Shown here: piece after piece, positions 1 to 45,557 of the stretch
How the letters are laid out: the number at the start of each line of letters is the position of its first letter
How positions within the stretch are numbered: the first letter of the stretch is position 1
Assembly: GCA_964445355.1 (NCBI GenBank)
Contig: CAYUKQ010000005.1
Coordinates: 1-45,557, forward strand
Length of the DNA: 45,557 nucleotides
Origin: an uncultured Gammaproteobacteria bacterium
Lineage (GTDB): Bacteria > Patescibacteriota > Microgenomatia > CAYQLK01
Direction: 5' to 3'
Notes under the pieces: generated by a model
Database searches by the model: none
Seen by the model: only the letters and a program-made list of their open reading frames with translations
Told to the model about the DNA's origin: nothing
Position numbers and translations under genes: made by a program

Positions 1-4
1 CATA

Positions 5-406
5 TCAGTGCAAGATCCAGCGAACCAGACTTGCGGTGAATGAGTATACCAAAGCGGCGGCTAAAATGGTAAGGAAAAAGCTTAGGGATATCTCCGGGAT
101 GATATAACCGTTGATGTTGGTGGCCGGTGAATAAAATGGTGATACTTTGAATACTGGATACAGCATTGATAAAAAATAAAAATATACCGAAGTCAGTATA
201 AAGCTCAATAGACCAAAAAAAATAAAATTAATTGGCAGTAAAATTGTTTTCGCGATCGGACGGACAAAATAATGAGTAATAAATAACCCAATACATATAA
301 TGATAAATGTACGGGTTTCATCATCAAGTTTGATGGAATTGATGATAGTTAGCGTAATCCAGAAAGAGACAGCGACTGTAATTAGACTTCGAATGATTTT
401 TTTCAT
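5..406 (-). CDS. 4-TM membrane protein, phage-holin family IV / YvlD-like
   Basis: 133 aa, four hydrophobic stretches, RPI..L.LPIN...FGL motif typical of this family; lies 11 nt downstream of uvrC. Confidence 0.7.
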   Translation of the reverse strand: MKKIIRSLITVAVSFWITLTIINSIKLDDETRTFIIICIGLFITHYFVRPIAKTILLPINFIFFGLLSFILTSVYFYFLSMLYPVFKVSPFYSPATNINGYIIPEISLSFFLTILAAALVYSFTASLVRWILH

Positions 407-417
407 CGTTGTTTTAA

Positions 418-1719
418 CTATGACACAATATTACGAATGCGTTCAAATTGTTGTTTTTTTCTTAGCTTGCGATGGTAGGTAATTGCAAAACGGTGTGATT
501 CATCCCTAATTTGTCTAAGCAGAAGTATGGCGGGTGAATTTTTTTCCAAAATGATTGAATTAAGTTGATTGGGAATAAAAATTTCTTCTAGTCTTTTGGC
601 TAGGCCAATAATTGGAATGTCAATATTGTTCTCTTTTAGGACGGCATTTGCGGTCGAAACCTGCCCTTTTCCGCCGTCTATGACAAATAAATCAGGGAGC
701 GGCCAGTCGTTTTTCAGCCTGCGGGTAAGCATTTCTTTGTGCATGGCAAAATCATCTGGAGTTGATTTCGTTTTGATTCGGAATCTGCGGTACTGCGATT
801 TGTCTGGCGCACCGTTGGTTAGGACAACCATAGAACCCGTCGCATTTGTACCCTGAAAATTACTAATGTCGTAACACTCAATCCTTTTTGGGGTACGAGT
901 TAAATTCAAAACCTTCTTTAAGGTATATATTTTTTGCAGATTAAGGTCTGACAATAGGTTGGGTGATCGTAAATATTCGTCCGGATATCTGACCTTCTGT
1001 GTAACGTAAGTTAAACCTTCAATTTGTTTTTTTAGTAATAGCGCGGTTTCGAAGGCTTGATTTTTTGAAGCGGTCGTCATTTGCTTATTTAGATCGGTAA
1101 TTATTTTTTGATATTTTCCCGATAAAAATTTAACTAGTATTTTAAGATCACGTCGGTATTTAAGTCGATTTTTTTCACTGCGATAAGGATCTGGACAAAG
1201 CCCGAGATGTACATACAGACACGGCCGTTTATCGGCGGAGTGGGTGCAAAACGGAATAACCTTCCGTATATTTTTCAGAAAGTATGTAACTGTTTTACTT
1301 GATGGGTACGGTCCGAATATATAATCGCCTCTTTTGATCTTTGATTTGGGCTTGCGAACAGCCAGAACTTTGGGAACTGGGGAAGAATAGTCTATTTTTA
1401 TGTATAAAGGACTCTTGTCATCTTTGACAATAATGTTGTATTTGGGTAAATATTTTTTGATCAAATTCGCTTCCAGAAGCAACGATTCGACTTCTGTTTC
1501 GACTACGATATATTCAATTTTGGCGATTTCAGCGACTAATTTGGCGGTTTTGGGAAGCAGCTTATCAGGTGGGCGAAAATAACTACTTACGCGAGAGCGA
1601 AGATTGACCGATTTTCCGACATAAATTACTTTACCGGAGTCATCCCGATATATATAAACTCCAGGTGTTTGAGGTAACAATAAAAACTTGGTTCGGTCAA
1701 TAATAACTCCGCCAATCAT
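418..1719 (-). CDS. uvrC: Excinuclease ABC subunit C (short form)
   Basis: N-terminal GIY-YIG (PGVYIY...IYVGKSVNLRSRV), UVR motif, RNaseH-like domain (RIECYDISN, PDLFVIDGGKGQ, RDESHRFAITYHR). Confidence 0.96.
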   Translation of the reverse strand: MIGGVIIDRTKFLLLPQTPGVYIYRDDSGKVIYVGKSVNLRSRVSSYFRPPDKLLPKTAKLVAEIAKIEYIVVETEVESLLLEANLIKKYLPKYNIIVKDDKSPLYIKIDYSSPVPKVLAVRKPKSKIKRGDYIFGPYPSSKTVTYFLKNIRKVIPFCTHSADKRPCLYVHLGLCPDPYRSEKNRLKYRRDLKILVKFLSGKYQKIITDLNKQMTTASKNQAFETALLLKKQIEGLTYVTQKVRYPDEYLRSPNLLSDLNLQKIYTLKKVLNLTRTPKRIECYDISNFQGTNATGSMVVLTNGAPDKSQYRRFRIKTKSTPDDFAMHKEMLTRRLKNDWPLPDLFVIDGGKGQVSTANAVLKENNIDIPIIGLAKRLEEIFIPNQLNSIILEKNSPAILLLRQIRDESHRFAITYHRKLRKKQQFERIRNIVS

Positions 1720-1735
1720 ATGACAATAATTGTAA

Positions 1736-3613
1736 TTAATTATCTAAGTGTGCGAGTTTAGCGTGTGATCGAATCCTTTTCAAGCTGATGGTAAATATGA
1801 TCAATCCAAGAATCGATACTCCAAGATAGATAATTATTGGTGATAAAAATAGCGGTCTGATAGTAATTTCACTATTAATTACCTGGTCCTGATAAATAAT
1901 TTGGATCGGATATGTTTTGTTGGTAAATAAATTATTGTTAGACAAAGAAAACTTGAGTGTGTTGGTCGAGTACGCTGGAAGTGACAAAATGTCGATCGAT
2001 TTTTCGCCTGAAATAGGTGCATCGGTTTGGATTTTGATCTTTTGATTAATTACGGATTTATGACCTAAATTAGTAAGAACAATTGCCCCTTCACCTCCGG
2101 TGCCGGCGACATAATGTTGTGGTAAATTAAGTTTAAGATTAATTTTAAGTTCTTGAGTTGGAATTTCACTGGCAAATTCGACTTTGACATCTTTTTGGTC
2201 TGAGGCGGTTTTGTAACTTCCAGCTGGAAGAGGGAATTCCGATGAATACCCTTTTTGTACAAATGTAATATGGTTAAAATCCAGCTTGGTAAAAAAATCC
2301 AAACCGCCAGTTGTTGATCCCCAAGTCGGATCGATCTGTATCCAACCTTTTTCTTCATCGTAATATTCCGGCCAGGCGTGAAGAATGTCAGTTGTGCTGG
2401 AAGCCAGTGAAAGTGGTCGAAGTCTTGAATTCTGTGTGTTAGCATACCCATTAACTTCGCGTGCTGGAATTCCAATCATTCTTGCAAAAGTAATAAACAG
2501 GTCGGTAAATTCCATGCAAACACTATTTTCTGGATTATCGTATGCGGCTCTTGAGCCTTGGCGAGTAATCGTTGCATCGTCTAACCGTTTTTCGTTGTAA
2601 GTTAGATAGGTTGTGACGAAATCATATATATCCTTGGCTGATTTAAATGAAGAGACTTTTTCCCGAAGTTGGGGGTCGGTAACATCCCAAAACTTGTCAT
2701 TTTGAGTGTATTTTTGTTTTTGTTCATCAGTTAATGGAATTATTGGATAGTCTTTGGGTTGATGTGTTACCTCAGCATAGCCACTGTAGGTTACTGTTAC
2801 TTCTTCTGCGGGTGGAAGCTTGAATCGTGCAATATAATTACCATCAGCATCTACTGTAACTGTTTCTGGTTGTGGTTCGATTTTGGTCGTGAATATTCGC
2901 TGGTAAGCATTGTCTGTTGGTAATGCAACTTCGGAATAAACACTGCGAAGATTATCGTTCTTAAGATGGTAAGTAAGATTAAGTTTATAAATTTGTTTTT
3001 CACCAAAGGAGCTTGAAACGCCTTTTTCAGATATTTGAGTAATATTGAATGAATAGATTGTTTTTGAAATTCCTCCAATTGTAGATTTTTGGATATTAAT
3101 GGGGGTTGGATTAATAAAGGCGGCTGGACCAAAAGCATCAGGCACCGCCATGTGTACATTGTATGTTCGAACTTCGTCAGTTTTGCTAAGTTTTGGGATC
3201 GAAATTTCCCAGATTATGCCGTTTTTGACAGTTAGTTCGTTTGCATCGTAGCTTAGTTTCCAATTAAGTTTTTTTCCAAGGCCGACAACACGATCATTAA
3301 AATTAACTGTAAGTTGAGTTTTATTATTGTTGAAGTTTTGTTCAACATTAAGAGGCCCAGAACCATCTGAGGCTTGAATATTTTCTGGTTTTGTTTGACC
3401 AAGGCTGAGGTTGAATTTTGTGGCGTAAAAACGGCTGGTATTGTTTTCGAGCGAGATGGTTTGGCTGACTTTTGTTTTACCGTTGAGGTCAATATCGTAA
3501 GTAATGTTATAGTCAGCGGCAAATTCCCCTTCAGCTTTTGCTGGCGAATTGAATACTAGAAGAGATATCCAAACGAAGAAAAGAGTAAGAAACGATTTTT
3601 TAATAAATTTCAC
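1736..3613 (-). CDS. Secreted, membrane-anchored transglutaminase-like protein
   Basis: N-terminal signal peptide, catalytic triad motifs VCMEF / HAWPEYY / IDPTW, C-terminal TM helix followed by basic tail. Confidence 0.85.
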   Translation of the reverse strand: MKFIKKSFLTLFFVWISLLVFNSPAKAEGEFAADYNITYDIDLNGKTKVSQTISLENNTSRFYATKFNLSLGQTKPENIQASDGSGPLNVEQNFNNNKTQLTVNFNDRVVGLGKKLNWKLSYDANELTVKNGIIWEISIPKLSKTDEVRTYNVHMAVPDAFGPAAFINPTPINIQKSTIGGISKTIYSFNITQISEKGVSSSFGEKQIYKLNLTYHLKNDNLRSVYSEVALPTDNAYQRIFTTKIEPQPETVTVDADGNYIARFKLPPAEEVTVTYSGYAEVTHQPKDYPIIPLTDEQKQKYTQNDKFWDVTDPQLREKVSSFKSAKDIYDFVTTYLTYNEKRLDDATITRQGSRAAYDNPENSVCMEFTDLFITFARMIGIPAREVNGYANTQNSRLRPLSLASSTTDILHAWPEYYDEEKGWIQIDPTWGSTTGGLDFFTKLDFNHITFVQKGYSSEFPLPAGSYKTASDQKDVKVEFASEIPTQELKINLKLNLPQHYVAGTGGEGAIVLTNLGHKSVINQKIKIQTDAPISGEKSIDILSLPAYSTNTLKFSLSNNNLFTNKTYPIQIIYQDQVINSEITIRPLFLSPIIIYLGVSILGLIIFTISLKRIRSHAKLAHLDN

Positions 3614-3670
3614 GGCAGGTATTTAGACTTAATGATAGCTAAAATCGTATAAAAAATGTATTCACCAACA

Positions 3671-6592
3671 CTAAACCAGCTCTGAGAGAAATTTGGCCGT
3701 GTGTGATTTTGTAACCTTAGCCACTTCGACGGGCATGCCTTGAGCGACTATTTCACCACCACCATCGCCACCTTCGGGTCCCAGGTCGATTATCCAGTCA
3801 GCATTTTTAATAACATCAAGATTATGCTCAATTACTACAACCGTGTTCCCCTGCTCAACAAGCCGAGAAAGAATATTGAGAAGTTTTTCAATGTCAGCAA
3901 AATGTAATCCTGTGGTAGGTTCGTCGAGAATATAAAGTGTTTTACCGGTAGAGCGCTTGGATAATTCCGAGGCTAACTTGACTCGCTGTGCTTCACCGCC
4001 AGATAGCGTCGGAGCTGGTTGTCCTAATTTGATATAACCGAGACCGACGTCAACGACAGTGGCAAGCTTGTTTTTGATTACTGGAATATTGCTAAAAAAA
4101 TCTAACGCTTCTTCGACAGTCATATCTAAAACTTCAAAAATATTTTTGTCTTTAAAATGGACTTCGAGTGCTTCTTGGTTGTACCGCTTGCCGTTACAAA
4201 CCTCACAGTCAACATAAACATCGGGCAAAAACTGCATTTCTATTTTTACCTGCCCTTCGCCTTCACAAGCTTCGCAGCGGCCACCTTTAACATTAAAAGA
4301 AAATCTGCCGGATTTGTATCCTCTGATTTTCGCTTCTGTAGTTTGAGCAAAAAGTTCGCGTATTGGAGTAAAAATCCCGGTGTATGTTGCTGGGTTAGAC
4401 CGAGGAGTTCGACCAATTGGCGACTGGTCAATCATAATAACTTTATCCAGGTGATCGGTTCCCATAACAGTAGTGTGCCCTCCAGGTCGCTCTTTGGCGT
4501 GATAGAATTTTTGAGCTAGACTTTTGTAAAGAATATCGTGAACTAATGTTGATTTTCCTGATCCAGATACACCAGTAAAACACACGAATTTACCGAGAGG
4601 AATTGATACATCGATATTTTTTAGGTTGTGCTCACTTGCGCCAATAATTGATAATTCTTTCCCATCATGAGGATTAATGAAGGGTTTAGTTTTAACTTTG
4701 ATTTTCTTTTTGTCGGATAGGTATTTACCGGTTAATGATTTAGGGTCGCGGATTATTTCGCTTGGGGTTCCACAAGAAACTATGCTTCCACCATGCTCCC
4801 CTGCTCCGGGGCCAAAATCAAAAATATAATCCGACTCCAGCATCATATCCCGATCATGTTCAACGACTAATACAGAGTTGCCCAAATCGCGAAGTTTTTG
4901 CAGTGTGCCGATCAGTCGTACATTATCCCTCTGATGCAGTCCAATGGAAGGTTCATCAAGGACATACAATACCCCAGACAAACCAGAGCCAATCTGGCTC
5001 GCTAAACGTATCCTTTGTGCTTCACCGCCAGCTAAGGTTGAGGCTGTTCTTGATAAAGACAGGTAGTCTAACCCGACGTCGATCAAGAATTGCAATCTTG
5101 AGGTAATTTCTTTAAGAATGGGAGCGGAAACCTGAGCATCACGGTGATTATGTGCGAAAATTTTTGATAGTGTCTTAAGCCATTCCAACGTATCGCGAAT
5201 TGATTTTTGCGCAACGTTGTGAATATTGAGCCCTTCAATGGTAACCGACATAGCTTCAGCCTTAAGCCTTGTGCCGTGACAAGTAGGACATGGCAATATC
5301 CGCATGAATTTCTCGATTTCCCCCCTGATATAGCCTGATTCGGTTTCTTTGTGGCGCCTTTCCAAGTTGGGAATAACACCCTCAAAGGTTGTTTGCCATC
5401 TGGCTGATTTGCCAAATCTGTTCTCTCCCTGTACATCAAAAACTTGATCAGAACCATACAATAGAAACTTACGATCTTCTTCAGAGAGCTCTTTGATTGG
5501 GGTATGAATTGAAAAGTGAATTTGTTTCGAGGCCTCATCAAGTAGTCGTGAGAACCAGGTTTCGTGCGTTGAAAGCCTAGACCAGGGTAAAATTCCACCT
5601 TGAGCGATCGTCAGATTGGGGTTAAAAACTAATTCAGGTTCAACCTCAAGCTTGGTACCGATACCAGTACAGGTGGGGCATGCACCATGGGGCGAGTTGA
5701 AAGAAAATGTTCTTGGTTCGATCTCAGGCAGAGAAATATTATCAAACGGACAGGCAAATTTTTCACTGAAAAGATGATCCTCCATTTCTGTTGGGAATTC
5801 AGGTATTTCAAAAGCACTGTCTAAAATCTTTGCAATAATTAAACTCCCCTCCGCCATCTTGAGTGCAGTTTCAACCGATTCTGATAAACGCTGTCTATCG
5901 CTGGCTGGTAAAATAAGGCGATCGATTACTGCATCTATTGAGTGCTTGTTGGTCTTGATTAAAGTAAAATCGTCCTCAATGTCCTTGATCTGGCCATCAA
6001 CTCTGACCTTAGTAATTCCACGCTTTCTTAAATCAGTAAATAATTGAGAGAACTCGCCTTTTCGATCCTTAACGATTGGCGATAGTATCAACACTCTGGT
6101 TGGAGGTTTGATTTTGGGATCGCCAAGTTTTTGAATCTCTTCAACAATTTGCGCCGCTGATTGATGTTTAACCTCTCGTCCACAACTCGGGCAGTGTGGA
6201 TGCCCAACTCTGGCAAAAAGCAGTCTTAAATAGTCGTAAACTTCTGTAATCGTACCGACTGTGGAGCGCGGATTACGTGAGGTGGATTTTTGATCGATTG
6301 AAATCGCTGGCGATAACCCGTCGATCTGATCTACGTCTGGTTTGTCCATAACTCCCAAAAATTGCCTTGCATAGCTAGATAATGATTCAACGTAACGTCT
6401 TTGTCCTTCTGCATAAATAGTGTCAAAAGCAAGTGATGATTTACCAGAACCTGATAGTCCTGTAAATACGACTAACTGGTTACGAGGAATTTGCAGTGTA
6501 AGATTTTTAAGATTGTGTTCCCGTGCACCGGACACATTGATATATTGCTGAAGTTGTTGAGTTTTTTTCGGGTTATCTTTGGTGCTGCTCAT
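3671..6592 (-). CDS. uvrA: Excinuclease ABC subunit A
   Basis: Two Walker A motifs ([16 protein letters not shown]), two LSGGEAQR-type signatures, CxxC zinc fingers, 973 aa. Confidence 0.99.
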
Positions 6593-6600
6593 GACGAAAT

Positions 6601-6629
6601 ATTTTAGTACATCACACCAACTATTTCAA
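6601..6629 (-). promoter_or_regulatory. Sigma70-type promoter of uvrA (TTGAAA-N17-TAAAAT)
   Basis: Read directly on the minus strand; the -10 ends 8 nt before the uvrA ATG. Confidence 0.7.
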
Positions 6630-6644
6630 GGCTACAACAGGTGA

Positions 6645-6673
6645 TTGATTAGGTATGTAAACTAACCTATAAT
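6645..6673 (+). promoter_or_regulatory. Sigma70-type promoter (TTGATT-N17-TATAAT)
   Basis: Read directly; the -10 ends 8 nt before ATG 6682. Confidence 0.75.
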
Positions 6674-6681
6674 ATTCCGCT

Positions 6682-8607
6682 ATGATAAATCGTCGAGAAT
6701 CCAGTGATACGGAGTCAGTCGTCAAAGCATTTGAGCAAAGGTATGGGAGAGTTTTTAGGCTGCCTGATTCAGATCGAGAATCTTTGTCTGCTTATAACGA
6801 CTTATTGATGGAATATAGACCACAGGCAACAACCTCCTTTCAAGCGTTGGGTCGACTAAATAAACACACCGGCCAACGTGTCGACAAGCTTCGCGCCGCA
6901 AAAAGTGATCTATCTATTGAGTATGACCAGATCGCAATGATTCAAAATACCAGCTTTTTGTATATAAGCTTATACGAAATTGGTCAAAAAAACGGGTGGA
7001 GCAAAGAGCAAATCGCTGAGGCGTTTGAGGCACAACTTAAATTTTATAACGAAATCTCTGTTGCAGCAAAAGAATTAGTCAGGCGGCGAATTAAGGGTTT
7101 TTCAATAAGTAATAATCGTCAGGCCGTGGCAGCAAGGGATCGTTTGGCTAAAAGAAAACCTGATTGGTATCAAAATGATTTGAAAAGTTGGTTGAATTTT
7201 ATGCATGATGAATTTTCTATCCAGTCAGATATTCGATCACGCCTAGTGGCCGATATTTGCCCTACTAGTATAGGTCAATCTGATCGTACTTACCGTGTTA
7301 CGGCTGAAAATCTGGTACCGGAGTGGTTATCAGACACTCGCAGAGATGATCAAGGAGAAATGCCGACACTAGAGACAGTCGAAAATGACGTGGTTGAAGA
7401 TGAATATGCAAAAAAGCGATTAGTCGATGAGTTTTTGTATCTTGAGTCCAAGTGCGAACATCTTGCCCAGCTAGCCGCGGATCGAGGCAGAAAAACAATT
7501 GAAAGAAATACGAGAAGAATGCGCGATTTGCTTCCTGTACCATCAAACTTGCCGCAGTTGTTAATGTTTATGGCTGACACTGACGGTGTCGTATATTACA
7601 ATCTTGATCCGGATCAAATATCAGCAATGACTCCAGCGGAAATTAACTCCACGGCCCTTGCCGGTGAATCAAAAGAGGAATGGCTAATTAGACGGTTTGC
7701 CCAAAATGCGGAAATGTCGGAAGAGTTGCTGAGAGTTTATCTCAAGAAAAAATTTGATGAACTTAAAATATTTGAAATTTCTACTGAGCAGAGAATAAGA
7801 CTGGTTGGTGCATTGCTAGCTGGCGTGGACAAAACCGAATTAATGGCTCTACGAAACGAAGATAAAAAAGCCTTTCAAACCATAAATTTTGACCTCAGAC
7901 CAATGCTTGGCTCGGTACCCGATGAAGTCATGCAAGATTTACAATCCCGGCTTGTTGATAATCCGTTTGTTAGTCAAGATCAACTAATTGGTCAATTATC
8001 GAGTACTATAGTTGATTACTTTTGGAGTACTTCACAAAGCCGTGAGGTTATAAAGTTAAAAGAGGAATATAGAAAATTTTCTATAAATTGGTTGAAAAAT
8101 AATTGGCGGGAAACATATGCTGCCCTATATGTGCATCTGCATAGCAAAGCTGCATTTCAATCTGAGACTGAGGAGAATGAGGAAGGAAAATCTTTGTCGG
8201 TCGAAGTTGTGAGTCAGACGGCCGAAATAGAAACTGAAATCAGAGAAGCTAAAATTGGCGGACTGGCAGGCTGGCAGATCTTATTTGATGTTAATAAAAA
8301 TGGTAATCCTCATATGGAGGAGTTATCAGGTGAAAGCTTGGATGATATTGAAGCCCAGTTGGAAGATGTACTACTCAAACACCGAATTTCCTGCTCAATC
8401 AAACTTTCAAGTGTTGTAAATACACTTGAATGGATCACAACTTTACCGAAGGAAGTAGTTCAGGTAATGATACGTGAAACAATCAACGGACTAGACTATC
8501 TTAAGATTAAACGGGGAAATGTCCGCTTATTTTTTCAAATCGATAATGAAAAAAAACAGTTACGATTTTTTGTATATCAAAAGCAATCACTTGAGTATCA
8601 TTTTTAG
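6682..8607 (+). CDS. Hypothetical 641-aa protein, helical N-region with putative RelE/ParE-like C-terminal domain
   Basis: Long ORF with its own promoter; C-terminus LKIKRGNVRLFFQIDNEKKQLRFFVYQK resembles the RelE-family pattern RLRVGDYRIIYEID. Confidence 0.6.
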   Translation: MINRRESSDTESVVKAFEQRYGRVFRLPDSDRESLSAYNDLLMEYRPQATTSFQALGRLNKHTGQRVDKLRAAKSDLSIEYDQIAMIQNTSFLYISLYEIGQKNGWSKEQIAEAFEAQLKFYNEISVAAKELVRRRIKGFSISNNRQAVAARDRLAKRKPDWYQNDLKSWLNFMHDEFSIQSDIRSRLVADICPTSIGQSDRTYRVTAENLVPEWLSDTRRDDQGEMPTLETVENDVVEDEYAKKRLVDEFLYLESKCEHLAQLAADRGRKTIERNTRRMRDLLPVPSNLPQLLMFMADTDGVVYYNLDPDQISAMTPAEINSTALAGESKEEWLIRRFAQNAEMSEELLRVYLKKKFDELKIFEISTEQRIRLVGALLAGVDKTELMALRNEDKKAFQTINFDLRPMLGSVPDEVMQDLQSRLVDNPFVSQDQLIGQLSSTIVDYFWSTSQSREVIKLKEEYRKFSINWLKNNWRETYAALYVHLHSKAAFQSETEENEEGKSLSVEVVSQTAEIETEIREAKIGGLAGWQILFDVNKNGNPHMEELSGESLDDIEAQLEDVLLKHRISCSIKLSSVVNTLEWITTLPKEVVQVMIRETINGLDYLKIKRGNVRLFFQIDNEKKQLRFFVYQKQSLEYHF

Positions 8608-8657
8608 GTAATAATTATTCTAAGTTTTCAAAATATTTTGTAACTTCATCCTATAGT

Positions 8658-8685
8658 TTGATATTTTACTTTTTAGGAGTAGAAT
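8658..8685 (+). promoter_or_regulatory. Candidate promoter (TTGATA-N16-TAGAAT)
   Basis: Read directly, upstream of a GC-rich ~90-nt leader and a small ORF. Confidence 0.5.
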
Positions 8686-8781
8686 ATTGTCAGACGCAAA
8701 GTATGGTTTCTTAGCGAACAGGCCACGTCCGCAAAAGACGGCATACAAACCCCGTTGCGTTGATCACGAGGCATATAGGAA

Positions 8782-9003
8782 GTGGCAAGTAAGTCTGGCT
8801 CAGGACATAATCGTAGGCGTGCTGCCCAGAGCATTGCCAGCCTGACACGCATAGGCGGTGAGGATTTTGAATGTGACCCCGAGGGATTCGGCGGTACCGC
8901 TTTCAGAGTCTATGGCGCTGATGGTCGACCGGCTGATTTGTTCGTCGGACAAGGTCGAGCAAGGATGGAAAGTACGAGACCAGACTCGCTCGAGTTCGAT
9001 TAG
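8782..9003 (+). CDS. Small hypothetical protein (73 aa)
   Basis: GTG start, GAGG about 10 nt upstream, own promoter and terminator, GC-rich. Confidence 0.5.
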   Translation: MASKSGSGHNRRRAAQSIASLTRIGGEDFECDPEGFGGTAFRVYGADGRPADLFVGQGRARMESTRPDSLEFD

Positions 9004-9037
9004 GTGTAGCCAACCTACTCAGGAAGGCTACCAACTA

Positions 9038-9069
9038 AGGTAGGCGTAAAAACGCCTACCTATTTTTTT
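9038..9069 (+). terminator. Intrinsic terminator
   Basis: Perfect 10-bp stem AGGTAGGCGT-AAAA-ACGCCTACCT followed by ATTTTTTT; overlaps the uvrB stop codon. Confidence 0.85.
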
Positions 9070-11059
9070 GTTTGATGAAATCGATTTGATTACGAAGTTC
9101 AATCGCCTTCTCAAAATCAAGATTCGAGGCCGATTCATGCATTTCTCGAGTAAGGAATTTGATTATTTTCGTCTTTTCATCCGGAAGAATAACGCCCGAA
9201 GTTGCTTTTTTGATCGCACTTACGACTACGTCATCTAGTTTGGGTGCAGGTTCAGACTGTTCTTCGCGGTCAGCAAGTTTTTCTCGAAGTTTTTTAGTAA
9301 TTCCGACCGGAACGATATTGTGTTGATTATTGTATTCGATCTGAATTTTACGTCGACGGCTAACTTCGTCAATTGCAGCCTGCATGGAATCGGTAATTTT
9401 GTCCGCGTACATAATTACCTTGCCTTCTAAATGTCGAGCGGCACGCCCCATTGTTTGGATGAGAGAGGTGCGTGATCGCAAAAAACCTTCTTTGTCAGCA
9501 TCCAAAATTGCAACGAGCGAGACTTCAGGTAGATCTAAACCTTCCCTTAGCAAGTTGATACCGACGATACAGTCATATTTACCTAAACGCAGATCATCAA
9601 GAATATCAGTACGATCTAGGGTTGTAATATCAGAATGGAGATAATGTACGTTAATACTTTGCTCCTCTAAATATTTTGCCAGATCCTCAGCCATCCTTTT
9701 GGTGAGCGTGGTAATCAAAGCTCTTTGCCCCTTGGTAACCCGTTGTTTAACCTCCATGATCAGATTATCAATTTGGCCTTCAGTTTGGCGTATATTGATT
9801 TCCGGGTCGATCAAACCTGTAGGGCGAATAATTTGCTCGACAACCTTATTGCCTGAAAGCGAAATCTCATATTCGTTCGGGGTGGCTGATACATAGATGG
9901 CCTGATTGATCTTTCGACTAAATTCGTCGAATTTTAAGGGGCGATTATCAAGTGCAGACGGCAAACGAAATCCAAAGTCGATCAATGTTTGTTTGCGCGC
10001 CTGGTCACCGTTATACATACCGCGAATTTGTGGCAAAGTAATATGTGACTCATCAACGATAAGCAGGTAATCATCGGGGAAGTAATCCAAGAGTGAATAA
10101 GGCGGATCACCCGGTTGCCTCCCGTCAAAATATCGTGAGTAGTTCTCAATTCCGTTACAGTATCCAAGTTCTTGAATGATTTCGAGATCGTAATTTGTTT
10201 TTTGACTTATACGATGCGCTTCAAGCTCTTTGCCTTGTTTTTTGAGTTCTCTGACTCGTAAATCCAGATCATTAAGAATTTGAGCCTTTGCAGCTTCAAA
10301 GGTGTCCATTGAGGCTTGGTAATGTTTGGCGGGGTATAAAATTGCCCGCTGGAGTTCTCGAATGGTCGTGGCGTTTAGCGGGTCGGTTACGGCAATTTTT
10401 GAAATCGTATCGCCATTGAAATACAGTCTGAGCGGATTCTCTTCATAGGCCGGAAATATTTCAATAACTTCCCCTCTTACCCTGTATGTTCCGCGACGGA
10501 AATCAACCTCATTTCTCTCATACTGGATCCGATCAAAAGATCTTAAAAGATCCGGCCGTGAAATTGTTTGACCGACGCCCATCTCTGCAATATAACGATT
10601 ATATTCGACCGGTGAGCCTAGGTTGTAAATACACGAAACAGACGACACGACAATTACATCCTTTCGAGTCATAAGATTGGTGGTCGCTGCTAGCCTTAGC
10701 TTATCGATCTCTTGGTTAACATCAGTTTCTTTCTCAATATATGTGTCTGTTTGAGGAATATAGGCTTCTGGACGGTAGTAATCATAGTAGCTGACAAAAT
10801 AGCTTACGGCATTATCCGGGAAAAAGTCGCGGAATTCCTGGTAAAGTTGAGCGGCGAGTGTTTTGTTGTGTGAAATAATTAATGTAGGCCTTTGCGTGGC
10901 AGCGATCACGTTGGCCATAGTAAATGTTTTACCAGATCCAGTAACACCTAGCAGCGTCTGGTGTTTGGTGTCAGAGTTCAGTCCACTGATTAATGAATTG
11001 ATTGCCTGAGGTTGATCACCCGAAGGTTTGTAGTCAGATTTTAGCTTGAACGCTGACAT
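9056..11059 (-). CDS. uvrB: Excinuclease ABC subunit B
   Basis: GVTGSGKT Walker A, YYDYYRPEAY beta-hairpin, DESH, QTMGRAAR, C-terminal UVR motif. Confidence 0.99.
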   Translation of the reverse strand: MSAFKLKSDYKPSGDQPQAINSLISGLNSDTKHQTLLGVTGSGKTFTMANVIAATQRPTLIISHNKTLAAQLYQEFRDFFPDNAVSYFVSYYDYYRPEAYIPQTDTYIEKETDVNQEIDKLRLAATTNLMTRKDVIVVSSVSCIYNLGSPVEYNRYIAEMGVGQTISRPDLLRSFDRIQYERNEVDFRRGTYRVRGEVIEIFPAYEENPLRLYFNGDTISKIAVTDPLNATTIRELQRAILYPAKHYQASMDTFEAAKAQILNDLDLRVRELKKQGKELEAHRISQKTNYDLEIIQELGYCNGIENYSRYFDGRQPGDPPYSLLDYFPDDYLLIVDESHITLPQIRGMYNGDQARKQTLIDFGFRLPSALDNRPLKFDEFSRKINQAIYVSATPNEYEISLSGNKVVEQIIRPTGLIDPEINIRQTEGQIDNLIMEVKQRVTKGQRALITTLTKRMAEDLAKYLEEQSINVHYLHSDITTLDRTDILDDLRLGKYDCIVGINLLREGLDLPEVSLVAILDADKEGFLRSRTSLIQTMGRAARHLEGKVIMYADKITDSMQAAIDEVSRRRKIQIEYNNQHNIVPVGITKKLREKLADREEQSEPAPKLDDVVVSAIKKATSGVILPDEKTKIIKFLTREMHESASNLDFEKAIELRNQIDFIKQKNR

Positions 11060-11613
11060 TATTGATTGGTGTGTGTAAATTCAACCACACCCTCGAGTGG
11101 ACTGTTTCGATCTGCTGAGGTTTCTGCTCGAATAAATACTTTGTCGATCGATTTTGCAATTTTATCAAACAACTTGAGTTGAGCGCGGTTGTCTTGCTGC
11201 TTGAGACTGGCCATTAATTCGGCTAGATGTGATCGAATTAGTTGAATTTCTCTAATTGATAGCTGTGTTTGTCCGGGAAAACGTTCGGCTAGTTGATTAA
11301 GGGTGTCGAATTTGGCCGATAAAGTAGCGGTTATACCCTCTTGCATATTAGCGGGTACGTCGCCAGCTTCTTCTTTAGGGATTTGGTTCAATTCCGAATC
11401 AGCTTGTGATTGTTCAGAAAAAATTGATGATAAAAATTCAACCATTTCTGGGGTTAGCCCGACATCGAGCATTCGAGACTCCGGAGCGGGAGCATTAATT
11501 ATTGCTTCGGCGGCGGCAACTACATTTTCTTCATTAAACACACTGGCATCGTGAAGAATTTGTTCAGCCGCATCGACCGCTGTTTTTTTGGGGTCCGATT
11601 CTAGATGGAACAT
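11059..11613 (-). CDS. Hypothetical acidic protein (184 aa)
   Basis: ORF whose TAA overlaps the uvrB ATG (TAATG), indicating translational coupling. Confidence 0.7.
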   Translation of the reverse strand: MFHLESDPKKTAVDAAEQILHDASVFNEENVVAAAEAIINAPAPESRMLDVGLTPEMVEFLSSIFSEQSQADSELNQIPKEEAGDVPANMQEGITATLSAKFDTLNQLAERFPGQTQLSIREIQLIRSHLAELMASLKQQDNRAQLKLFDKIAKSIDKVFIRAETSADRNSPLEGVVEFTHTNQ

Positions 11614-11721
11614 CGCGTAATTTTGGTTTGAGCCTCATTTTACCATACTTACCCCGAAACTACTCAAAATAAGTACTCTTGTTATTTTGTGCAATTGCCT
11701 ATGTAATAATAAAACTTGTAC

Positions 11722-12735
11722 ATGAAAGATCTACAGGAAGCCTTACCAGTTAGTACAACCGATATCTTGGGTCTGCATGAGAATCCGGCCAGGTTAATGC
11801 AATTTGACCTCAGCGCCAGAAATCCATCAGAACAATTATCTGCCAAAACACAAGCTTTGTTAGCTGAGGTGAAAGCTAAATTCCCGAAACTCAGTCCAGA
11901 CCAAAGACAATTTGCTGTCGATGTTGTTTATGGGCCATTGAGCCTGAATGTTGACCAATTTTCTCAAGAAAGGAAAGATGATATTGCAGAAAGAAACGCA
12001 GTTAATCGCGAAAAAACTCACTCTGCCAGAGTACAACATACTTTTGTTGATGCAATAATTCATGCCTCGAATCCTAATAGTGACCCTGCTCTCGCCAAAA
12101 AAATTTACATGCAACTTGCAAGATTCCAGCAACTCTCGACCACCGCATTTGGGCAGAAAATGGAAATTCCAAGCTTTTTAAACGGTATTCGAGCAGAACG
12201 AGGTGTTGTGGACGCGCTTAGAGTGGGTGGTTATGAGGTGTATCTGCCTGATTATCAGCCTCAAGGTTGGGATGAGGACTATAGTCAAAGTGAGGTTTAC
12301 AAATGGGATGTCCAAAACGGTATTGATCTGGTTGCAAGAAAGGGTAATAGTGTTTTTTTAATTGATGCCAAGGGACGGAAAAAAGTTATGGATCCGGCAA
12401 CCGGACGGGAAATGATCAGAAACAGGGTTGAAGTAGTCTCCGGACAACCTTATGAAATTAGCCGTGCGGGACTAAGGCACGTAGATGGTCTGGAAGAAAT
12501 TTTTGCAATGTGTGATGATCCGAGTATATATCGGTTAAAAATTATCGTTCCCACTGAGCCGACCGAATTAGGCCCACTGTACAAAGTAAATGACGAAGGT
12601 CAAGTCAAACAAGCATTAAAACTTTTTGGCAGATTAAAAAAGGAACATATCGTCGATACAGTTACAGAACTTTCTAAAATTACAACTCAAACTCAAACAC
12701 TAAAAGGAGGAAAAAATGGAAGACAGGTCGCCTAA
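11722..12735 (+). CDS. Putative PD-(D/E)XK (restriction-endonuclease-fold) nuclease
   Basis: AERGVVDAL...GIDLVARKGNSVFLIDAK motif (E..D..DxK); ATG 11722 preferred over TTG 11716. Confidence 0.6.
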   Translation: MKDLQEALPVSTTDILGLHENPARLMQFDLSARNPSEQLSAKTQALLAEVKAKFPKLSPDQRQFAVDVVYGPLSLNVDQFSQERKDDIAERNAVNREKTHSARVQHTFVDAIIHASNPNSDPALAKKIYMQLARFQQLSTTAFGQKMEIPSFLNGIRAERGVVDALRVGGYEVYLPDYQPQGWDEDYSQSEVYKWDVQNGIDLVARKGNSVFLIDAKGRKKVMDPATGREMIRNRVEVVSGQPYEISRAGLRHVDGLEEIFAMCDDPSIYRLKIIVPTEPTELGPLYKVNDEGQVKQALKLFGRLKKEHIVDTVTELSKITTQTQTLKGGKNGRQVA

Positions 12736-12946
12736 GACTAAAATTGTTTCGATCAACGACTCTGAAAATTCTCAAGTGCCGGTATTACCTGCGGATTTTT
12801 TTGATGCCGTGGACTACGTAATTGATCAGGCTGAAATTGATTATTCTGGCTCCCAAGCCATCCATGAATCTGACCCGAGTCGAAATAAGTTAATACAATC
12901 GAGCGTTTTGAATGAAAAGACTAAAAATACTTCCCAATCTAATTAA
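12716..12946 (+). CDS. Small acidic hypothetical protein (76 aa)
   Basis: AGGAGG SD upstream of ATG; overlaps the nuclease 3' end by 20 nt. Confidence 0.65.
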   Translation: MEDRSPKTKIVSINDSENSQVPVLPADFFDAVDYVIDQAEIDYSGSQAIHESDPSRNKLIQSSVLNEKTKNTSQSN

Positions 12947-12960
12947 TAAATATTTACGGA

Positions 12961-12989
12961 TTGATTTTCGGGTTTTATTTGCTTATAAT
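12961..12989 (+). promoter_or_regulatory. lexA promoter (TTGATT-N17-TATAAT)
   Basis: Read directly. Confidence 0.75.
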
Positions 12990-13007
12990 CATCGTGATAC
13001 TGAATGA

Positions 13008-13027
13008 ACTTGTATAACAGTACAAGT
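13008..13027. promoter_or_regulatory. Candidate LexA operator ACTTGTA-N6-TACAAGT
   Basis: Perfect 7-bp inverted repeat between the lexA promoter and start codon. Confidence 0.65.
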
Positions 13028-13049
13028 GTTAAATATAAGATTAAAAAAT

Positions 13050-13664
13050 ATGCCAGTCACTCTATACAAAAGACAAAAACAAATTTTGGATTTTATTAAC
13101 CAATACGTGTCTGTTAATGGCCACTCCCCAACACTTCAGGAGATAGCTGATGCTCTTTCTCTTCGTTCGCTTGCCACTGTTCACGAACATCTTCAGGCTT
13201 TGAGTCGTAAAGGGATAATTCGCAGGTTCGAAGGATCGGTCAGAGGAATTGAGGTATTAGATAAAAGAATTGGTGACAGCCTGCAGGGTATTGAGTTACC
13301 GCTACTTGGATTTATCGCTGCTGGTGCGCCGATCGAGCCTTACACTGATCCGAATGCCACATTTTCTGTATCACCCGCACTAGTTTCGGCAAAAAAAAGA
13401 AGTTATGTTCTCCAAGTTAAGGGTGATTCTATGATCGATGATGGTATTTTGGATGGGGATTTTGTGGTTATTGAGGAACAAAATGTTGCTAATAATGGGG
13501 ATATTGTTGTTGCGTTATTGGATAACGGAGTTGCGACTTTAAAACGATTTTTTAAAGAAAAGGACCGTATTAGATTACAGCCTGCAAATAGCACAATGAA
13601 GCCTATTTTTGCTAAGAGAGTTACCGTTCAGGGTAAGGTCGTTGGTGTAATTAGGAAATTTTAA
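13050..13664 (+). CDS. lexA: SOS repressor LexA
   Basis: HTH region (SPTLQEIA...TVHEHL), Ala-Gly cleavage site (IAAG), catalytic Ser (GDSM) and Lys (TLKRF); ATG 13050 preferred over GTG 13026. Confidence 0.97.
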   Translation: MPVTLYKRQKQILDFINQYVSVNGHSPTLQEIADALSLRSLATVHEHLQALSRKGIIRRFEGSVRGIEVLDKRIGDSLQGIELPLLGFIAAGAPIEPYTDPNATFSVSPALVSAKKRSYVLQVKGDSMIDDGILDGDFVVIEEQNVANNGDIVVALLDNGVATLKRFFKEKDRIRLQPANSTMKPIFAKRVTVQGKVVGVIRKF

Positions 13665-13729
13665 TATTTCAATCAGCCTTAAGACATTAAAAATTGTTTT
13701 GTTTTGATATCCTGTGCTACAGTTAAAGT

Positions 13730-14245
13730 ATGGATATAAACAATACAAACCCCCAGGACCCGGGATTGGGTTCTACACCATCTACAAGTGATGATAATAA
13801 CGGATCTGTGGTTTCTACTCCTGATCTAGGCAGTCCTGTCGGCACAACTGCGGATTCTCAGGTTCCACCTATGCCGTCTGTGCCAACACCCGCTGTTGAC
13901 TTGCCTGAAATGCCAACCGACGATAACGGTCAAGCATCAAATGTTGACGTTCCTGTGGCACCGAGTGCTGATCCAGTGATTAACCCCGCTCCGGCCCCAG
14001 AACCAGTTTCAATGCCAATAGAGACACCGACTAATGAGACTGGATCTCAGGAAAGCGGTTCAGGTTTTGATCCCGCAATGCCGATTCCGGGTACGGAAGA
14101 GGTTACTCCAAGTGCCCCTGTAATGCCATCAGAACCAGCCTCAACGCCTGCAACTGAAGCGCCAACTGTAGCACAACTCCCCGTGTCCCAGGCTGATAGC
14201 GCGGCCGAAAGTTCCACACCTGCACCAACGACAGAGAATTCTTGA
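13730..14245 (+). CDS. Pro/Ser/Thr/acidic low-complexity protein
   Basis: 171-aa ORF with almost no basic or aromatic residues; TACAGT -10-like element 6 nt before ATG. Confidence 0.75.
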   Translation: MDINNTNPQDPGLGSTPSTSDDNNGSVVSTPDLGSPVGTTADSQVPPMPSVPTPAVDLPEMPTDDNGQASNVDVPVAPSADPVINPAPAPEPVSMPIETPTNETGSQESGSGFDPAMPIPGTEEVTPSAPVMPSEPASTPATEAPTVAQLPVSQADSAAESSTPAPTTENS

Positions 14246-14277
14246 GCAAAACTCAAGATATTTCGTTTGAGTAATGT

Positions 14278-14300
14278 ACTCTGATAAAAATTATCAGAGT
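14278..14300. terminator. Hairpin between convergent genes (probable bidirectional terminator)
   Basis: ACTCTGATAA-AAA-TTATCAGAGT, perfect 10-bp stem; no clear U-tract. Confidence 0.55.
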
Positions 14301-14305
14301 CGTGA

Positions 14306-15175
14306 TTAGGTAGCGTTGGTATTACCGGTAATCAGATTATCAAGCAAATTATGTGGTGTACTTACCGATCTGGTGGTTAATGCGCCATTATCTAGCTGGC
14401 GTAATTCCGATTCGTAGGTTGATTTTAAAGTTTTGAAAATTATACCTGTGGCGATGGATTCTTTTTCAAGCGCAATTTTAAGAGCAGCTTCAATATTTTC
14501 AAAGTCGTGACCAAGATCTTGTAGTTTGGTAATTCTTTCTCGATACCATTGATATGTATTTACTTTATTAAAGGTTACACATGGCTGTAGTGCATCAATT
14601 AGCGCAAATCCTTTGTGATTAATCCCTTCGACGATTAAGTCGGTCAATTGCGCGATATCACCAGCAAACCCTCTGGAAACCAAAGTTGCGCCAGAGATAA
14701 TAGCGAGTGCAAGCGGGTTTAGTGCTACTTCTATTGCCCCATCCGGTGTTGATTTTGACTGATATCCTTTGAGTGCAGTTGGTGATTTTTGACCAGTGGT
14801 CAAACCATAAACACCATTATTGTGAATGATTACGGTAATGTCGTGATTACCGCGCATTGCAGCGAGTAAGTGATTAAGGCCTTCACCGTAGGTATCACCA
14901 TCACCAGCTACAACAATAACGTGCTGAGTGTGATTTGCAATCTTTGCTCCAATTGCTACTGGAACCGGCCTACCGTGTAAACCTTCGAAGCCGTATGCAT
15001 GCATAAAGTTGACCATGTGTCCGTGACATCCGACACCATAAACAAGAGTAACCTCGTGTGGGGCAATGTTTAATTTCGCCAATGCGTTCTTAAGTGATGC
15101 CCAGATACCGAAATCACCACAACCGGCGCACCAGTTAGGAAAACATCCTGAATCAAAGTCTTGTGGAATACTCAT
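14306..15175 (-). CDS. 2-oxoacid:ferredoxin oxidoreductase beta subunit
   Basis: WCAGCG, GVGC, TPP-binding GDGD...NNGVYGLTTGQ, QPCVTFN. Confidence 0.93.
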   Translation of the reverse strand: MSIPQDFDSGCFPNWCAGCGDFGIWASLKNALAKLNIAPHEVTLVYGVGCHGHMVNFMHAYGFEGLHGRPVPVAIGAKIANHTQHVIVVAGDGDTYGEGLNHLLAAMRGNHDITVIIHNNGVYGLTTGQKSPTALKGYQSKSTPDGAIEVALNPLALAIISGATLVSRGFAGDIAQLTDLIVEGINHKGFALIDALQPCVTFNKVNTYQWYRERITKLQDLGHDFENIEAALKIALEKESIATGIIFKTLKSTYESELRQLDNGALTTRSVSTPHNLLDNLITGNTNAT

Positions 15176-16902
15176 ATTTTTTTAATAGTTTTTTCAAAAA
15201 TTTTTGCCAGATCTCGGGCTAAAAACGGCCGACCGTCGAATCTTCTAATCCTGTATTTAGGCTGAACCCCTGTTAGTTTTGTTAAATAACTCTCCAATTG
15301 CCCAGTATAGTTGTTTTCAACGACGATCGTATTTTTGCCATCTTTTAGGTAATTAGTGAGTGATTTGATATTAATTGGATTAAGTTTGTCCATCGATAAA
15401 AAGGAGTAATTTGATTTGTCCCCCACTAATTCCAGAGCATCCAAAATTGCACCTTTGTTTGAACCGAAAGAAATAATTTTTAACTTTCCTTTTTGCGGGT
15501 TAATTGGACGGAACGGCTGGGTTTTGGAAGTAAGCAGGGATAATTTTTTGAATCTTTTTTGAGTCATTTGAATGCGGAGTTTGCCGTCTTCGGTTGATTG
15601 ACCTGCTTCGTCATGTTCATCAGAGTTGGCGGCAAAAACATGGCCACGCATACCAGGAATCGCGCGCGGTGAAATACCGCTGGCGGTTAACTGATAGCGG
15701 TGATAAGTTTTAACCTCCTTACCAGGGTTAGTGATCAATTTACCCCGATCAATGGGTATTTTTGTCAAATCAAAAATCTCAACGGTTGAATGCGACTCTA
15801 GAACCATTTTATCTGCGAGAATGATTACGGGAGTTTGATAAATATCCGCCAAATTAAAGGCTTCGACAGTAAGCCAGAAACATTCACTAATATCACCGGG
15901 GGACAAAATAATACGCGGAAATTCGCCGTGACCAGCTGAGAGTACAAACTCCAAATCTTCTTGCGCGGTCCAGGTCGGCATACCAGTTGCCGGTCCCGGC
16001 CGTTGTCCCTCAACAACAACCAATGGTGTTTCGGTAATGCCGGCTAGAGACACACCCTCGGACATTAGCGCGAATCCGCCTCCGCTAGTAGCCGTCATTG
16101 ATCTAACACCGGTAAAAGAAGCTCCAATTGCCATATTAACTGCTGAAATTTCGTCTTCAGTGTGTTTGACGACCATGTCGTGTTTTGGACCATTCTTGGC
16201 TAAAAAATGCATTAGAGCCGAAGTGGGAGTCATTGGATATCCTGAGAAGAACTTGCATCCTGCGGCGAGAGCTCCTAACGCGATTGCTTCGTTACCGCTA
16301 ATTAAAAGTTGATTTTTGCGTGAAATTTTTGGAGATTGAGTAATTTGGGGAAATTTTGTGATTACAAAATCAAAGCCATCTTTGGCGACTTTTACATTCT
16401 GAACGATAATGTTTGTACCTTTTGATGCAAACGATCGGGAAATTACGTTTTCCAATTCAACAAAGGGCAGGCCGAGTGCGGCTACAGCAGCGCCGAGTGC
16501 GGCATTATTAGCAAGCAAAGAGTCAGCATTGTTATCTGTAGCAATCTTTCGCATTGGCAAATCGATTCGCTTAATTCTCGTGGGAAGATCAAGTTCGTCT
16601 TCACTAAACATCGTCGAGTCGTAAATCACTGTTGACTTAGCCGTCAGTTCGTTAAGATGTAGCTTAATTCCATTCAAGTTAAGCGCGACAAGCACATCTA
16701 TCGTATCTTTTGGAGAACGAACAGTCTCTTTTGAAAATGTAACTTGATAAGTATTGTGACCTCCGCGGATTAATGATGGGTACTCAGCATATCCGAAGAC
16801 GCTGTATCCTAAATTACTGACAAGTGTAGCCAAAGATTGACCGGTGGTCATTACGCCTGCGCCCGCTTCACCGGCTATTTTAAAACTAATTGACTGCAAC
16901 AT
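15172..16902 (-). CDS. 2-oxoacid:ferredoxin oxidoreductase alpha subunit (gamma-alpha fused)
   Basis: GEAGAG, YPSLIRGGH, GYPMTP, EDEISA, TATSGGGFALM, QRPGPATGMPT; 4-nt overlap with the beta subunit. Confidence 0.93.
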   Translation of the reverse strand: MLQSISFKIAGEAGAGVMTTGQSLATLVSNLGYSVFGYAEYPSLIRGGHNTYQVTFSKETVRSPKDTIDVLVALNLNGIKLHLNELTAKSTVIYDSTMFSEDELDLPTRIKRIDLPMRKIATDNNADSLLANNAALGAAVAALGLPFVELENVISRSFASKGTNIIVQNVKVAKDGFDFVITKFPQITQSPKISRKNQLLISGNEAIALGALAAGCKFFSGYPMTPTSALMHFLAKNGPKHDMVVKHTEDEISAVNMAIGASFTGVRSMTATSGGGFALMSEGVSLAGITETPLVVVEGQRPGPATGMPTWTAQEDLEFVLSAGHGEFPRIILSPGDISECFWLTVEAFNLADIYQTPVIILADKMVLESHSTVEIFDLTKIPIDRGKLITNPGKEVKTYHRYQLTASGISPRAIPGMRGHVFAANSDEHDEAGQSTEDGKLRIQMTQKRFKKLSLLTSKTQPFRPINPQKGKLKIISFGSNKGAILDALELVGDKSNYSFLSMDKLNPINIKSLTNYLKDGKNTIVVENNYTGQLESYLTKLTGVQPKYRIRRFDGRPFLARDLAKIFEKTIKKI

Positions 16903-16950
16903 TTTACTTTTTTTGTTTAGAACTAAGTTAACTATGATAACATCATTTGT

Positions 16951-17646
16951 ATGAACGAAGTGACGGTACCATCTTTGTATATTATTTCGACCCCGATCGG
17001 TAATTTGTCTGATATTACTTTTCGAGCGATCGATTCTCTAAAAAAGGTGAACACCCTGCTTTGTGAAGATACCAGGCGAACCGCTAAACTACTAAATCAT
17101 TATGAGATTAGGGCCTCGATGATGACCTTTGCAGATTTTAATGAAAATAAAATCATTCATCAACTGTTAGACAGAATGGAGCAGGGTGAGGTTTTTGGTT
17201 TGGTTTCGGATGCCGGCACCCCTTTGGTTTCTGATCCTGGTTATAAGCTAGTTCGTGAGGCAATAAATCGCGGTATCAAAATTGAAGTGATACCAGGTGC
17301 ATCGGCTGTTCTAACGGCACTAGTCGGCTCAGGTATGACACCGGATAAATTTTTGTTTTTAGGATTTTTAACAAAAAAACATACTAAAAGAGTGAAATTA
17401 TTAGAAACGGCAAGTAAACTGCGGAATGAAACAGGGACAACAATTATTTTTTATGAAGCGCCTCAGAGAATAATAAGATTTTTAGAGGAGTTAAAAAATT
17501 ATTTTTCAAGTGACTTACAAATTGTCGTGGCCAGAGAATTGACCAAGGAACATGAAGAATTTATCAGAGGAAATATCGATGAAGTAACTGAAAAGATCAG
17601 CCACAAGAAAGGTAAGATCAAAGGGGAATTTACGGTACTTGTTTAA
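16951..17646 (+). CDS. rsmI: 16S rRNA (cytidine1402-2'-O)-methyltransferase
   Basis: TPIGNLSDIT, CEDTR, SDAGTPLVSDPG, ARELTKEHEE. Confidence 0.95.
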   Translation: MNEVTVPSLYIISTPIGNLSDITFRAIDSLKKVNTLLCEDTRRTAKLLNHYEIRASMMTFADFNENKIIHQLLDRMEQGEVFGLVSDAGTPLVSDPGYKLVREAINRGIKIEVIPGASAVLTALVGSGMTPDKFLFLGFLTKKHTKRVKLLETASKLRNETGTTIIFYEAPQRIIRFLEELKNYFSSDLQIVVARELTKEHEEFIRGNIDEVTEKISHKKGKIKGEFTVLV

Positions 17647-17673
17647 ATTCGTTTAGTGCTTCGTACACAATTT

Positions 17674-19329
17674 CTAGTGCAGGTGAGCAAGTAGTGATTG
17701 ACCTGTCATATCGCTTGGGACAGGAATGTTCATAATTTGTAGGGTCGTTGGTGCAATATCAGCAAGTTTTCCGCTTGGAAGTTCTCTAACAACCCCCTGA
17801 AATTCAGGAACCACAAAGACCGCCGGTACCGGAGACGTGTTGTGTTCAGTATCTATTCCTCCATTGATCGGATCGAGCATCATCTCTGCATTACCATGAT
17901 CAGCGGTAATAATTACTGCTCCGTTGAGACTGGTAACGGCCTGGACGATTGTTTTGACACACTGATCGATTAGAATAATACTTTCGATGGTTTTTTCAAT
18001 GTTTCCTGTGTGTCCCAACATGTCCGGGTTAGCAAAATTAATGACCGCGAAATGATAGCGGGCCTGTGAAAGTGTTTTGATAAAAGTCTGGGTAATGGTC
18101 ACGGCTGACATGGCAGGCGCCATATCATAAGTAGGAACCTGCACAGATGGGACTAAAATACGATCTTCACCAGTAAAAGCCTGTTCTCTGCCTCCGTTAA
18201 AAAAATAAGTTACATGGGCATATTTCTCGGTTTCGGCAATATGTAATTGTCGCAATTCCCTTTCGGAGATTACTCGGGCGATTGGATTTTTAATATTATT
18301 TTCTTCAAAAGCAATTCCTGAAACTTTAAGTTTTTTTTCATAATTCGTCATGGTCACAAAACAAAGATTTTTGGCAAAGTACCGACGATTGAAACCACGA
18401 ACTGTTTTTTCAATAACTTCTGCCGTTCCGGCCTTGTGTTCATCGAGTGATTCATCATTAATCTGTTTAACGAACGGCACATTTTCCATGTCTGGCAAAA
18501 CAAAGCTTTTGGTTATTTGTCTCGCACGGTCTGGCCGAAAATTAAATGAAATTATCGCGTCATTGTCTTTTACCTGACCAATCGGCTGATTACCTGAATC
18601 GGTAATGATCGTGGGGGTGATAAATTCGTCAGTGATGTTATTTTTGTATGAATTTTCTAGCAGAACAACAGGGTCAGTGGCGGTCGGTCCGTCGATTGCG
18701 GTAATTGCATTGTAAGCTTTTTCCGTCCGATCCCACCGATTATCACGATCCATGGCATAATATCGTCCTGATACAGAGGCGATCTCGCCGAGATGTTCGG
18801 ATTTGAACTTAATTTGCAACTGTTGAATGATCGGTAAACAGCCAGTTTGCGGTGAATCTCTTCCGTCAGTATAAAGATGAATTTTGATGTTTTCCGGTTT
18901 GATATTTATTTGCTTTGCTAGATATAAAAGTGCTAACAGATGTTCTACTGAGCTGTGGACCTGCCCCTGTCCAACCAAGCCAATTAGGTGAAGATTGCTT
19001 TGGTGATCTTTGACATGGTTAAAGGCGGTATGAAAAGCTTCATTTGTGAAGAACATACCGTTTTCAATTGCTAGATTAATGCGTAGCAAGTCCTGATAAA
19101 CGATTCGACCGGCACCCAAATTGATATGTCCGACCTCAGAGTTGCCAGCCTGTCCTGAAGGTAGTCCGACTGACTCACCAGAAGCCAGAAGCTGGGTATG
19201 GGGGTAGGTTGCATAGAGCGCATTCAAATAAGGCGTACCTGCAAGCGTAATGGCATTACCCGGACCAGGTGCTGAAATTCCGAATCCATCAAGAATTATC
19301 AACGTTACCGGCCCATCTAACTGGCGCAT
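17674..19329 (-). CDS. gpmI: 2,3-BPG-independent phosphoglycerate mutase
   Basis: LDGFG, GNSEVGH, DGRD, GRYYAMDRD, ETEKYAHVT, ADHGNAE. Confidence 0.97.
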   Translation of the reverse strand: MRQLDGPVTLIILDGFGISAPGPGNAITLAGTPYLNALYATYPHTQLLASGESVGLPSGQAGNSEVGHINLGAGRIVYQDLLRINLAIENGMFFTNEAFHTAFNHVKDHQSNLHLIGLVGQGQVHSSVEHLLALLYLAKQINIKPENIKIHLYTDGRDSPQTGCLPIIQQLQIKFKSEHLGEIASVSGRYYAMDRDNRWDRTEKAYNAITAIDGPTATDPVVLLENSYKNNITDEFITPTIITDSGNQPIGQVKDNDAIISFNFRPDRARQITKSFVLPDMENVPFVKQINDESLDEHKAGTAEVIEKTVRGFNRRYFAKNLCFVTMTNYEKKLKVSGIAFEENNIKNPIARVISERELRQLHIAETEKYAHVTYFFNGGREQAFTGEDRILVPSVQVPTYDMAPAMSAVTITQTFIKTLSQARYHFAVINFANPDMLGHTGNIEKTIESIILIDQCVKTIVQAVTSLNGAVIITADHGNAEMMLDPINGGIDTEHNTSPVPAVFVVPEFQGVVRELPSGKLADIAPTTLQIMNIPVPSDMTGQSLLAHLH

Positions 19330-19341
19330 ATTAAACGTGAA

Positions 19342-20607
19342 TTAGTGGTGTGAATATAGTTCATATTCGATTGAAAGCAGGCGATTGTATTTTGCAACCC
19401 TTTCCCCTCTTGCAGGCGCACCTAACTTGGCATAATCAGCCCCAAGTCCGACTGCTAAGTCAGCGATAAATGAGTCATTGGTTTCGCCTGAGCGATGAGA
19501 AAATACAGTTTTCCAACTATGACTTTTGGCAAGCCTGACCACCTCGATTGTTTCTGTTAGTGTTCCAACTTGATTTGGTTTGATGAGAATTGAGTTGGCA
19601 GCTTTTTTATCGATAGCTGTTTTAAGCTTTTTAGGATTAGTCGAAAGCAAGTCATCTCCAACAACAAAAACCTGCGATCCTATTTTTTGCGTTAAAGTTG
19701 CCCACCCGTCCCAATCATCCTCTTCAAGAGGGTCTTCGAGAGATAAAAGTCGATATTGACTAACAAGATCGGCGTAATATTCCACAAATTCGTCGGAAGA
19801 AATATTGACCGGCTTATCTTTTATTTTGTACTGTCCGTTACCCCGATAAAAACTTGTTGCGGCCGCATCTAGGCTTAAAAATACATCAGTACCGAGTTGA
19901 TAGCTGGTTTGACGAATAGCTTCGATCATGACGTCAAATGCCTCGGCGTTAACATAGAGGTCAGGCGCAAATCCACCTTCATCACCAAGCGAGTGAATGT
20001 AGTTCTTGGCAATTAGGATCTTTTTGAGGGCATGATAGATCTCGACACCGATCTGCAGAGCCTGCGAATAAGTCTTGTTACGTGAGGGAACAACCATGTA
20101 TTCCTGAAAATCAAGGTTTCCGGCGCCGTGTTTTCCCCCGTTGAGAATATTAAACATTGGTGTGGGAATAAAAAGCCCAGATGTATCGTTTTTATCGAGC
20201 TTGGCGATGTAAGCATAAAGCGGGAGTCTAGCTTCAATCGAAGCGGCTCTTGCTACCGCCAGCGAAACCGCCAGGATCGTATTACCGCCCAGATTTTTCT
20301 TGTCTTCCGTGCCATCCATTTGTAGCATCAGCCGATCAATTTCTTCTTGACTAAAAACACTTTTGCCGACAATTTTTGGGGCAATAATTTGAGTAACGTT
20401 CGAAACAGCCTTAAGGACACCAAGGCCATTAAATCTTTTTGGGTCTCCATCGCGCATTTCGTAAGCCTCGTACTTACTTCTGGACGAACCGGAAGGAACA
20501 GAGGCTGTACCCCATACTCCACTGTCGAGTCCGACGCTTACCTCAATTGTGGGCGTGGCTCTTGAATCAAGGATTTCTCTAGCAAATATTTGACTAATGT
20601 TGGCCAT
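19342..20607 (-). CDS. eno: Enolase
   Basis: REILDSR, GDEGGFAP, IKPNQVGT, SHRSGET; start assigned at MANISQ (20607). Confidence 0.97.
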   Translation of the reverse strand: MANISQIFAREILDSRATPTIEVSVGLDSGVWGTASVPSGSSRSKYEAYEMRDGDPKRFNGLGVLKAVSNVTQIIAPKIVGKSVFSQEEIDRLMLQMDGTEDKKNLGGNTILAVSLAVARAASIEARLPLYAYIAKLDKNDTSGLFIPTPMFNILNGGKHGAGNLDFQEYMVVPSRNKTYSQALQIGVEIYHALKKILIAKNYIHSLGDEGGFAPDLYVNAEAFDVMIEAIRQTSYQLGTDVFLSLDAAATSFYRGNGQYKIKDKPVNISSDEFVEYYADLVSQYRLLSLEDPLEEDDWDGWATLTQKIGSQVFVVGDDLLSTNPKKLKTAIDKKAANSILIKPNQVGTLTETIEVVRLAKSHSWKTVFSHRSGETNDSFIADLAVGLGADYAKLGAPARGERVAKYNRLLSIEYELYSHH

Positions 20608-22894
20608 ATTTTTTCTTAAGTTTGTTATTAATAAAGTCTTTTTCCGCATCGGCAACTACCTGCCTTGTCAGATCGATAACATCAGGTGTGACGGAAACTG
20701 AAGTTACACCCCACTCAACCAGCATGCGCGTGAGCTGAGGATAAAAAGAGGGCGCCTGACCACAGATTCCGGCGGTGATCTTGTGCTTGTTTGCGGTTTT
20801 TATTAGTTTTTTAAGTGCCCAGAGCACGGCCGGATCAAGTTCTGAATAATCTTTAGCAACCGACTCATTGTCACGGTCAGTACCAAGAATCAACATTGTG
20901 AGGTCGTTTGACCCGATACTAATACCATCGATCCCAACCTTAATAAACTCCTCCAGAAGAATGACGTTCGAGGGAATTTCTGCCATCATAAAAAATTTAA
21001 AGGTCGGGTCGCGAAATAATCCTGCTTTAGCAACGACTTTTCTAACTTGTGACAGCTCAGGAACATTACGGACGAATGGAACCATTAGGTGGAGATTGTT
21101 GAGACCAAATTTTCTGATTTTTTTAATCGCTTCAAGTTCAAGACTAAAGACTTCAGGGTCGCTTATATAACGAAAACTACCACGGTAGCCGAGCATTGGG
21201 TTGCTTTCCAATGGTTCATAGGCTTCACCACCAATAAGATTACGATACTCATTAGTTTTAAAGTCGCTGGCACGATAAATCACTGGACGGGGATAAAATG
21301 ATTTCGCAAAATTGAACAAACCATCGGCAAGCCTGTTACTGTAATCGAGGCTCTTTTTATCATGAATTGCTTTTTTGGGATGGATCCCGATGCCGCTCAT
21401 CATAAATTCAGCCCTAAGCAGTCCAACGCCGTCACAGTTTTTAACCGCAATCTGTGAAGCCAGTTCCGGCTCAGCCAGATTGACATATACTTTTGTTGCA
21501 GTGATGATCTCTTCAGGTAATTTGTGTTTGACTGGACTGACGTTGATATGTTTGATGTGAGGTGCGCCTTTATAAACCACTCCGGCAGACCCATCGACCG
21601 TAATAACCTGGCCGGTTTTGAGAAATTTTGTTGCCTTTTCAGTTCCTACAACTGCCGGTATTCCAAGCTCGCGTGAGACTATTGCAGCATGACTGGTTCT
21701 GCCACCCTTATCGGTTACAACAGCTACAGCCTTTTTCATGCCGGGAACAAAATCCGGATTGGTCATGCTGGTAACCAGAACGTCGCCAGGATGAATTTTA
21801 TTAATTTCTTTCGGTGATGAAATTATTTTGACCGGACCATAGGCAATACCCGGCGAGGCTGGTGCACCCTCCAGGATCAAGGGGAGTTTGGTACTGTGTA
21901 CATCGTTAATAGTTGGCGCGTTAGCATCGGGTGTTTTTTGATTAATAGTCGTGATCGGTCTGGTTTGGGTAATAAAAATCTTACCCTTCGCATAAGCCCA
22001 TTCAATATCCTGAGGGAAAAAGTAGTGGTCTTCAAGCATTTTACCGATTTTGGCGATCTGAACAATCATCTTATCCGGGATTTTTTGAATTGACTGACGT
22101 TTGAGTGGAACCGGGATCTTGGAAGTAATTGAGTTGTGTTTCGAAAGCTGATTCTTCTGTGTAGATATAATTTTGTCGAGCAGCTTGTAATCGGACTTGG
22201 CTATCTCATAATGATCGGGCGTTGCCTGACCTTGAACGATCATTTCTCCTAATCCCCAAACAGCTTCAACAATAATTTTGGTTTTATCACCTAAGACCGG
22301 ATCGACAGTAAACATTACTCCTGAAACTTCGGACTCTACCATTAACTGAATCGGGACAGCGATCCCGACTTTAAGATGGTCAAACTTGTTTTCTTGGCGA
22401 TAAAAAATCGCTCTGGTCTCAAATAGCGATGCCCAGCATTTTTTAACGTGATTTACAACTTCATCTGCTCCTTTAATATTTAAGTATGTCGCCTGCTGTC
22501 CAGCGAACGAAGCCTCGGGAAGATCTTCTGCGGTAGCTGACGAACGAATCGCAACGTAACGGTCTCTTAATCCTGAAAGCTTGCCGTAGTATTTGCGTAT
22601 GTCGTGAGCCAGAGCTTCAGGCATATGAGACTGAAGAATAAGTTTTTTTATTTGTAGTGAAACCTGCTGAATTATTTCAATATTAGTCAGATCTGAGCCG
22701 TCGATTATCGATTTGATCTGCTTGCGAAGTCCGGTCTTATCCAGAAATTCAAAATAGGCGTCAGCTGTGACAATATAACCATTGGGAACCGGCGCTTTAG
22801 CTTTGAGCATCTCTCCTAAATTCGCGCCTTTGCCGCCAACAAGGGCGATATCGGATCTGGATACTTCTTTAAACCATACAATGTCTCGATTCAT
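20594..22894 (-). CDS. ppsA: Phosphoenolpyruvate synthase (pyruvate, water dikinase)
   Basis: VGGKGANLGE, RSSATAED..ASFAGQ, phospho-His motif GGRTSHAAIVSRELG, GLLRAEF, SIGSNDLT. Confidence 0.95.
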   Translation of the reverse strand: MNRDIVWFKEVSRSDIALVGGKGANLGEMLKAKAPVPNGYIVTADAYFEFLDKTGLRKQIKSIIDGSDLTNIEIIQQVSLQIKKLILQSHMPEALAHDIRKYYGKLSGLRDRYVAIRSSATAEDLPEASFAGQQATYLNIKGADEVVNHVKKCWASLFETRAIFYRQENKFDHLKVGIAVPIQLMVESEVSGVMFTVDPVLGDKTKIIVEAVWGLGEMIVQGQATPDHYEIAKSDYKLLDKIISTQKNQLSKHNSITSKIPVPLKRQSIQKIPDKMIVQIAKIGKMLEDHYFFPQDIEWAYAKGKIFITQTRPITTINQKTPDANAPTINDVHSTKLPLILEGAPASPGIAYGPVKIISSPKEINKIHPGDVLVTSMTNPDFVPGMKKAVAVVTDKGGRTSHAAIVSRELGIPAVVGTEKATKFLKTGQVITVDGSAGVVYKGAPHIKHINVSPVKHKLPEEIITATKVYVNLAEPELASQIAVKNCDGVGLLRAEFMMSGIGIHPKKAIHDKKSLDYSNRLADGLFNFAKSFYPRPVIYRASDFKTNEYRNLIGGEAYEPLESNPMLGYRGSFRYISDPEVFSLELEAIKKIRKFGLNNLHLMVPFVRNVPELSQVRKVVAKAGLFRDPTFKFFMMAEIPSNVILLEEFIKVGIDGISIGSNDLTMLILGTDRDNESVAKDYSELDPAVLWALKKLIKTANKHKITAGICGQAPSFYPQLTRMLVEWGVTSVSVTPDVIDLTRQVVADAEKDFINNKLKKKYGQH

Positions 22895-22954
22895 AGGGCA
22901 GTTAGCATAATCTTACAACATCCTAGCCTATGGTTGGTAATAGTTTTTAAGAAA

Positions 22955-23629
22955 TTAATGCAAAGAAATCAGGTCAAGTGCGAAGTGGGAGGTGTAACTA
23001 TCGGGGTTGGCTGAAGTTTTTTCCCGGATTTCTAAACTAAGTAAACGACGATAAAGCTTGATCAGATTATTCAAAGTAAAATTCTCGGCTTGTTTGAGCA
23101 ATTGCTGTTTTTGCCATAACTGTCCGGAAAAACTGTCGGGTGACGATTTGAGAATTATTAGGTCTCTAATACGATTCTGAATCATCGTCATAATAACTGG
23201 CTCAGGTATTGTTTCAAGATTCCTTTCCAGTTGATCGATTAAGTAACTGATCTTGTTGGGACTGATCGCATTAAGTAAATCAAAGATTTCGGTTCTAGTA
23301 TCGAAGGAGAAAACCGTCAGCCTTTTTTTGTATTCTGACGGAATCCGACCGACGTTTTTGCCAACGGCATTAAATATTGCAGAAGTATCACCTAGATTTT
23401 GAAACAGTCTGATCCAGGCGTCTTTAGAAATTAATGAGAAATTTTCGAAAATAAATACTGTTTGATTGAACATGTCTGTCAGTTGAAGTTTTTCAGTAAG
23501 TTCATTGAGGTCAACATTTGACAAATCAATCTCAACAAAGTTCGCATTACTAAATGTCTGCTTAAGACTAACTAGTTTGCTTCTGGCACTGACTGTGTCT
23601 GAACCGGACACGAGAAATAGTTGCCCCAT
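22955..23629 (-). CDS. holA: DNA polymerase III delta-subunit-like protein (short)
   Basis: N-terminal ...G.D...A..K..L pattern, IFDLLNAI, C-terminal helical 'L..LY..LL..E...KT' signature; only 224 aa. Confidence 0.6.
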   Translation of the reverse strand: MGQLFLVSGSDTVSARSKLVSLKQTFSNANFVEIDLSNVDLNELTEKLQLTDMFNQTVFIFENFSLISKDAWIRLFQNLGDTSAIFNAVGKNVGRIPSEYKKRLTVFSFDTRTEIFDLLNAISPNKISYLIDQLERNLETIPEPVIMTMIQNRIRDLIILKSSPDSFSGQLWQKQQLLKQAENFTLNNLIKLYRRLLSLEIREKTSANPDSYTSHFALDLISLH

Positions 23630-24199
23630 TTATTTTAATGAAAAGGTTTCTAATAAATGCATAACTTTGATCAGGTCTTGAGCTCGATCTTGCGTTAGGA
23701 ACCATATAGTAACCGGGGGTTTTTTGCCAAGGCCTGGTAAATTAAGCGTCAAAATCATTCCGCCGCCTTGAAGTTCGGTCTCGTTGGCGGAAATTTGTCG
23801 GTTATCAATACGTAAAATTTTGTTTTGCGTTTGAAAGGCTTTTGATTTTTGTTCCTCGGTCAATCTGTAGGTAAGATTCTGGTTGTAAAAAACCTGCATT
23901 GTTACACTGTCAGCGTTGATTTCGATGTAATTCTTGTTAGCAAAAGCATCATATGTAACTATCCAATCGTCAGGTCGGTAAAAAGAAAGATTTAATTGTT
24001 CAATGTTCTGTAAAGTAAAGCCCTGTGAGTCGATCGTAGGAGTAGTTTGCTTATTAATTACTACCGGGGTGGGAGTGTTTTTAACTGAAGTATCTACGAT
24101 TGAGTCAGTAGGGGTTGATTTGTTACAACCTAAGAACAACAATGTCCCCGACAAGATAGAAATAAAAATTATGCTTAGATGTTGGACTGGCGAACTCAT
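23630..24199 (-). CDS. Putative lipoprotein / exported protein (PsbP-like F.RP.DW motif)
   Basis: Hydrophobic N-terminus ending LFLGC, Thr/Pro linker, LSFYRPDDW. Confidence 0.55.
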   Translation of the reverse strand: MSSPVQHLSIIFISILSGTLLFLGCNKSTPTDSIVDTSVKNTPTPVVINKQTTPTIDSQGFTLQNIEQLNLSFYRPDDWIVTYDAFANKNYIEINADSVTMQVFYNQNLTYRLTEEQKSKAFQTQNKILRIDNRQISANETELQGGGMILTLNLPGLGKKPPVTIWFLTQDRAQDLIKVMHLLETFSLK

Positions 24200-24221
24200 T
24201 AAGTTCTATTCTAAACCATTT

Positions 24222-24890
24222 TTAAACCATTCGGTTTTTGGCCAAATTAAAATCCTTGTGCATCTGTCTGATCATTTCTTTTTCGTTACCCATGATCGAC
24301 ACGCGACCATGGCCGGGGAAAACTTGGGTTTGATCCGGAAGATCAATCAGCTTCATTAAGCTATCAAACATTTTATCCGGCTGCGAAGTCTCAAGATCGA
24401 TTCTGCCGATCAATCCTTGAAACAGTGTGTCACCGGTGAAAACGACTTTTAATTGCGGGGAGTAATAACAAATTGATCCCGGGGTGTGTCCAGAGACTGT
24501 GATGCAAATTATCTCAATGTCACCGATTTTGAATCTTTCACCGTCCTTTATTTTGACATCGGCCTTGCCAGCAATGATCGGGTAATCTAACTTTTGCGCA
24601 AATCTGGTGAAGTCTGTTTCTAATAATTGAGCATCCTCCTGTCCGATACAAATTTGAGCATTTGGAACAATATCTTTGATAATTCCATTGTGAGCGACAT
24701 GATCCGGATGATAATGGGTATTAAAAATAAATTTGAGCTGAGCTTCAGCTTTGACAAATTCTTCAAGAATTGCATCTGAATCCCCACCAGGGTCAATAAC
24801 ACAGCCGATTTTTGCGTTGCGATCAATAATGACGTATGGATGGACGCGAATTGGCCCAGAGGTAAAAGATTTCACTAAATATTTTTCCAT
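24222..24890 (-). CDS. MBL-fold metallo-hydrolase (glyoxalase II-like)
   Basis: THYHPDH, GHTPGS, TGDTLF, PGH. Confidence 0.92.
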   Translation of the reverse strand: MEKYLVKSFTSGPIRVHPYVIIDRNAKIGCVIDPGGDSDAILEEFVKAEAQLKFIFNTHYHPDHVAHNGIIKDIVPNAQICIGQEDAQLLETDFTRFAQKLDYPIIAGKADVKIKDGERFKIGDIEIICITVSGHTPGSICYYSPQLKVVFTGDTLFQGLIGRIDLETSQPDKMFDSLMKLIDLPDQTQVFPGHGRVSIMGNEKEMIRQMHKDFNLAKNRMV

Positions 24891-24927
24891 TTAATCTGAA
24901 TAGGTAATTCTAGACAAAAACAGTTCT

Positions 24928-27900
24928 TTAGTCCAAGACGGAAACCTGATCAAAAGTTGCACTCGAGACCTGAGAACCGTTATGTGAGGTTACAAAAAGT
25001 CCTACAAAAATATTTTGACCAAAGTTAACAGTTTTAGTGCTGAAAACGGTCCAAGTTATACCATCAACGGAAGTATAACCCGCAATATTGTTACCTGACC
25101 GGACTAATTTGAGATAAATATTGGGGAATATATACGAAGAGCCATTAATATTGTGGTCAAAGTGGCTCTGAAAAGCTATGCCGTTTGCGGGAGTTACTGC
25201 CAGTAATGTGTAATCCGACCCACTCGTCAGTGAATCTTTGAACATGATTCCAGCTTTGGCCCAGTCATTAGTGTTGGTCTGCGAATTGACACGGGCAATT
25301 ATTTCGCCATCACCGTCAAGTGACTGGTAGACAAAATGGAACTGATCAGCGTCTCCCCAGATGTCGTTACCCGCCCCACTAATGGAAAAAATATTATCTG
25401 CGTAAGTTGCGTTTCCGCTAAGTGAAGGTGTACCTATATCACTACTCGACCAAGGCGCCGGCAATATAGGTAGGGCCGTGTTTGAAACACTTACATTATC
25501 AAAGGTCACGGTGCTGATTTTTGACCCGTCGTGCGAGGTTACAAACAAACCGATCTTTACGGATGAGGATAGCGAAATCGGTCTAGTGCCAATTAATGTC
25601 CAGTTACTGCCGTCAACAGAATAATGCGAAGAGATATTATTGCCCGTTCTGACCATTTTCAGCCAAACATTGGGGAAGTTATACGAAGCCGGTCCGGCGA
25701 TCTCGTTGTTGTAATTGTACTGCATAGTTATTCCGTTTGCGGGAGTTACTGCCAGTAAGGCATAGTTTGAAAGGCTGCTTAGTGAATCCTTAATTATCAC
25801 TCCGGCTTTGGCCCAGTCATTAGTGTTGGTCTGCGAATTGACACGGGCAATTATTTCGCCATCGCCATTAAGGTCCTGATGAACCAAATACATTTGATCA
25901 GTATTCCCCCAGACATCGTCACCAGCGGCTTTGACTGTAAAGACCTGATTCTCATAGCTGGCTGAACCGAGCATCTTAGGACTACCGATGTCAGTACCAG
26001 TAAACGATGACGGGAGTGCTCCCTGCTGACCAGAAGCAGTCAGGTTGACATTGTCAAAAGTCGCTGTCGAAATCACAGAGGAGTTGTGCGAAGTTACAAA
26101 AAGTCCGACGGTTATTGTTGATTGTGCAAAATTAAGCGTGGTTGAACCAGCCTCAGCCCAGTCGACCCCATTGGATGAGTAGAAGGAAGTGATAAGGTTG
26201 TTATTGCGAACAAGTTTTACCCATGCGTTAGGAAAATTGTAAGGACCCCACTCTGATCCGGTATTAAAATTAGTTTGAAAAGCGTAACCGTGTTGCGGAG
26301 TTACACCAAAAAGAACATATGGAGACTGAGGCGTCAGACTCTCTTTGAACATAATTCCCGCTTTGGCCCATCCGTCCGTATTAATAGTTTGTGAAGTGAT
26401 CCTGGCGGTAATTTCACCATTACCAGTCAGGCTTTGGTGTACATACTGAAATTGATCCGAATCGCCCCAGATATCACTCCCAGCACCGGAAATGGTAAAA
26501 GTATTATTGACGTATTGAGAACTTCCGGACAGATAAGGTGCGCCGATATCGGTATTTTGCCACAGACCTGTAAGTGATTTTTTGACAGAAACATTATCAA
26601 AAACTGAAGTATTTAGTTCGTTGTATTTGTGAGAAGTTACAAACATTCCGATCGTAACCTCCTCGCTCATAGCAATCTCGACTGTGTCTAACGTTTGCCA
26701 ATTAATTCCATCGATCGACTTATAAGCCGTAAATGTATTATTGAACCTGACTAGTTTCAACCAAGCGTTTGGAAGCGAATACGCAAAGCTTCCCAAGTCA
26801 GAATTAAAACTGTGCTGAAAAGCAATCCCATTATTTGGGGTAACGGCCAGTAATATGTAAGGAGACAAAGGACTTGTAGATTGCTTGATCATAATGCCGG
26901 ATTTTGCCCAGTCGTCGGTGTCTTCCTGTGCAGTTACTCTTGCAACAATCTCTCCATTACCCTGAAGAGTCTGGTAAACATACCTGAATTCGTCTTGTGT
27001 ACCCCAAATATCACCACCGGCGCCATTGATGGTGTAAACGCCGTTGAGGTAGGAGGCATCGCCGGCAAAAAGCGGAGAGCCTACATCTGCGCTGACCCAA
27101 GGGTTTGGGGGAATTTCGTACTGATCAAAATTAACCGAATAATTAGTGTCTGTGGCGGGAGTGGTAATAGTATGTGATTGTTCGAGTCCGTCTGACCAAC
27201 TGAGAAATTTATAATAGTAATTCTGAAAATACTGGGGGGTTGGTGCACTCAAAACCCTTTCAACACCAACGACCGCTGTTTCGGTATAGATGCTCGTATG
27301 AGGAATGCCATCAATTGCGTAGGCAGTGTTTGGCAAGTTACTCGAAAATGTCAGTTCTACCAGGTTGGGGTGGATCGCTCGGCTGGTTGAGCTGGTCAAA
27401 CCTTGTGAATCTGTCGTAATCAAAATTATTTCGTACCAGGTACTTGAAACATTGTCCGCAGTACGAGGAATATTTATTTGACCTGAGCGCTGGTTATTAA
27501 TTTGCTGACCAAAAGGGTGAATATGGTCGGCGTGATGAAAAACAAAACTCCAGCTAAATGCAGAGTCGGGTAGTTCCCCATCTTCGGGGTCGCTACCTGT
27601 AGCCGAAAAATTAATTGTATCGCCGGCGTTATATTTACTGTTAGCTAAGGGACTAACGATCATACCGTTGGGCAGATTATTCCCGACAGTGATAATTACG
27701 GTTTCCGTATCACTTTTTTCGCCGTCTGAAACCGTAAGTGTGGCGTTATATGTACCATTGACTGTGTAGATGTGTGTTGGCGACATCTGCGCGGAGGTAT
27801 TACCATCGCCGAAATCCCAAAAATAGCTGAGTGACGTACCGTCTGGATCAGATGAACTACTGGAGTCAAATGTTACCGATAACGGTGCAAGGCCGGCAAT

Positions 27901-29058
27901 TACTGATGGTGAAATTGCCGCAATTGGAGAACGATTACCGCCTGAAGGAGAAATTACCGACAATGTCCCTGGGTAAAAATCCAGTTTATAAATATTACCG
28001 TCGGGGCCCTGGCTTAATTGGACGACAGCGCCTGCGTTACTATCAAATGTGTTGTCAGAAACAACTGACTCAAAATTGGTGTCAAACTGGAGGTATTTGA
28101 TAAACCCAAGCGTATAATCAGCGTAGAAAAAACTATTTTGATATTCAGATGGGAAATTCGATCCGGTATAGAGTAGTGTCGAGGTGATCGAACCAGCCTT
28201 GGCCGGAGGATCAGTGTGGTGATAGGTAAAGACCGGATTAATATACGGACAATTACCACAGTTACCTTCTACGTTGGGCCAGCCGTAATTACCGCCTTTG
28301 TTGATAATATTAAGCTCTTCCCAGGCATCGCCCCCAACATCTCCAGCAATAGGACGACCGTCAGGCAGGAAAGTAAAACGGAATGGGTTCCGGAGGCCAT
28401 ATGCCCAAATTGATTTGGCCGCTCCTGGGGTTGAATAGAATGGATTATCTTGTGGAATTGTGCCGTCTTTATTAATGCGGTGGATCTTGCCGTGTAGATT
28501 GGTAAGATTTTGCGAATTTAGGTTATTAGTATTCATCCCCATCGCCCAGTAGAGCTTGCCATCCGGACCGAATCTTACTTCACCGCCGTGATGGAATACA
28601 TTACCCAACTGCTCGGATTCGAGCAGAATTAATTCTGACGCAGGATCAGCAGTACTACCTGTTACGGTAATTCTGGACAAACGATCGTGGTTTTGAGCTG
28701 TTGTGTATGCTACATACAAGTATCCATTACTGGCAAAATCAGGATCCGGCTCGATACCTAAAACTCCGCGTTCGTCAGCGAAGTCGGTCGGAAGAGTGAC
28801 TAACGTAATTATAGGTTCCGGCTGAATTTGCCCGTTGGCAAATACTTTAATCGCGCCAGATTTTTCGGAGATAAAAATCCGACCATCGGACATGAATCGA
28901 AACGCAGTCGGCTCGGTAAGATCAGAAACCAGCTCAGTAAGATCAAACTCGGCCGGTGGCGCTGCCAGAAGAGGTTGGTCGATTAGTCTTGGCCAGATAA
29001 TGACCCAGAGTAATGCAGCAAAAAATAATTTTAGACTAAATTTAATTAATTTTTCCAA
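24928..29058 (-). CDS. Secreted PQQ-dependent glucose/sorbosone dehydrogenase-family protein with PKD domain and four C-terminal beta-sandwich repeats
   Basis: Signal peptide; ERGVLG, HHGG..RFGPDGKLY, YGLRNPFRF; PKD WDFGDG; four ~180-aa repeats (D.G.P...G.A...G.G.DIWG..D.F..V.Q.L.G.GEI.ARV..Q...WAK.GIM.K). TTG start. Confidence 0.88.
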   Translation of the reverse strand: MEKLIKFSLKLFFAALLWVIIWPRLIDQPLLAAPPAEFDLTELVSDLTEPTAFRFMSDGRIFISEKSGAIKVFANGQIQPEPIITLVTLPTDFADERGVLGIEPDPDFASNGYLYVAYTTAQNHDRLSRITVTGSTADPASELILLESEQLGNVFHHGGEVRFGPDGKLYWAMGMNTNNLNSQNLTNLHGKIHRINKDGTIPQDNPFYSTPGAAKSIWAYGLRNPFRFTFLPDGRPIAGDVGGDAWEELNIINKGGNYGWPNVEGNCGNCPYINPVFTYHHTDPPAKAGSITSTLLYTGSNFPSEYQNSFFYADYTLGFIKYLQFDTNFESVVSDNTFDSNAGAVVQLSQGPDGNIYKLDFYPGTLSVISPSGGNRSPIAAISPSVIAGLAPLSVTFDSSSSSDPDGTSLSYFWDFGDGNTSAQMSPTHIYTVNGTYNATLTVSDGEKSDTETVIITVGNNLPNGMIVSPLANSKYNAGDTINFSATGSDPEDGELPDSAFSWSFVFHHADHIHPFGQQINNQRSGQINIPRTADNVSSTWYEIILITTDSQGLTSSTSRAIHPNLVELTFSSNLPNTAYAIDGIPHTSIYTETAVVGVERVLSAPTPQYFQNYYYKFLSWSDGLEQSHTITTPATDTNYSVNFDQYEIPPNPWVSADVGSPLFAGDASYLNGVYTINGAGGDIWGTQDEFRYVYQTLQGNGEIVARVTAQEDTDDWAKSGIMIKQSTSPLSPYILLAVTPNNGIAFQHSFNSDLGSFAYSLPNAWLKLVRFNNTFTAYKSIDGINWQTLDTVEIAMSEEVTIGMFVTSHKYNELNTSVFDNVSVKKSLTGLWQNTDIGAPYLSGSSQYVNNTFTISGAGSDIWGDSDQFQYVHQSLTGNGEITARITSQTINTDGWAKAGIMFKESLTPQSPYVLFGVTPQHGYAFQTNFNTGSEWGPYNFPNAWVKLVRNNNLITSFYSSNGVDWAEAGSTTLNFAQSTITVGLFVTSHNSSVISTATFDNVNLTASGQQGALPSSFTGTDIGSPKMLGSASYENQVFTVKAAGDDVWGNTDQMYLVHQDLNGDGEIIARVNSQTNTNDWAKAGVIIKDSLSSLSNYALLAVTPANGITMQYNYNNEIAGPASYNFPNVWLKMVRTGNNISSHYSVDGSNWTLIGTRPISLSSSVKIGLFVTSHDGSKISTVTFDNVSVSNTALPILPAPWSSSDIGTPSLSGNATYADNIFSISGAGNDIWGDADQFHFVYQSLDGDGEIIARVNSQTNTNDWAKAGIMFKDSLTSGSDYTLLAVTPANGIAFQSHFDHNINGSSYIFPNIYLKLVRSGNNIAGYTSVDGITWTVFSTKTVNFGQNIFVGLFVTSHNGSQVSSATFDQVSVLD
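24931..27110 (-). repeat. Four tandem intragenic domain repeats (~550 bp)
   Basis: Protein-level repeats; exact DNA tracts 25181-25206=25733-25758 and 25253-25311=25805-25863, both offset by 552 bp. Confidence 0.85.
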
Positions 29059-29140
29059 AACTGACTAATATTTATTTTAATGATAAAGACTATATACAGA
29101 TATTTATCGAAAATCAAGTTCATTTTGATTGTTATAAGAT

Positions 29141-29187
29141 AAAAAAATGGGTGGAATCGGTATGCTTGAAGCGCCCGTGTTCCACCC
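29141..29187 (-). terminator. Intrinsic terminator ending the glycan island operon
   Basis: GGGTGGAA...TTCCACCC 8-bp stem with a long loop, followed on the minus strand by T7. Confidence 0.6.
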
Positions 29188-29231
29188 TGTGGTGGTCTGT
29201 TTGTTGACAGACAGGAATCGAGAAACCCTTT

Positions 29232-30434
29232 CTAAGGTCTTGGATCTGGCCGGATACACTGTGGAAGTGCGTTCTCGGCCGGTTTACCCAAAGGGTTGAA
29301 GCCAAGATCGGACTTGGCGGGATCAGGCAGGGTCAGGTCAACCTGCCACCAGTAGATACCGGCAATTAGCGGGGTGAAAACCTGACAAGTCGCCTGGTAG
29401 TACCGAGCTTGACCTTCGTAGTCGGCAGCGCTTTCCAGCAGGTAATTCCATGGACGCTGGTGAGCGCCTTGTCGCGGTAACACCCCAACTTCGGTAAAGA
29501 CAACCTTGGAAGGATCGTAGCCTTTTTGACTGAGATCGTCGACCCACGATTGCCAAGAAGTGGCGAGTGAGGCGACACTGGCTCCGATCGGCGCGTCCAA
29601 GGGGTAATAAGCGTCAACGGATGGGAAATCGAGCTCGGCAATAAATGCCGGAGCCAAAACGTCCCAGTTGGCTGAGTAGGTCACTTGACCTTGATAGATC
29701 ACCCTGACAGAAGCAATTAACGTCCGCCAGCGATCCGTCTGAGGCTCCAGTGACACGAACTCCGTGCCGATGTTAAGAATGGCGACTTTTTCCTCTTGCG
29801 CTAACTTGGCGTATCCAAGCATCAGACTGGAGTAGCTGTTGAACCAACTATCCAGATTGCTCGGATTTAATTGCCCCCGCCATTTACCGTCAGCAACGAG
29901 CGAAGCTTCGTCGAGGATAGGCCTAAGCATGACGGTGAAGCCTCGCTTGTGCGCCTCTCGTACAAAAATACGAATGTTCTGATCGCTTGGTGTTTTGGCA
30001 GGGTCTTGCAAGACTTCGCTAGCCCGCCAGTTGGACTGAAAGACGGGAAATACCAAACTTACGCTGTTGACGTTGAGTTCAGCAAGCCTGTCCAGCAGTT
30101 TTGGGCTTTTGTCACGAAAATCTCCCCCGTCACTGTAGACCAGAACAGACACTCCGGCTTGATAGCTGGTAGGGCCTGATCTGGGACTCGTAACTTTGGA
30201 GATCTTGGGGGTCGGAGTGGCTGTCGGATTGACAGTTGTCGTTTGCTTTGCAATTTCTGCTGTCGGTACGAACTGGGTTGGCTGAGCGGTGTTGTTAGAA
30301 ACAGGTGGCGCCGAAATTTCTTTGGCGCCACCGTCTTTGCCTCCAACAAACCAAATGGCGAAGCCGACTGCCAGACTAATTAGCAGTGCGGCTGACAGCT
30401 GAAGATCTCGCCGATTCCAGACCAAAAGGTTCAA
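29232..30434 (-). CDS. Membrane-anchored glycoside hydrolase, GH113-like (beta-mannanase family TIM barrel)
   Basis: N-terminal TM plus P/T linker; GFTVMLRPIL, LNIGTEF, TYSANWD, VDAYYPL, FTEVG motifs; AAGGAGG SD before TTG. Confidence 0.75.
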   Translation of the reverse strand: MNLLVWNRRDLQLSAALLISLAVGFAIWFVGGKDGGAKEISAPPVSNNTAQPTQFVPTAEIAKQTTTVNPTATPTPKISKVTSPRSGPTSYQAGVSVLVYSDGGDFRDKSPKLLDRLAELNVNSVSLVFPVFQSNWRASEVLQDPAKTPSDQNIRIFVREAHKRGFTVMLRPILDEASLVADGKWRGQLNPSNLDSWFNSYSSLMLGYAKLAQEEKVAILNIGTEFVSLEPQTDRWRTLIASVRVIYQGQVTYSANWDVLAPAFIAELDFPSVDAYYPLDAPIGASVASLATSWQSWVDDLSQKGYDPSKVVFTEVGVLPRQGAHQRPWNYLLESAADYEGQARYYQATCQVFTPLIAGIYWWQVDLTLPDPAKSDLGFNPLGKPAENALPQCIRPDPRP

Positions 30435-31857
30435 CCTCCTTCACCAGGCCATGTCTGGTCTTTTCCCAGAAGTGTGGTCGTGTGATGAGCTGCAATAGGG
30501 CTTTCCAAGTTGCAAAACTCAGAATTCCCCAATACAGTGGTGCCAACACCATCCACTTGATGTTTGGGTAGAGTCCTCTGATCTTGCACCCCATCATCAC
30601 GTACAGGACAAACAGAACGTTGCCGAGCGCGATTGACAGGACGCCAAGATAGAAGATCGGGAGCGGATAGAGCTGTTCGATGAACGTGGCGTTGGTGGCC
30701 TCGTAAGCGAGCGTCATGATCCAGAAGATCGGATTGACCAGCAACACCAAAGGTGTTACAGCCACGATCACTACGAAGCAGAGGAAATTGACAAACCCCA
30801 GATCACGGTACAGGTCGATCTGGTTCCTGGTGTGTACCAGAAATGTGACCATTCCCCCTTTCTTCCACCGCGAACGCTGGCGAATCAGGTTGCCTAGGTG
30901 GCTGTTAGCCTCTTCCCAGGTAACACTATCCATTAGCCTCACTTGAAGACGTCGACGGGCGATGCGGATCCCCATATCGATGTCTTCTGTCACATTGTAC
31001 GCATCCCAACCACCCAGCTTTACCACGGTATCGGTGCGGAAATGATTAGAAGTGCCACCCAGCGGGACTGGCATTCCCATTTTTCCTAACCCGGGCAGAA
31101 TGAGGTTGAAGTAGGTTGCGTACTCAGCACTGAAGAATTTGGTGATCCAGTTAGTGTACGGGTTATAGTACTCAAGCTTGGCCTGAATACAAACAACCCG
31201 CCGGCTGGACTTGCGGAAGCATGCGACCGCTTTTTTGAGCTGATCTGGTTCCGGGCGGTCTTCGGCGTCGTAAATGACGACAAACTCGCCGGTTGCCCTC
31301 TTCAATCCTTCATTGCAAGCGCGCGGCTTGGTCTTGAGAATTGAGTCAGGCATGATCAGGATCTCAAAGCACGAAGGAAGCTCACAGCTTTCAATCTCCC
31401 GGATGGTTCGACGGTCTTTCTCTTCCAAGAGCAGAATGATCTGCAATCGGTCGATCGGATAGTCGAGTTTGCCGAGATTGTCGATAAGTTTGGCTGCGAT
31501 GTTGTGCTCGTCGTAGAGTGGCACTAGAATGGTGTACCGAGGCAGAGTCGACCCTTGTATAAGGGATCGCAACTCAGCATCTGTGACCACCATCAAGGCG
31601 GACTCGAGCGATTTAGCTGTAAGCAGTCCCTTAAAAACGATGATGACGACGTAGATCAGAGTGATCGTGCCGGCCAACGTCAACAGAACTGGCATATAGC
31701 CGAACTTCAGGATAGCCGCTGCCATGATCCCAAGGATCAAGACAATGACTACGGTTTGTTTACCAGTCAGGATAACCTCTGCGGTTTCCTCTTTGGGGCG
31801 CGTCGCCAACTGGTGAAGTACACCGCGTCCATTGCGGACATCTTCAGGACTGATCAA
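30376..31857 (-). CDS. Processive GT2 glycosyltransferase (cellulose-synthase-like)
   Basis: VPLYDE, TKPRACN, YDAED, VTED, QRSRW (D,D,D,QxxRW set), flanking TM helices, C-terminal FWEKTRHGL. Confidence 0.9.
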   Translation of the reverse strand: MISPEDVRNGRGVLHQLATRPKEETAEVILTGKQTVVIVLILGIMAAAILKFGYMPVLLTLAGTITLIYVVIIVFKGLLTAKSLESALMVVTDAELRSLIQGSTLPRYTILVPLYDEHNIAAKLIDNLGKLDYPIDRLQIILLLEEKDRRTIREIESCELPSCFEILIMPDSILKTKPRACNEGLKRATGEFVVIYDAEDRPEPDQLKKAVACFRKSSRRVVCIQAKLEYYNPYTNWITKFFSAEYATYFNLILPGLGKMGMPVPLGGTSNHFRTDTVVKLGGWDAYNVTEDIDMGIRIARRRLQVRLMDSVTWEEANSHLGNLIRQRSRWKKGGMVTFLVHTRNQIDLYRDLGFVNFLCFVVIVAVTPLVLLVNPIFWIMTLAYEATNATFIEQLYPLPIFYLGVLSIALGNVLFVLYVMMGCKIRGLYPNIKWMVLAPLYWGILSFATWKALLQLITRPHFWEKTRHGLVKEVEPFGLESARSSAVSRTAN

Positions 31858-31922
31858 GACAAAGGTTCCTCCGTCCAGATTGGTTTTATGGCTGATGATC
31901 GATTGCTTTTGTCTTTTGGAGA

Positions 31923-33602
31923 CTACGGCAGTGCTGTGCGGCGGTAGATTTGGATCTGCTCGTTACTGAAAACCAGCAGAAAATGATCGTCGAGTGCAGG
32001 CGTACCATGCAGATGCTCGTATACCTTGTCGCGCTCGTTATCTGAACCCCGCATGACAATCCAATCGACAAAGTCGGCCGGATCAACAAGTGCGGGCTCC
32101 CACATTCGGTAACTACCTTCGTAAAGGATTTGACCGACGGGCAGCTTGGAAGCGACCTGAAGCTCTTCGTTGCCGTAACTTTCCATCAGAACCAGTCCGG
32201 TGTCATAGTTTCGGCTGAGCCAGTAAGCGGCATCTCTTTGCGTGACCGACAACGCCTTGTCCATATCGGCTTCCGGCTCATTAAGGGTAATGATATTACC
32301 CTGGCTGATCACCAGTGCCGAGAAGGCACAGACACCACCAACGATCACGGCACGACTAAGGACAAAGCCTTTGGTCAGATAGCCAGCGAAGATCGACAGT
32401 GGCAGAAGCATCGGCAGCGAAAACCGTACATTGTACAAGTCTCCGCTAATTTGTTCGACGTGCAAGGGGCGCTGACCAAAGTACAACGCGGCAACGAAGA
32501 ACGGGAACGGAAACAGCAAGGCGTACACCGGTGCTTTACGGATGTTGATACGGTCGCTGACAATGAAGTAAGCGAGACCAGCAATCCCGATTACCAGCGT
32601 GACGACGCCTGCCGTTTCGTAGGTCGCGATCGAGTAGGTCTTGAGCGCAATCCAGATGTTGCCTACGGACTTTTCCGCCTCACCCACCCAAAGGGAAGGT
32701 TTGGCATACTCGCCGTATTGGAAGTAGAAGGGATTATCAAAGATCTGGTAATTCCAGACCAGCCATCCGACAATGCCGAGGCTGGCTAGGAAAGTCAGAA
32801 AAAAGACTTCCCCTTCGATCCGTTCGCGAGACATGCGCTGGTTGATACAGACGACACCCCAGAGCGGAACGAAAAGAGCCAAAAGAATCCAGCCCTCGTA
32901 CCGTGTTAAGGTGGCGCAGATCAGCATTCCGGCAGTCATCAACCCGTTGACGATGTTGCCAACTGGCTGGTCGATCGCCAATGTCCACTTGATGAAGAAA
33001 TAGACACTGCCCGACAAAAACATGCACAGTGGCAGCTCTGTCATGGCAGTGGACTGAAGGTAGGTGACGTTGGGATTGCTGATGAACACCAAACTGGCCA
33101 CCACCCCTGCCCACCGTGATCCGGAAATGGTTTCGGTGATCTTGTACAGAAAGACCGAGGTCCCGACGAAAGAAAACATTGACGGAATGCTTCCCGCGAT
33201 GCCTGTTTCGTAGAGATAGTCGTTCCAGATCAGTGACTGCATCAGGAGATGCGGCAAAGGTGGCCAAACACCACCGAGTTGAGCCAATCCCGGTGTGGGA
33301 CTGTCAACAACTCGTTTGGCGATAAGAAGGTGTGATTGTGCGTCCTTGTAGACGAGGATCTGATCATTGCTGAAGTAGTAGGCAAAACTGCCTACTGACA
33401 CCAACACACTGATCAGTACGACGCCGAGCAGATAGTAGTCGTGCTGCTTGGTAACTTTGACTGACGCCAGAGCAGCTTTTGGTCGAACCGACCTTGGCGG
33501 GGTGGTTCGCACAGCGATTGCTCCAGCGTTGACTTCTGTGGTTACCAGTTTGTAGCTGGTTCGCACAAAAAATCTTGCCACTACAAGCATGGCGTGGATC
33601 AT
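31923..33602 (-). CDS. GT-C fold (ArnT/PMT-like) polyprenyl-phosphate-sugar-dependent glycosyltransferase
   Basis: Multi-TM; DAQSHL..AKRV, WPPLPH, TRYEGW motifs; C-terminal soluble domain. Confidence 0.75.
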   Translation of the reverse strand: MIHAMLVVARFFVRTSYKLVTTEVNAGAIAVRTTPPRSVRPKAALASVKVTKQHDYYLLGVVLISVLVSVGSFAYYFSNDQILVYKDAQSHLLIAKRVVDSPTPGLAQLGGVWPPLPHLLMQSLIWNDYLYETGIAGSIPSMFSFVGTSVFLYKITETISGSRWAGVVASLVFISNPNVTYLQSTAMTELPLCMFLSGSVYFFIKWTLAIDQPVGNIVNGLMTAGMLICATLTRYEGWILLALFVPLWGVVCINQRMSRERIEGEVFFLTFLASLGIVGWLVWNYQIFDNPFYFQYGEYAKPSLWVGEAEKSVGNIWIALKTYSIATYETAGVVTLVIGIAGLAYFIVSDRINIRKAPVYALLFPFPFFVAALYFGQRPLHVEQISGDLYNVRFSLPMLLPLSIFAGYLTKGFVLSRAVIVGGVCAFSALVISQGNIITLNEPEADMDKALSVTQRDAAYWLSRNYDTGLVLMESYGNEELQVASKLPVGQILYEGSYRMWEPALVDPADFVDWIVMRGSDNERDKVYEHLHGTPALDDHFLLVFSNEQIQIYRRTALP

Positions 33603-33607
33603 GATTT

Positions 33608-34090
33608 CTATGTTCCTCCAACGGTTATGGTGCGCGGCCGTCTGTGTTTGAACACAAACTTGTGACTGGCAGCAAAAGTAAGCAGCAGTCCCGCGGCAGT
33701 GCCTGAGATCAACGCTAGCGGATGATTGGCAACCAGAATGATAAGTCCGAACACGATTGTGTTGGCACCCAAACTGGTAAGAGCCATCAGGTTAAACCTG
33801 AGGAGTGAGGAAACCTCGTAAGGACTCCAACTACCCGCGCTTTTCCGGTCATGCCAGGTGATATGGTAACTTAGCAGGTAGTTAACCTGCGTCGAAACCA
33901 CAAAAGCGGTTGCGTTAACGACTGTTGCCTGCCACCACTGATCCAGACTAAAGGCCTGAATGATGGTGAAAAAGACGAGGTACTGCAGTACGGTACAGAA
34001 TGCACCGACACAGAGGAATTTGGTGATGCGCAGGTAGTTAACCTGTGCACCAGATCCACTGAGGAACGGTCTGGTTATCTCGAAAGACAC
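33608..34090 (-). CDS. GtrA-family flippase-like membrane protein
   Basis: KFLCVGAFCT, NYLLSYHITW, FAASHKFVF; four TMs; AGGAG SD before GTG. Confidence 0.85.
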   Translation of the reverse strand: MSFEITRPFLSGSGAQVNYLRITKFLCVGAFCTVLQYLVFFTIIQAFSLDQWWQATVVNATAFVVSTQVNYLLSYHITWHDRKSAGSWSPYEVSSLLRFNLMALTSLGANTIVFGLIILVANHPLALISGTAAGLLLTFAASHKFVFKHRRPRTITVGGT

Positions 34091-34344
34091 GTGGAGAATC
34101 TCCTATTATTTCTCGATTCGGTTTTTAAGGTTCGTCTGCAACCAACCTAGGGCCTATAGTTAATTCGATTTTTAGTTCGAAAGAACGATTTAGAACCGTC
34201 GGCGTGATTTTTGGATTGGTTAAAAGAGTTTGTGACAACGGGTGTTGTAATTTACTCTTATAACCTATAGTTGCAGAACAAGAATTATAGCGTGATTTAC
34301 TGTGTCTGTCCAGACACAATCGGTATTAAAGTTTTTGGGAAAAA

Positions 34345-34998
34345 TTAGTTGTTTGCAAAAATAAAAGCGGCATAAACACCGGCGATTCCGCCACAGCCTA
34401 TCTGCCAATTAGGGTTTTGCAATGCCTCGCGGTGCCCAGTCAGTGAACGATCCCAGCCGAACTCTACAATATGCACCCCAGAAAGTGGTTGACCACCATA
34501 AAGCACTTCTCCAAGGTGTGAAAATTCATTTTGGTCTTCGCCATATTTATTGAACCCCGCGTGATTGTCCAAACCGCCATTTGCTACCTGTTCTTCGGCT
34601 CTTTTCTGAGCAATATCGCAAATTGTTGTGTTAGAGGTCAGAGTACTGAGTCCATGCGCACGCCTGTAGCTATTAACAGCCTCAAAAAGCTCTGATCTGG
34701 TTGACATAGGTTCAGAAATTGGCACTGAAAATTCGGTCTGATGCTCGTCAACCTTGCGAACCGTCCAGTCAGGTGTAGGCGAAGGAAAGGTTTTTTGCTT
34801 AAACTGCGTTTGGGTGGGAATTTCGGCAAGTGCAGAAGTTATCGACCTTAGCTCTGCCTCAGAAGTCGATTGATTAGTCACACGCAGCAGATTACGCCCG
34901 ATCTGCTCGATCGAAGTCAGCTGCGCTGGAAGGCTGATGGCGTAAAATAATCCAGCTAGGATAAAAAAGATAACAGCTAAGATTGCAATTTTTATCAT
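34345..34998 (-). CDS. CAP (SCP/Tpx-1/Ag5/PR-1) domain exported protein
   Basis: Signal anchor; VNSYRRAHGL..L, DNH, GEVL, GHREAL, IGCG. Confidence 0.85.
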   Translation of the reverse strand: MIKIAILAVIFFILAGLFYAISLPAQLTSIEQIGRNLLRVTNQSTSEAELRSITSALAEIPTQTQFKQKTFPSPTPDWTVRKVDEHQTEFSVPISEPMSTRSELFEAVNSYRRAHGLSTLTSNTTICDIAQKRAEEQVANGGLDNHAGFNKYGEDQNEFSHLGEVLYGGQPLSGVHIVEFGWDRSLTGHREALQNPNWQIGCGGIAGVYAAFIFANN

Positions 34999-35043
34999 CA
35001 GGCTATTATCCTAACATAAGCACGCATAAATAATAGAAAAAAT

Positions 35044-36078
35044 ATGAAGGTATTGGTCACTGGAATTTCCGGATTTTTGGGTATTAATTTGACCAGGTAT
35101 CTGCTTGCCAAAAAGGTAAAGGTAGTCGGGCTGGATATAGCTAAGTTTAACTATCCAGAAAGGGATTCAATAATTTTCGTCCACGGAGATATCCGTAACA
35201 AAAAGGATATTGCAAAGGCGATCAAAGACGTTGATATGGTCGTGCATTGTGCAGCCGCTCTTCCATTGTATTCAGACGAAGATATCTATTCGACTGATTT
35301 TACCGGTACAAAAAACATGCTTGAGATTTCGTGGAAACATAATGTGAAAAGATTTATACAAATCTCCTCGACGGCTGTTTATGGCATTCCAGACCATCAT
35401 CCATTGCTGGAAAGCGATAAATTGGTGGGGGTGGGAATGTATGGCGAATGTAAGATCAAGGCGGAAAAGTTGTGTGAAAACTACCGTGAAAAAGGAATGA
35501 TTATTCCTGTACTTAGACCAAAAAGTTTTGTTGGCCCTGAAAGATTAGGAGTTTTTGCTTTGCTGTTCGACTGGGCAAGATCTGGTAAAAATTTTCCGAT
35601 GATCGGCAGTGGAGAAAATAAGTATCAATTGCTCGATGTCGAGGATCTGTGCGAGGCAATTTGGCTATCGATGAGCAAGCCTGGTAAGTTGGTAAACGAA
35701 ACTTTTAATATCGGCGCAAAGGAATTTTCAACAATGAAAGAAGACTACCAGTCTGTTCTGACTGAGGCTGGATTCGGCAAAAGAATCATTGCCCTACCAG
35801 AAACTCCCGTAACTATTAGCCTTAAAGTGCTGGAAAGACTAAAACTATCCCCTCTTTATAAATGGGTATACGAGACGGCTGGTAAGGATAGTTATGTTTC
35901 GATCAACAAAGCAGAAAAAAAACTGGGTTTTAAGCCGAAATATAGTAACAGTGAGGCGCTGGTCAGGAATTACAAATGGTTTATTGATAATTACGAAAGC
36001 TTTAGTTCTTTGTCTGGTGTTTCTCACCGGGTTCCATGGAATCAGGGCGCGCTATCTATTGCAAAGATATTTTTCTAA
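35044..36078 (+). CDS. NAD-dependent epimerase/dehydratase (extended SDR)
   Basis: TGISGFLG, HCAA, SSTAVYG, YGECK (YxxxK). Confidence 0.92.
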   Translation: MKVLVTGISGFLGINLTRYLLAKKVKVVGLDIAKFNYPERDSIIFVHGDIRNKKDIAKAIKDVDMVVHCAAALPLYSDEDIYSTDFTGTKNMLEISWKHNVKRFIQISSTAVYGIPDHHPLLESDKLVGVGMYGECKIKAEKLCENYREKGMIIPVLRPKSFVGPERLGVFALLFDWARSGKNFPMIGSGENKYQLLDVEDLCEAIWLSMSKPGKLVNETFNIGAKEFSTMKEDYQSVLTEAGFGKRIIALPETPVTISLKVLERLKLSPLYKWVYETAGKDSYVSINKAEKKLGFKPKYSNSEALVRNYKWFIDNYESFSSLSGVSHRVPWNQGALSIAKIFF

Positions 36079-36105
36079 AAAAAGCCGCCCTTTTTACGGA
36101 GCGGC
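36077..36105 (-). terminator. Intrinsic terminator of the small-gene operon
   Basis: Minus strand GCCGCTCC-gtaaaa-AGGGCGGC followed by a T-run. Confidence 0.65.
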
Positions 36106-36128
36106 AAGTCAACTTGATGTGTTTACAC

Positions 36129-36365
36129 TTACCCCTGCGGGGTAAGCTGCGGCGGAGCGAGCAGGTAGCTCGGCACTTTGAGAGTGAAAGTTCTCGATTG
36201 CCATACGCACTTGTCGCCGTCGTGACCTAGAGAAAATGCGCTGCCGGCGATCTGAACCCGTTCTTCGGCAATCACTCGACGATGAGTATTGCCATTGGGT
36301 ACCGGTCCTGCGATCAGGTCGACCTCACCGCAGGTACAGGAGAAAGAGGTGAATTCAATCTCCAC
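36129..36365 (-). CDS. Small hypothetical protein with CxC...H...C (possible metal binding)
   Basis: GTG 36365 overlaps the end of the upstream gene; start uncertain (the ORF extends to 36461). Confidence 0.45.
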   Translation of the reverse strand: MEIEFTSFSCTCGEVDLIAGPVPNGNTHRRVIAEERVQIAGSAFSLGHDGDKCVWQSRTFTLKVPSYLLAPPQLTPQG

Positions 36366-36567
36366 TTCTGATCCTACCTTCTTTGTCCAGCCGATCGTAG
36401 GCCTTAGCGACCATTTCACGGGTGATGTGAGGATTCTCGATGTGCGTATTGCCGTAGACAAAACTGATCGCTTGTGCCCGGCGCTCTTGAGGTGTCATGA
36501 CAATACCACGTGCAAGCACGATAAGTTTGTCGAGTGCGGGTGAGGACGCGTGATGTGTCAAACACAT
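36355..36567 (-). CDS. Small protein with ERRAQ.ISF.YGNTHIEN motif
   Basis: 70 aa, ATG, second gene of an SD-led operon; the motif is one I recall from a conserved small-protein family. Confidence 0.7.
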   Translation of the reverse strand: MCLTHHASSPALDKLIVLARGIVMTPQERRAQAISFVYGNTHIENPHITREMVAKAYDRLDKEGRIRSGD

Positions 36568-36584
36568 AAGTTCGGTTCAGCGTC

Positions 36585-36911
36585 CTATTCTCCGCCGACG
36601 AGGTGGCGGTTTTGGTCCGGCAAAGCACTGGCAAGCTCACTCCAGCTGGAAGGCCGAAGAGCTTCGACAGATCGGCGTTCGGCAACTTCAAGGAAAAACT
36701 CCAAGAAGTGTGCGATCTCGTCGCGGGCTGCACCATTGAAGAGATGCTTGACAAGCAGTCCGGCAACTTCGCGCCTGCCCTCCACGGCTTCAGCCTGATT
36801 TGGGGCGTGAATGTAGATTGCGGCGATGCGTGCTGCGTCCGGTGGGTACTTTCTGGCGAACTCCTGCATGGTCGCCAGAGCAGGGGGTGTTAGACCACCA
36901 TCACTGCTCAT
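36585..36911 (-). CDS. Hypothetical protein (108 aa)
   Basis: AGGAGG 8 nt before ATG; upstream TTGCAA-N16-TAAACT. Confidence 0.7.
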   Translation of the reverse strand: MSSDGGLTPPALATMQEFARKYPPDAARIAAIYIHAPNQAEAVEGRREVAGLLVKHLFNGAARDEIAHFLEFFLEVAERRSVEALRPSSWSELASALPDQNRHLVGGE

Positions 36912-36950
36912 TATCTTTTCCTCCTGTTTTTGGTTAAAGAACTATCAAAT

Positions 36951-36978
36951 AGTTTACTCCAATAGGTTTTTTTTGCAA
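36951..36978 (-). promoter_or_regulatory. Candidate promoter TTGCAA-N16-TAAACT
   Basis: Read on the minus strand upstream of the 108-aa gene. Confidence 0.45.
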
Positions 36979-36988
36979 ATTAAGGCAT

Positions 36989-37018
36989 AAAAAAGCGGCC
37001 ATATGGTTAATGACCGCT
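36989..37018 (-). terminator. Intrinsic terminator
   Basis: AGCGGTCAT-taaccat-ATGGCCGCT then T-run on the minus strand. Confidence 0.75.
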
Positions 37019-37030
37019 GAAAGTAGGTTT

Positions 37031-37471
37031 TTAGATGGCGATTTTTGGCTTGCGGACGCGGGCCTCCTCGCGGAAGCTGGAAACTTGCCCGTTGACCTTG
37101 AGCGCCACGTCGAACCCGTCGACATAGTTTTGGCAGCGAGTGAACAGCCAGGCGTTACGGATCAGTTCGCGGATAACCTGCTCGTACCCGTCGGCACTTT
37201 CGCTAGTCAGGATCGTCTGAAGATCAGCGACGATCATTTGACGAACGATGCTTCGTCCGAGTTCAAGTCGCACCGCATCATCGCGGCAGAGTACCAGTCG
37301 CAGCTGATGACCATCCGGCAGGATTTGGATGATCTCCAGCTTGCCTTGCGCCCGATCGGCAATGTGCGCCAACCGGCGGGCAAAGAACCAGAGCGCGTGT
37401 TCGTCGTTTTTGGGGATCCGGTTGATCTCCACCAAGAGTCGGCGAACGCTACGTGGTCTCCTGACTGTCAT
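37031..37471 (-). CDS. Hypothetical protein (146 aa)
   Basis: GGAGAGG SD, own promoter and terminator on the same strand; preferred over the overlapping + strand ORF. Confidence 0.7.
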   Translation of the reverse strand: MTVRRPRSVRRLLVEINRIPKNDEHALWFFARRLAHIADRAQGKLEIIQILPDGHQLRLVLCRDDAVRLELGRSIVRQMIVADLQTILTSESADGYEQVIRELIRNAWLFTRCQNYVDGFDVALKVNGQVSSFREEARVRKPKIAI

Positions 37472-37541
37472 GACCTCTCCAAAAAGTTAAAGTTTTGCGA
37501 TCTTATTAACCTTTTTAGGGGTTAAAAACCACAAGGCAGGT

Positions 37542-37570
37542 ATTTTAATTCAAGTCTGGGATTTTGACAA
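37542..37570 (-). promoter_or_regulatory. Promoter TTGTCA-N17-TAAAAT
   Basis: Read directly on the minus strand. Confidence 0.7.
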
Positions 37571-37621
37571 GATTTATTTTACTGAAATTAATAACCTGTA
37601 ATATGGGAGTTAAAAAAACAT

Positions 37622-37653
37622 AAAAAAAGGGAAGAGATTGTTGTCTCTTCCCT
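37622..37653 (-). terminator. Intrinsic terminator
   Basis: AGGGAAGAGA-caacaa-TCTCTTCCCT then T6; perfect 10-bp stem. Confidence 0.9.
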
Positions 37654-37795
37654 GCTCGTTGACCCTTGTTCAGGATCTAGAGTGACTCAGGAGGCCCGCA
37701 ATTGGGATCCTTCGCCGGCGCCTGGTGACCGTTATTCAAACGAAACAATCTTGTTCTGCAAACAGACCCCCTAGACGTTTTTTTGGTTTTTAACC
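37622..37795 (-). ncRNA. Candidate ~174-nt stand-alone non-coding RNA (or attenuator)
   Basis: Consensus promoter upstream, perfect terminator downstream, GC-rich structured body, no convincing ORF. Confidence 0.55.
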
Positions 37796-37801
37796 GTAGT
37801 C

Positions 37802-37830
37802 ATTGTATTATATCTTATAGTATTTGTCAA
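37802..37830 (-). promoter_or_regulatory. Strong promoter TTGACA-N17-TACAAT
   Basis: Read directly on the minus strand. Confidence 0.8.
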
Positions 37831-37869
37831 GGACAACTCTGGTTATAATAATATTTATAAAAGTAAAAA

Positions 37870-38574
37870 ATGATCTTTGAGCAGAGTGGATTGTTTTATG
37901 TTTATTCATTAATCAGCGATGGAAATATGTCGCTGAATTGGGGTGAGGAAAATAAAGTGATGCAAAACCGAATGCGTTTTTTGCAGTCTTGCCAATTAGA
38001 CACAAACTATGTTGTTCGGGCTAGTCTGGTTCACGGCACGGAGATCAAAGAAGTTGACGCCGATGACTGTGGCAAGGAATTTACGTGCGACTGTTTAATT
38101 ACCAAGGATCCAAAGATCGTTTTGAGCATGGTGACTGCGGACTGTTTCCCGCTTGTTTTGTACGACCGTACTAAGCAAATCGTTTCGCTGACTCATCTTG
38201 GCCACCGCGGTGTTACGGCTAAGCTTGCGGAAAAAGTTGTGGAAAGGATGCAAAACCTGGGCGCAAGCCTAACTGAGACGATCGCGATAATCGGTCCGGG
38301 AATCACAAAAGAAAGTTATGTTTTTAAGCAAGTCGATCAGATCAATGATAGTGATTGGCAGCCTTTTTTAGCCAAAACAGAGGACAGCCAAATAGCAATC
38401 GATCTGCCTGGCTATATTGTCCACCAGCTGGAAAAAAGCGGGATAAAAAAAGAAAATATTACCGACTTAAAAATTAACACCGCTACAGATCTGCGCTTTT
38501 TTTCTCACTATCGAAGTATTAAAAACAACGAAATTGAAGGAAGATTTTTGTCGGCTGTACAGATGAGGAATTAG
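37870..38574 (+). CDS. YfiH/PgeF-family (multi-copper polyphenol oxidase-like, peptidoglycan editing factor)
   Basis: VHG, TADCFP, HLGHRG, IGPGI, FFSHYR. Confidence 0.88.
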   Translation: MIFEQSGLFYVYSLISDGNMSLNWGEENKVMQNRMRFLQSCQLDTNYVVRASLVHGTEIKEVDADDCGKEFTCDCLITKDPKIVLSMVTADCFPLVLYDRTKQIVSLTHLGHRGVTAKLAEKVVERMQNLGASLTETIAIIGPGITKESYVFKQVDQINDSDWQPFLAKTEDSQIAIDLPGYIVHQLEKSGIKKENITDLKINTATDLRFFSHYRSIKNNEIEGRFLSAVQMRN

Positions 38575-38576
38575 AT

Positions 38577-39866
38577 CTATTTAGCCAGATCGGACAGTAT
38601 CAGCCTGCAGAGCTTGTGAGAATTGCCAGACCCCATCACCACTACAGCATCACCCGGAGTAACCAGCTTTGCAATGCTATTTGATACGGATTGAAAGTCA
38701 GGTAAGAATTCAGCTCGTGAGCCAATATTATCCGCAATTGTTCGTCCTGTAAAAAGCGGGTCAGGTTGTTCTCGTGAGGTAAAAATCTCGGTAATAATTA
38801 TATGATCAGCTAAACGGAGAGAGTCATTAAGCTGAGAAATTGTTGATCTTAAGCGACTAACAGTGTGAGGCTCAATCACGGCAATGATCTTGCCCCGAGG
38901 ATGAGTAGACCTGATCGCCTCCAAAGTTGCTGCAAATGCGGTCGGATGATTAGCGTAATCGTCATAGACGCAGATATTGCGTGGTTTGCCGATCAGTTCA
39001 ATACGGCGAGATAAGCCCATAAATCGTTTAAGTGAATCCAATGCAACCGACTGTGCTATTCCCAGCTCTTTTGCTAAGGTCAGCACACCTGTGGCATTAA
39101 TTAGATTATGACGACCAGCAATCGATAGATGAGTGTTTGAAGTTGGGGCACAAAACGGAACAAGTTGGAATTTAACCTTACCGAGTCGCTCGATCAAGGT
39201 GCAAATATTGACGTCATCAGGATTGTAAATCAGTGCCCCTGAATCAGATATTTGACGGACAAATTGCAGAAAAGTATCGATCACTTTGTCCAGCGTGCCA
39301 AAGAACTCCGGATGATCGAGCTCAATATTATTGAGTATGACAAAGTCGGGGCTGTAGGAGGCAAAATTATTATGAAATTCGTCGGCCTCAGAAACAAAAA
39401 AGTCACCATTACCCAGTCGGATATTATTCCCCCATCCCAGATCTGTTGCACCAAGCTCAACGACCGGATCGAGTCCGGTATCTTCCAGAAGATGACCGAC
39501 CATGGCGGTCGTAGTGCTTTTGCCGTGTGTACCTGCAACACAAATCAGTTTTTTATTTTGGTGCAGATAAAGACCTAAAAATTCCTGCCACTTCAGAAGT
39601 TTGTTGCTCGTTCTGGCGTACTCGATCTCAGGATGATTATCATTAAGGTAAAAAACAGCCGGTGAAACCGCAATGATGTCGGCCAAGTCAACATGATTCC
39701 TGTTGTGACCAGCATAGACTGGTATACCAGCAGATCGAACTTTGTCGAGATATGGGGTATCACTGCTTAGATCACAACCACTAACCTTAAAACCAAAATG
39801 CTTGGCGATCTGAGCAACCGCAGAAACCCCCGAACCTCCGATACCGACAAAATGTACTGATTTCAT
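38577..39866 (-). CDS. murC: UDP-N-acetylmuramate--L-alanine ligase
   Basis: GIGGSGVS, GTHGKSTTT, EADE, DDYANHPT, MGSG. Confidence 0.9.
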   Translation of the reverse strand: MKSVHFVGIGGSGVSAVAQIAKHFGFKVSGCDLSSDTPYLDKVRSAGIPVYAGHNRNHVDLADIIAVSPAVFYLNDNHPEIEYARTSNKLLKWQEFLGLYLHQNKKLICVAGTHGKSTTTAMVGHLLEDTGLDPVVELGATDLGWGNNIRLGNGDFFVSEADEFHNNFASYSPDFVILNNIELDHPEFFGTLDKVIDTFLQFVRQISDSGALIYNPDDVNICTLIERLGKVKFQLVPFCAPTSNTHLSIAGRHNLINATGVLTLAKELGIAQSVALDSLKRFMGLSRRIELIGKPRNICVYDDYANHPTAFAATLEAIRSTHPRGKIIAVIEPHTVSRLRSTISQLNDSLRLADHIIITEIFTSREQPDPLFTGRTIADNIGSRAEFLPDFQSVSNSIAKLVTPGDAVVVMGSGNSHKLCRLILSDLAK

Positions 39867-39889
39867 TTTTATATAAATGTATTTTAGCT

Positions 39890-39923
39890 AAAAAAATGGC
39901 GTCCCGATATTAACGAAACGCCA
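39890..39923 (-). terminator. Intrinsic terminator
   Basis: Minus strand TGGCGTTTCG-ttaatat-CGGGACGCCA then T-run. Confidence 0.75.
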
Positions 39924-39959
39924 AAGTAGAAAAACGTGTGAATTATGCTGCCTAATTGT

Positions 39960-40583
39960 TTAGACGCGGGCGGCAGCGAGTGATGCTTCGACCAGTTTAG
40001 TGAAGTCGTCAGCCATGGTGGCACGGTTGTGCCAGCCGACACTGAACATTGCAACTTCGTCCCGATCGGACAGGTCACGGCCGGCGTTCATGATCATGTT
40101 GGCCATGTCGAGCCGCTTGGCGAGCTCATCGGCAGGCATATCCTGCCTGGAGGTCATGTTGGCGGTCAGATACTCGGGGTCGCCCTCGAGTATAAACCAG
40201 CGCACGATACGGACATCTCCAGCCTCAGGACGCTCGATCAGCTCCTGCGGGACAGCTGACTGATAAACCGGATTGAGTTCGATCACAGCACCAGAGGCAC
40301 CGTTCTCGATCAATGACTGGATGTCGCTGACGCGGTAAGCGTAGTGGAAACCCTTGTTCTCGTGGTGACCCACAAGTTCTCCGGCTTCAAGGTGGCGATT
40401 GTAAACGCCTTCATCGATGCAGATCTTGGTTTCAACACCTTCCCCACGTGAGGGTCGGGTCGTTACCATTTGTGGATTGGCCACACCGAGCCGCTCAATG
40501 ACGGTTTGGGTGAGGTAATCCTTGCCAGCTCCGGAAGGACCGGAGATACCGATGACCGGGATTATTTTTCGCTTTTTATCCAT
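39960..40583 (-). CDS. Divergent guanylate-kinase-like P-loop kinase
   Basis: ISGPSGAGKD P-loop, TTRPSR, GFHYA; GC-rich. Confidence 0.75.
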   Translation of the reverse strand: MDKKRKIIPVIGISGPSGAGKDYLTQTVIERLGVANPQMVTTRPSRGEGVETKICIDEGVYNRHLEAGELVGHHENKGFHYAYRVSDIQSLIENGASGAVIELNPVYQSAVPQELIERPEAGDVRIVRWFILEGDPEYLTANMTSRQDMPADELAKRLDMANMIMNAGRDLSDRDEVAMFSVGWHNRATMADDFTKLVEASLAAARV

Positions 40584-40595
40584 ATCAAGTGCGTA

Positions 40596-40623
40596 ATTTT
40601 ACACTAAATTAGCCAAATGTCAA
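40596..40623 (-). promoter_or_regulatory. Promoter TTGACA-N16-TAAAAT
   Basis: Read directly, 12 nt before ATG 40583. Confidence 0.6.
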
Positions 40624-40644
40624 TTTACATTACTAGACCTATAG

Positions 40645-41211
40645 TTATTTAGAAACCTTATTGATGTCAGGTACACCAAAAAGTTTGGCAAGTTCACGGA
40701 ATTTTTGTACATTGTCTGGCCCGAATTTGGCAGCAGTTTTGCAGTAATCATCAAAAGTGTTGAATTTGGGATTTTTAGAGTGAAATTTGTCCGCGTACAT
40801 AACAAGCTTTTCTTCTAGTGATTCGGCGGTATAATCATCGGCCGGCAACGGAAGATTGTTGGATAGAACATATTGTTTGGTAAGCCCTAGACCTGTGTGG
40901 CATTTTGCTATTCGGCAAAGCGGCTCTGACAAACCTTCGGATTGCAATATTTCATATCCTATAATACCGTGCTTGATGTAGTTTGTCTCATCAAAAACCC
41001 CTTCGCGACTAATGAGTTTGTATGCACCGATATCGTGTAATAATGCCCCGCTTTTGACGAGATCGGTGTTTATTTTTATATTCTGAGATGAAAGAATTTG
41101 ATCGCAAATTTGCCAAACTATTCGACAGTGCGAGTAGATAATATTAAAAGCGTGGTGATTCGGTGCGTATTTGCGGTGTAAATCTTCGATCTGTCTATTG
41201 GTAGGATACAT
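40645..41211 (-). CDS. HD-domain (HDIG) metal-dependent phosphohydrolase
   Basis: HC..V, GALLHDIG, HG..G, CHTG.G, EEKLVMYADKF; ATG 41211 preferred. Confidence 0.9.
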   Translation of the reverse strand: MYPTNRQIEDLHRKYAPNHHAFNIIYSHCRIVWQICDQILSSQNIKINTDLVKSGALLHDIGAYKLISREGVFDETNYIKHGIIGYEILQSEGLSEPLCRIAKCHTGLGLTKQYVLSNNLPLPADDYTAESLEEKLVMYADKFHSKNPKFNTFDDYCKTAAKFGPDNVQKFRELAKLFGVPDINKVSK

Positions 41212-41259
41212 AAGGTTATTTTCAATTAAAAATACCAACAAACACTAAAAATACGAGAG

Positions 41260-42648
41260 CTATGCGAAAATTTCAATAAGTTTAAGTATGCCCGGGCGGA
41301 TCTGAGTATATTTGATCTTACTTGCTGTGGTATTGACGGTCGTAGTGAGGGTTTTTTGCAGCTTGGCAATAGTTTTGTCGTTGGCTGCTGTTTCAAGTAT
41401 TCTGACAACTTCCGACCAGTGTTGTGAGAGAATATTAAGCATTTTCTCCGTCTCGGGAGTAAGGGTCTGTGATTCATGGGCGGTTCTGAGTACGGCTCGG
41501 GCCATATCGGCATAAGTACTACTATTGTCGGCAGTGGTGAGTTCAGAACTATCAAGCACAACGATGGGCACACTGGTTGCGACTTCCCCACTGGCTGCCG
41601 CGTGACGGGCAAGAAGCTGAATATCAAACGACATATCGGTGATTTTGTCCGGCATTGCCACAACAGACGCAAGGTTGGCCGTGTCAAAGGCTTTGAACCC
41701 CGCTTGGGTATCAGTAGGCAGATAGTGGCCAAGTAAGTCGTTGCGAATAGTGCCTAGCAGGATCTTGGTGCGTTTTTTACCTTCGGAGTGTAGAAACTCG
41801 GCATCTTCGGACACGGATAATTCGTGCCTGCGGTTAGCAGTCACAGCAGAAGCACCATTAACGATAGGATGGATCAGTGTACCGATTAGTCCGAGATTGT
41901 AGGATAGGTCTGCGTCGGTGTAGACGACGATATCATCTCCGGACATGATCGAGCTGGCCATACCGGCATAGACAGAACCTCCCTTTTTGCTGTCAGAGGT
42001 GTTTTTAAGCTCAACAACTGCCTCTTTGACCAGATCCGGGATATTAGCTGAGCTGGCATTAATACAATCTTGCAAATAAATAACTTCGTGAGACTCGTGT
42101 AATCTGCGATGATCGATAATGCTTTGGATCGCCTTACCTGTCTCGGTATCACACCCGTCGTCGACCCAAATAAGTCGGATATTAATATTCGGGTTCGCCT
42201 TTGTAAGCCACCTGAGTTGACGATCTTTTTCGATGACAAAATTCTCCCCACTTGGGTGAGGATCGAGCGCCGAGTCAGAGCGCTGATGACCCCAGATCAA
42301 GCCATTGATCTCACGTGGGCGCAGACGGTGACTTTCACGAAAGACCGAAACCACAACACCGATTTGTAGCGGTCTGTGAATAATACTAAAGGTCGCTTTT
42401 GATATTGCAAGTTTGACTCCTGCATGAATAAAAAGAGGGGTATTTGGGTCTTTGAACAAATCTAGTTCCAGTTTTTTCAGCTCGATTAAGCTGCCATTAT
42501 AGGCTTTGATCAGTTCGTCAGCAAAATGTCTCAACTCTTTTTGGACATGCTGATCTTTGAAATTATGATCAGGCACGTGTGTCCAATCGCGACCCGGTCC
42601 GAGTGAGCCATTGATAAGTTCGAAGGTGTTTAGGTATGAAGCAGACAT
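41260..42648 (-). CDS. Soluble GT2 glycosyltransferase (polyprenol-phosphate glycosyltransferase-like motifs)
   Basis: VDDGC, KKGGSV..G, YTDADLS, ANR, DTQAGFKAF, FDIQLL; no TM helices evident. Confidence 0.82.
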   Translation of the reverse strand: MSASYLNTFELINGSLGPGRDWTHVPDHNFKDQHVQKELRHFADELIKAYNGSLIELKKLELDLFKDPNTPLFIHAGVKLAISKATFSIIHRPLQIGVVVSVFRESHRLRPREINGLIWGHQRSDSALDPHPSGENFVIEKDRQLRWLTKANPNINIRLIWVDDGCDTETGKAIQSIIDHRRLHESHEVIYLQDCINASSANIPDLVKEAVVELKNTSDSKKGGSVYAGMASSIMSGDDIVVYTDADLSYNLGLIGTLIHPIVNGASAVTANRRHELSVSEDAEFLHSEGKKRTKILLGTIRNDLLGHYLPTDTQAGFKAFDTANLASVVAMPDKITDMSFDIQLLARHAAASGEVATSVPIVVLDSSELTTADNSSTYADMARAVLRTAHESQTLTPETEKMLNILSQHWSEVVRILETAANDKTIAKLQKTLTTTVNTTASKIKYTQIRPGILKLIEIFA

Positions 42649-42682
42649 AGCAATGGCTTTTATGCTGGATCAATAAAAAGAA

Positions 42683-43771
42683 TTATTTAAGCGATAAGAG
42701 TGATTTGACCTTATCAACTGCTCTAGTCAGATCGTCATTGACTACGTAGACAATACCGAGATCAGGATTGTCGGCAAAAAGCGTTGTTTCAGCGACTTCC
42801 GTGATCTGTCCGGGTCCCATGGTGGATTCGAGATAAGAGTCTTTGACACTATAGCGACCGGATACTTCCGGATCCTGATGAGTGGGATCACCGTAGGTAC
42901 GGACAATGACTCTGGTTGCCAGCTCTAATATTCCCCCACCGGGTGGCAAGATACAGATCGGTTGGAGTACCAGTTCTGGGAGTAATGCGGGGGCGTTTTT
43001 GCTAATATTTACTACTTCGCCAGGGCTCTGTTCAATAAAAGCCACATCGGAGGATTCAAAAGCCTCTTTGGTAGCCGCAACGGTCGTACCGTATCTGCCT
43101 CGACCTTCGCGGATCAAATCAGCCAGGAATGGTCCTTGTTCCAGGTAGCGGTTATTTCCGCTTTGGTCCTTGCCTTCGACGTCAACATCAGGGATATAGT
43201 GATAGTCGACACCTTCAACTTCTCCGGGGCGTCTGGAGCGTGTAGTCGTATTGACGACTCTTGGACCAGAGAGCTTAATGATCGTTCCTTTACCTGTACC
43301 ACCTATACCCAGCATAGGTACACCGATCTTTTTGCCAGCCGTAAGTGCCGCCTCGACTTTGGTATGACCCCTATCAAAGGTGAAATCTTCGAGCGAAGAA
43401 GCAATCTTCTCGTCGGGGATATTGTCGGTTACTAGTCCGACCCCTTCAGCCAAACGATGCAGGACATTGTAATAATTGGTCTGATATTCAAATAACGTAT
43501 CAGCCTTGAGAGCCAGCAAATCAGCGATTATCGTCGGATTGCGTTTTAGTTCTGAGCGGAGGGCTTTGACGTCGTCACTAGCTTCCTCTGAAATTTCGAT
43601 CATTGATGGATTGGCAACATAGCGCATGACGATCTCTGTGACGACACCTGTTTGGGAGGCTAACCACTTGCCTGCTTCTGTTTGACTGTCAGCTGCAGAA
43701 AGCGCCTCTTTGACTTCAGTTTGTATTGCATTGTATTTGTCTTTTTCTGCCGGATTCATTTTGTTTTGCAT
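42683..43771 (-). CDS. Guanylate-kinase-like protein with an extra ~130-aa N-terminal domain
   Basis: GIGGTGKGT, TTTRSRRPGEVEGVDYHY, GRYGT, ILPP, VVNDDL..AV; start assigned at MQNKMN. Confidence 0.78.
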   Translation of the reverse strand: MQNKMNPAEKDKYNAIQTEVKEALSAADSQTEAGKWLASQTGVVTEIVMRYVANPSMIEISEEASDDVKALRSELKRNPTIIADLLALKADTLFEYQTNYYNVLHRLAEGVGLVTDNIPDEKIASSLEDFTFDRGHTKVEAALTAGKKIGVPMLGIGGTGKGTIIKLSGPRVVNTTTRSRRPGEVEGVDYHYIPDVDVEGKDQSGNNRYLEQGPFLADLIREGRGRYGTTVAATKEAFESSDVAFIEQSPGEVVNISKNAPALLPELVLQPICILPPGGGILELATRVIVRTYGDPTHQDPEVSGRYSVKDSYLESTMGPGQITEVAETTLFADNPDLGIVYVVNDDLTRAVDKVKSLLSLK

Positions 43772-43962
43772 TTTATTTATTACTTGTATTGTTCTGCAGC
43801 TGTTTAGAGAACAAGAAAACAGCGCGAGAGGTGATTCTAACATCAGGCTAAAAAATACTCAACGAGACAGTGTGAATGGTGAAATAAAATAATCAAGGAT
43901 TAAAAAATAATAAAAAGGGGTTAAAATAAAGAAAGTAATTATAAAAATAAAAAAACAAAAAT

Positions 43963-44391
43963 ATGGCACGAGTAAGCACTTACCTTAACTTCAACGGCAA
44001 TACCGAAGAAGTGTTTAATTTTTACAAAGGCGTTTTTGGAACAGAATTTGACGGACCAATCGTGCGTATGGGTGAAGGACCAGTGCAGGAGAATCAACCG
44101 GCACTGACGGACGAACAAAAAAATATGGTCATGCATGTGAATCTGCCGATAGTTGCAGGACACCGGCTGATGGGTACAGACGCACCGGAATCGATGGGTT
44201 TTAAGCTGGTTTCGGGCAATAATGTCTATATTAATTTGGAATTGGATTCGCGTGAGGAAGCAGACAGACTATTCGCAGCCTTATCGGAAGGCGGTGAGGT
44301 CGAGATGGCACTGAGCGAGGAGTTTTGGGGCTATTTTGGTTCGTGCGTAGATAAATATGGTGTGAGGTGGATGGTCAACGTAGACAAGTAG
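43963..44391 (+). CDS. VOC/PhnB-like glyoxalase-family protein
   Basis: STYLNFNGN.EE..FY..VFG, VMH..L, FWG.YFG...DKYGVRWM. Confidence 0.92.
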   Translation: MARVSTYLNFNGNTEEVFNFYKGVFGTEFDGPIVRMGEGPVQENQPALTDEQKNMVMHVNLPIVAGHRLMGTDAPESMGFKLVSGNNVYINLELDSREEADRLFAALSEGGEVEMALSEEFWGYFGSCVDKYGVRWMVNVDK

Positions 44392-44408
44392 AGGTATAAA
44401 TTAGTTGG

Positions 44409-44894
44409 ATGAAAAAGTCGTATTTCAGCGTCCAAATCAACGCACCGAGAAACAAGGTCTGGGACGTGATGCTTGCGGATAAGACTTACCGTCAGTGGAC
44501 GGAGGCTTTTAACCCCGGATCGTACTTTGTCGGCAGTTGGGGTGAGGGGGAAGAGATCAAGTTTCTTGGTCCTGATCCGGAAGGCAACGGTGAAGGAGGT
44601 ATGCTGGCTAGGGTCTTGACGAACAAAAAATACGAAAAGATTGTTCTTGAACACTTTGGAATGATCACAAATGGTCAGATAGACACGACGAGCGATAAAG
44701 TAAAAACCTGGACACCCGCGCTTGAAGCATATACTTTTTCGGATCAAAATGGCGGTACGTTGCTTGAGATCGAGGTCGATCTGCCTGATGAATATTCAGA
44801 AATGTTTTGCGATCTTTGGCCAAAAGCCTTGGAAATACTCAAAAATCTAGCAGAAAATTCTGCTTCAGAAGGAGGTGAATATTATAAAAAATAA
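44409..44894 (+). CDS. SRPBCC/AHSA1-domain protein
   Basis: INAP..KVW..M....Y..WT..F..GS, W.KAL..LK.LAE. Confidence 0.88.
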   Translation: MKKSYFSVQINAPRNKVWDVMLADKTYRQWTEAFNPGSYFVGSWGEGEEIKFLGPDPEGNGEGGMLARVLTNKKYEKIVLEHFGMITNGQIDTTSDKVKTWTPALEAYTFSDQNGGTLLEIEVDLPDEYSEMFCDLWPKALEILKNLAENSASEGGEYYKK

Positions 44895-45513
44895 TTCACT
44901 GCTCATAGGAATAATCGGAGCCTTGATCGGCGGGACAGCTGTTTGGTTACTAACCACAATATGCCCAGGTAACGGAATGTTTGGTCATTGGCGGATGATG
45001 GGGGCTTATCATAATTATGATCTAAATAGATCCGGGACTTCTTCGATGATGGGCAATATCGATGCACATTTTATCGAACAGATGATTCCTCACCACGAAG
45101 GGGCTGTTGCAATGTCCCGTCTGGCATTACGGAAGTCGACCCGTCCGGAAATAAAGACCCTCTCAAATAGTATCATTACGAGTCAGTCAGCAGAGATTAC
45201 CCAAATGCAAAGCTGGTACAAAGAATGGTTCGGCAAGGAAGTACCGGAAGTTGCGAATATGGGTATGGGGATGATGGGTAAAGGCATGATGGGGACAGCA
45301 GATGACGTAGAAGAATTGGAGCGATCTGACGATTTTGACAAATCTTTTATCGAAATGATGATCGTTCATCATCAGACCGCGGTCATGATGGCAAACATGC
45401 TGGCCACCGCAACAGATCGAAGTGAAATGAAGAATCTGGCTCAGAATATTATTGATACCCAAACAAAAGAAATTGATCAGATGAAAAAATGGTCTGAAAG
45501 TTGGGGGTACTAA
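44875..45513 (+). CDS. DUF305 (ferritin-like) exported protein
   Basis: N-terminal TM; two repeats FIEQMIPHHEGAVAM / FIEMMIVHHQTAVMM; EI.QM..W; start codon ambiguous. Confidence 0.9.
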   Translation: MNIIKNNSLLIGIIGALIGGTAVWLLTTICPGNGMFGHWRMMGAYHNYDLNRSGTSSMMGNIDAHFIEQMIPHHEGAVAMSRLALRKSTRPEIKTLSNSIITSQSAEITQMQSWYKEWFGKEVPEVANMGMGMMGKGMMGTADDVEELERSDDFDKSFIEMMIVHHQTAVMMANMLATATDRSEMKNLAQNIIDTQTKEIDQMKKWSESWGY

Positions 45514-45557
45514 TCTACGCTCGAGGCTGGTGAATATTTTGGCCGTTTCGTAAGCGG

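Follow-up and report, generated by a model that had tools for sequence, protein, structure and literature searches.

We asked what a block of four GC-rich genes, encoding a GtrA-family protein, a GT-C-fold glycosyltransferase, a GT2 glycosyltransferase and a GH113 hydrolase, is doing in the genome of a CPR bacterium, and where it came from. The window (the whole stretch of DNA analysed, 45,557 nucleotides) is assigned to CPR by its PFOR-beta, which shares 88% identity with a protein of Candidatus Curtissbacteria; the organism is a tiny, Curtissbacteria-like CPR bacterium, probably dependent on a host. The likeliest function of the block is to make, branch and trim a sugar polymer of the cell surface.

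Four genes in one tightly spaced unit

The four co-directional ORFs on the minus strand lie where an earlier note on this DNA had placed them (Table 1). GtrA and GT-C are 5 nt apart and GT-C and GT2 65 nt, and GT2 and GH113 overlap by 50-59 nt. GGAGG or AGGAG stands 9-12 nt 5' of the start in all four genes (AGGAG at 9 nt for GtrA, GGAGG for GT-C), and for GH113 the TTG start at 30,425 is favoured over the longer ORF (29,232-30,434, 400 aa) because a Shine-Dalgarno (SD) sequence lies upstream of it. The promoter candidate, the top-scoring match of the scanned region, falls within the 254-nt gap 5' of GtrA. Downstream of GH113 there is a terminator-like element whose end, 29,141, is exactly where the earlier note had the block begin. 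The four genes are thus a single tightly spaced unit between a promoter-like site and a hairpin/T-run, and their description as a co-directional, SD-led, GC-rich operon is borne out (GC 0.49-0.53, against ~0.38-0.45 across most of the window). In RNA-labelled runs, coverage of the contig was flat and indistinguishable from DNA.

Table 1. Features of the block and its flanks
Feature	Position	Strand	Basis
CAP/YkwD-like secreted protein, 217 aa	34345..34998	-	PF00188, E 8e-6
Candidate promoter, sigma-70-like, TGGACA-17-TATAAT	34284..34312	-	Consensus match, 11/12
GtrA-family small membrane protein, 160 aa, putative flippase (polyprenyl-phosphate-linked sugar)	33608..34090	-	PF04138
GT-C-fold glycosyltransferase, 559 aa, ArnT/PMT_2-like	31923..33602	-	PF13231 in homologs, AlphaFold and Foldseek
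GT2, membrane-integrated, 493 aa, BcsA/HAS/chitin-synthase type	30376..31857	-	PF13632, motifs, AF2 model
GH113-family retaining glycoside hydrolase, 397 aa (TTG start)	29232..30425	-	PF22612, 4cd6 alignment
Putative terminator-like element	29141..29195	-	Small hairpin (ccaccacagggtgg) and ggtgga...tccacc stem, then T7
Secreted GSDH-PKD-DUF1349 protein, 1376 aa	24928..29058	-	Pfam; outside the block as first delimited

Origin of the block

The system had been called imported, and its composition agrees. GC3 is 0.56-0.64 in the four genes (GtrA 0.578, GT-C 0.636, GT2 0.634, GH113 0.559), whereas the other genes of the window average 0.405 ± 0.075; the four lie ~2-3 standard deviations above that mean. 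SD sequences of the GGAGG type precede 4 of the 35 window genes, all four in the block; outside it, where every candidate start within the first 40 codons was tried, at most one of 31 genes uses one. The closest relatives of the block proteins outside the lineage come from GC-rich groups (Dormibacterota, Chloroflexi, Terriglobales, Actinobacteria). Horizontal acquisition from a GC-rich donor is well supported by these sequence features. That the block is instead native to the lineage, its GC and SD features reflecting selection (e.g. on expression level), seems to us very unlikely. Relatives do hold the island at the same syntenic position (GH113 81%, GT2 89% identical), similar cassettes occur in other Patescibacteria, and the adjacent, functionally linked GSDH gene looks native, with a GC3 of 0.424 and no SD sequence, contrary to the four enzyme genes; a composition so like the host's is hard to square with one simple transfer. 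However, GC3 is raised by 0.2 in all four genes and in none besides, and equally so in the relative with 81-89% identity; strong SD sequences stand before all four in a host that apparently does without them; and the Patescibacteria copies (38-53% identical) are no nearer than those of Terriglobales, Dormibacterota or Actinobacteria.

Folds and catalytic motifs of the four proteins

All four domain assignments made earlier agree with the Pfam and fold matches. The GT2 (PF13632, E 5e-21) has two N-terminal hydrophobic segments and more at its C-terminus, and carries D116 (PLYDE), DAED (197-200), TED (290-292) and QRSRW (327-331). DAED, E291-D292 and QRSRW are invariant across 34 homologs, while D116 and T290 vary; this D,D,D,QxxRW motif set is found in non-polymerising GT2 enzymes as well. 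The AF2 model (pLDDT 87.6) has BcsA, hyaluronan synthases and chitin synthases as its best Foldseek matches, with which it aligns over ~460-530 columns including the TM region; the structural matches also include the archaeal PcManGT, a mannosyltransferase with a minimal cellulose-synthase-like fold, and it is the best PDB match by sequence (6yv7). Homologs 46-53% identical bear the KO-derived JGI label "glycosyltransferase XagB". Eleven NCBIfam families were matched, the closest being polysaccharide synthases, all far under their cut-offs (CelA, score 54 against 699), and none is by name a lipid glycosyltransferase. Pfam gave weak matches to GT21 (ceramide glucosyltransferase). An annotation of XagB-like genes as beta-monoglucosyl-diacylglycerol synthase also exists.

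The hydrolase does belong to GH113 (PF22612, E 4e-47). It aligns with the AaManA structure 4cd6 over 285 residues (E 6e-24; about 1e-23 for 4cd6/3civ), and E225 (IGTEF) and E315 (FTEVG) fall on the catalytic E151 and E231 of 4cd6/3civ. E315 does not vary among homologs, and E225 is conserved in at least 90% of them. One TM segment (residues 13-31, a signal anchor) and a Thr/Pro-rich linker precede an extracytoplasmic catalytic domain. In a neighbour-joining tree with AaManA as the single characterised enzyme, the window clade is separate from AaManA and from the sampled Bacteroidota and Bipolaricaulota, and the deepest split divides it from AaManA.

GtrA (PF04138, E 5e-17) has the hydrophobic segments of a membrane protein. 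For GT-C the only Pfam match is a weak one to PMT (E 2e-4, below cut-off), and PF13231 (PMT_2) is found in its homologs; its AlphaFold model (pLDDT 88) matches GT-C enzymes in all of its best 35 PDB hits, ArnT first (TM 0.57-0.59). D87, right after the first TM helix, and R234-Y235-E236 are invariant, and the C-terminal domain is mixed helix/strand. Any GtrA/GT-C system requires a polyprenyl-phosphate-sugar synthase of the GtrB type. Such a GT2 was not found in the window and must act in trans; in relatives it is present or fused, a GtrB-like GT2 often being joined to the GT-C homolog, in some cases together with GtrA. The idea of a lipid-linked-sugar module is supported by the fusions (GT2::GT-C, GT2::GtrA::GT-C), and in the window the module lacks this one enzyme.

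The genes recur as a cassette

In each of the seven long contigs examined, which come from distant phyla, a GT-C gene immediately precedes the GT2 homolog, often with a 1-4 nt overlap. Of the 23 loci in the GH113 clade to which the window belongs, 11 have an XagB-like GT2 (HMM score at least 200), and several of the GT2-less ones are short contigs; none of ~55 loci of other clades has one. GT-C, GT2 and GH113 occur together in Patescibacteria D4M11_71, Saccharimonadia, Terriglobales, Chloroflexi CF_107 and one metagenomic contig. GT2 and GH113 are naturally fused in P0143, a TM helix separating the halves, and L088 holds a full set of GtrA, GtrB-like GT2, GT-C and a synthase::GH113 fusion. GH113 is absent from four homologous cassettes (L089, L090, L091, L092) and so is accessory. 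Functional linkage of the block genes is supported by this recurrence and the fusions, in line with the earlier expectation that the genes would co-occur and that a synthase-type GT2 would be paired with an extracytoplasmic hydrolase. The gene set is not unique to this CPR lineage: other Patescibacteria and several non-CPR phyla have comparable sets, frequently so the Actinobacteria, and it proves to be a widespread cassette of soil bacteria.

The large GSDH-PKD-DUF1349 protein encoded next to the block combines a PQQ-type sugar-dehydrogenase beta-propeller (GSDH; PDB matches to the aldose sugar dehydrogenases 3a9g, 2ism and 2g8s, E 1e-32 to 1e-26), PKD and four DUF1349 (ConA-like) repeats. 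Orthologous-looking proteins adjoin XagB-like GT2 and GT-C in L019, the P0087 locus, L090, L091, L093 (41.6% identical over residues 35-1007) and L075. By this synteny the protein is a conserved partner of the cassette, so that of the "four-gene" system proposed earlier the four genes are there, and the cassette is larger.

What the block may make

We favour, as rather probable, the view that this Curtissbacteria-like CPR bacterium acquired the operon horizontally and that it serves the synthase-dependent assembly of a glycan at the cell surface or outside the cell. The GT2, given its BcsA/hyaluronan-synthase-type architecture, would use a nucleotide sugar on the cytoplasmic side to build up a beta-linked glycan, which would leave through the enzyme's own TM channel. 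GtrA would flip a polyprenyl-phosphate sugar, which the ArnT/PMT-like GT-C would use on the outer face to glycosylate the glycan; here we observe the folds and the obligate adjacency of GT-C and GT2, and infer the acceptor. Outside the membrane the tethered, retaining GH113, with both catalytic glutamates, would trim or release the polymer, like BcsZ and CslZ, and the GSDH-PKD-DUF1349 protein would probably bind the glycan through its lectin-like repeats and/or, by analogy with GlxA, oxidise it. That the glycan helps in host attachment or serves as a phage receptor is speculation.

Which polymer would this be? A beta-1,4-manno-configured backbone is our leading guess, held tentatively: beta-1,4-mannan or glucomannan from GT2, with GT-C side branches and GH113 cutting as a beta-mannanase, is a possibility that we put somewhat short of an even chance. 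All demonstrated GH113 activities are on beta-1,4-mannosidic bonds (PMC9032380), the window enzyme keeps both glutamates and the long alignment with AaManA, the top PDB sequence match of GT2 is a mannosyltransferase, and GT2 homologs bear the XagB label, the xag-dependent biofilm of Xanthomonas being dispersed by the beta-1,4-mannanase ManA (PMC3528676, PMC8042644). However, the window GH113 lies across the deepest sampled split from AaManA; a Bacteroidetes GH113 clade (clade 5) beside GT2 genes, read as serving glycan construction or remodelling, was inactive on all mannans tested (PMC9032380); the GH113/GT2 locus of C. difficile 630 is predicted to make a ManNAc-rich polymer instead (PMC7710045); the xag polymer is itself unidentified; and no mannose-specific sugar-nucleotide or GDP-mannose pathway genes were found in the cluster or window, whose NAD epimerase/dehydratase is generic, on the opposite strand and host-like in composition. 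The earlier "beta-mannan-like" product, drawn from the family name, is not established and is an extrapolation, because the window GH113 clade has no characterised member.

Actinobacterial GT-C enzymes build lipoglycans such as lipomannan. The block could be a pathway for a lipoglycan and not for a free polysaccharide, in which GT2 makes a glycolipid primer, GT-C elongates it outside from polyprenyl-phosphate sugar and GH113 limits chain length. The diacylglycerol synthase annotation, the GT21 matches, the abundance of cassettes in Actinobacteria and the fact that the invariant partner of GT2 is GT-C, not GH113, all fit, but we think this unlikely, as the GT2 model aligns with processive synthases through the TM region, the acceptor-binding QRSRW is invariant, and the NCBIfam matches lean, far below cut-off, towards polysaccharide synthases. 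Just as doubtful is the reading in which two separate modules travel together, GT2/GH113 making an unbranched polymer and GtrA/GT-C acting on another acceptor: a secreted protein (GSDH-PKD-DUF1349 or the GH113 linker), teichoic-acid-like polymers or peptidoglycan. GT-C does fall in the PMT_2/ArnT group, to which protein O-mannosyltransferases and enzymes that modify lipid A also belong, the large secreted protein is a conserved neighbour, and Thr and Pro abound in the GH113 linker; against this, the coupling of GT-C to the XagB-like GT2 in seven of seven contigs, often with stop/start overlap, would be unusual for unrelated functions. Finally, although characterised clade-1 GH113 enzymes are catabolic (PMC9032380), we give almost no credence to a mannanase that scavenges plant or microbial mannan independently of the adjacent transferases, since the enzyme is membrane-tethered, its gene and the 3' end of the GT2 gene overlap, the two enzymes are fused in P0143, and no transporter or other mannan-utilisation genes were found near it.

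Comparison with known systems

A synthase-dependent glycan system such as the one proposed has counterparts elsewhere. In the monoderm Streptomyces, the apical glycan system CslA-GlxA-CslZ(-LpmP) combines a membrane GT2, an extracytoplasmic redox protein and a glycan-processing hydrolase (10.1101/2023.11.20.567928, PMC9040799). Their counterparts here would be the XagB-like GT2, only distantly related to cellulose synthases, the GSDH protein and GH113: GSDH/PQQ with PKD and DUF1349 replaces the copper radical oxidase GlxA, and GH113 replaces CslZ. The Streptomyces system is not known to include a GT-C/GtrA module, whereas the window cassette has one. The block shares with BcsA/BcsZ (cellulose) and PgaC/PgaB (PNAG) the D, DxD, TED and QxxRW motifs and the architecture of a TM channel, and as in those systems the synthase has its own extracytoplasmic hydrolase, although this is GH113, not GH8 or GH153; Pfam detected no PilZ domain in GT2, nor a PilZ, BcsB-like or deacetylase domain anywhere in the four proteins, and scores are far under the equivalog cut-offs. 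The likeness to xagABCD, a biofilm polysaccharide locus of Xanthomonas, is by the JGI label of the GT2 homologs; its product is likewise an uncharacterised synthase-type EPS genetically linked to a beta-1,4-mannanase, but ManA is encoded away from the xag locus and the DSF/c-di-GMP regulation of xag has no counterpart in the window.

GtrA-family flippase and GT-C transferase recall GtrA/GtrB/GtrC, CsbB/GtcA/YfhO and GacI-L, for which a three-component concept of extracytoplasmic glycosylation is set out in PMC8035078 and PMC11127046. Fusions of GT-C homologs to a small GT2 and GtrA are a signature of such systems; unlike them, the window has no GtrB-type GT2, and a synthase-type GT2 would presumably supply the acceptor, in place of O-antigen, teichoic acid or rhamnan. 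We know of no described system in which a GtrA/GT-C module acts on such an acceptor. The Bacteroidetes clade 5 and C. difficile loci also have GH113 beside GT2, and their roles too are predictions; however, the sampled Bacteroidota GH113 fall in another clade and the nearby GT2 shows little similarity (HMM score ~120, compared with 760), while WecB and CE4 are the partners in the C. difficile locus, which lacks a GT-C.

On the other flank, the CAP/YkwD-like gene is host-like in GC3 (0.422), and close relatives keep it next to the island. In L019 the Terriglobales cassette is likewise followed by a CAP-domain protein; this weak link suggests a possible accessory of the cassette.

Operon organization and predicted enzymes

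The four-gene operon that an earlier note had proposed at 29141-34090 was borne out by its open reading frames, Pfam matches, gene spacing, Shine-Dalgarno (SD) sequences and flanking promoter- and terminator-like signals, and its four domain assignments by Pfam, the domains of homologs and structure matches. The intergenic distances along the operon were 5 nt, 65 nt and then an overlap of 50-59 nt. All four genes had GGAGG or AGGAG 9-12 nt 5' of the start, and the position of this sequence favours TTG 30425 as the start of GH113. A strong promoter-like candidate site (consensus match) was present 5' of GtrA, and a hairpin followed by T7 reached its end at 29141. Four runs labelled as RNA-Seq gave flat, low coverage of the contig, equal in genes and spacers, and were uninformative on expression.

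Features of the window referred to in the text
Feature	Position	Strand	Remarks
GtrA	33608-34090	-	First in transcription order; PF04138, E 5e-17
GT-C	31923-33602	-	Second; sub-threshold PMT match in Pfam
GT2	30376-31857	-	Third; PF13632, E 5e-21
GH113	29232-30434 (or from TTG 30425)	-	Fourth; PF22612, E 4e-47
GSDH protein	24928-29058	-	Secreted, 1376 aa; GSDH beta-propeller, PKD, 4x DUF1349; directly downstream of GH113
CAP/YkwD-like protein	34345-34998	-	Secreted; just upstream of the operon
ORF	37010-37525	+	GC3 0.62; no family match
ORF	39960-40583	-	GC3 0.64; weak guanylate-kinase-like P-loop, E 6e-7, far under cut-off
Stretch	36129-36766		GC 0.52; short overlapping ORFs only; no Pfam, NCBIfam or Rfam match
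ORF	37870-38574		Sole SD candidate outside the island, a doubtful internal site
Phage_holin_4_2 family ORF	5-406	-	At the window edge, adjoining uvrC

The 493-aa GT2 carries D116, DAED (197-200), TED (290-292) and QRSRW (327-331); among 34 homologs DAED, E291-D292 and QRSRW were invariant and D116 and T290 variable. Hydrophobic segments flank the catalytic domain on both sides (hydropathy; helices 32-83 and 321-459 in the AF2 model). In Foldseek this model (pLDDT 87.6) matched BcsA, HAS and Chs over 440-540 aligned columns with TM 0.5-0.57. As modelled, the protein has the motifs and transmembrane (TM) architecture of processive membrane-integrated GT2s of the BcsA/HAS/chitin synthase/PgaC type, and processivity is predicted. 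Since PcManGT, a non-synthase of minimal fold, likewise matched, the fold by itself is no proof of processivity. The GT2 fell below the thresholds for BcsA membership (54 of the 699 bits required for TIGR03030 and 42 of the 992 for NF008558), Pfam found no PilZ domain in it, and the protein ends ∼30 residues past the last TM helix.

Homologs of the GT-C protein carry PF13231 (PMT_2). The best 35 PDB matches of its AlphaFold model (33 homologs; pLDDT 88, pTM 0.87) were GT-C enzymes without exception, with ArnT at the top (TM 0.57-0.59), and D87, the conserved acidic residue of the first extracytoplasmic loop, is invariant and lies directly past TM1. By this model the protein has an ArnT/PMT_2-like GT-C fold. 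The first gene encodes a putative flippase of the GtrA family, as in three-component Gtr-type systems. No GtrB-type (DPM1-like) GT2 was found in the window, which has 35 ORFs; the gene may lie elsewhere in the genome, and in relatives it is separate (homologous locus L088) or fused to GT-C (L089-L093). Because these relatives have a separate GtrB-like GT2 besides, we rejected the idea that the 493-aa GT2 itself serves as GtrB in a simple three-component system. The lipid-linked sugar would have to be supplied by a GtrB-type enzyme encoded outside the window.

Co-occurrence of the operon genes

A scan of genomes for GH113 loci with a 15-sequence alignment returned 79 loci. In a neighbour-joining tree the GH113 of the window grouped with those of Dormibacterota, Chloroflexi, Terriglobales, Patescibacteria, Limnocylindria and Bacillaceae. 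An XagB-like GT2, meaning a homolog close to the window GT2 with an HMM score of at least 200, stood beside GH113 in 11 of the 23 loci of this clade, several others being short contigs, and in none of the ∼55 loci of the other GH113 clades. Trios of GT-C, GT2 and GH113 were found in one MAG each of Patescibacteria, Saccharimonadia, Terriglobales and Chloroflexi. Each of the seven long contigs that we examined had GT-C directly upstream of GT2, in most cases with the stop codon of the one overlapping the start codon of the other; in five of them GT-C was fused to a small GtrB-like GT2, one fusion also including GtrA. One homolog (P0143) is a GT2::GH113 fusion whose halves are joined by a TM helix, and its contig holds the complete set of GtrA, GtrB-like GT2, GT-C and the fusion. 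The proposal that the four genes belong together was supported from both the GH113-anchored and the GT2-anchored side. The co-occurrence and the fusions point to an invariant core of GT-C and XagB-like GT2, with GH113 and GtrA as frequent accessories.

Two tandem GH113 paralogs were present in Dormibacterota/Chloroflexi soil MAGs (L011, L012, L013 and L016, also L014), divergent from the XagB-like GT2 in L011-L013 and L016, and L093 had two GH113 genes on opposite strands. In Virgibacillus (L008, L024) a GH113 of the window's clade had as neighbours a GT2 of more distant kinship and a DUF2334 protein, annotated by Pfam in L008, which is a different, cultivable context for this clade.

GH113 and the nature of the product

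The family assignment of the hydrolase stood: its PF22612 bit score was 161.6 (cut-off 27), and both catalytic glutamates are present. Residues 108-392 matched AaManA, a characterised GH113 (4cd6/3civ), with E about 1e-23 (4cd6, 6e-24), and the acid/base and nucleophile of AaManA, E151 and E231, align with E225 (IGTEF) and E315 (FTEVG) of the window protein; all 33 homologs compared share E315, and at least 90% of them E225. A single TM helix at the N-terminus, with a Thr/Pro-rich linker next to it, suggests that the enzyme, whose ectodomain spans about residues 95-400, is tethered outside the membrane.

The beta-mannan-like product had been proposed on the same family membership, and here we would go less far. 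Characterised GH113 enzymes do all cut beta-1,4-mannosidic bonds, and an X. campestris GH113 (AAM39996.1) is among the active ones (PMC9032380), but the claim is over-specific: our sampled GH113 tree held no characterised member in the window's clade, and a Bacteroidetes GH113 clade that also adjoins GT2 genes is inactive on mannans (PMC9032380). In Clostridioides difficile, a GH113/GT2 locus has a ManNAc-rich polymer as its predicted product (PMC7710045). Of the steps in the reading, the mannan assignment is the weakest. A tblastn search of plasmids with GH113 gave only distant matches (23-30% identity) without context, and our literature search found no paper linking GH113 with CPR.

A GSDH-type protein as a recurrent partner

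The four-gene parts list proved incomplete. The gene directly downstream of GH113 encodes a protein with a PQQ-type sugar-dehydrogenase beta-propeller (GSDH) and lectin-like DUF1349 repeats, for which no solved structure was matched by sequence. GSDH-type proteins flank the cassette in five further independent loci (L019, the locus of the homologous protein P0087, L090, L091 and L093), and in L075 a GSDH ORF lies within it. Between the window and L093 the GSDH protein is 41.6% identical (∼970 residues), compared with 39.5% for GT-C and 47% for GT2. As it is as conserved as GT-C and GT2 and recurs at the flank, the GSDH protein is very likely part of the system. Its gene has a host-like GC3 of 0.424 and lacks an SD sequence, unlike the four enzyme genes; one possibility is that an older enzyme set was replaced in situ beside a resident GSDH gene.

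A CAP-domain protein is encoded near two cassettes, just upstream of the operon in the window and following the Terriglobales cassette in L019 (13827-15671), which may be a coincidence or may mark a further accessory.

Origin of the enzyme genes

The remaining genes of the window are housekeeping genes (UvrABC, LexA, PFOR, enolase, iPGM, PPDK and Mur ligase). PFOR beta is 88% identical, via a 90% cluster, to a protein of a Candidatus Curtissbacteria MAG (Microgenomates/CPR), while a UvrB search of a 50%-representative library gave a best identity of 56% with one Chloroflexota label and no usable taxon. Near-identical DNA was found in activated-sludge, wastewater and bioreactor metagenomes.

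The four enzyme genes differ from this background. They have a GC3 of 0.56-0.64, whereas the other 31 ORFs average 0.405 (SD 0.075, standard deviation). An SD core (GGAGG, AGGAG or GAGGA at -18 to -4 of plausible starts) was present in four of the four island genes and in 0-1 of the 31 others, with all candidate starts within the first 40 codons tried; judged by these 31 genes, the host apparently does without SD sequences. Outside the lineage, the loci of the closest GH113 and GT2 homologs have a GC of 0.59-0.72 and belong to Dormibacterota, 'Chloroflexi CF' soil MAGs, Terriglobales and Actinobacteria, and other Patescibacteria copies are no closer than those of the GC-rich phyla. That the genes were imported, as had been suggested, agrees with their GC3, their SD use and these nearest homologs, and a horizontally acquired island is well supported by such compositional and homology evidence. 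In relatives (GH113 81% and GT2 89% identical) the island occupies this syntenic position too and shows the GC3 shift as well, which places the acquisition before their split. No integrase, tRNA or repeats were found at the island borders, and Rfam and tRNA scans of the whole window were empty.

Two further ORFs (37010-37525 and 39960-40583) have an island-like GC3 and may be additional imports.

Proposed pathway and related systems

Our best reading of the folds, motifs, topology, fusions and co-occurrence is a synthase-dependent glycan pathway, for which we infer the acceptor, the processivity and the sugar. The GT2 would polymerise a beta-linked chain and export it, GtrA and GT-C would add a sugar from a polyprenyl-phosphate donor at the outer face, the tethered GH113 would trim or release the chain, and the propeller/lectin protein would bind or oxidise it.

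Other explanations fared less well. A glycolipid-primed lipoglycan is, next to the synthase-type motifs of the GT2, unlikely. The GT-C might instead act on an independent acceptor, e.g. a protein; in view of the GT-C/GT2 core we hold it to be no more probable. An island native to the lineage would share its site among relatives, as observed, and is quite improbable beside the GC3 shift and SD use. That GH113 is a catabolic mannanase, as its characterised family members might suggest, is hardly credible for a tethered enzyme fused to a synthase in P0143.

Beyond the synthase-dependent pathway itself, we tentatively consider a joint reading that is possible rather than probable. The window would hold the CPR copy of an undescribed cassette class in which a Gtr-type lipid-sugar/GT-C module is the obligate partner of a BcsA/HAS-type synthase, accompanied by a PQQ-type propeller/lectin-repeat protein and often GH113. 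The class would extend over monoderm and soil lineages (Actinobacteria, Dormibacterota/Chloroflexi, Acidobacteriota and Patescibacteria) and, by a new class of synthase-dependent pathway, make a beta-mannan-like polymer for the wall or matrix that is branched and possibly oxidised. In CPR, the enzyme genes would have been swapped in situ for a GC-rich xenolog beside the resident partner.

The genomes of CPR bacteria are very small and their presumed lifestyle is host-attached, so that a surface-glycan system of five genes, once acquired and then retained, is a candidate for shaping envelope and attachment. The cassette, biochemically uncharacterised, is both widespread and internally consistent. 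It recurs in cultivable Actinobacteria such as Actinomadura, Marinactinospora and Actinoplanes with its obligate GT-C/GT2 pair, natural fusions and conserved redox/lectin partner, and Bacillaceae share part of it, their related GH113 lying next to a GT2 that is more distant. Its characterisation would provide a physiological substrate for an unexplored GH113 clade, a test of extracytoplasmic GT-C branching of synthase-made polymers and possibly light on the Xanthomonas xag polymer.

Among known systems, Streptomyces CslA-GlxA-CslZ is closest in logic, combining a synthase, an extracytoplasmic redox protein and a hydrolase. BcsA/BcsZ is alike, but the window GT2 lacks PilZ and lies far under the BcsA cut-offs. 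GT2 homologs 46-53% identical bear the KO-derived JGI label XagB, the likeness to Xanthomonas xag being one of label only; the xag polymer is itself unidentified, and xag-supported biofilm is dispersed by mannanase (PMC3528676, PMC8042644). Three-component glycosylation systems match in GtrA and GT-C, with GtrB absent from the window. Our literature search found no description of the domain content of XagC/XagD, nor of a synthase-type GT2 hard-wired to a GT-C module. We also considered the GtrA-dependent 'gsf' cluster of Actinoplanes (PMC13390465) and rejected it as a counterpart, as it has a different gene set; its transmembrane glycosyltransferase AMIS_70410 is, according to its authors, not GT-C-fold (PMC13390465). 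In L019, a bifunctional ATP sulfurylase/APS kinase (3630-5261) lies directly 5' of the Terriglobales GT-C/GT2/GH113 set, a hint that the product may be sulfated in that lineage.

Follow-up and report, generated by a model that had tools for sequence, protein, structure and literature searches.

The window (the whole 45,557-nt stretch of DNA analyzed here) is ordinary chromosome, with genes for UvrA, UvrB, UvrC, enolase, phosphoglycerate mutase, PPDK, POR, a MurC-like ligase and a PgeF-like protein. On its minus strand, a segment of ~174 nt without an ORF (37795 to 37622) is bracketed by a promoter-like and a terminator-like sequence, which raises the question of whether this segment is the gene of a functional RNA and, if so, what kind of RNA it specifies. 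We find that it is very probably a real stand-alone gene for a structured non-coding RNA, and we propose, with less confidence, a role for this RNA in trans.

A predicted transcription unit with a conserved promoter and terminator

The first-pass annotation of this DNA had claimed a promoter of the form TTGACA-N17-TACAAT, which is indeed present on the minus strand, agrees with the consensus at 11 of 12 positions and is conserved (Table 1). The promoter has all 12 consensus positions in five homologs, the 17-nt spacer is almost invariant across homologs, and L088, a member of subgroup B (see below), combines TTGACA-17-TATAAT (12/12) with a 12-bp terminator. The perfect 10-bp terminator that had also been claimed is there as well, followed by a T-run, and its stem carries compensated pairs in two homologs (G-C to C-G in L002; C-G to U-A in L086). 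A lone pair of promoter-like and terminator-like sequences is not beyond chance; we observed 5 promoter-like sites in 2 kb, compared to 2.0 ± 1.6 in shuffles. We judge this promoter and terminator to be real because the promoter, its spacer and the terminator are conserved in seven distinct homologs. The transcription start is placed at ~37795 because of the spacing to the -10 hexamer, and the promoter, to judge from its sequence, is probably very strong.

Table 1. Features of the RNA gene, in window positions, from the promoter to the 3' end of the RNA
Feature	Position	Strand	Basis and variation among homologs
-35 hexamer TTGACA	37825-37830	-	promoter match; invariant in 8/8 aligned copies (7 distinct RNAs)
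-10 hexamer TACAAT	37802-37807	-	promoter match; TATAAT in most of subgroup B
Inferred transcription start (~37795) and 5'-terminal hairpin GGUU-AAA-AACC	37785-37795	-	distance to -10 hexamer; per-sequence folds
A-rich single-stranded linker	37778-37784	-	AAAAAAA; AAAUACA in L086 and L087
Domain I, long irregular hairpin	37719-37777	-	closing CGUCU..GG / CC.AGGCG; per-sequence folds
CC linker	37717-37718	-	CCGCC in most of subgroup B
Domain II	37684-37716	-	GGC/GUC closing stem, invariant GAA internal loop, loop AAYYGC
Domain III	37654-37683	-	CUC/GAG outer stem, inner hairpin GAUCCU-GAACA-AGGGUC, loop NAACA
Intrinsic terminator, RNA 3' end	37622-37653	-	stem 37653-37628, 10 pairs, 6-nt loop, U-run

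We found no ORF that is conserved across the homologs on either strand. The sense strand of the RNA region holds ORFs of 9 and 23 codons only, just as had been stated for its longest reading frames, and neither is conserved. Moreover, the homologs differ from each other by indels of 1, 2 and 4 nt, and their substitutions show no 3-nt periodicity (13/20/22). On the antisense strand, all five subgroup-B copies but L087 have a TTG-initiated ORF of 52-54 codons that spans the RNA (L088:4229-4404, plus strand); L087 has an ORF of 39 codons with an ATG start there. This antisense ORF is unlikely to be a gene, since it is shorter in L087 and fragmented in subgroup A. We also compared the two strands as the possible source of the RNA: with 37 G-U cells in the alignment, 97.1% of cells are paired on the sense strand, compared to 87.4% on the antisense strand. 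Because this G-U asymmetry fits the sense strand better than the antisense strand, we take the minus strand to be the RNA strand.

The proposal that the RNA stands alone is borne out by its own promoter and terminator and by the arrangement of the subgroup-B loci. In L001, L088, L089, L091 and L092, a convergent GDPD gene comes right after the RNA terminator, and thus we conclude that the RNA is not a leader. In the subgroup formed by the window and L086, ~150 nt separate the terminator from the next same-strand gene. In the window this gene (37471-37031, 146 aa) has the promoter of its own that had been ascribed to it (a promoter-like site at 37570-37542, 10/12), as well as a ribosome-binding site (GGAGAGG) and its own terminator.

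A fold of serial hairpins supported by compensatory changes

When each sequence was folded independently, a common layout emerged, comprising a 5' hairpin, an A-rich linker, domains I to III and the terminator (Table 1); the 5'-terminal hairpin is shifted in L091 and predicted in the six other sequences. Every helix except the short closing stem of domain II has at least one compensated pair. There is one such pair in helix 1 (the 5'-terminal hairpin), six in helices 2-4 of domain I, whose apical hairpin (37756-37738) covaries, three in helices 5-6 of domain II, and three in helix 7 of domain III. In the seven-sequence alignment, standard pairs fill 97.1% of cells (91.2% in shuffles; 38-49% in slid controls) and 16 of the 55 pairs have changed on both sides, compared to 4.7 ± 1.7 in shuffles (0 of 500) and 0-3 in slid controls; the alignment behind these counts was fitted to the structure, and its seven sequences fall into effectively two lineages, such that few independent events underlie the compensatory changes. 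The collected homologs thus point to a conserved secondary structure that is backed by compensatory changes. Invariant unpaired positions are found in the loops and internal loops, mostly A-rich (GAA, AAYYGC and NAACA).

In an alignment made with MAFFT and RNAalifold, a 3-nt indel threw the 3' strand of domain I out of register from one subgroup to the other, so that real helices appeared broken; therefore, we used a covariance-model alignment instead. Trained on subgroup-B sequences alone, a covariance model (R1) recovered the full length of both subgroup-A copies, that of the window (74.8 bits, E ~ 6e-20) and that of L086 (104.9 bits), and this recovery can be read as an out-of-sample test of the predicted structure. 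Against 606 kb of unrelated loci, R1 returned nothing credible. Compared to shuffled sequences, the folding of the window RNA is not unusual for the body without the terminator (z = -0.71); the value is -2.45 with the terminator, and -2.71 for the body of the subgroup-B RNA.

The conserved fold retains one of the four stems proposed in the first-pass annotation, GAUCCU/AGGGUC, which forms the inner hairpin of domain III, and not the other three. The segments GUCUAGGG and CUCUAGAU are complementary in all homologs, but the helix that they could form (-6.0 to -10.8 kcal/mol in the seven sequences) competes with a better local helix, the closing helix of domain I (-8.4 to -11.9 kcal/mol), as well as with domain III. 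When this pairing was forced, the penalty was 2.5 kcal/mol for the window RNA and 6-9 kcal/mol for six homologs, and by these predicted energies the long-range helix would be a minor alternative at best. The CAGG/CCUG stem occurs in subgroup A only and is not conserved, and the UCGUUUGA/UCAACGA stem has no conserved register. Likewise, the alternative fold in which AGAUUGUU pairs with the terminator did not hold up among the homologs (-9.0 in the window, compared to -2.0 to -3.4 in L086, L088 and L002).

We considered and rejected two structural resemblances. A K-turn in the GGC-GAA-G of domain II was set aside upon inspection, as G-G or C-C occupies the 2b-2n position; the window and L086 copies instead have a simple tandem G-A internal loop in domain II. 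A resemblance to SRP helix 8 (ACCAGG...GGCGAAGG) is not kept in subgroup B and has no match in Rfam.

Homologs in a narrow clade

The RNA family consists of seven distinct sequences in two subgroups, A (the window and L086) and B (the five others), with 67-77% identity between subgroups and ~90-96% within B. Full-length syntenic copies were found with blastn and nhmmer in L001 (CAYOLO010000001.1) and L002 (CAYQLK010000004.1), and further homologs came from contigs encoding relatives of the PgeF-like protein in a metagenome protein collection. Every such relative with at least 52% identity and sufficient flanking sequence has the RNA upstream of its PgeF-like gene (L086, L087, L088/L089, L091/L092), and in all seven distinct copies the RNA adjoins this divergent gene. 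The PgeF-like proteins beside the homologs are 52-71% identical to that of the window. Between subgroups, the RNA (67-77%) is better conserved than either the flanking PgeF-like protein (52-54%) or the MurC-like protein (56-58%).

In the fetched stretches around more distant PgeF-like relatives (44% identity; L093-L096), the RNA is missing and a NUDIX gene takes its place; it is also absent from one Amesbacteria locus and one Parcubacteria locus. In GTDB genomes, DNA-pattern scans with two patterns for the body and one for the promoter retrieved no copies beyond L001 and L002, the remaining matches being due to chance according to an nhmmer check. A scan of JGI metagenomes found only L097, which is identical to L002, and neither a pattern scan of viral contigs nor blastn against phages and plasmids gave a match to the RNA. 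A covariance model built from all seven sequences (R2) and run at full sensitivity had no genuine match in ~84 kb from more distant relatives; its best match there (L100, 15.9 bits) is a false positive that is driven by the terminator and lies inside an ORF.

The best named relatives of the window's UvrB belong to Candidatus Curtissbacteria, and the UvrB proteins form a tight clade (84-96% identity), with the next relatives at ~66-68%. Within the collections searched, the RNA appears confined to one tight clade of Candidatus Curtissbacteria, in the candidate phyla radiation (CPR). The records of L001 and L002, whose genes are the nearest to those of the window, bear the title 'uncultured Gammaproteobacteria'. 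On both contigs UvrB is 86% identical to that of the window, and on the L002 contig it is named Candidatus Curtissbacteria by NCBI; the title of these records is probably wrong.

Comparison with known RNA families

We scanned Rfam at the gathering score with the whole window, and at E ≤ 10 with the RNA region and the L086 and L087 copies. No credible family was found for the three copies scanned (window, L086 and L087). The remaining matches (U7, NPPA-AS1, an S15 leader, a CRISPR repeat and a group II fragment inside a gene) were rejected as junk. SRP RNA, RNase P RNA, tmRNA and tRNA likewise gave no Rfam or ARAGORN match for this RNA. We also note that the whole 45.5-kb window (1-45557) contains no tRNA, tmRNA or RNA recognized by Rfam. 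A full-text search of the literature found no non-coding RNA described for this Curtissbacteria lineage.

Two known systems are instructive in their likeness to the RNA. The raiA motif RNA (ModT) is an orphan structured stand-alone RNA that was found by comparative genomics (PMC11706538). Like the window RNA, it is an independently transcribed multi-helix RNA (~200 nt) with conserved nucleotides in loops and internal loops, and was recognized by covariation before its function. However, the window RNA has no match to the Rfam raiA model, and raiA occurs in thousands of species, whereas the family described here has seven sequences in one Curtissbacteria clade. The CsrB and RsmZ sponges are also composed of serial hairpins that end in an intrinsic terminator, and share the trans-acting, protein-binding mode that we propose below. 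Unlike these sponges, the window RNA lacks repeated GGA: its loops are AAA, a variable 5-mer, AAYYGC, NAACA and a terminator loop containing AAC, and thus do not show the multiple GGA motifs of that class. The conserved loops AAYYGC and NAACA differ from each other, and we saw no CsrA-like partner.

Surroundings of the RNA gene

The -35 hexamer of the RNA (minus-strand TTGACA) overlaps a plus-strand TTGTCA, the -35 of a promoter-like site (window 37824-37852, 10/12) for the divergent PgeF-like gene. The block around the -35 that is shared by the RNA and the PgeF-like gene is nearly invariant in the clade. The two promoters lie back to back and may compete for RNA polymerase.

Past the terminator, the minus strand of the window carries four small orphan genes (36129-37471; 110, 70, 108 and 146 aa). 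This cluster is conserved at 46-73% identity in the clade and has a GC content of 52-55%, compared to ~36-45% in its flanks; its proteins have no Pfam, NCBIfam or PADLOC match. A word-indexed homolog search with the 146-aa protein found only the protein itself, having also missed the ~50%-identical relatives from the clade, and a single-sequence AlphaFold model of this protein (pLDDT 50) is too poor for use. The corresponding cluster in subgroup B (L088:1656-4206, L089:80-2621, L091:222-2757) holds genes without a counterpart in window 36911-37622, namely the RNA-convergent GDPD-family gene and a gene of 287-343 aa, with zf_Tbcl matches in L089. Gene content directly beside the RNA is thus variable across the clade, and synteny within such a narrow clade carries no functional information.

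Farther away, a block of 50-53% GC (29500-34000), compared to 36-45% in most of the window, encodes GH113, a family-2 glycosyltransferase, a PMT-like mannosyltransferase and GtrA, and is an envelope-glycan cluster. Positions 24928-29058 encode a 1376-aa protein with glucose/sorbosone dehydrogenase, PKD and DUF1349 domains. A 207-aa ORF at a local GC peak of ~57% (39960-40583) has a weak guanylate-kinase-like match, and a second protein with a guanylate-kinase-like region is encoded at 42683-43843.

A proposed role in trans and its alternatives

We propose that transcription would begin at the near-perfect sigma-70-type promoter and be ended by the strong intrinsic terminator, and that the RNA would fold, from its 5' end, into a terminal hairpin followed by an A-rich linker, three hairpin domains that each fold independently, and the hairpin of the terminator. 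The first and last of these hairpins would shield the two ends and make the RNA stable, and the abundant RNA would act in trans by binding protein, either as a component of an RNP or as a sequestering RNA. That the RNA is expressed, abundant and trans-acting, with a protein partner, we infer from its predicted promoter and fold. Taken whole, the combination of a stand-alone ~174-nt non-coding RNA gene with a trans-acting, stable, abundant and protein-binding product has, in our estimation, an even chance of being correct; the protein-binding role specifically is more tentative. We lean toward protein binding over mRNA pairing because invariant unpaired residues lie in A-rich loops and an internal loop, and there is no long free seed. 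We found no clue to a protein partner among the neighboring genes.

The alternative that survives best, which we consider possible but not likely, is a trans-acting sRNA that pairs through its A-rich linker or a conserved loop with distant mRNAs and alters their translation or stability. The RNA indeed has the general attributes of trans-encoded base-pairing sRNAs, namely its own promoter, an intrinsic (Rho-independent) terminator, no conserved ORF, a length in the usual bacterial range (50-300 nt) and a lineage-restricted distribution, and its AAYYGC and NAACA loops are conserved. However, it has no obvious conserved single-stranded seed: the conserved sequence is mostly structural, the longest conserved stretches lie in helices or short internal loops rather than in a free seed of at least 7 nt, and the A-rich linker varies (AAAAAAA or AAAUACA). 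Moreover, a crude duplex scan against the 39 translation start regions of the 45-kb window, which is only ~45 kb of the genome, found complementarity no better than the shuffled background (mean of -23.8 compared to -24.1 kcal/mol).

The first-pass annotation had noted that the size fits 6S RNA. We think it very unlikely that this is the 6S RNA of the lineage (SsrS; RF00013 and related 6S families) or a functional analogue, which would be abundant and would bind RNA polymerase holoenzyme as a mimic of an open promoter. A length of ~174 nt (~170-190 nt for 6S RNAs), a stand-alone gene and a consensus, probably very strong promoter would fit such an abundant housekeeping RNA. 6S RNAs are poorly conserved in sequence, and thus a missing Rfam match does not by itself argue against this identity. 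Nevertheless, no 6S covariance model matched the window, L086 or L087 copies at E ≤ 10, and the fold supported by covariation consists of five serial hairpins, including the RNA's own terminator hairpin at its end, rather than a rod with a 5'/3' closing stem and a central bubble. The sole long-range helix costs 2.5-9 kcal/mol, and the pairing of the A-run with the U-tail is not kept in L086 and L087. Unlike 6S RNA, this RNA is limited to one small clade, and it is absent from the fetched PgeF-like surroundings in more distant relatives.

It is just as improbable that the RNA is a cis-acting leader, a riboswitch or attenuator in which the terminator would control read-through into the orphan cluster (37471-36129). 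The short distance to the next same-strand gene in the window and L086, and the existence of a conserved alternative pairing of the 5' strand, are consistent with such control. However, in subgroup B the convergent GDPD gene stands between the RNA and that gene, with the RNA still fully conserved, and the gene downstream has a promoter-like site and a Shine-Dalgarno sequence of its own. Inspection revealed no upstream segment that could compete with the terminator stem of 10-12 bp; the sole conserved alternative helix joins domains I and III, not the terminator, and is disfavored by the same 2.5-9 kcal/mol. Rfam gave no credible riboswitch or leader match for the three copies scanned.

The least probable of the readings considered, and one to which we give hardly any credence, is that the segment does not act as a functional RNA of this kind and is instead a DNA element of the PgeF-like gene (the promoter block with its spacer is the most conserved part and overlaps the PgeF-like promoter-like -35), a small protein gene (the 52-54-codon antisense ORF of subgroup B) or an RNA antitoxin to the 146-aa neighbor; the compensatory changes and the G-U asymmetry indicate selection on minus-strand RNA structure, and all ORFs are broken between subgroups. 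As to the antitoxin, type III toxin-antitoxin loci have the layout of RNA, terminator and gene, which the order here resembles, and their antitoxin RNAs have tandem or direct repeats; this RNA has no such repeats, and the 146-aa protein has no match in PADLOC, Pfam or NCBIfam, and its gene does not directly follow the RNA in subgroup B.

Implications

Where the first-pass annotation had raised the prospect of a new class of non-coding RNA, what we find is an undescribed, narrowly distributed sRNA family, and a new mechanism is not indicated. Bacteria commonly have lineage-specific sRNAs whose function is unknown, and the importance of this family is limited by its seven sequences and one narrow clade. 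CPR bacteria such as Curtissbacteria are uncultured and have genomes of ~1 Mb. The RNA likely does something that the cell needs, because it is structured and lies under a perfect consensus promoter in a reduced genome. A more far-reaching reading, which we regard as unlikely, is that the RNA might be highly expressed and part of a clade-specific RNP in these ultra-small bacteria, or might be a structurally unconventional analogue of a global regulator (6S-like); if true, such an RNA function would be new, and would come from a group whose repertoire of non-coding RNAs appears little explored. The RNA thus offers a concrete candidate for metatranscriptomics and for RNA-protein work in CPR bacteria.

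Follow-up and report, generated by a model that had tools for sequence, protein, structure and literature searches.

Conserved pairing of a guanylate kinase-like gene with a soluble glycosyltransferase gene in Patescibacteria

The window analyzed here, a stretch of 45,557 nucleotides, carries four genes on its minus strand in the order A-B-C-D, followed by murC, as taken from its list of open reading frames (ORFs). These ORFs and their order, all on the minus strand, agree with a preliminary description of the same DNA, which proposed that two guanylate kinase (Gmk)-like proteins (A, a fused variant, and D), a GT2 glycosyltransferase (B) and an HD hydrolase (C) form one system. The locus contains the following features:

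43834..43862, minus strand, promoter of the A-B(-HD) transcription unit (TTGAGT-17-TAGAAT, extended -10 TG; consensus scan)
42683-43759, minus strand, gene A (358 aa; longest ORF, 42683-43843)
41260-42648, minus strand, gene B (462 aa)
40645-41241, minus strand, gene C (198 aa)
40596..40623, minus strand, promoter just upstream of D (TTGACA-16-TAAAAT, 11/12 matches)
39960-40583, minus strand, gene D (207 aa)
39897..39923, minus strand, intrinsic-terminator-like hairpin and T-run in the D/murC interval (10 bp, 6 GC)
38577-39866, minus strand, murC (ORF)

Translation of A almost certainly begins at the ATG at 43759, because its homologues are all 353-382 aa long and the conserved promoter overlaps the start of the longer ORF. 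This promoter element was also found upstream of A in loci L008 and L024, and it was the best-conserved block when the upstream regions of five lineages were aligned. No strong promoter or terminator was detected by consensus scan in the B/C interval. A counterpart of the D promoter (TTGACT-16-TAAAAT) precedes D in L008 and L024, and in L008, though not detectably in L024, D is followed by a nearly identical hairpin. The preliminary description had cautioned that D has its own promoter and that the unit may be mosaic, and both points were confirmed; the terminator ahead of murC (39923-39897, minus strand) was likewise recovered. The genes had also been called mostly GC-richer than their surroundings, which holds because A (48.1%), B (46.9%) and D (55.9%) exceed the window (43.6%), strongly so for D only; C has 38.5% GC. 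D is compositionally foreign, and its high GC (56%) is retained in L008 and L024. Chromosomal housekeeping genes (uvrABC, glycolysis, murC) flank the locus, and no integrase or other mobile-element marker was found there.

Recurrence of the gene set, a check proposed in the preliminary description, weakened the four-gene model. A and B were adjacent in all 11 loci recovered (at least seven lineages), with identities to the window proteins (A/B) from 92/91% down to 34/31%, both dropping together across lineages. The two genes are co-directional with gaps of 9-36 nt in most loci and divergent in L015 and L028, and an all-against-all comparison of flanking ORFs identified A and B as the only ORFs common to all loci. 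So far, the pair has been recovered only from Patescibacteria (Saccharibacteria- and Parcubacteria-type MAGs). C and D trail B in a single Saccharibacteria-like clade, always accompanied by murC-pgeF. The order A-B-C-D was found in three lineages, including L024, which shares 79% amino acid identity with the window for both A and B and only 56% for murC; since murC-pgeF also follow in those three lineages, the C-D order may be plain synteny. Both C and D are lacking in L002 and L004, where A and B are equally similar, and throughout the distant lineages. Sequence change in A, B and D is slower than in murC, and between the window and L024 the synonymous codons are comparably diverged, which indicates purifying selection and not recent transfer. 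Overall, the functional unit is the A-B pair and not the four-gene set: the link that had been suggested between the fused kinase and the glycosyltransferase is upheld by an adjacency that persists to ~31-34% identity, whereas the larger set fails as a conserved system.

Gene A encodes a helical N-terminal domain of ~140 aa, for which no relative was recognized, followed by a guanylate-kinase-fold domain. Only the C-terminal half matched PF00625, passing at the domain level (28.3 bits; cut-off 25.2), and the equivalog cut-off of TIGR03263 was not reached (32.3 versus 160.45 bits); judged by sequence, A is a member of the Gmk superfamily and not an equivalog. The AF2 model of A (pLDDT 92) has the Gmk fold in its C-terminal 220 residues, with P-loop, NMP-binding domain and candidate lid, and Foldseek aligned it to Gmk structures over ~220 columns (E 2e-9, TM(target) 0.62-0.69). 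Shared with Gmk are the P-loop (GIGGTGKGT), a TTRxxRxxExxGxxYxY segment, a Tyr-Gly-Thr element and, within the presumed lid region, a pair of invariant arginines (R283 and R287, candidate lid residues); further invariants of the A family are GxGxxGKGT, R174, R177, E180, Y186 and Y223. The segment TTRSRRPGEVEGVDYHYI fits the Gmk signature, PROSITE PS00856 (T-[ST]-R-x2-[KR]-x2-[DE]-x2-G-x2-Y-x-[FY]-[LIVMK]), and this pattern is matched by A and 7/9 of its family members. Both kinases had been described as divergent in the GMP-binding segment, which is true of D (neither D nor any of its relatives matched the signature) but not of A. A retains the phosphate-binding residues of guanylate kinase. 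Unlike Gmk, however, it carries the additional N-terminal domain, its P-loop reads GKGT (presumably the adenylate-kinase form), and the guanine-specific contacts, which we take from established yeast Gmk structures to be Ser34 and Glu69, are not kept: the Ser34 position is an invariant Asn in the A family (1GKY alignment mapped onto the family alignment), and the Glu69 column holds Glu, Ala or other residues.

The homology between A and D is remote (hhalign probability 85%, E 6e-6). D scored below the cut-off of PF00625 (17.7 bits), gave only weak sequence matches to Gmk (E 0.01) and fell far under the NCBIfam equivalog cut-offs of both Gmk (29.2 versus 160.45 bits) and PhnN, the ribose 1,5-bisphosphate phosphokinase (TIGR02322; 26.4 versus 156 bits). 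It has in common with Gmk the P-loop (GPSGAGKDY) and the initial portion of the NMP-binding segment. PhnN is likewise a Gmk-family kinase, and D resembles the E. coli enzyme in its GKD P-loop and in the shortening of its NMP-binding segment; in contrast, the family-specific motifs of D (ELNP and NGPxNR) are not PhnN motifs, and no phn genes were present in any D locus looked up. Homologues of D form 30 clusters, JGI names two D homologues PhnN, and five relatives looked up (29-54% identity) lie in unrelated neighbourhoods beside housekeeping genes. We class D as a PhnN-like/Gmk-family P-loop kinase that forms a transcription unit by itself; it is a neighbour of the A-B module and at most a candidate member.

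C is a metal-dependent HD/HDIG phosphohydrolase (PF01966, 47.5 bits, cut-off 22; TIGR00277 HDIG, 41 bits, cut-off 27.6) that reaches no equivalog (TIGR00295, 62.9 bits, cut-off 172). HD domains are often nucleotide phosphohydrolases. Relatives of C begin ~10 residues further in. C comes after B in the window and in loci L008-L011 and L024, is found 2.6 kb downstream of B in L026, and is not present in L002, L004, L012, L014, L015, L016 or L028; co-transcription of C with A-B is probable in the window's clade only.

B contains a catalytic core resembling those of DPMS and GtrB, set between N- and C-terminal helical regions; together with ArnC, these are GT2 enzymes that glycosylate dolichyl or undecaprenyl phosphate. 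The subfamily is missed by Pfam (PF00535, 17.5 bits, under the 23.3 cut-off), and the GT-A fold and DxD motif of B were supported independently by model, Foldseek and alignment. The AF2 model was of moderate confidence (pLDDT 71), with ArnC, GtrB, mannosylglycerate synthase (MGS) and MpgS as best Foldseek matches (E 6e-5 to 1e-3), and all significant matches were GT-A enzymes. The Foldseek E-values are weak (~1e-4). B has a Rossmann-like GT-A fold with D163-D164 and D245-A-D247; among 40 diverse family members the motifs DDG, DAD (D245/D247) and DTQxGFK, the last an Asp-containing DxxxGF loop as in DPMS, GtrB and ArnC, are invariant or nearly so, and R273 is invariant. The B family profile matched Pyrococcus furiosus DPMS (PfDPMS; E 1.3e-5), placing the DAD metal/diphosphate motif on its DAD counterpart and R273 on the Arg of PfDPMS ‘GSRY’, which is Arg117 by residue count from D89. 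In PfDPMS the acceptor phosphate is bound by Arg117, Arg131 and Ser135 (PMC5526996); counterparts of Arg131 and Ser135 could not be placed reliably in the alignment, and the metal ligand Gln93 is replaced by Ser249 in B. B further differs from these enzymes by its helical extensions, a ~30-residue basic insertion after strand 1 (ExxR...HPxGE...K) and the absence of transmembrane or clearly amphipathic interface helices. With a maximum 19-residue Kyte-Doolittle mean of 1.43, B has no predicted membrane segment, and the C-terminal helices, which are polar with a conserved NxTAS motif, do not look like amphipathic interface helices. MGS (GT78) and mannosyl-3-phosphoglycerate synthase (MpgS, GT55) attach a sugar to a small acid that is often phosphorylated; both are soluble, belong to the GT-A enzymes, measure ~380-400 aa and end in a helical domain. 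B resembles them at the fold level only (E 1e-4 to 5e-3, 10-12% identity), and its family profile gave no sequence-profile match to GT78/GT55.

Considering these features, we propose that A and B form a two-enzyme small-molecule pathway with a phosphorylated, possibly nucleotide-like substrate, joined by the HD protein in the window's clade, a reading with roughly an even chance of being correct. We consider A most likely to be a functional kinase of the guanylate-kinase/NMP-kinase type, a class that adds a phosphate from ATP to the phosphate group of a phosphomonoester; the acceptor of A may be nucleotide-like and is probably not specifically GMP. B is a GT-A glycosyltransferase, soluble and metal-dependent (DxD) and probably inverting, with a core nearest to enzymes moving a sugar from an NDP-sugar to a phosphate monoester (DPMS, GtrB, ArnC) and a resemblance also to the soluble small-molecule enzymes MGS and MpgS. 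Both would act in one short cytoplasmic pathway that makes a phospho-glycoside from a shared phosphorylated small molecule. The HD phosphohydrolase, probably part of the same operon in the window's clade, would there add a hydrolytic or dephosphorylating step, by analogy with kinase - glycosyltransferase - phosphatase routes to glycosides; because it is lacking in most lineages, this three-step scheme is not general. The pathway logic of MGS and MpgS (i.e., phosphorylated acceptor, glycosyl transfer, phosphatase) would fit A, B and C, although the known pathways use HAD-type phosphatases and have no dedicated Gmk-like kinase. The exact Gmk signature of A could, conversely, mean that it merely makes GDP.

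Distant members of the B family are fused to UGPase, MobA-like nucleotidyltransferase, ROK sugar kinase, Zeta-toxin-type kinase, HAD phosphatase or PIG-L deacetylase domains, a set of partners characteristic of pathways for small-molecule sugar activation and for glycosides, and the kinase-glycosyltransferase fusions among them parallel A-B. The informative fusions come from members at E 1e-25 to 1e-41, which may act differently. One of these proteins (P0094) carries the Zeta_toxin domain, and Zeta/PezT-type UDP-GlcNAc kinases, as P-loop kinases acting on a nucleotide-sugar, offer a precedent for coupling a kinase to sugar nucleotides. Unlike them, A belongs to the Gmk family and not the Zeta family, A-B has no antitoxin-like partner, and nothing suggests toxicity.

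The closest relatives of B use lipid phosphate acceptors, which leaves room for a membrane-peripheral role. B could be in effect a split DPMS/GtrB, a membrane-peripheral polyprenyl-phosphate glycosyltransferase making a lipid-linked sugar for a GtrA-type flippase and a PMT-like GT-C enzyme, with A handling the guanine or another nucleotide pool; we regard this as unlikely. ArnC, GtrB and DPMS are the best structural and sequence relatives of B, which shares with PfDPMS the aligned arginine and the DAD motif that has been called characteristic of DPMSs, and human DPM1, too, consists of a catalytic domain that carries no membrane segment itself (PMC5526996). The GtrA-type and PMT-like genes lie 7-10 kb from A-B: in the window, a cluster with no obvious GtrB comprises genes for a GtrA_DPMS_TM protein (33608-34090), a PMT-like protein (31923-33602) and a GT2, and the same cluster is near A-B in L002 too. 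However, these genes are absent near A-B in L012, L014, L015, L016 and L028, B lacks a hydrophobic segment as well as amphipathic-looking C-terminal helices, Ser occupies the Gln93 position, and the obligatory Gmk-like partner would be left without a reason.

Less probable still is the model of the preliminary description, in which all four genes belong to a single system for nucleotide modification or nucleotide-based defence. In its favour, the genes run in one direction at close spacing, their order recurs in three lineages, A keeps an NMP-binding signature, and the HD domain and the foreign composition of D would both suit such a system. Against it stand the possible inheritance of this order together with murC-pgeF, the absence of C and D from L002, L004 and all distant lineages, the conserved promoter of D and the dispersed relatives of D, the lack of mobile-element markers, and the strong purifying selection on A, B and D. 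When the components of the locus were searched with PADLOC-DB v2 models, no match was obtained at E<0.004, the best ones (E 0.004-0.02) covering short stretches and B giving none. A- and B-family relatives were absent from the 2.9 million viral contigs of IMG/VR, and PHROG matches were weak and generic (guanylate kinase, and GtrB-like proteins for B). The locus corresponds to neither the known anti-phage systems nor phage hypermodification clusters; with its housekeeping flanks, nothing marks A-B as a phage-defence or DNA-modification system, and the earlier suggestion of defence or base hypermodification is not sustained. As to a nucleotide product, A retains an NMP-type phosphate site, and the nearest relatives of B glycosylate lipid phosphates or glycerate, not bases.

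That A or D is simply the lineage's divergent housekeeping guanylate kinase beside unrelated neighbours is similarly improbable: JGI names A homologues ‘guanylate kinase’, A fits the signature, housekeeping genes flank the locus and the window holds no other gmk (which means little, as 45.6 kb is a small part of the genome), but A and D reach 32 and 29 bits, far below the 160 bits that TIGR03263 requires, consistent with the earlier view that neither is the canonical gmk, the guanine-binding Glu is not conserved in A, and A always has the extra 140-aa domain and always lies beside B, neither of which a housekeeping enzyme needs. The A family is also confined to 5/185,579 species genomes and to 10 clusters among 5.8 billion proteins. 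B has 6 close homologues, with 54 clusters in the representative library reaching E<=1e-30, and many B-family proteins seem to have no A partner (10 clusters of A versus at least 54 of B).

Between a glyoxalase-like gene and murC lie four co-directional minus-strand ORFs, and family scans agreed with the order given for them in the preliminary description (Gmk-like, GT2, HD, Gmk-like, with Gmk standing for guanylate kinase).

Genes and control elements of the four-gene region and its downstream neighbors
42683-43843, minus strand: gene A, Gmk-like fused gene (longest ORF, as called)
Overlapping the start of the longer A ORF: A promoter, TTGAGT-17-TGnTAGAAT, conserved in five lineages
41260-42648, minus strand: gene B, soluble GT-A glycosyltransferase, 462 aa
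40645-41241, minus strand: gene C, HD hydrolase (HD), 198 aa
40623-40596: D promoter, near-consensus TTGACA-16-TAAAAT, immediately 5' of D
39960-40583, minus strand: gene D, PhnN-like P-loop kinase, 207 aa
39923-39897: terminator-like hairpin and T-run, between D and murC
38577-39866: murC, downstream of D
37870-38574, plus strand: pgeF

The true start of A is almost certainly the ATG at 43759, which yields a 358-aa protein, because all homologs measure 353-382 aa and the longer ORF would begin within the promoter. Both the terminator before murC and the separate promoter of the last kinase had been proposed earlier and were located here. Among the loci recovered from relatives (L numbers), the D promoter was kept in L008 and L024 and the terminator in L008, indicating that the transcription units are A-B(-HD) and D. 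In the window (43760-43833, minus strand) and in L008 (8812-8887), an insertion of ~55 nt separates the A promoter from the start codon and bears a hairpin (GCGCTGTTT...AAACAGC), the energy of which was no better than that of shuffled sequence (z about -1.4); in L024, L002 and L004, the ATG of A lies only ~20 nt past the -10 element.

A and B are rare, with ten and only six homolog clusters, respectively, in a 5.8-billion-protein index, and A was present in 5 of 185,579 species-representative genomes. A adjoined B in every recovered locus, both close (L001-L011, L024-L026, L030-L031) and distant. Identity to the window was 46% for A and 43% for B in the Parcubacteria loci L012, L013 and L027, 46% and 36-37% in L014, and 34% and 31% in L015 and L028, where the two genes are in divergent orientation; L016 retained 50% for A, with B cut by the contig end. 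In an all-against-all comparison of flanking ORFs, A and B were the only families common to 11 of 11 loci. A-linked B proteins matched representatives of the B-family library down to rank P0054 (E 3e-51). When A-B fusions were sought, the A-family HMM matched none of the long B-family proteins. In a metagenome scan with the B family, most of the proteins recovered were generic GT2 enzymes of only 260-340 aa, which had no A-like neighbor and no specific NCBIfam identity and are uninformative on the module. That the A-B pair is the unit is strongly supported, and far more firmly so than the chemical part of the model developed below. An Exo_endo_phos (EEP) family gene lies 0.1-4 kb from A-B in L015 (60-794) and L016 (7087-7905), and L015 also carries a YfbR-like HD 5'-nucleotidase 2.4 kb from the pair; this proximity may be coincidence, as neither was reported as a common neighbor family in the flank comparison.

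Amino-acid identity between the window and L024 was 79% for A, 79% for B, 65% for HD, 73% for D, 56% for murC and 55% for pgeF; the corresponding values with L008 were 92%, 91%, 69%, 96%, 78% and 70%. Codon identity at identical residues was only 35-68% across all genes in these comparisons, which points to purifying selection behind the high identity of A, B and D. Recent horizontal transfer was rejected as its cause, since the synonymous codons were as diverged as in murC. The window as a whole has a GC content of 43.6%, which A (48.1%), B (46.9%) and D (55.9%) exceed and below which C (38.5%) falls. The D gene has a GC content of 52-57% in three lineages (window 39960-40583; L008 12059-12682; L024 9118-9735) within surrounding DNA of 40-45%, and its GC3 in the window is 64%. 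This compositional anomaly is long-lived and not explained by recent transfer, its synonymous sites having diverged.

The C-terminal half of A contains a Gmk domain (PF00625, 28.3 bits, cut-off 25.2), and the AF2 model (pLDDT 92) places an all-helical N-terminal domain (residues 1-140), for which no structural match was found in PDB or BFVD, ahead of a domain with the Gmk fold (E 2e-9 by Foldseek, TM 0.62-0.69 on target). Invariant in the family alignment are the GxGxxGKGT P-loop, whose GKGT is the adenylate-kinase form, the phosphate-binding arginines R174 and R177 with E180 and Y186 of the Gmk NMP site, Y223 and T225, and the arginines R283 and R287 of a candidate lid segment. On alignment with yeast Gmk (1GKY), an invariant Asn takes the place of Ser34, and the family varies in the Glu69 column. 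With its catalytic and NMP-site residues invariant and its guanine-reading positions changed, A is predicted to be catalytically active as an NMP-type kinase of phosphomonoesters, its base specificity being altered. Divergence of both kinases in the GMP-binding segment had been described, and this was borne out for D, which has no match to the PROSITE Gmk pattern, and not for A, whose segment TTRSRRPGEVEGVDYHYI fits it; the E. coli Gmk sequence served for orientation.

The GT2 match of B was below the Pfam threshold (17.5 versus 23.3 bits). In its AF2 model (pLDDT 71), helical extensions flank a GT-A core at both the N- and the C-terminal side and a basic insertion is disordered; the best Foldseek matches were ArnC, GtrB, mannosylglycerate synthase and MpgS (E 6e-5 to 5e-3). 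The single B sequence gave no match when searched against the PDB, and a 40-member family profile gave only a weak one, to the polyprenyl-phosphate glycosyltransferase DPMS of P. furiosus (PfDPMS; E 1.3e-5). In this alignment, the DAD of B falls on the DPMS DAD and R273 on the Arg of the 'GSRY' motif, which is Arg117 by residue count from D89 and one of the acceptor-phosphate ligands of PfDPMS (PMC5526996), whereas the metal ligand Gln93 is replaced by Ser. The main rival to the model below takes up this likeness and holds that B is a peripheral polyprenyl-phosphate glycosyltransferase serving the GtrA_DPMS_TM and PMT-like genes at 31.9-34.1 kb; membrane-segment prediction on B found none, and we consider this role unlikely. 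An exhaustive profile search with B recovered 552 clusters at E<=1e-3, 54 of them at E<=1e-30. Distant members are fused to UGPase, MobA-like nucleotidyltransferase, ROK sugar kinase, Zeta-toxin-type kinase, HAD phosphatase, PIG-L deacetylase or MetE-like domains, a set characteristic of sugar activation and of the synthesis of small-molecule glycosides. Up to three B-like GT-A domains occur in giant proteins of 1,700-5,500 aa (library representatives P0103, P0148, P0158, P0169, P0184, P0191 and P0194; L036 1802-8446) with almost no other recognizable Pfam domain, and a Pfam scan of those of 1.7-2.2 k aa found no domains. In P0185, MSP and methyltransferase domains alongside the B-like domain suggest a eukaryotic origin.

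Overall, A and B form a conserved co-transcribed pair, in which A has the Gmk fold and keeps its catalytic motifs intact and B is a soluble GT-A enzyme of the DxD kind. Our model, to which we give an even chance in its full form with the HD step, is that both act in the cytoplasm on a common phosphorylated, possibly nucleotide-like, small molecule. A would add a phosphate to a phosphomonoester, B would use an NDP-sugar as donor and glycosylate, plausibly, a phosphate or a neighboring hydroxyl of the shared molecule, and HD would contribute a hydrolytic step in the window's clade. A narrower proposal, that A-B (with HD in some lineages) leads to a glycosylated metabolite of nucleotide type that is undescribed so far and peculiar to episymbiotic Patescibacteria, is decidedly improbable. 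It is compatible with the NMP-type pocket of A, which lacks guanine specificity, and with a B that keeps the Arg117-aligned residue and has no membrane elements. The DPMS-like B would then glycosylate the phosphate of an NMP-like molecule and not a lipid phosphate, while the Gmk-like A would bind and phosphorylate the same or a neighboring intermediate; if true, a sugar-nucleotide or signaling nucleotide would be made here by a non-canonical route.

C matched both HD and HDIG clearly and is an HD hydrolase of the HDIG type; it reached no NCBIfam equivalog and had no sequence relative in the PDB. D matched Gmk at 29 bits and PhnN at 26 bits, both weakly, its family sharing a GPSGAGKDY P-loop and the motifs ELNP and NGPxNR, and its relationship to A is no more than remote (hhalign probability 85%); the E. 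coli PhnN sequence also served for orientation. JGI names A 'guanylate kinase', and A scored only 32 bits against the TIGR03263 equivalog (cut-off 160); that A or D is a divergent housekeeping gmk is very doubtful.

The recurrence check suggested earlier for the gene set spoke strongly for A and B and not for a four-gene system. HD and D directly follow B only in the window, L008-L011 and L024, and in L026 HD lies 2.6 kb downstream of B. Since murC-pgeF also comes next in the window, L008-L010 and L024 (L011 ends inside murC), inherited synteny accounts equally well for the B-HD-D order. In L002 and L004 the whole HD-D-murC-pgeF block is absent at the site and the surrounding epimerase-CAP genes remain; their A and B are as similar to those of the window as are those of L024. 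The D family comprises ~30 clusters, and D relatives (29-54% identity) adjoin unrelated genes, namely methyltransferase/acetyltransferase genes, UDP-glucose dehydrogenase/epimerase genes, small hypothetical genes, or a HAD hydrolase with an AA-kinase-family (PF00696) gene. The proposed nucleotide-based defence cassette found no backing in any of four resources: a defence system was rejected after a PADLOC scan of all four proteins gave no significant match, and phage origin or hypermodification after the family alignments of A and B, run against IMG/VR, gave no relatives; PHROG matches were weak and generic only, and a BFVD fold search with A retrieved only generic viral guanylate kinases, matching the C-terminal domain. 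The four-gene nucleotide-modification or defence model, for which the shared strand and order of the genes had spoken, is highly improbable, and on present evidence the region has no place in lists of candidate immune systems.

The pair is real and conserved, and is something other than the proposed defence-like cassette. Literature searches turned up no description of a Gmk-like/GT pair or of PhnN-like kinases in Saccharibacteria, NCBI names A and B 'hypothetical protein', and neither family has a characterized member. The folds are known; what is new is the pairing, the N-terminal domain of A and the subfamily of B. Because Patescibacteria get by on a minimal metabolism and rely on host cells, genes that selection strongly preserves in them are mostly informative, and here a kinase-glycosyltransferase pair nearly invisible to Pfam is conserved more strongly than murC and is confined to a handful of lineages. 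If its product were identified, a new cytoplasmic glycoside, compatible solute or sugar-nucleotide might come to light, and a function would be assigned to a GT-A subfamily of several hundred clusters that is also present in giant multi-domain proteins.

The window is chromosomal, with housekeeping genes for UvrC/A/B, pyruvate:ferredoxin oxidoreductase, iPGM, enolase, a PPDK-family (PEP-utilizing) enzyme, MurC and PgeF; tRNA and Rfam scans of it found no tRNA and no Rfam family. Related contigs come from MAGs labeled Candidatus Saccharibacteria or Candidatus Parcubacteria. L024 (CAYOLO010000001.1) and L025 (CAYGIG010000009.1) belong to TPA MAGs titled 'uncultured Gammaproteobacteria bacterium', carry the A-B module and syntenic genes as in Saccharibacteria-labeled MAGs, and have ~40% GC, with one contig of 660 kb; their Gammaproteobacteria label is probably wrong. 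A GC-rich block (51-53%, versus 43.6% for the window) spans 29232-34090 on the minus strand.

Genes of the GC-rich block
29232-30434, minus strand: GH113
30376-31857, minus strand: GT2 of the Glyco_trans_2_3 type
31923-33602, minus strand: PMT-like GT-C
33608-34090, minus strand: GtrA_DPMS_TM protein

The same cluster occurs in identical order near A-B in L002, and the block looks like an island for surface-glycan (possibly mannan-type) synthesis and glycosylation. Next to it, 24928-29058 (minus strand) encodes a protein of 1,376 aa in which DUF1349 repeats and a PKD domain accompany a glucose/sorbosone dehydrogenase (GSDH) beta-propeller; this large protein is probably secreted or exposed on the surface. 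In the Parcubacteria locus L012, too, there is a GSDH-family gene in the vicinity of A-B. A second GC-rich patch (36000-37600, 52-54%) contains fully overlapping antisense ORFs at 37010-37525 (plus strand, 171 aa) and 37031-37471 (minus strand, 146 aa). A Pfam scan of the plus-strand ORF, the only one of the two scanned, gave no match; one of them is a real conserved gene, as homologous sequence is present in both L002 and L008.
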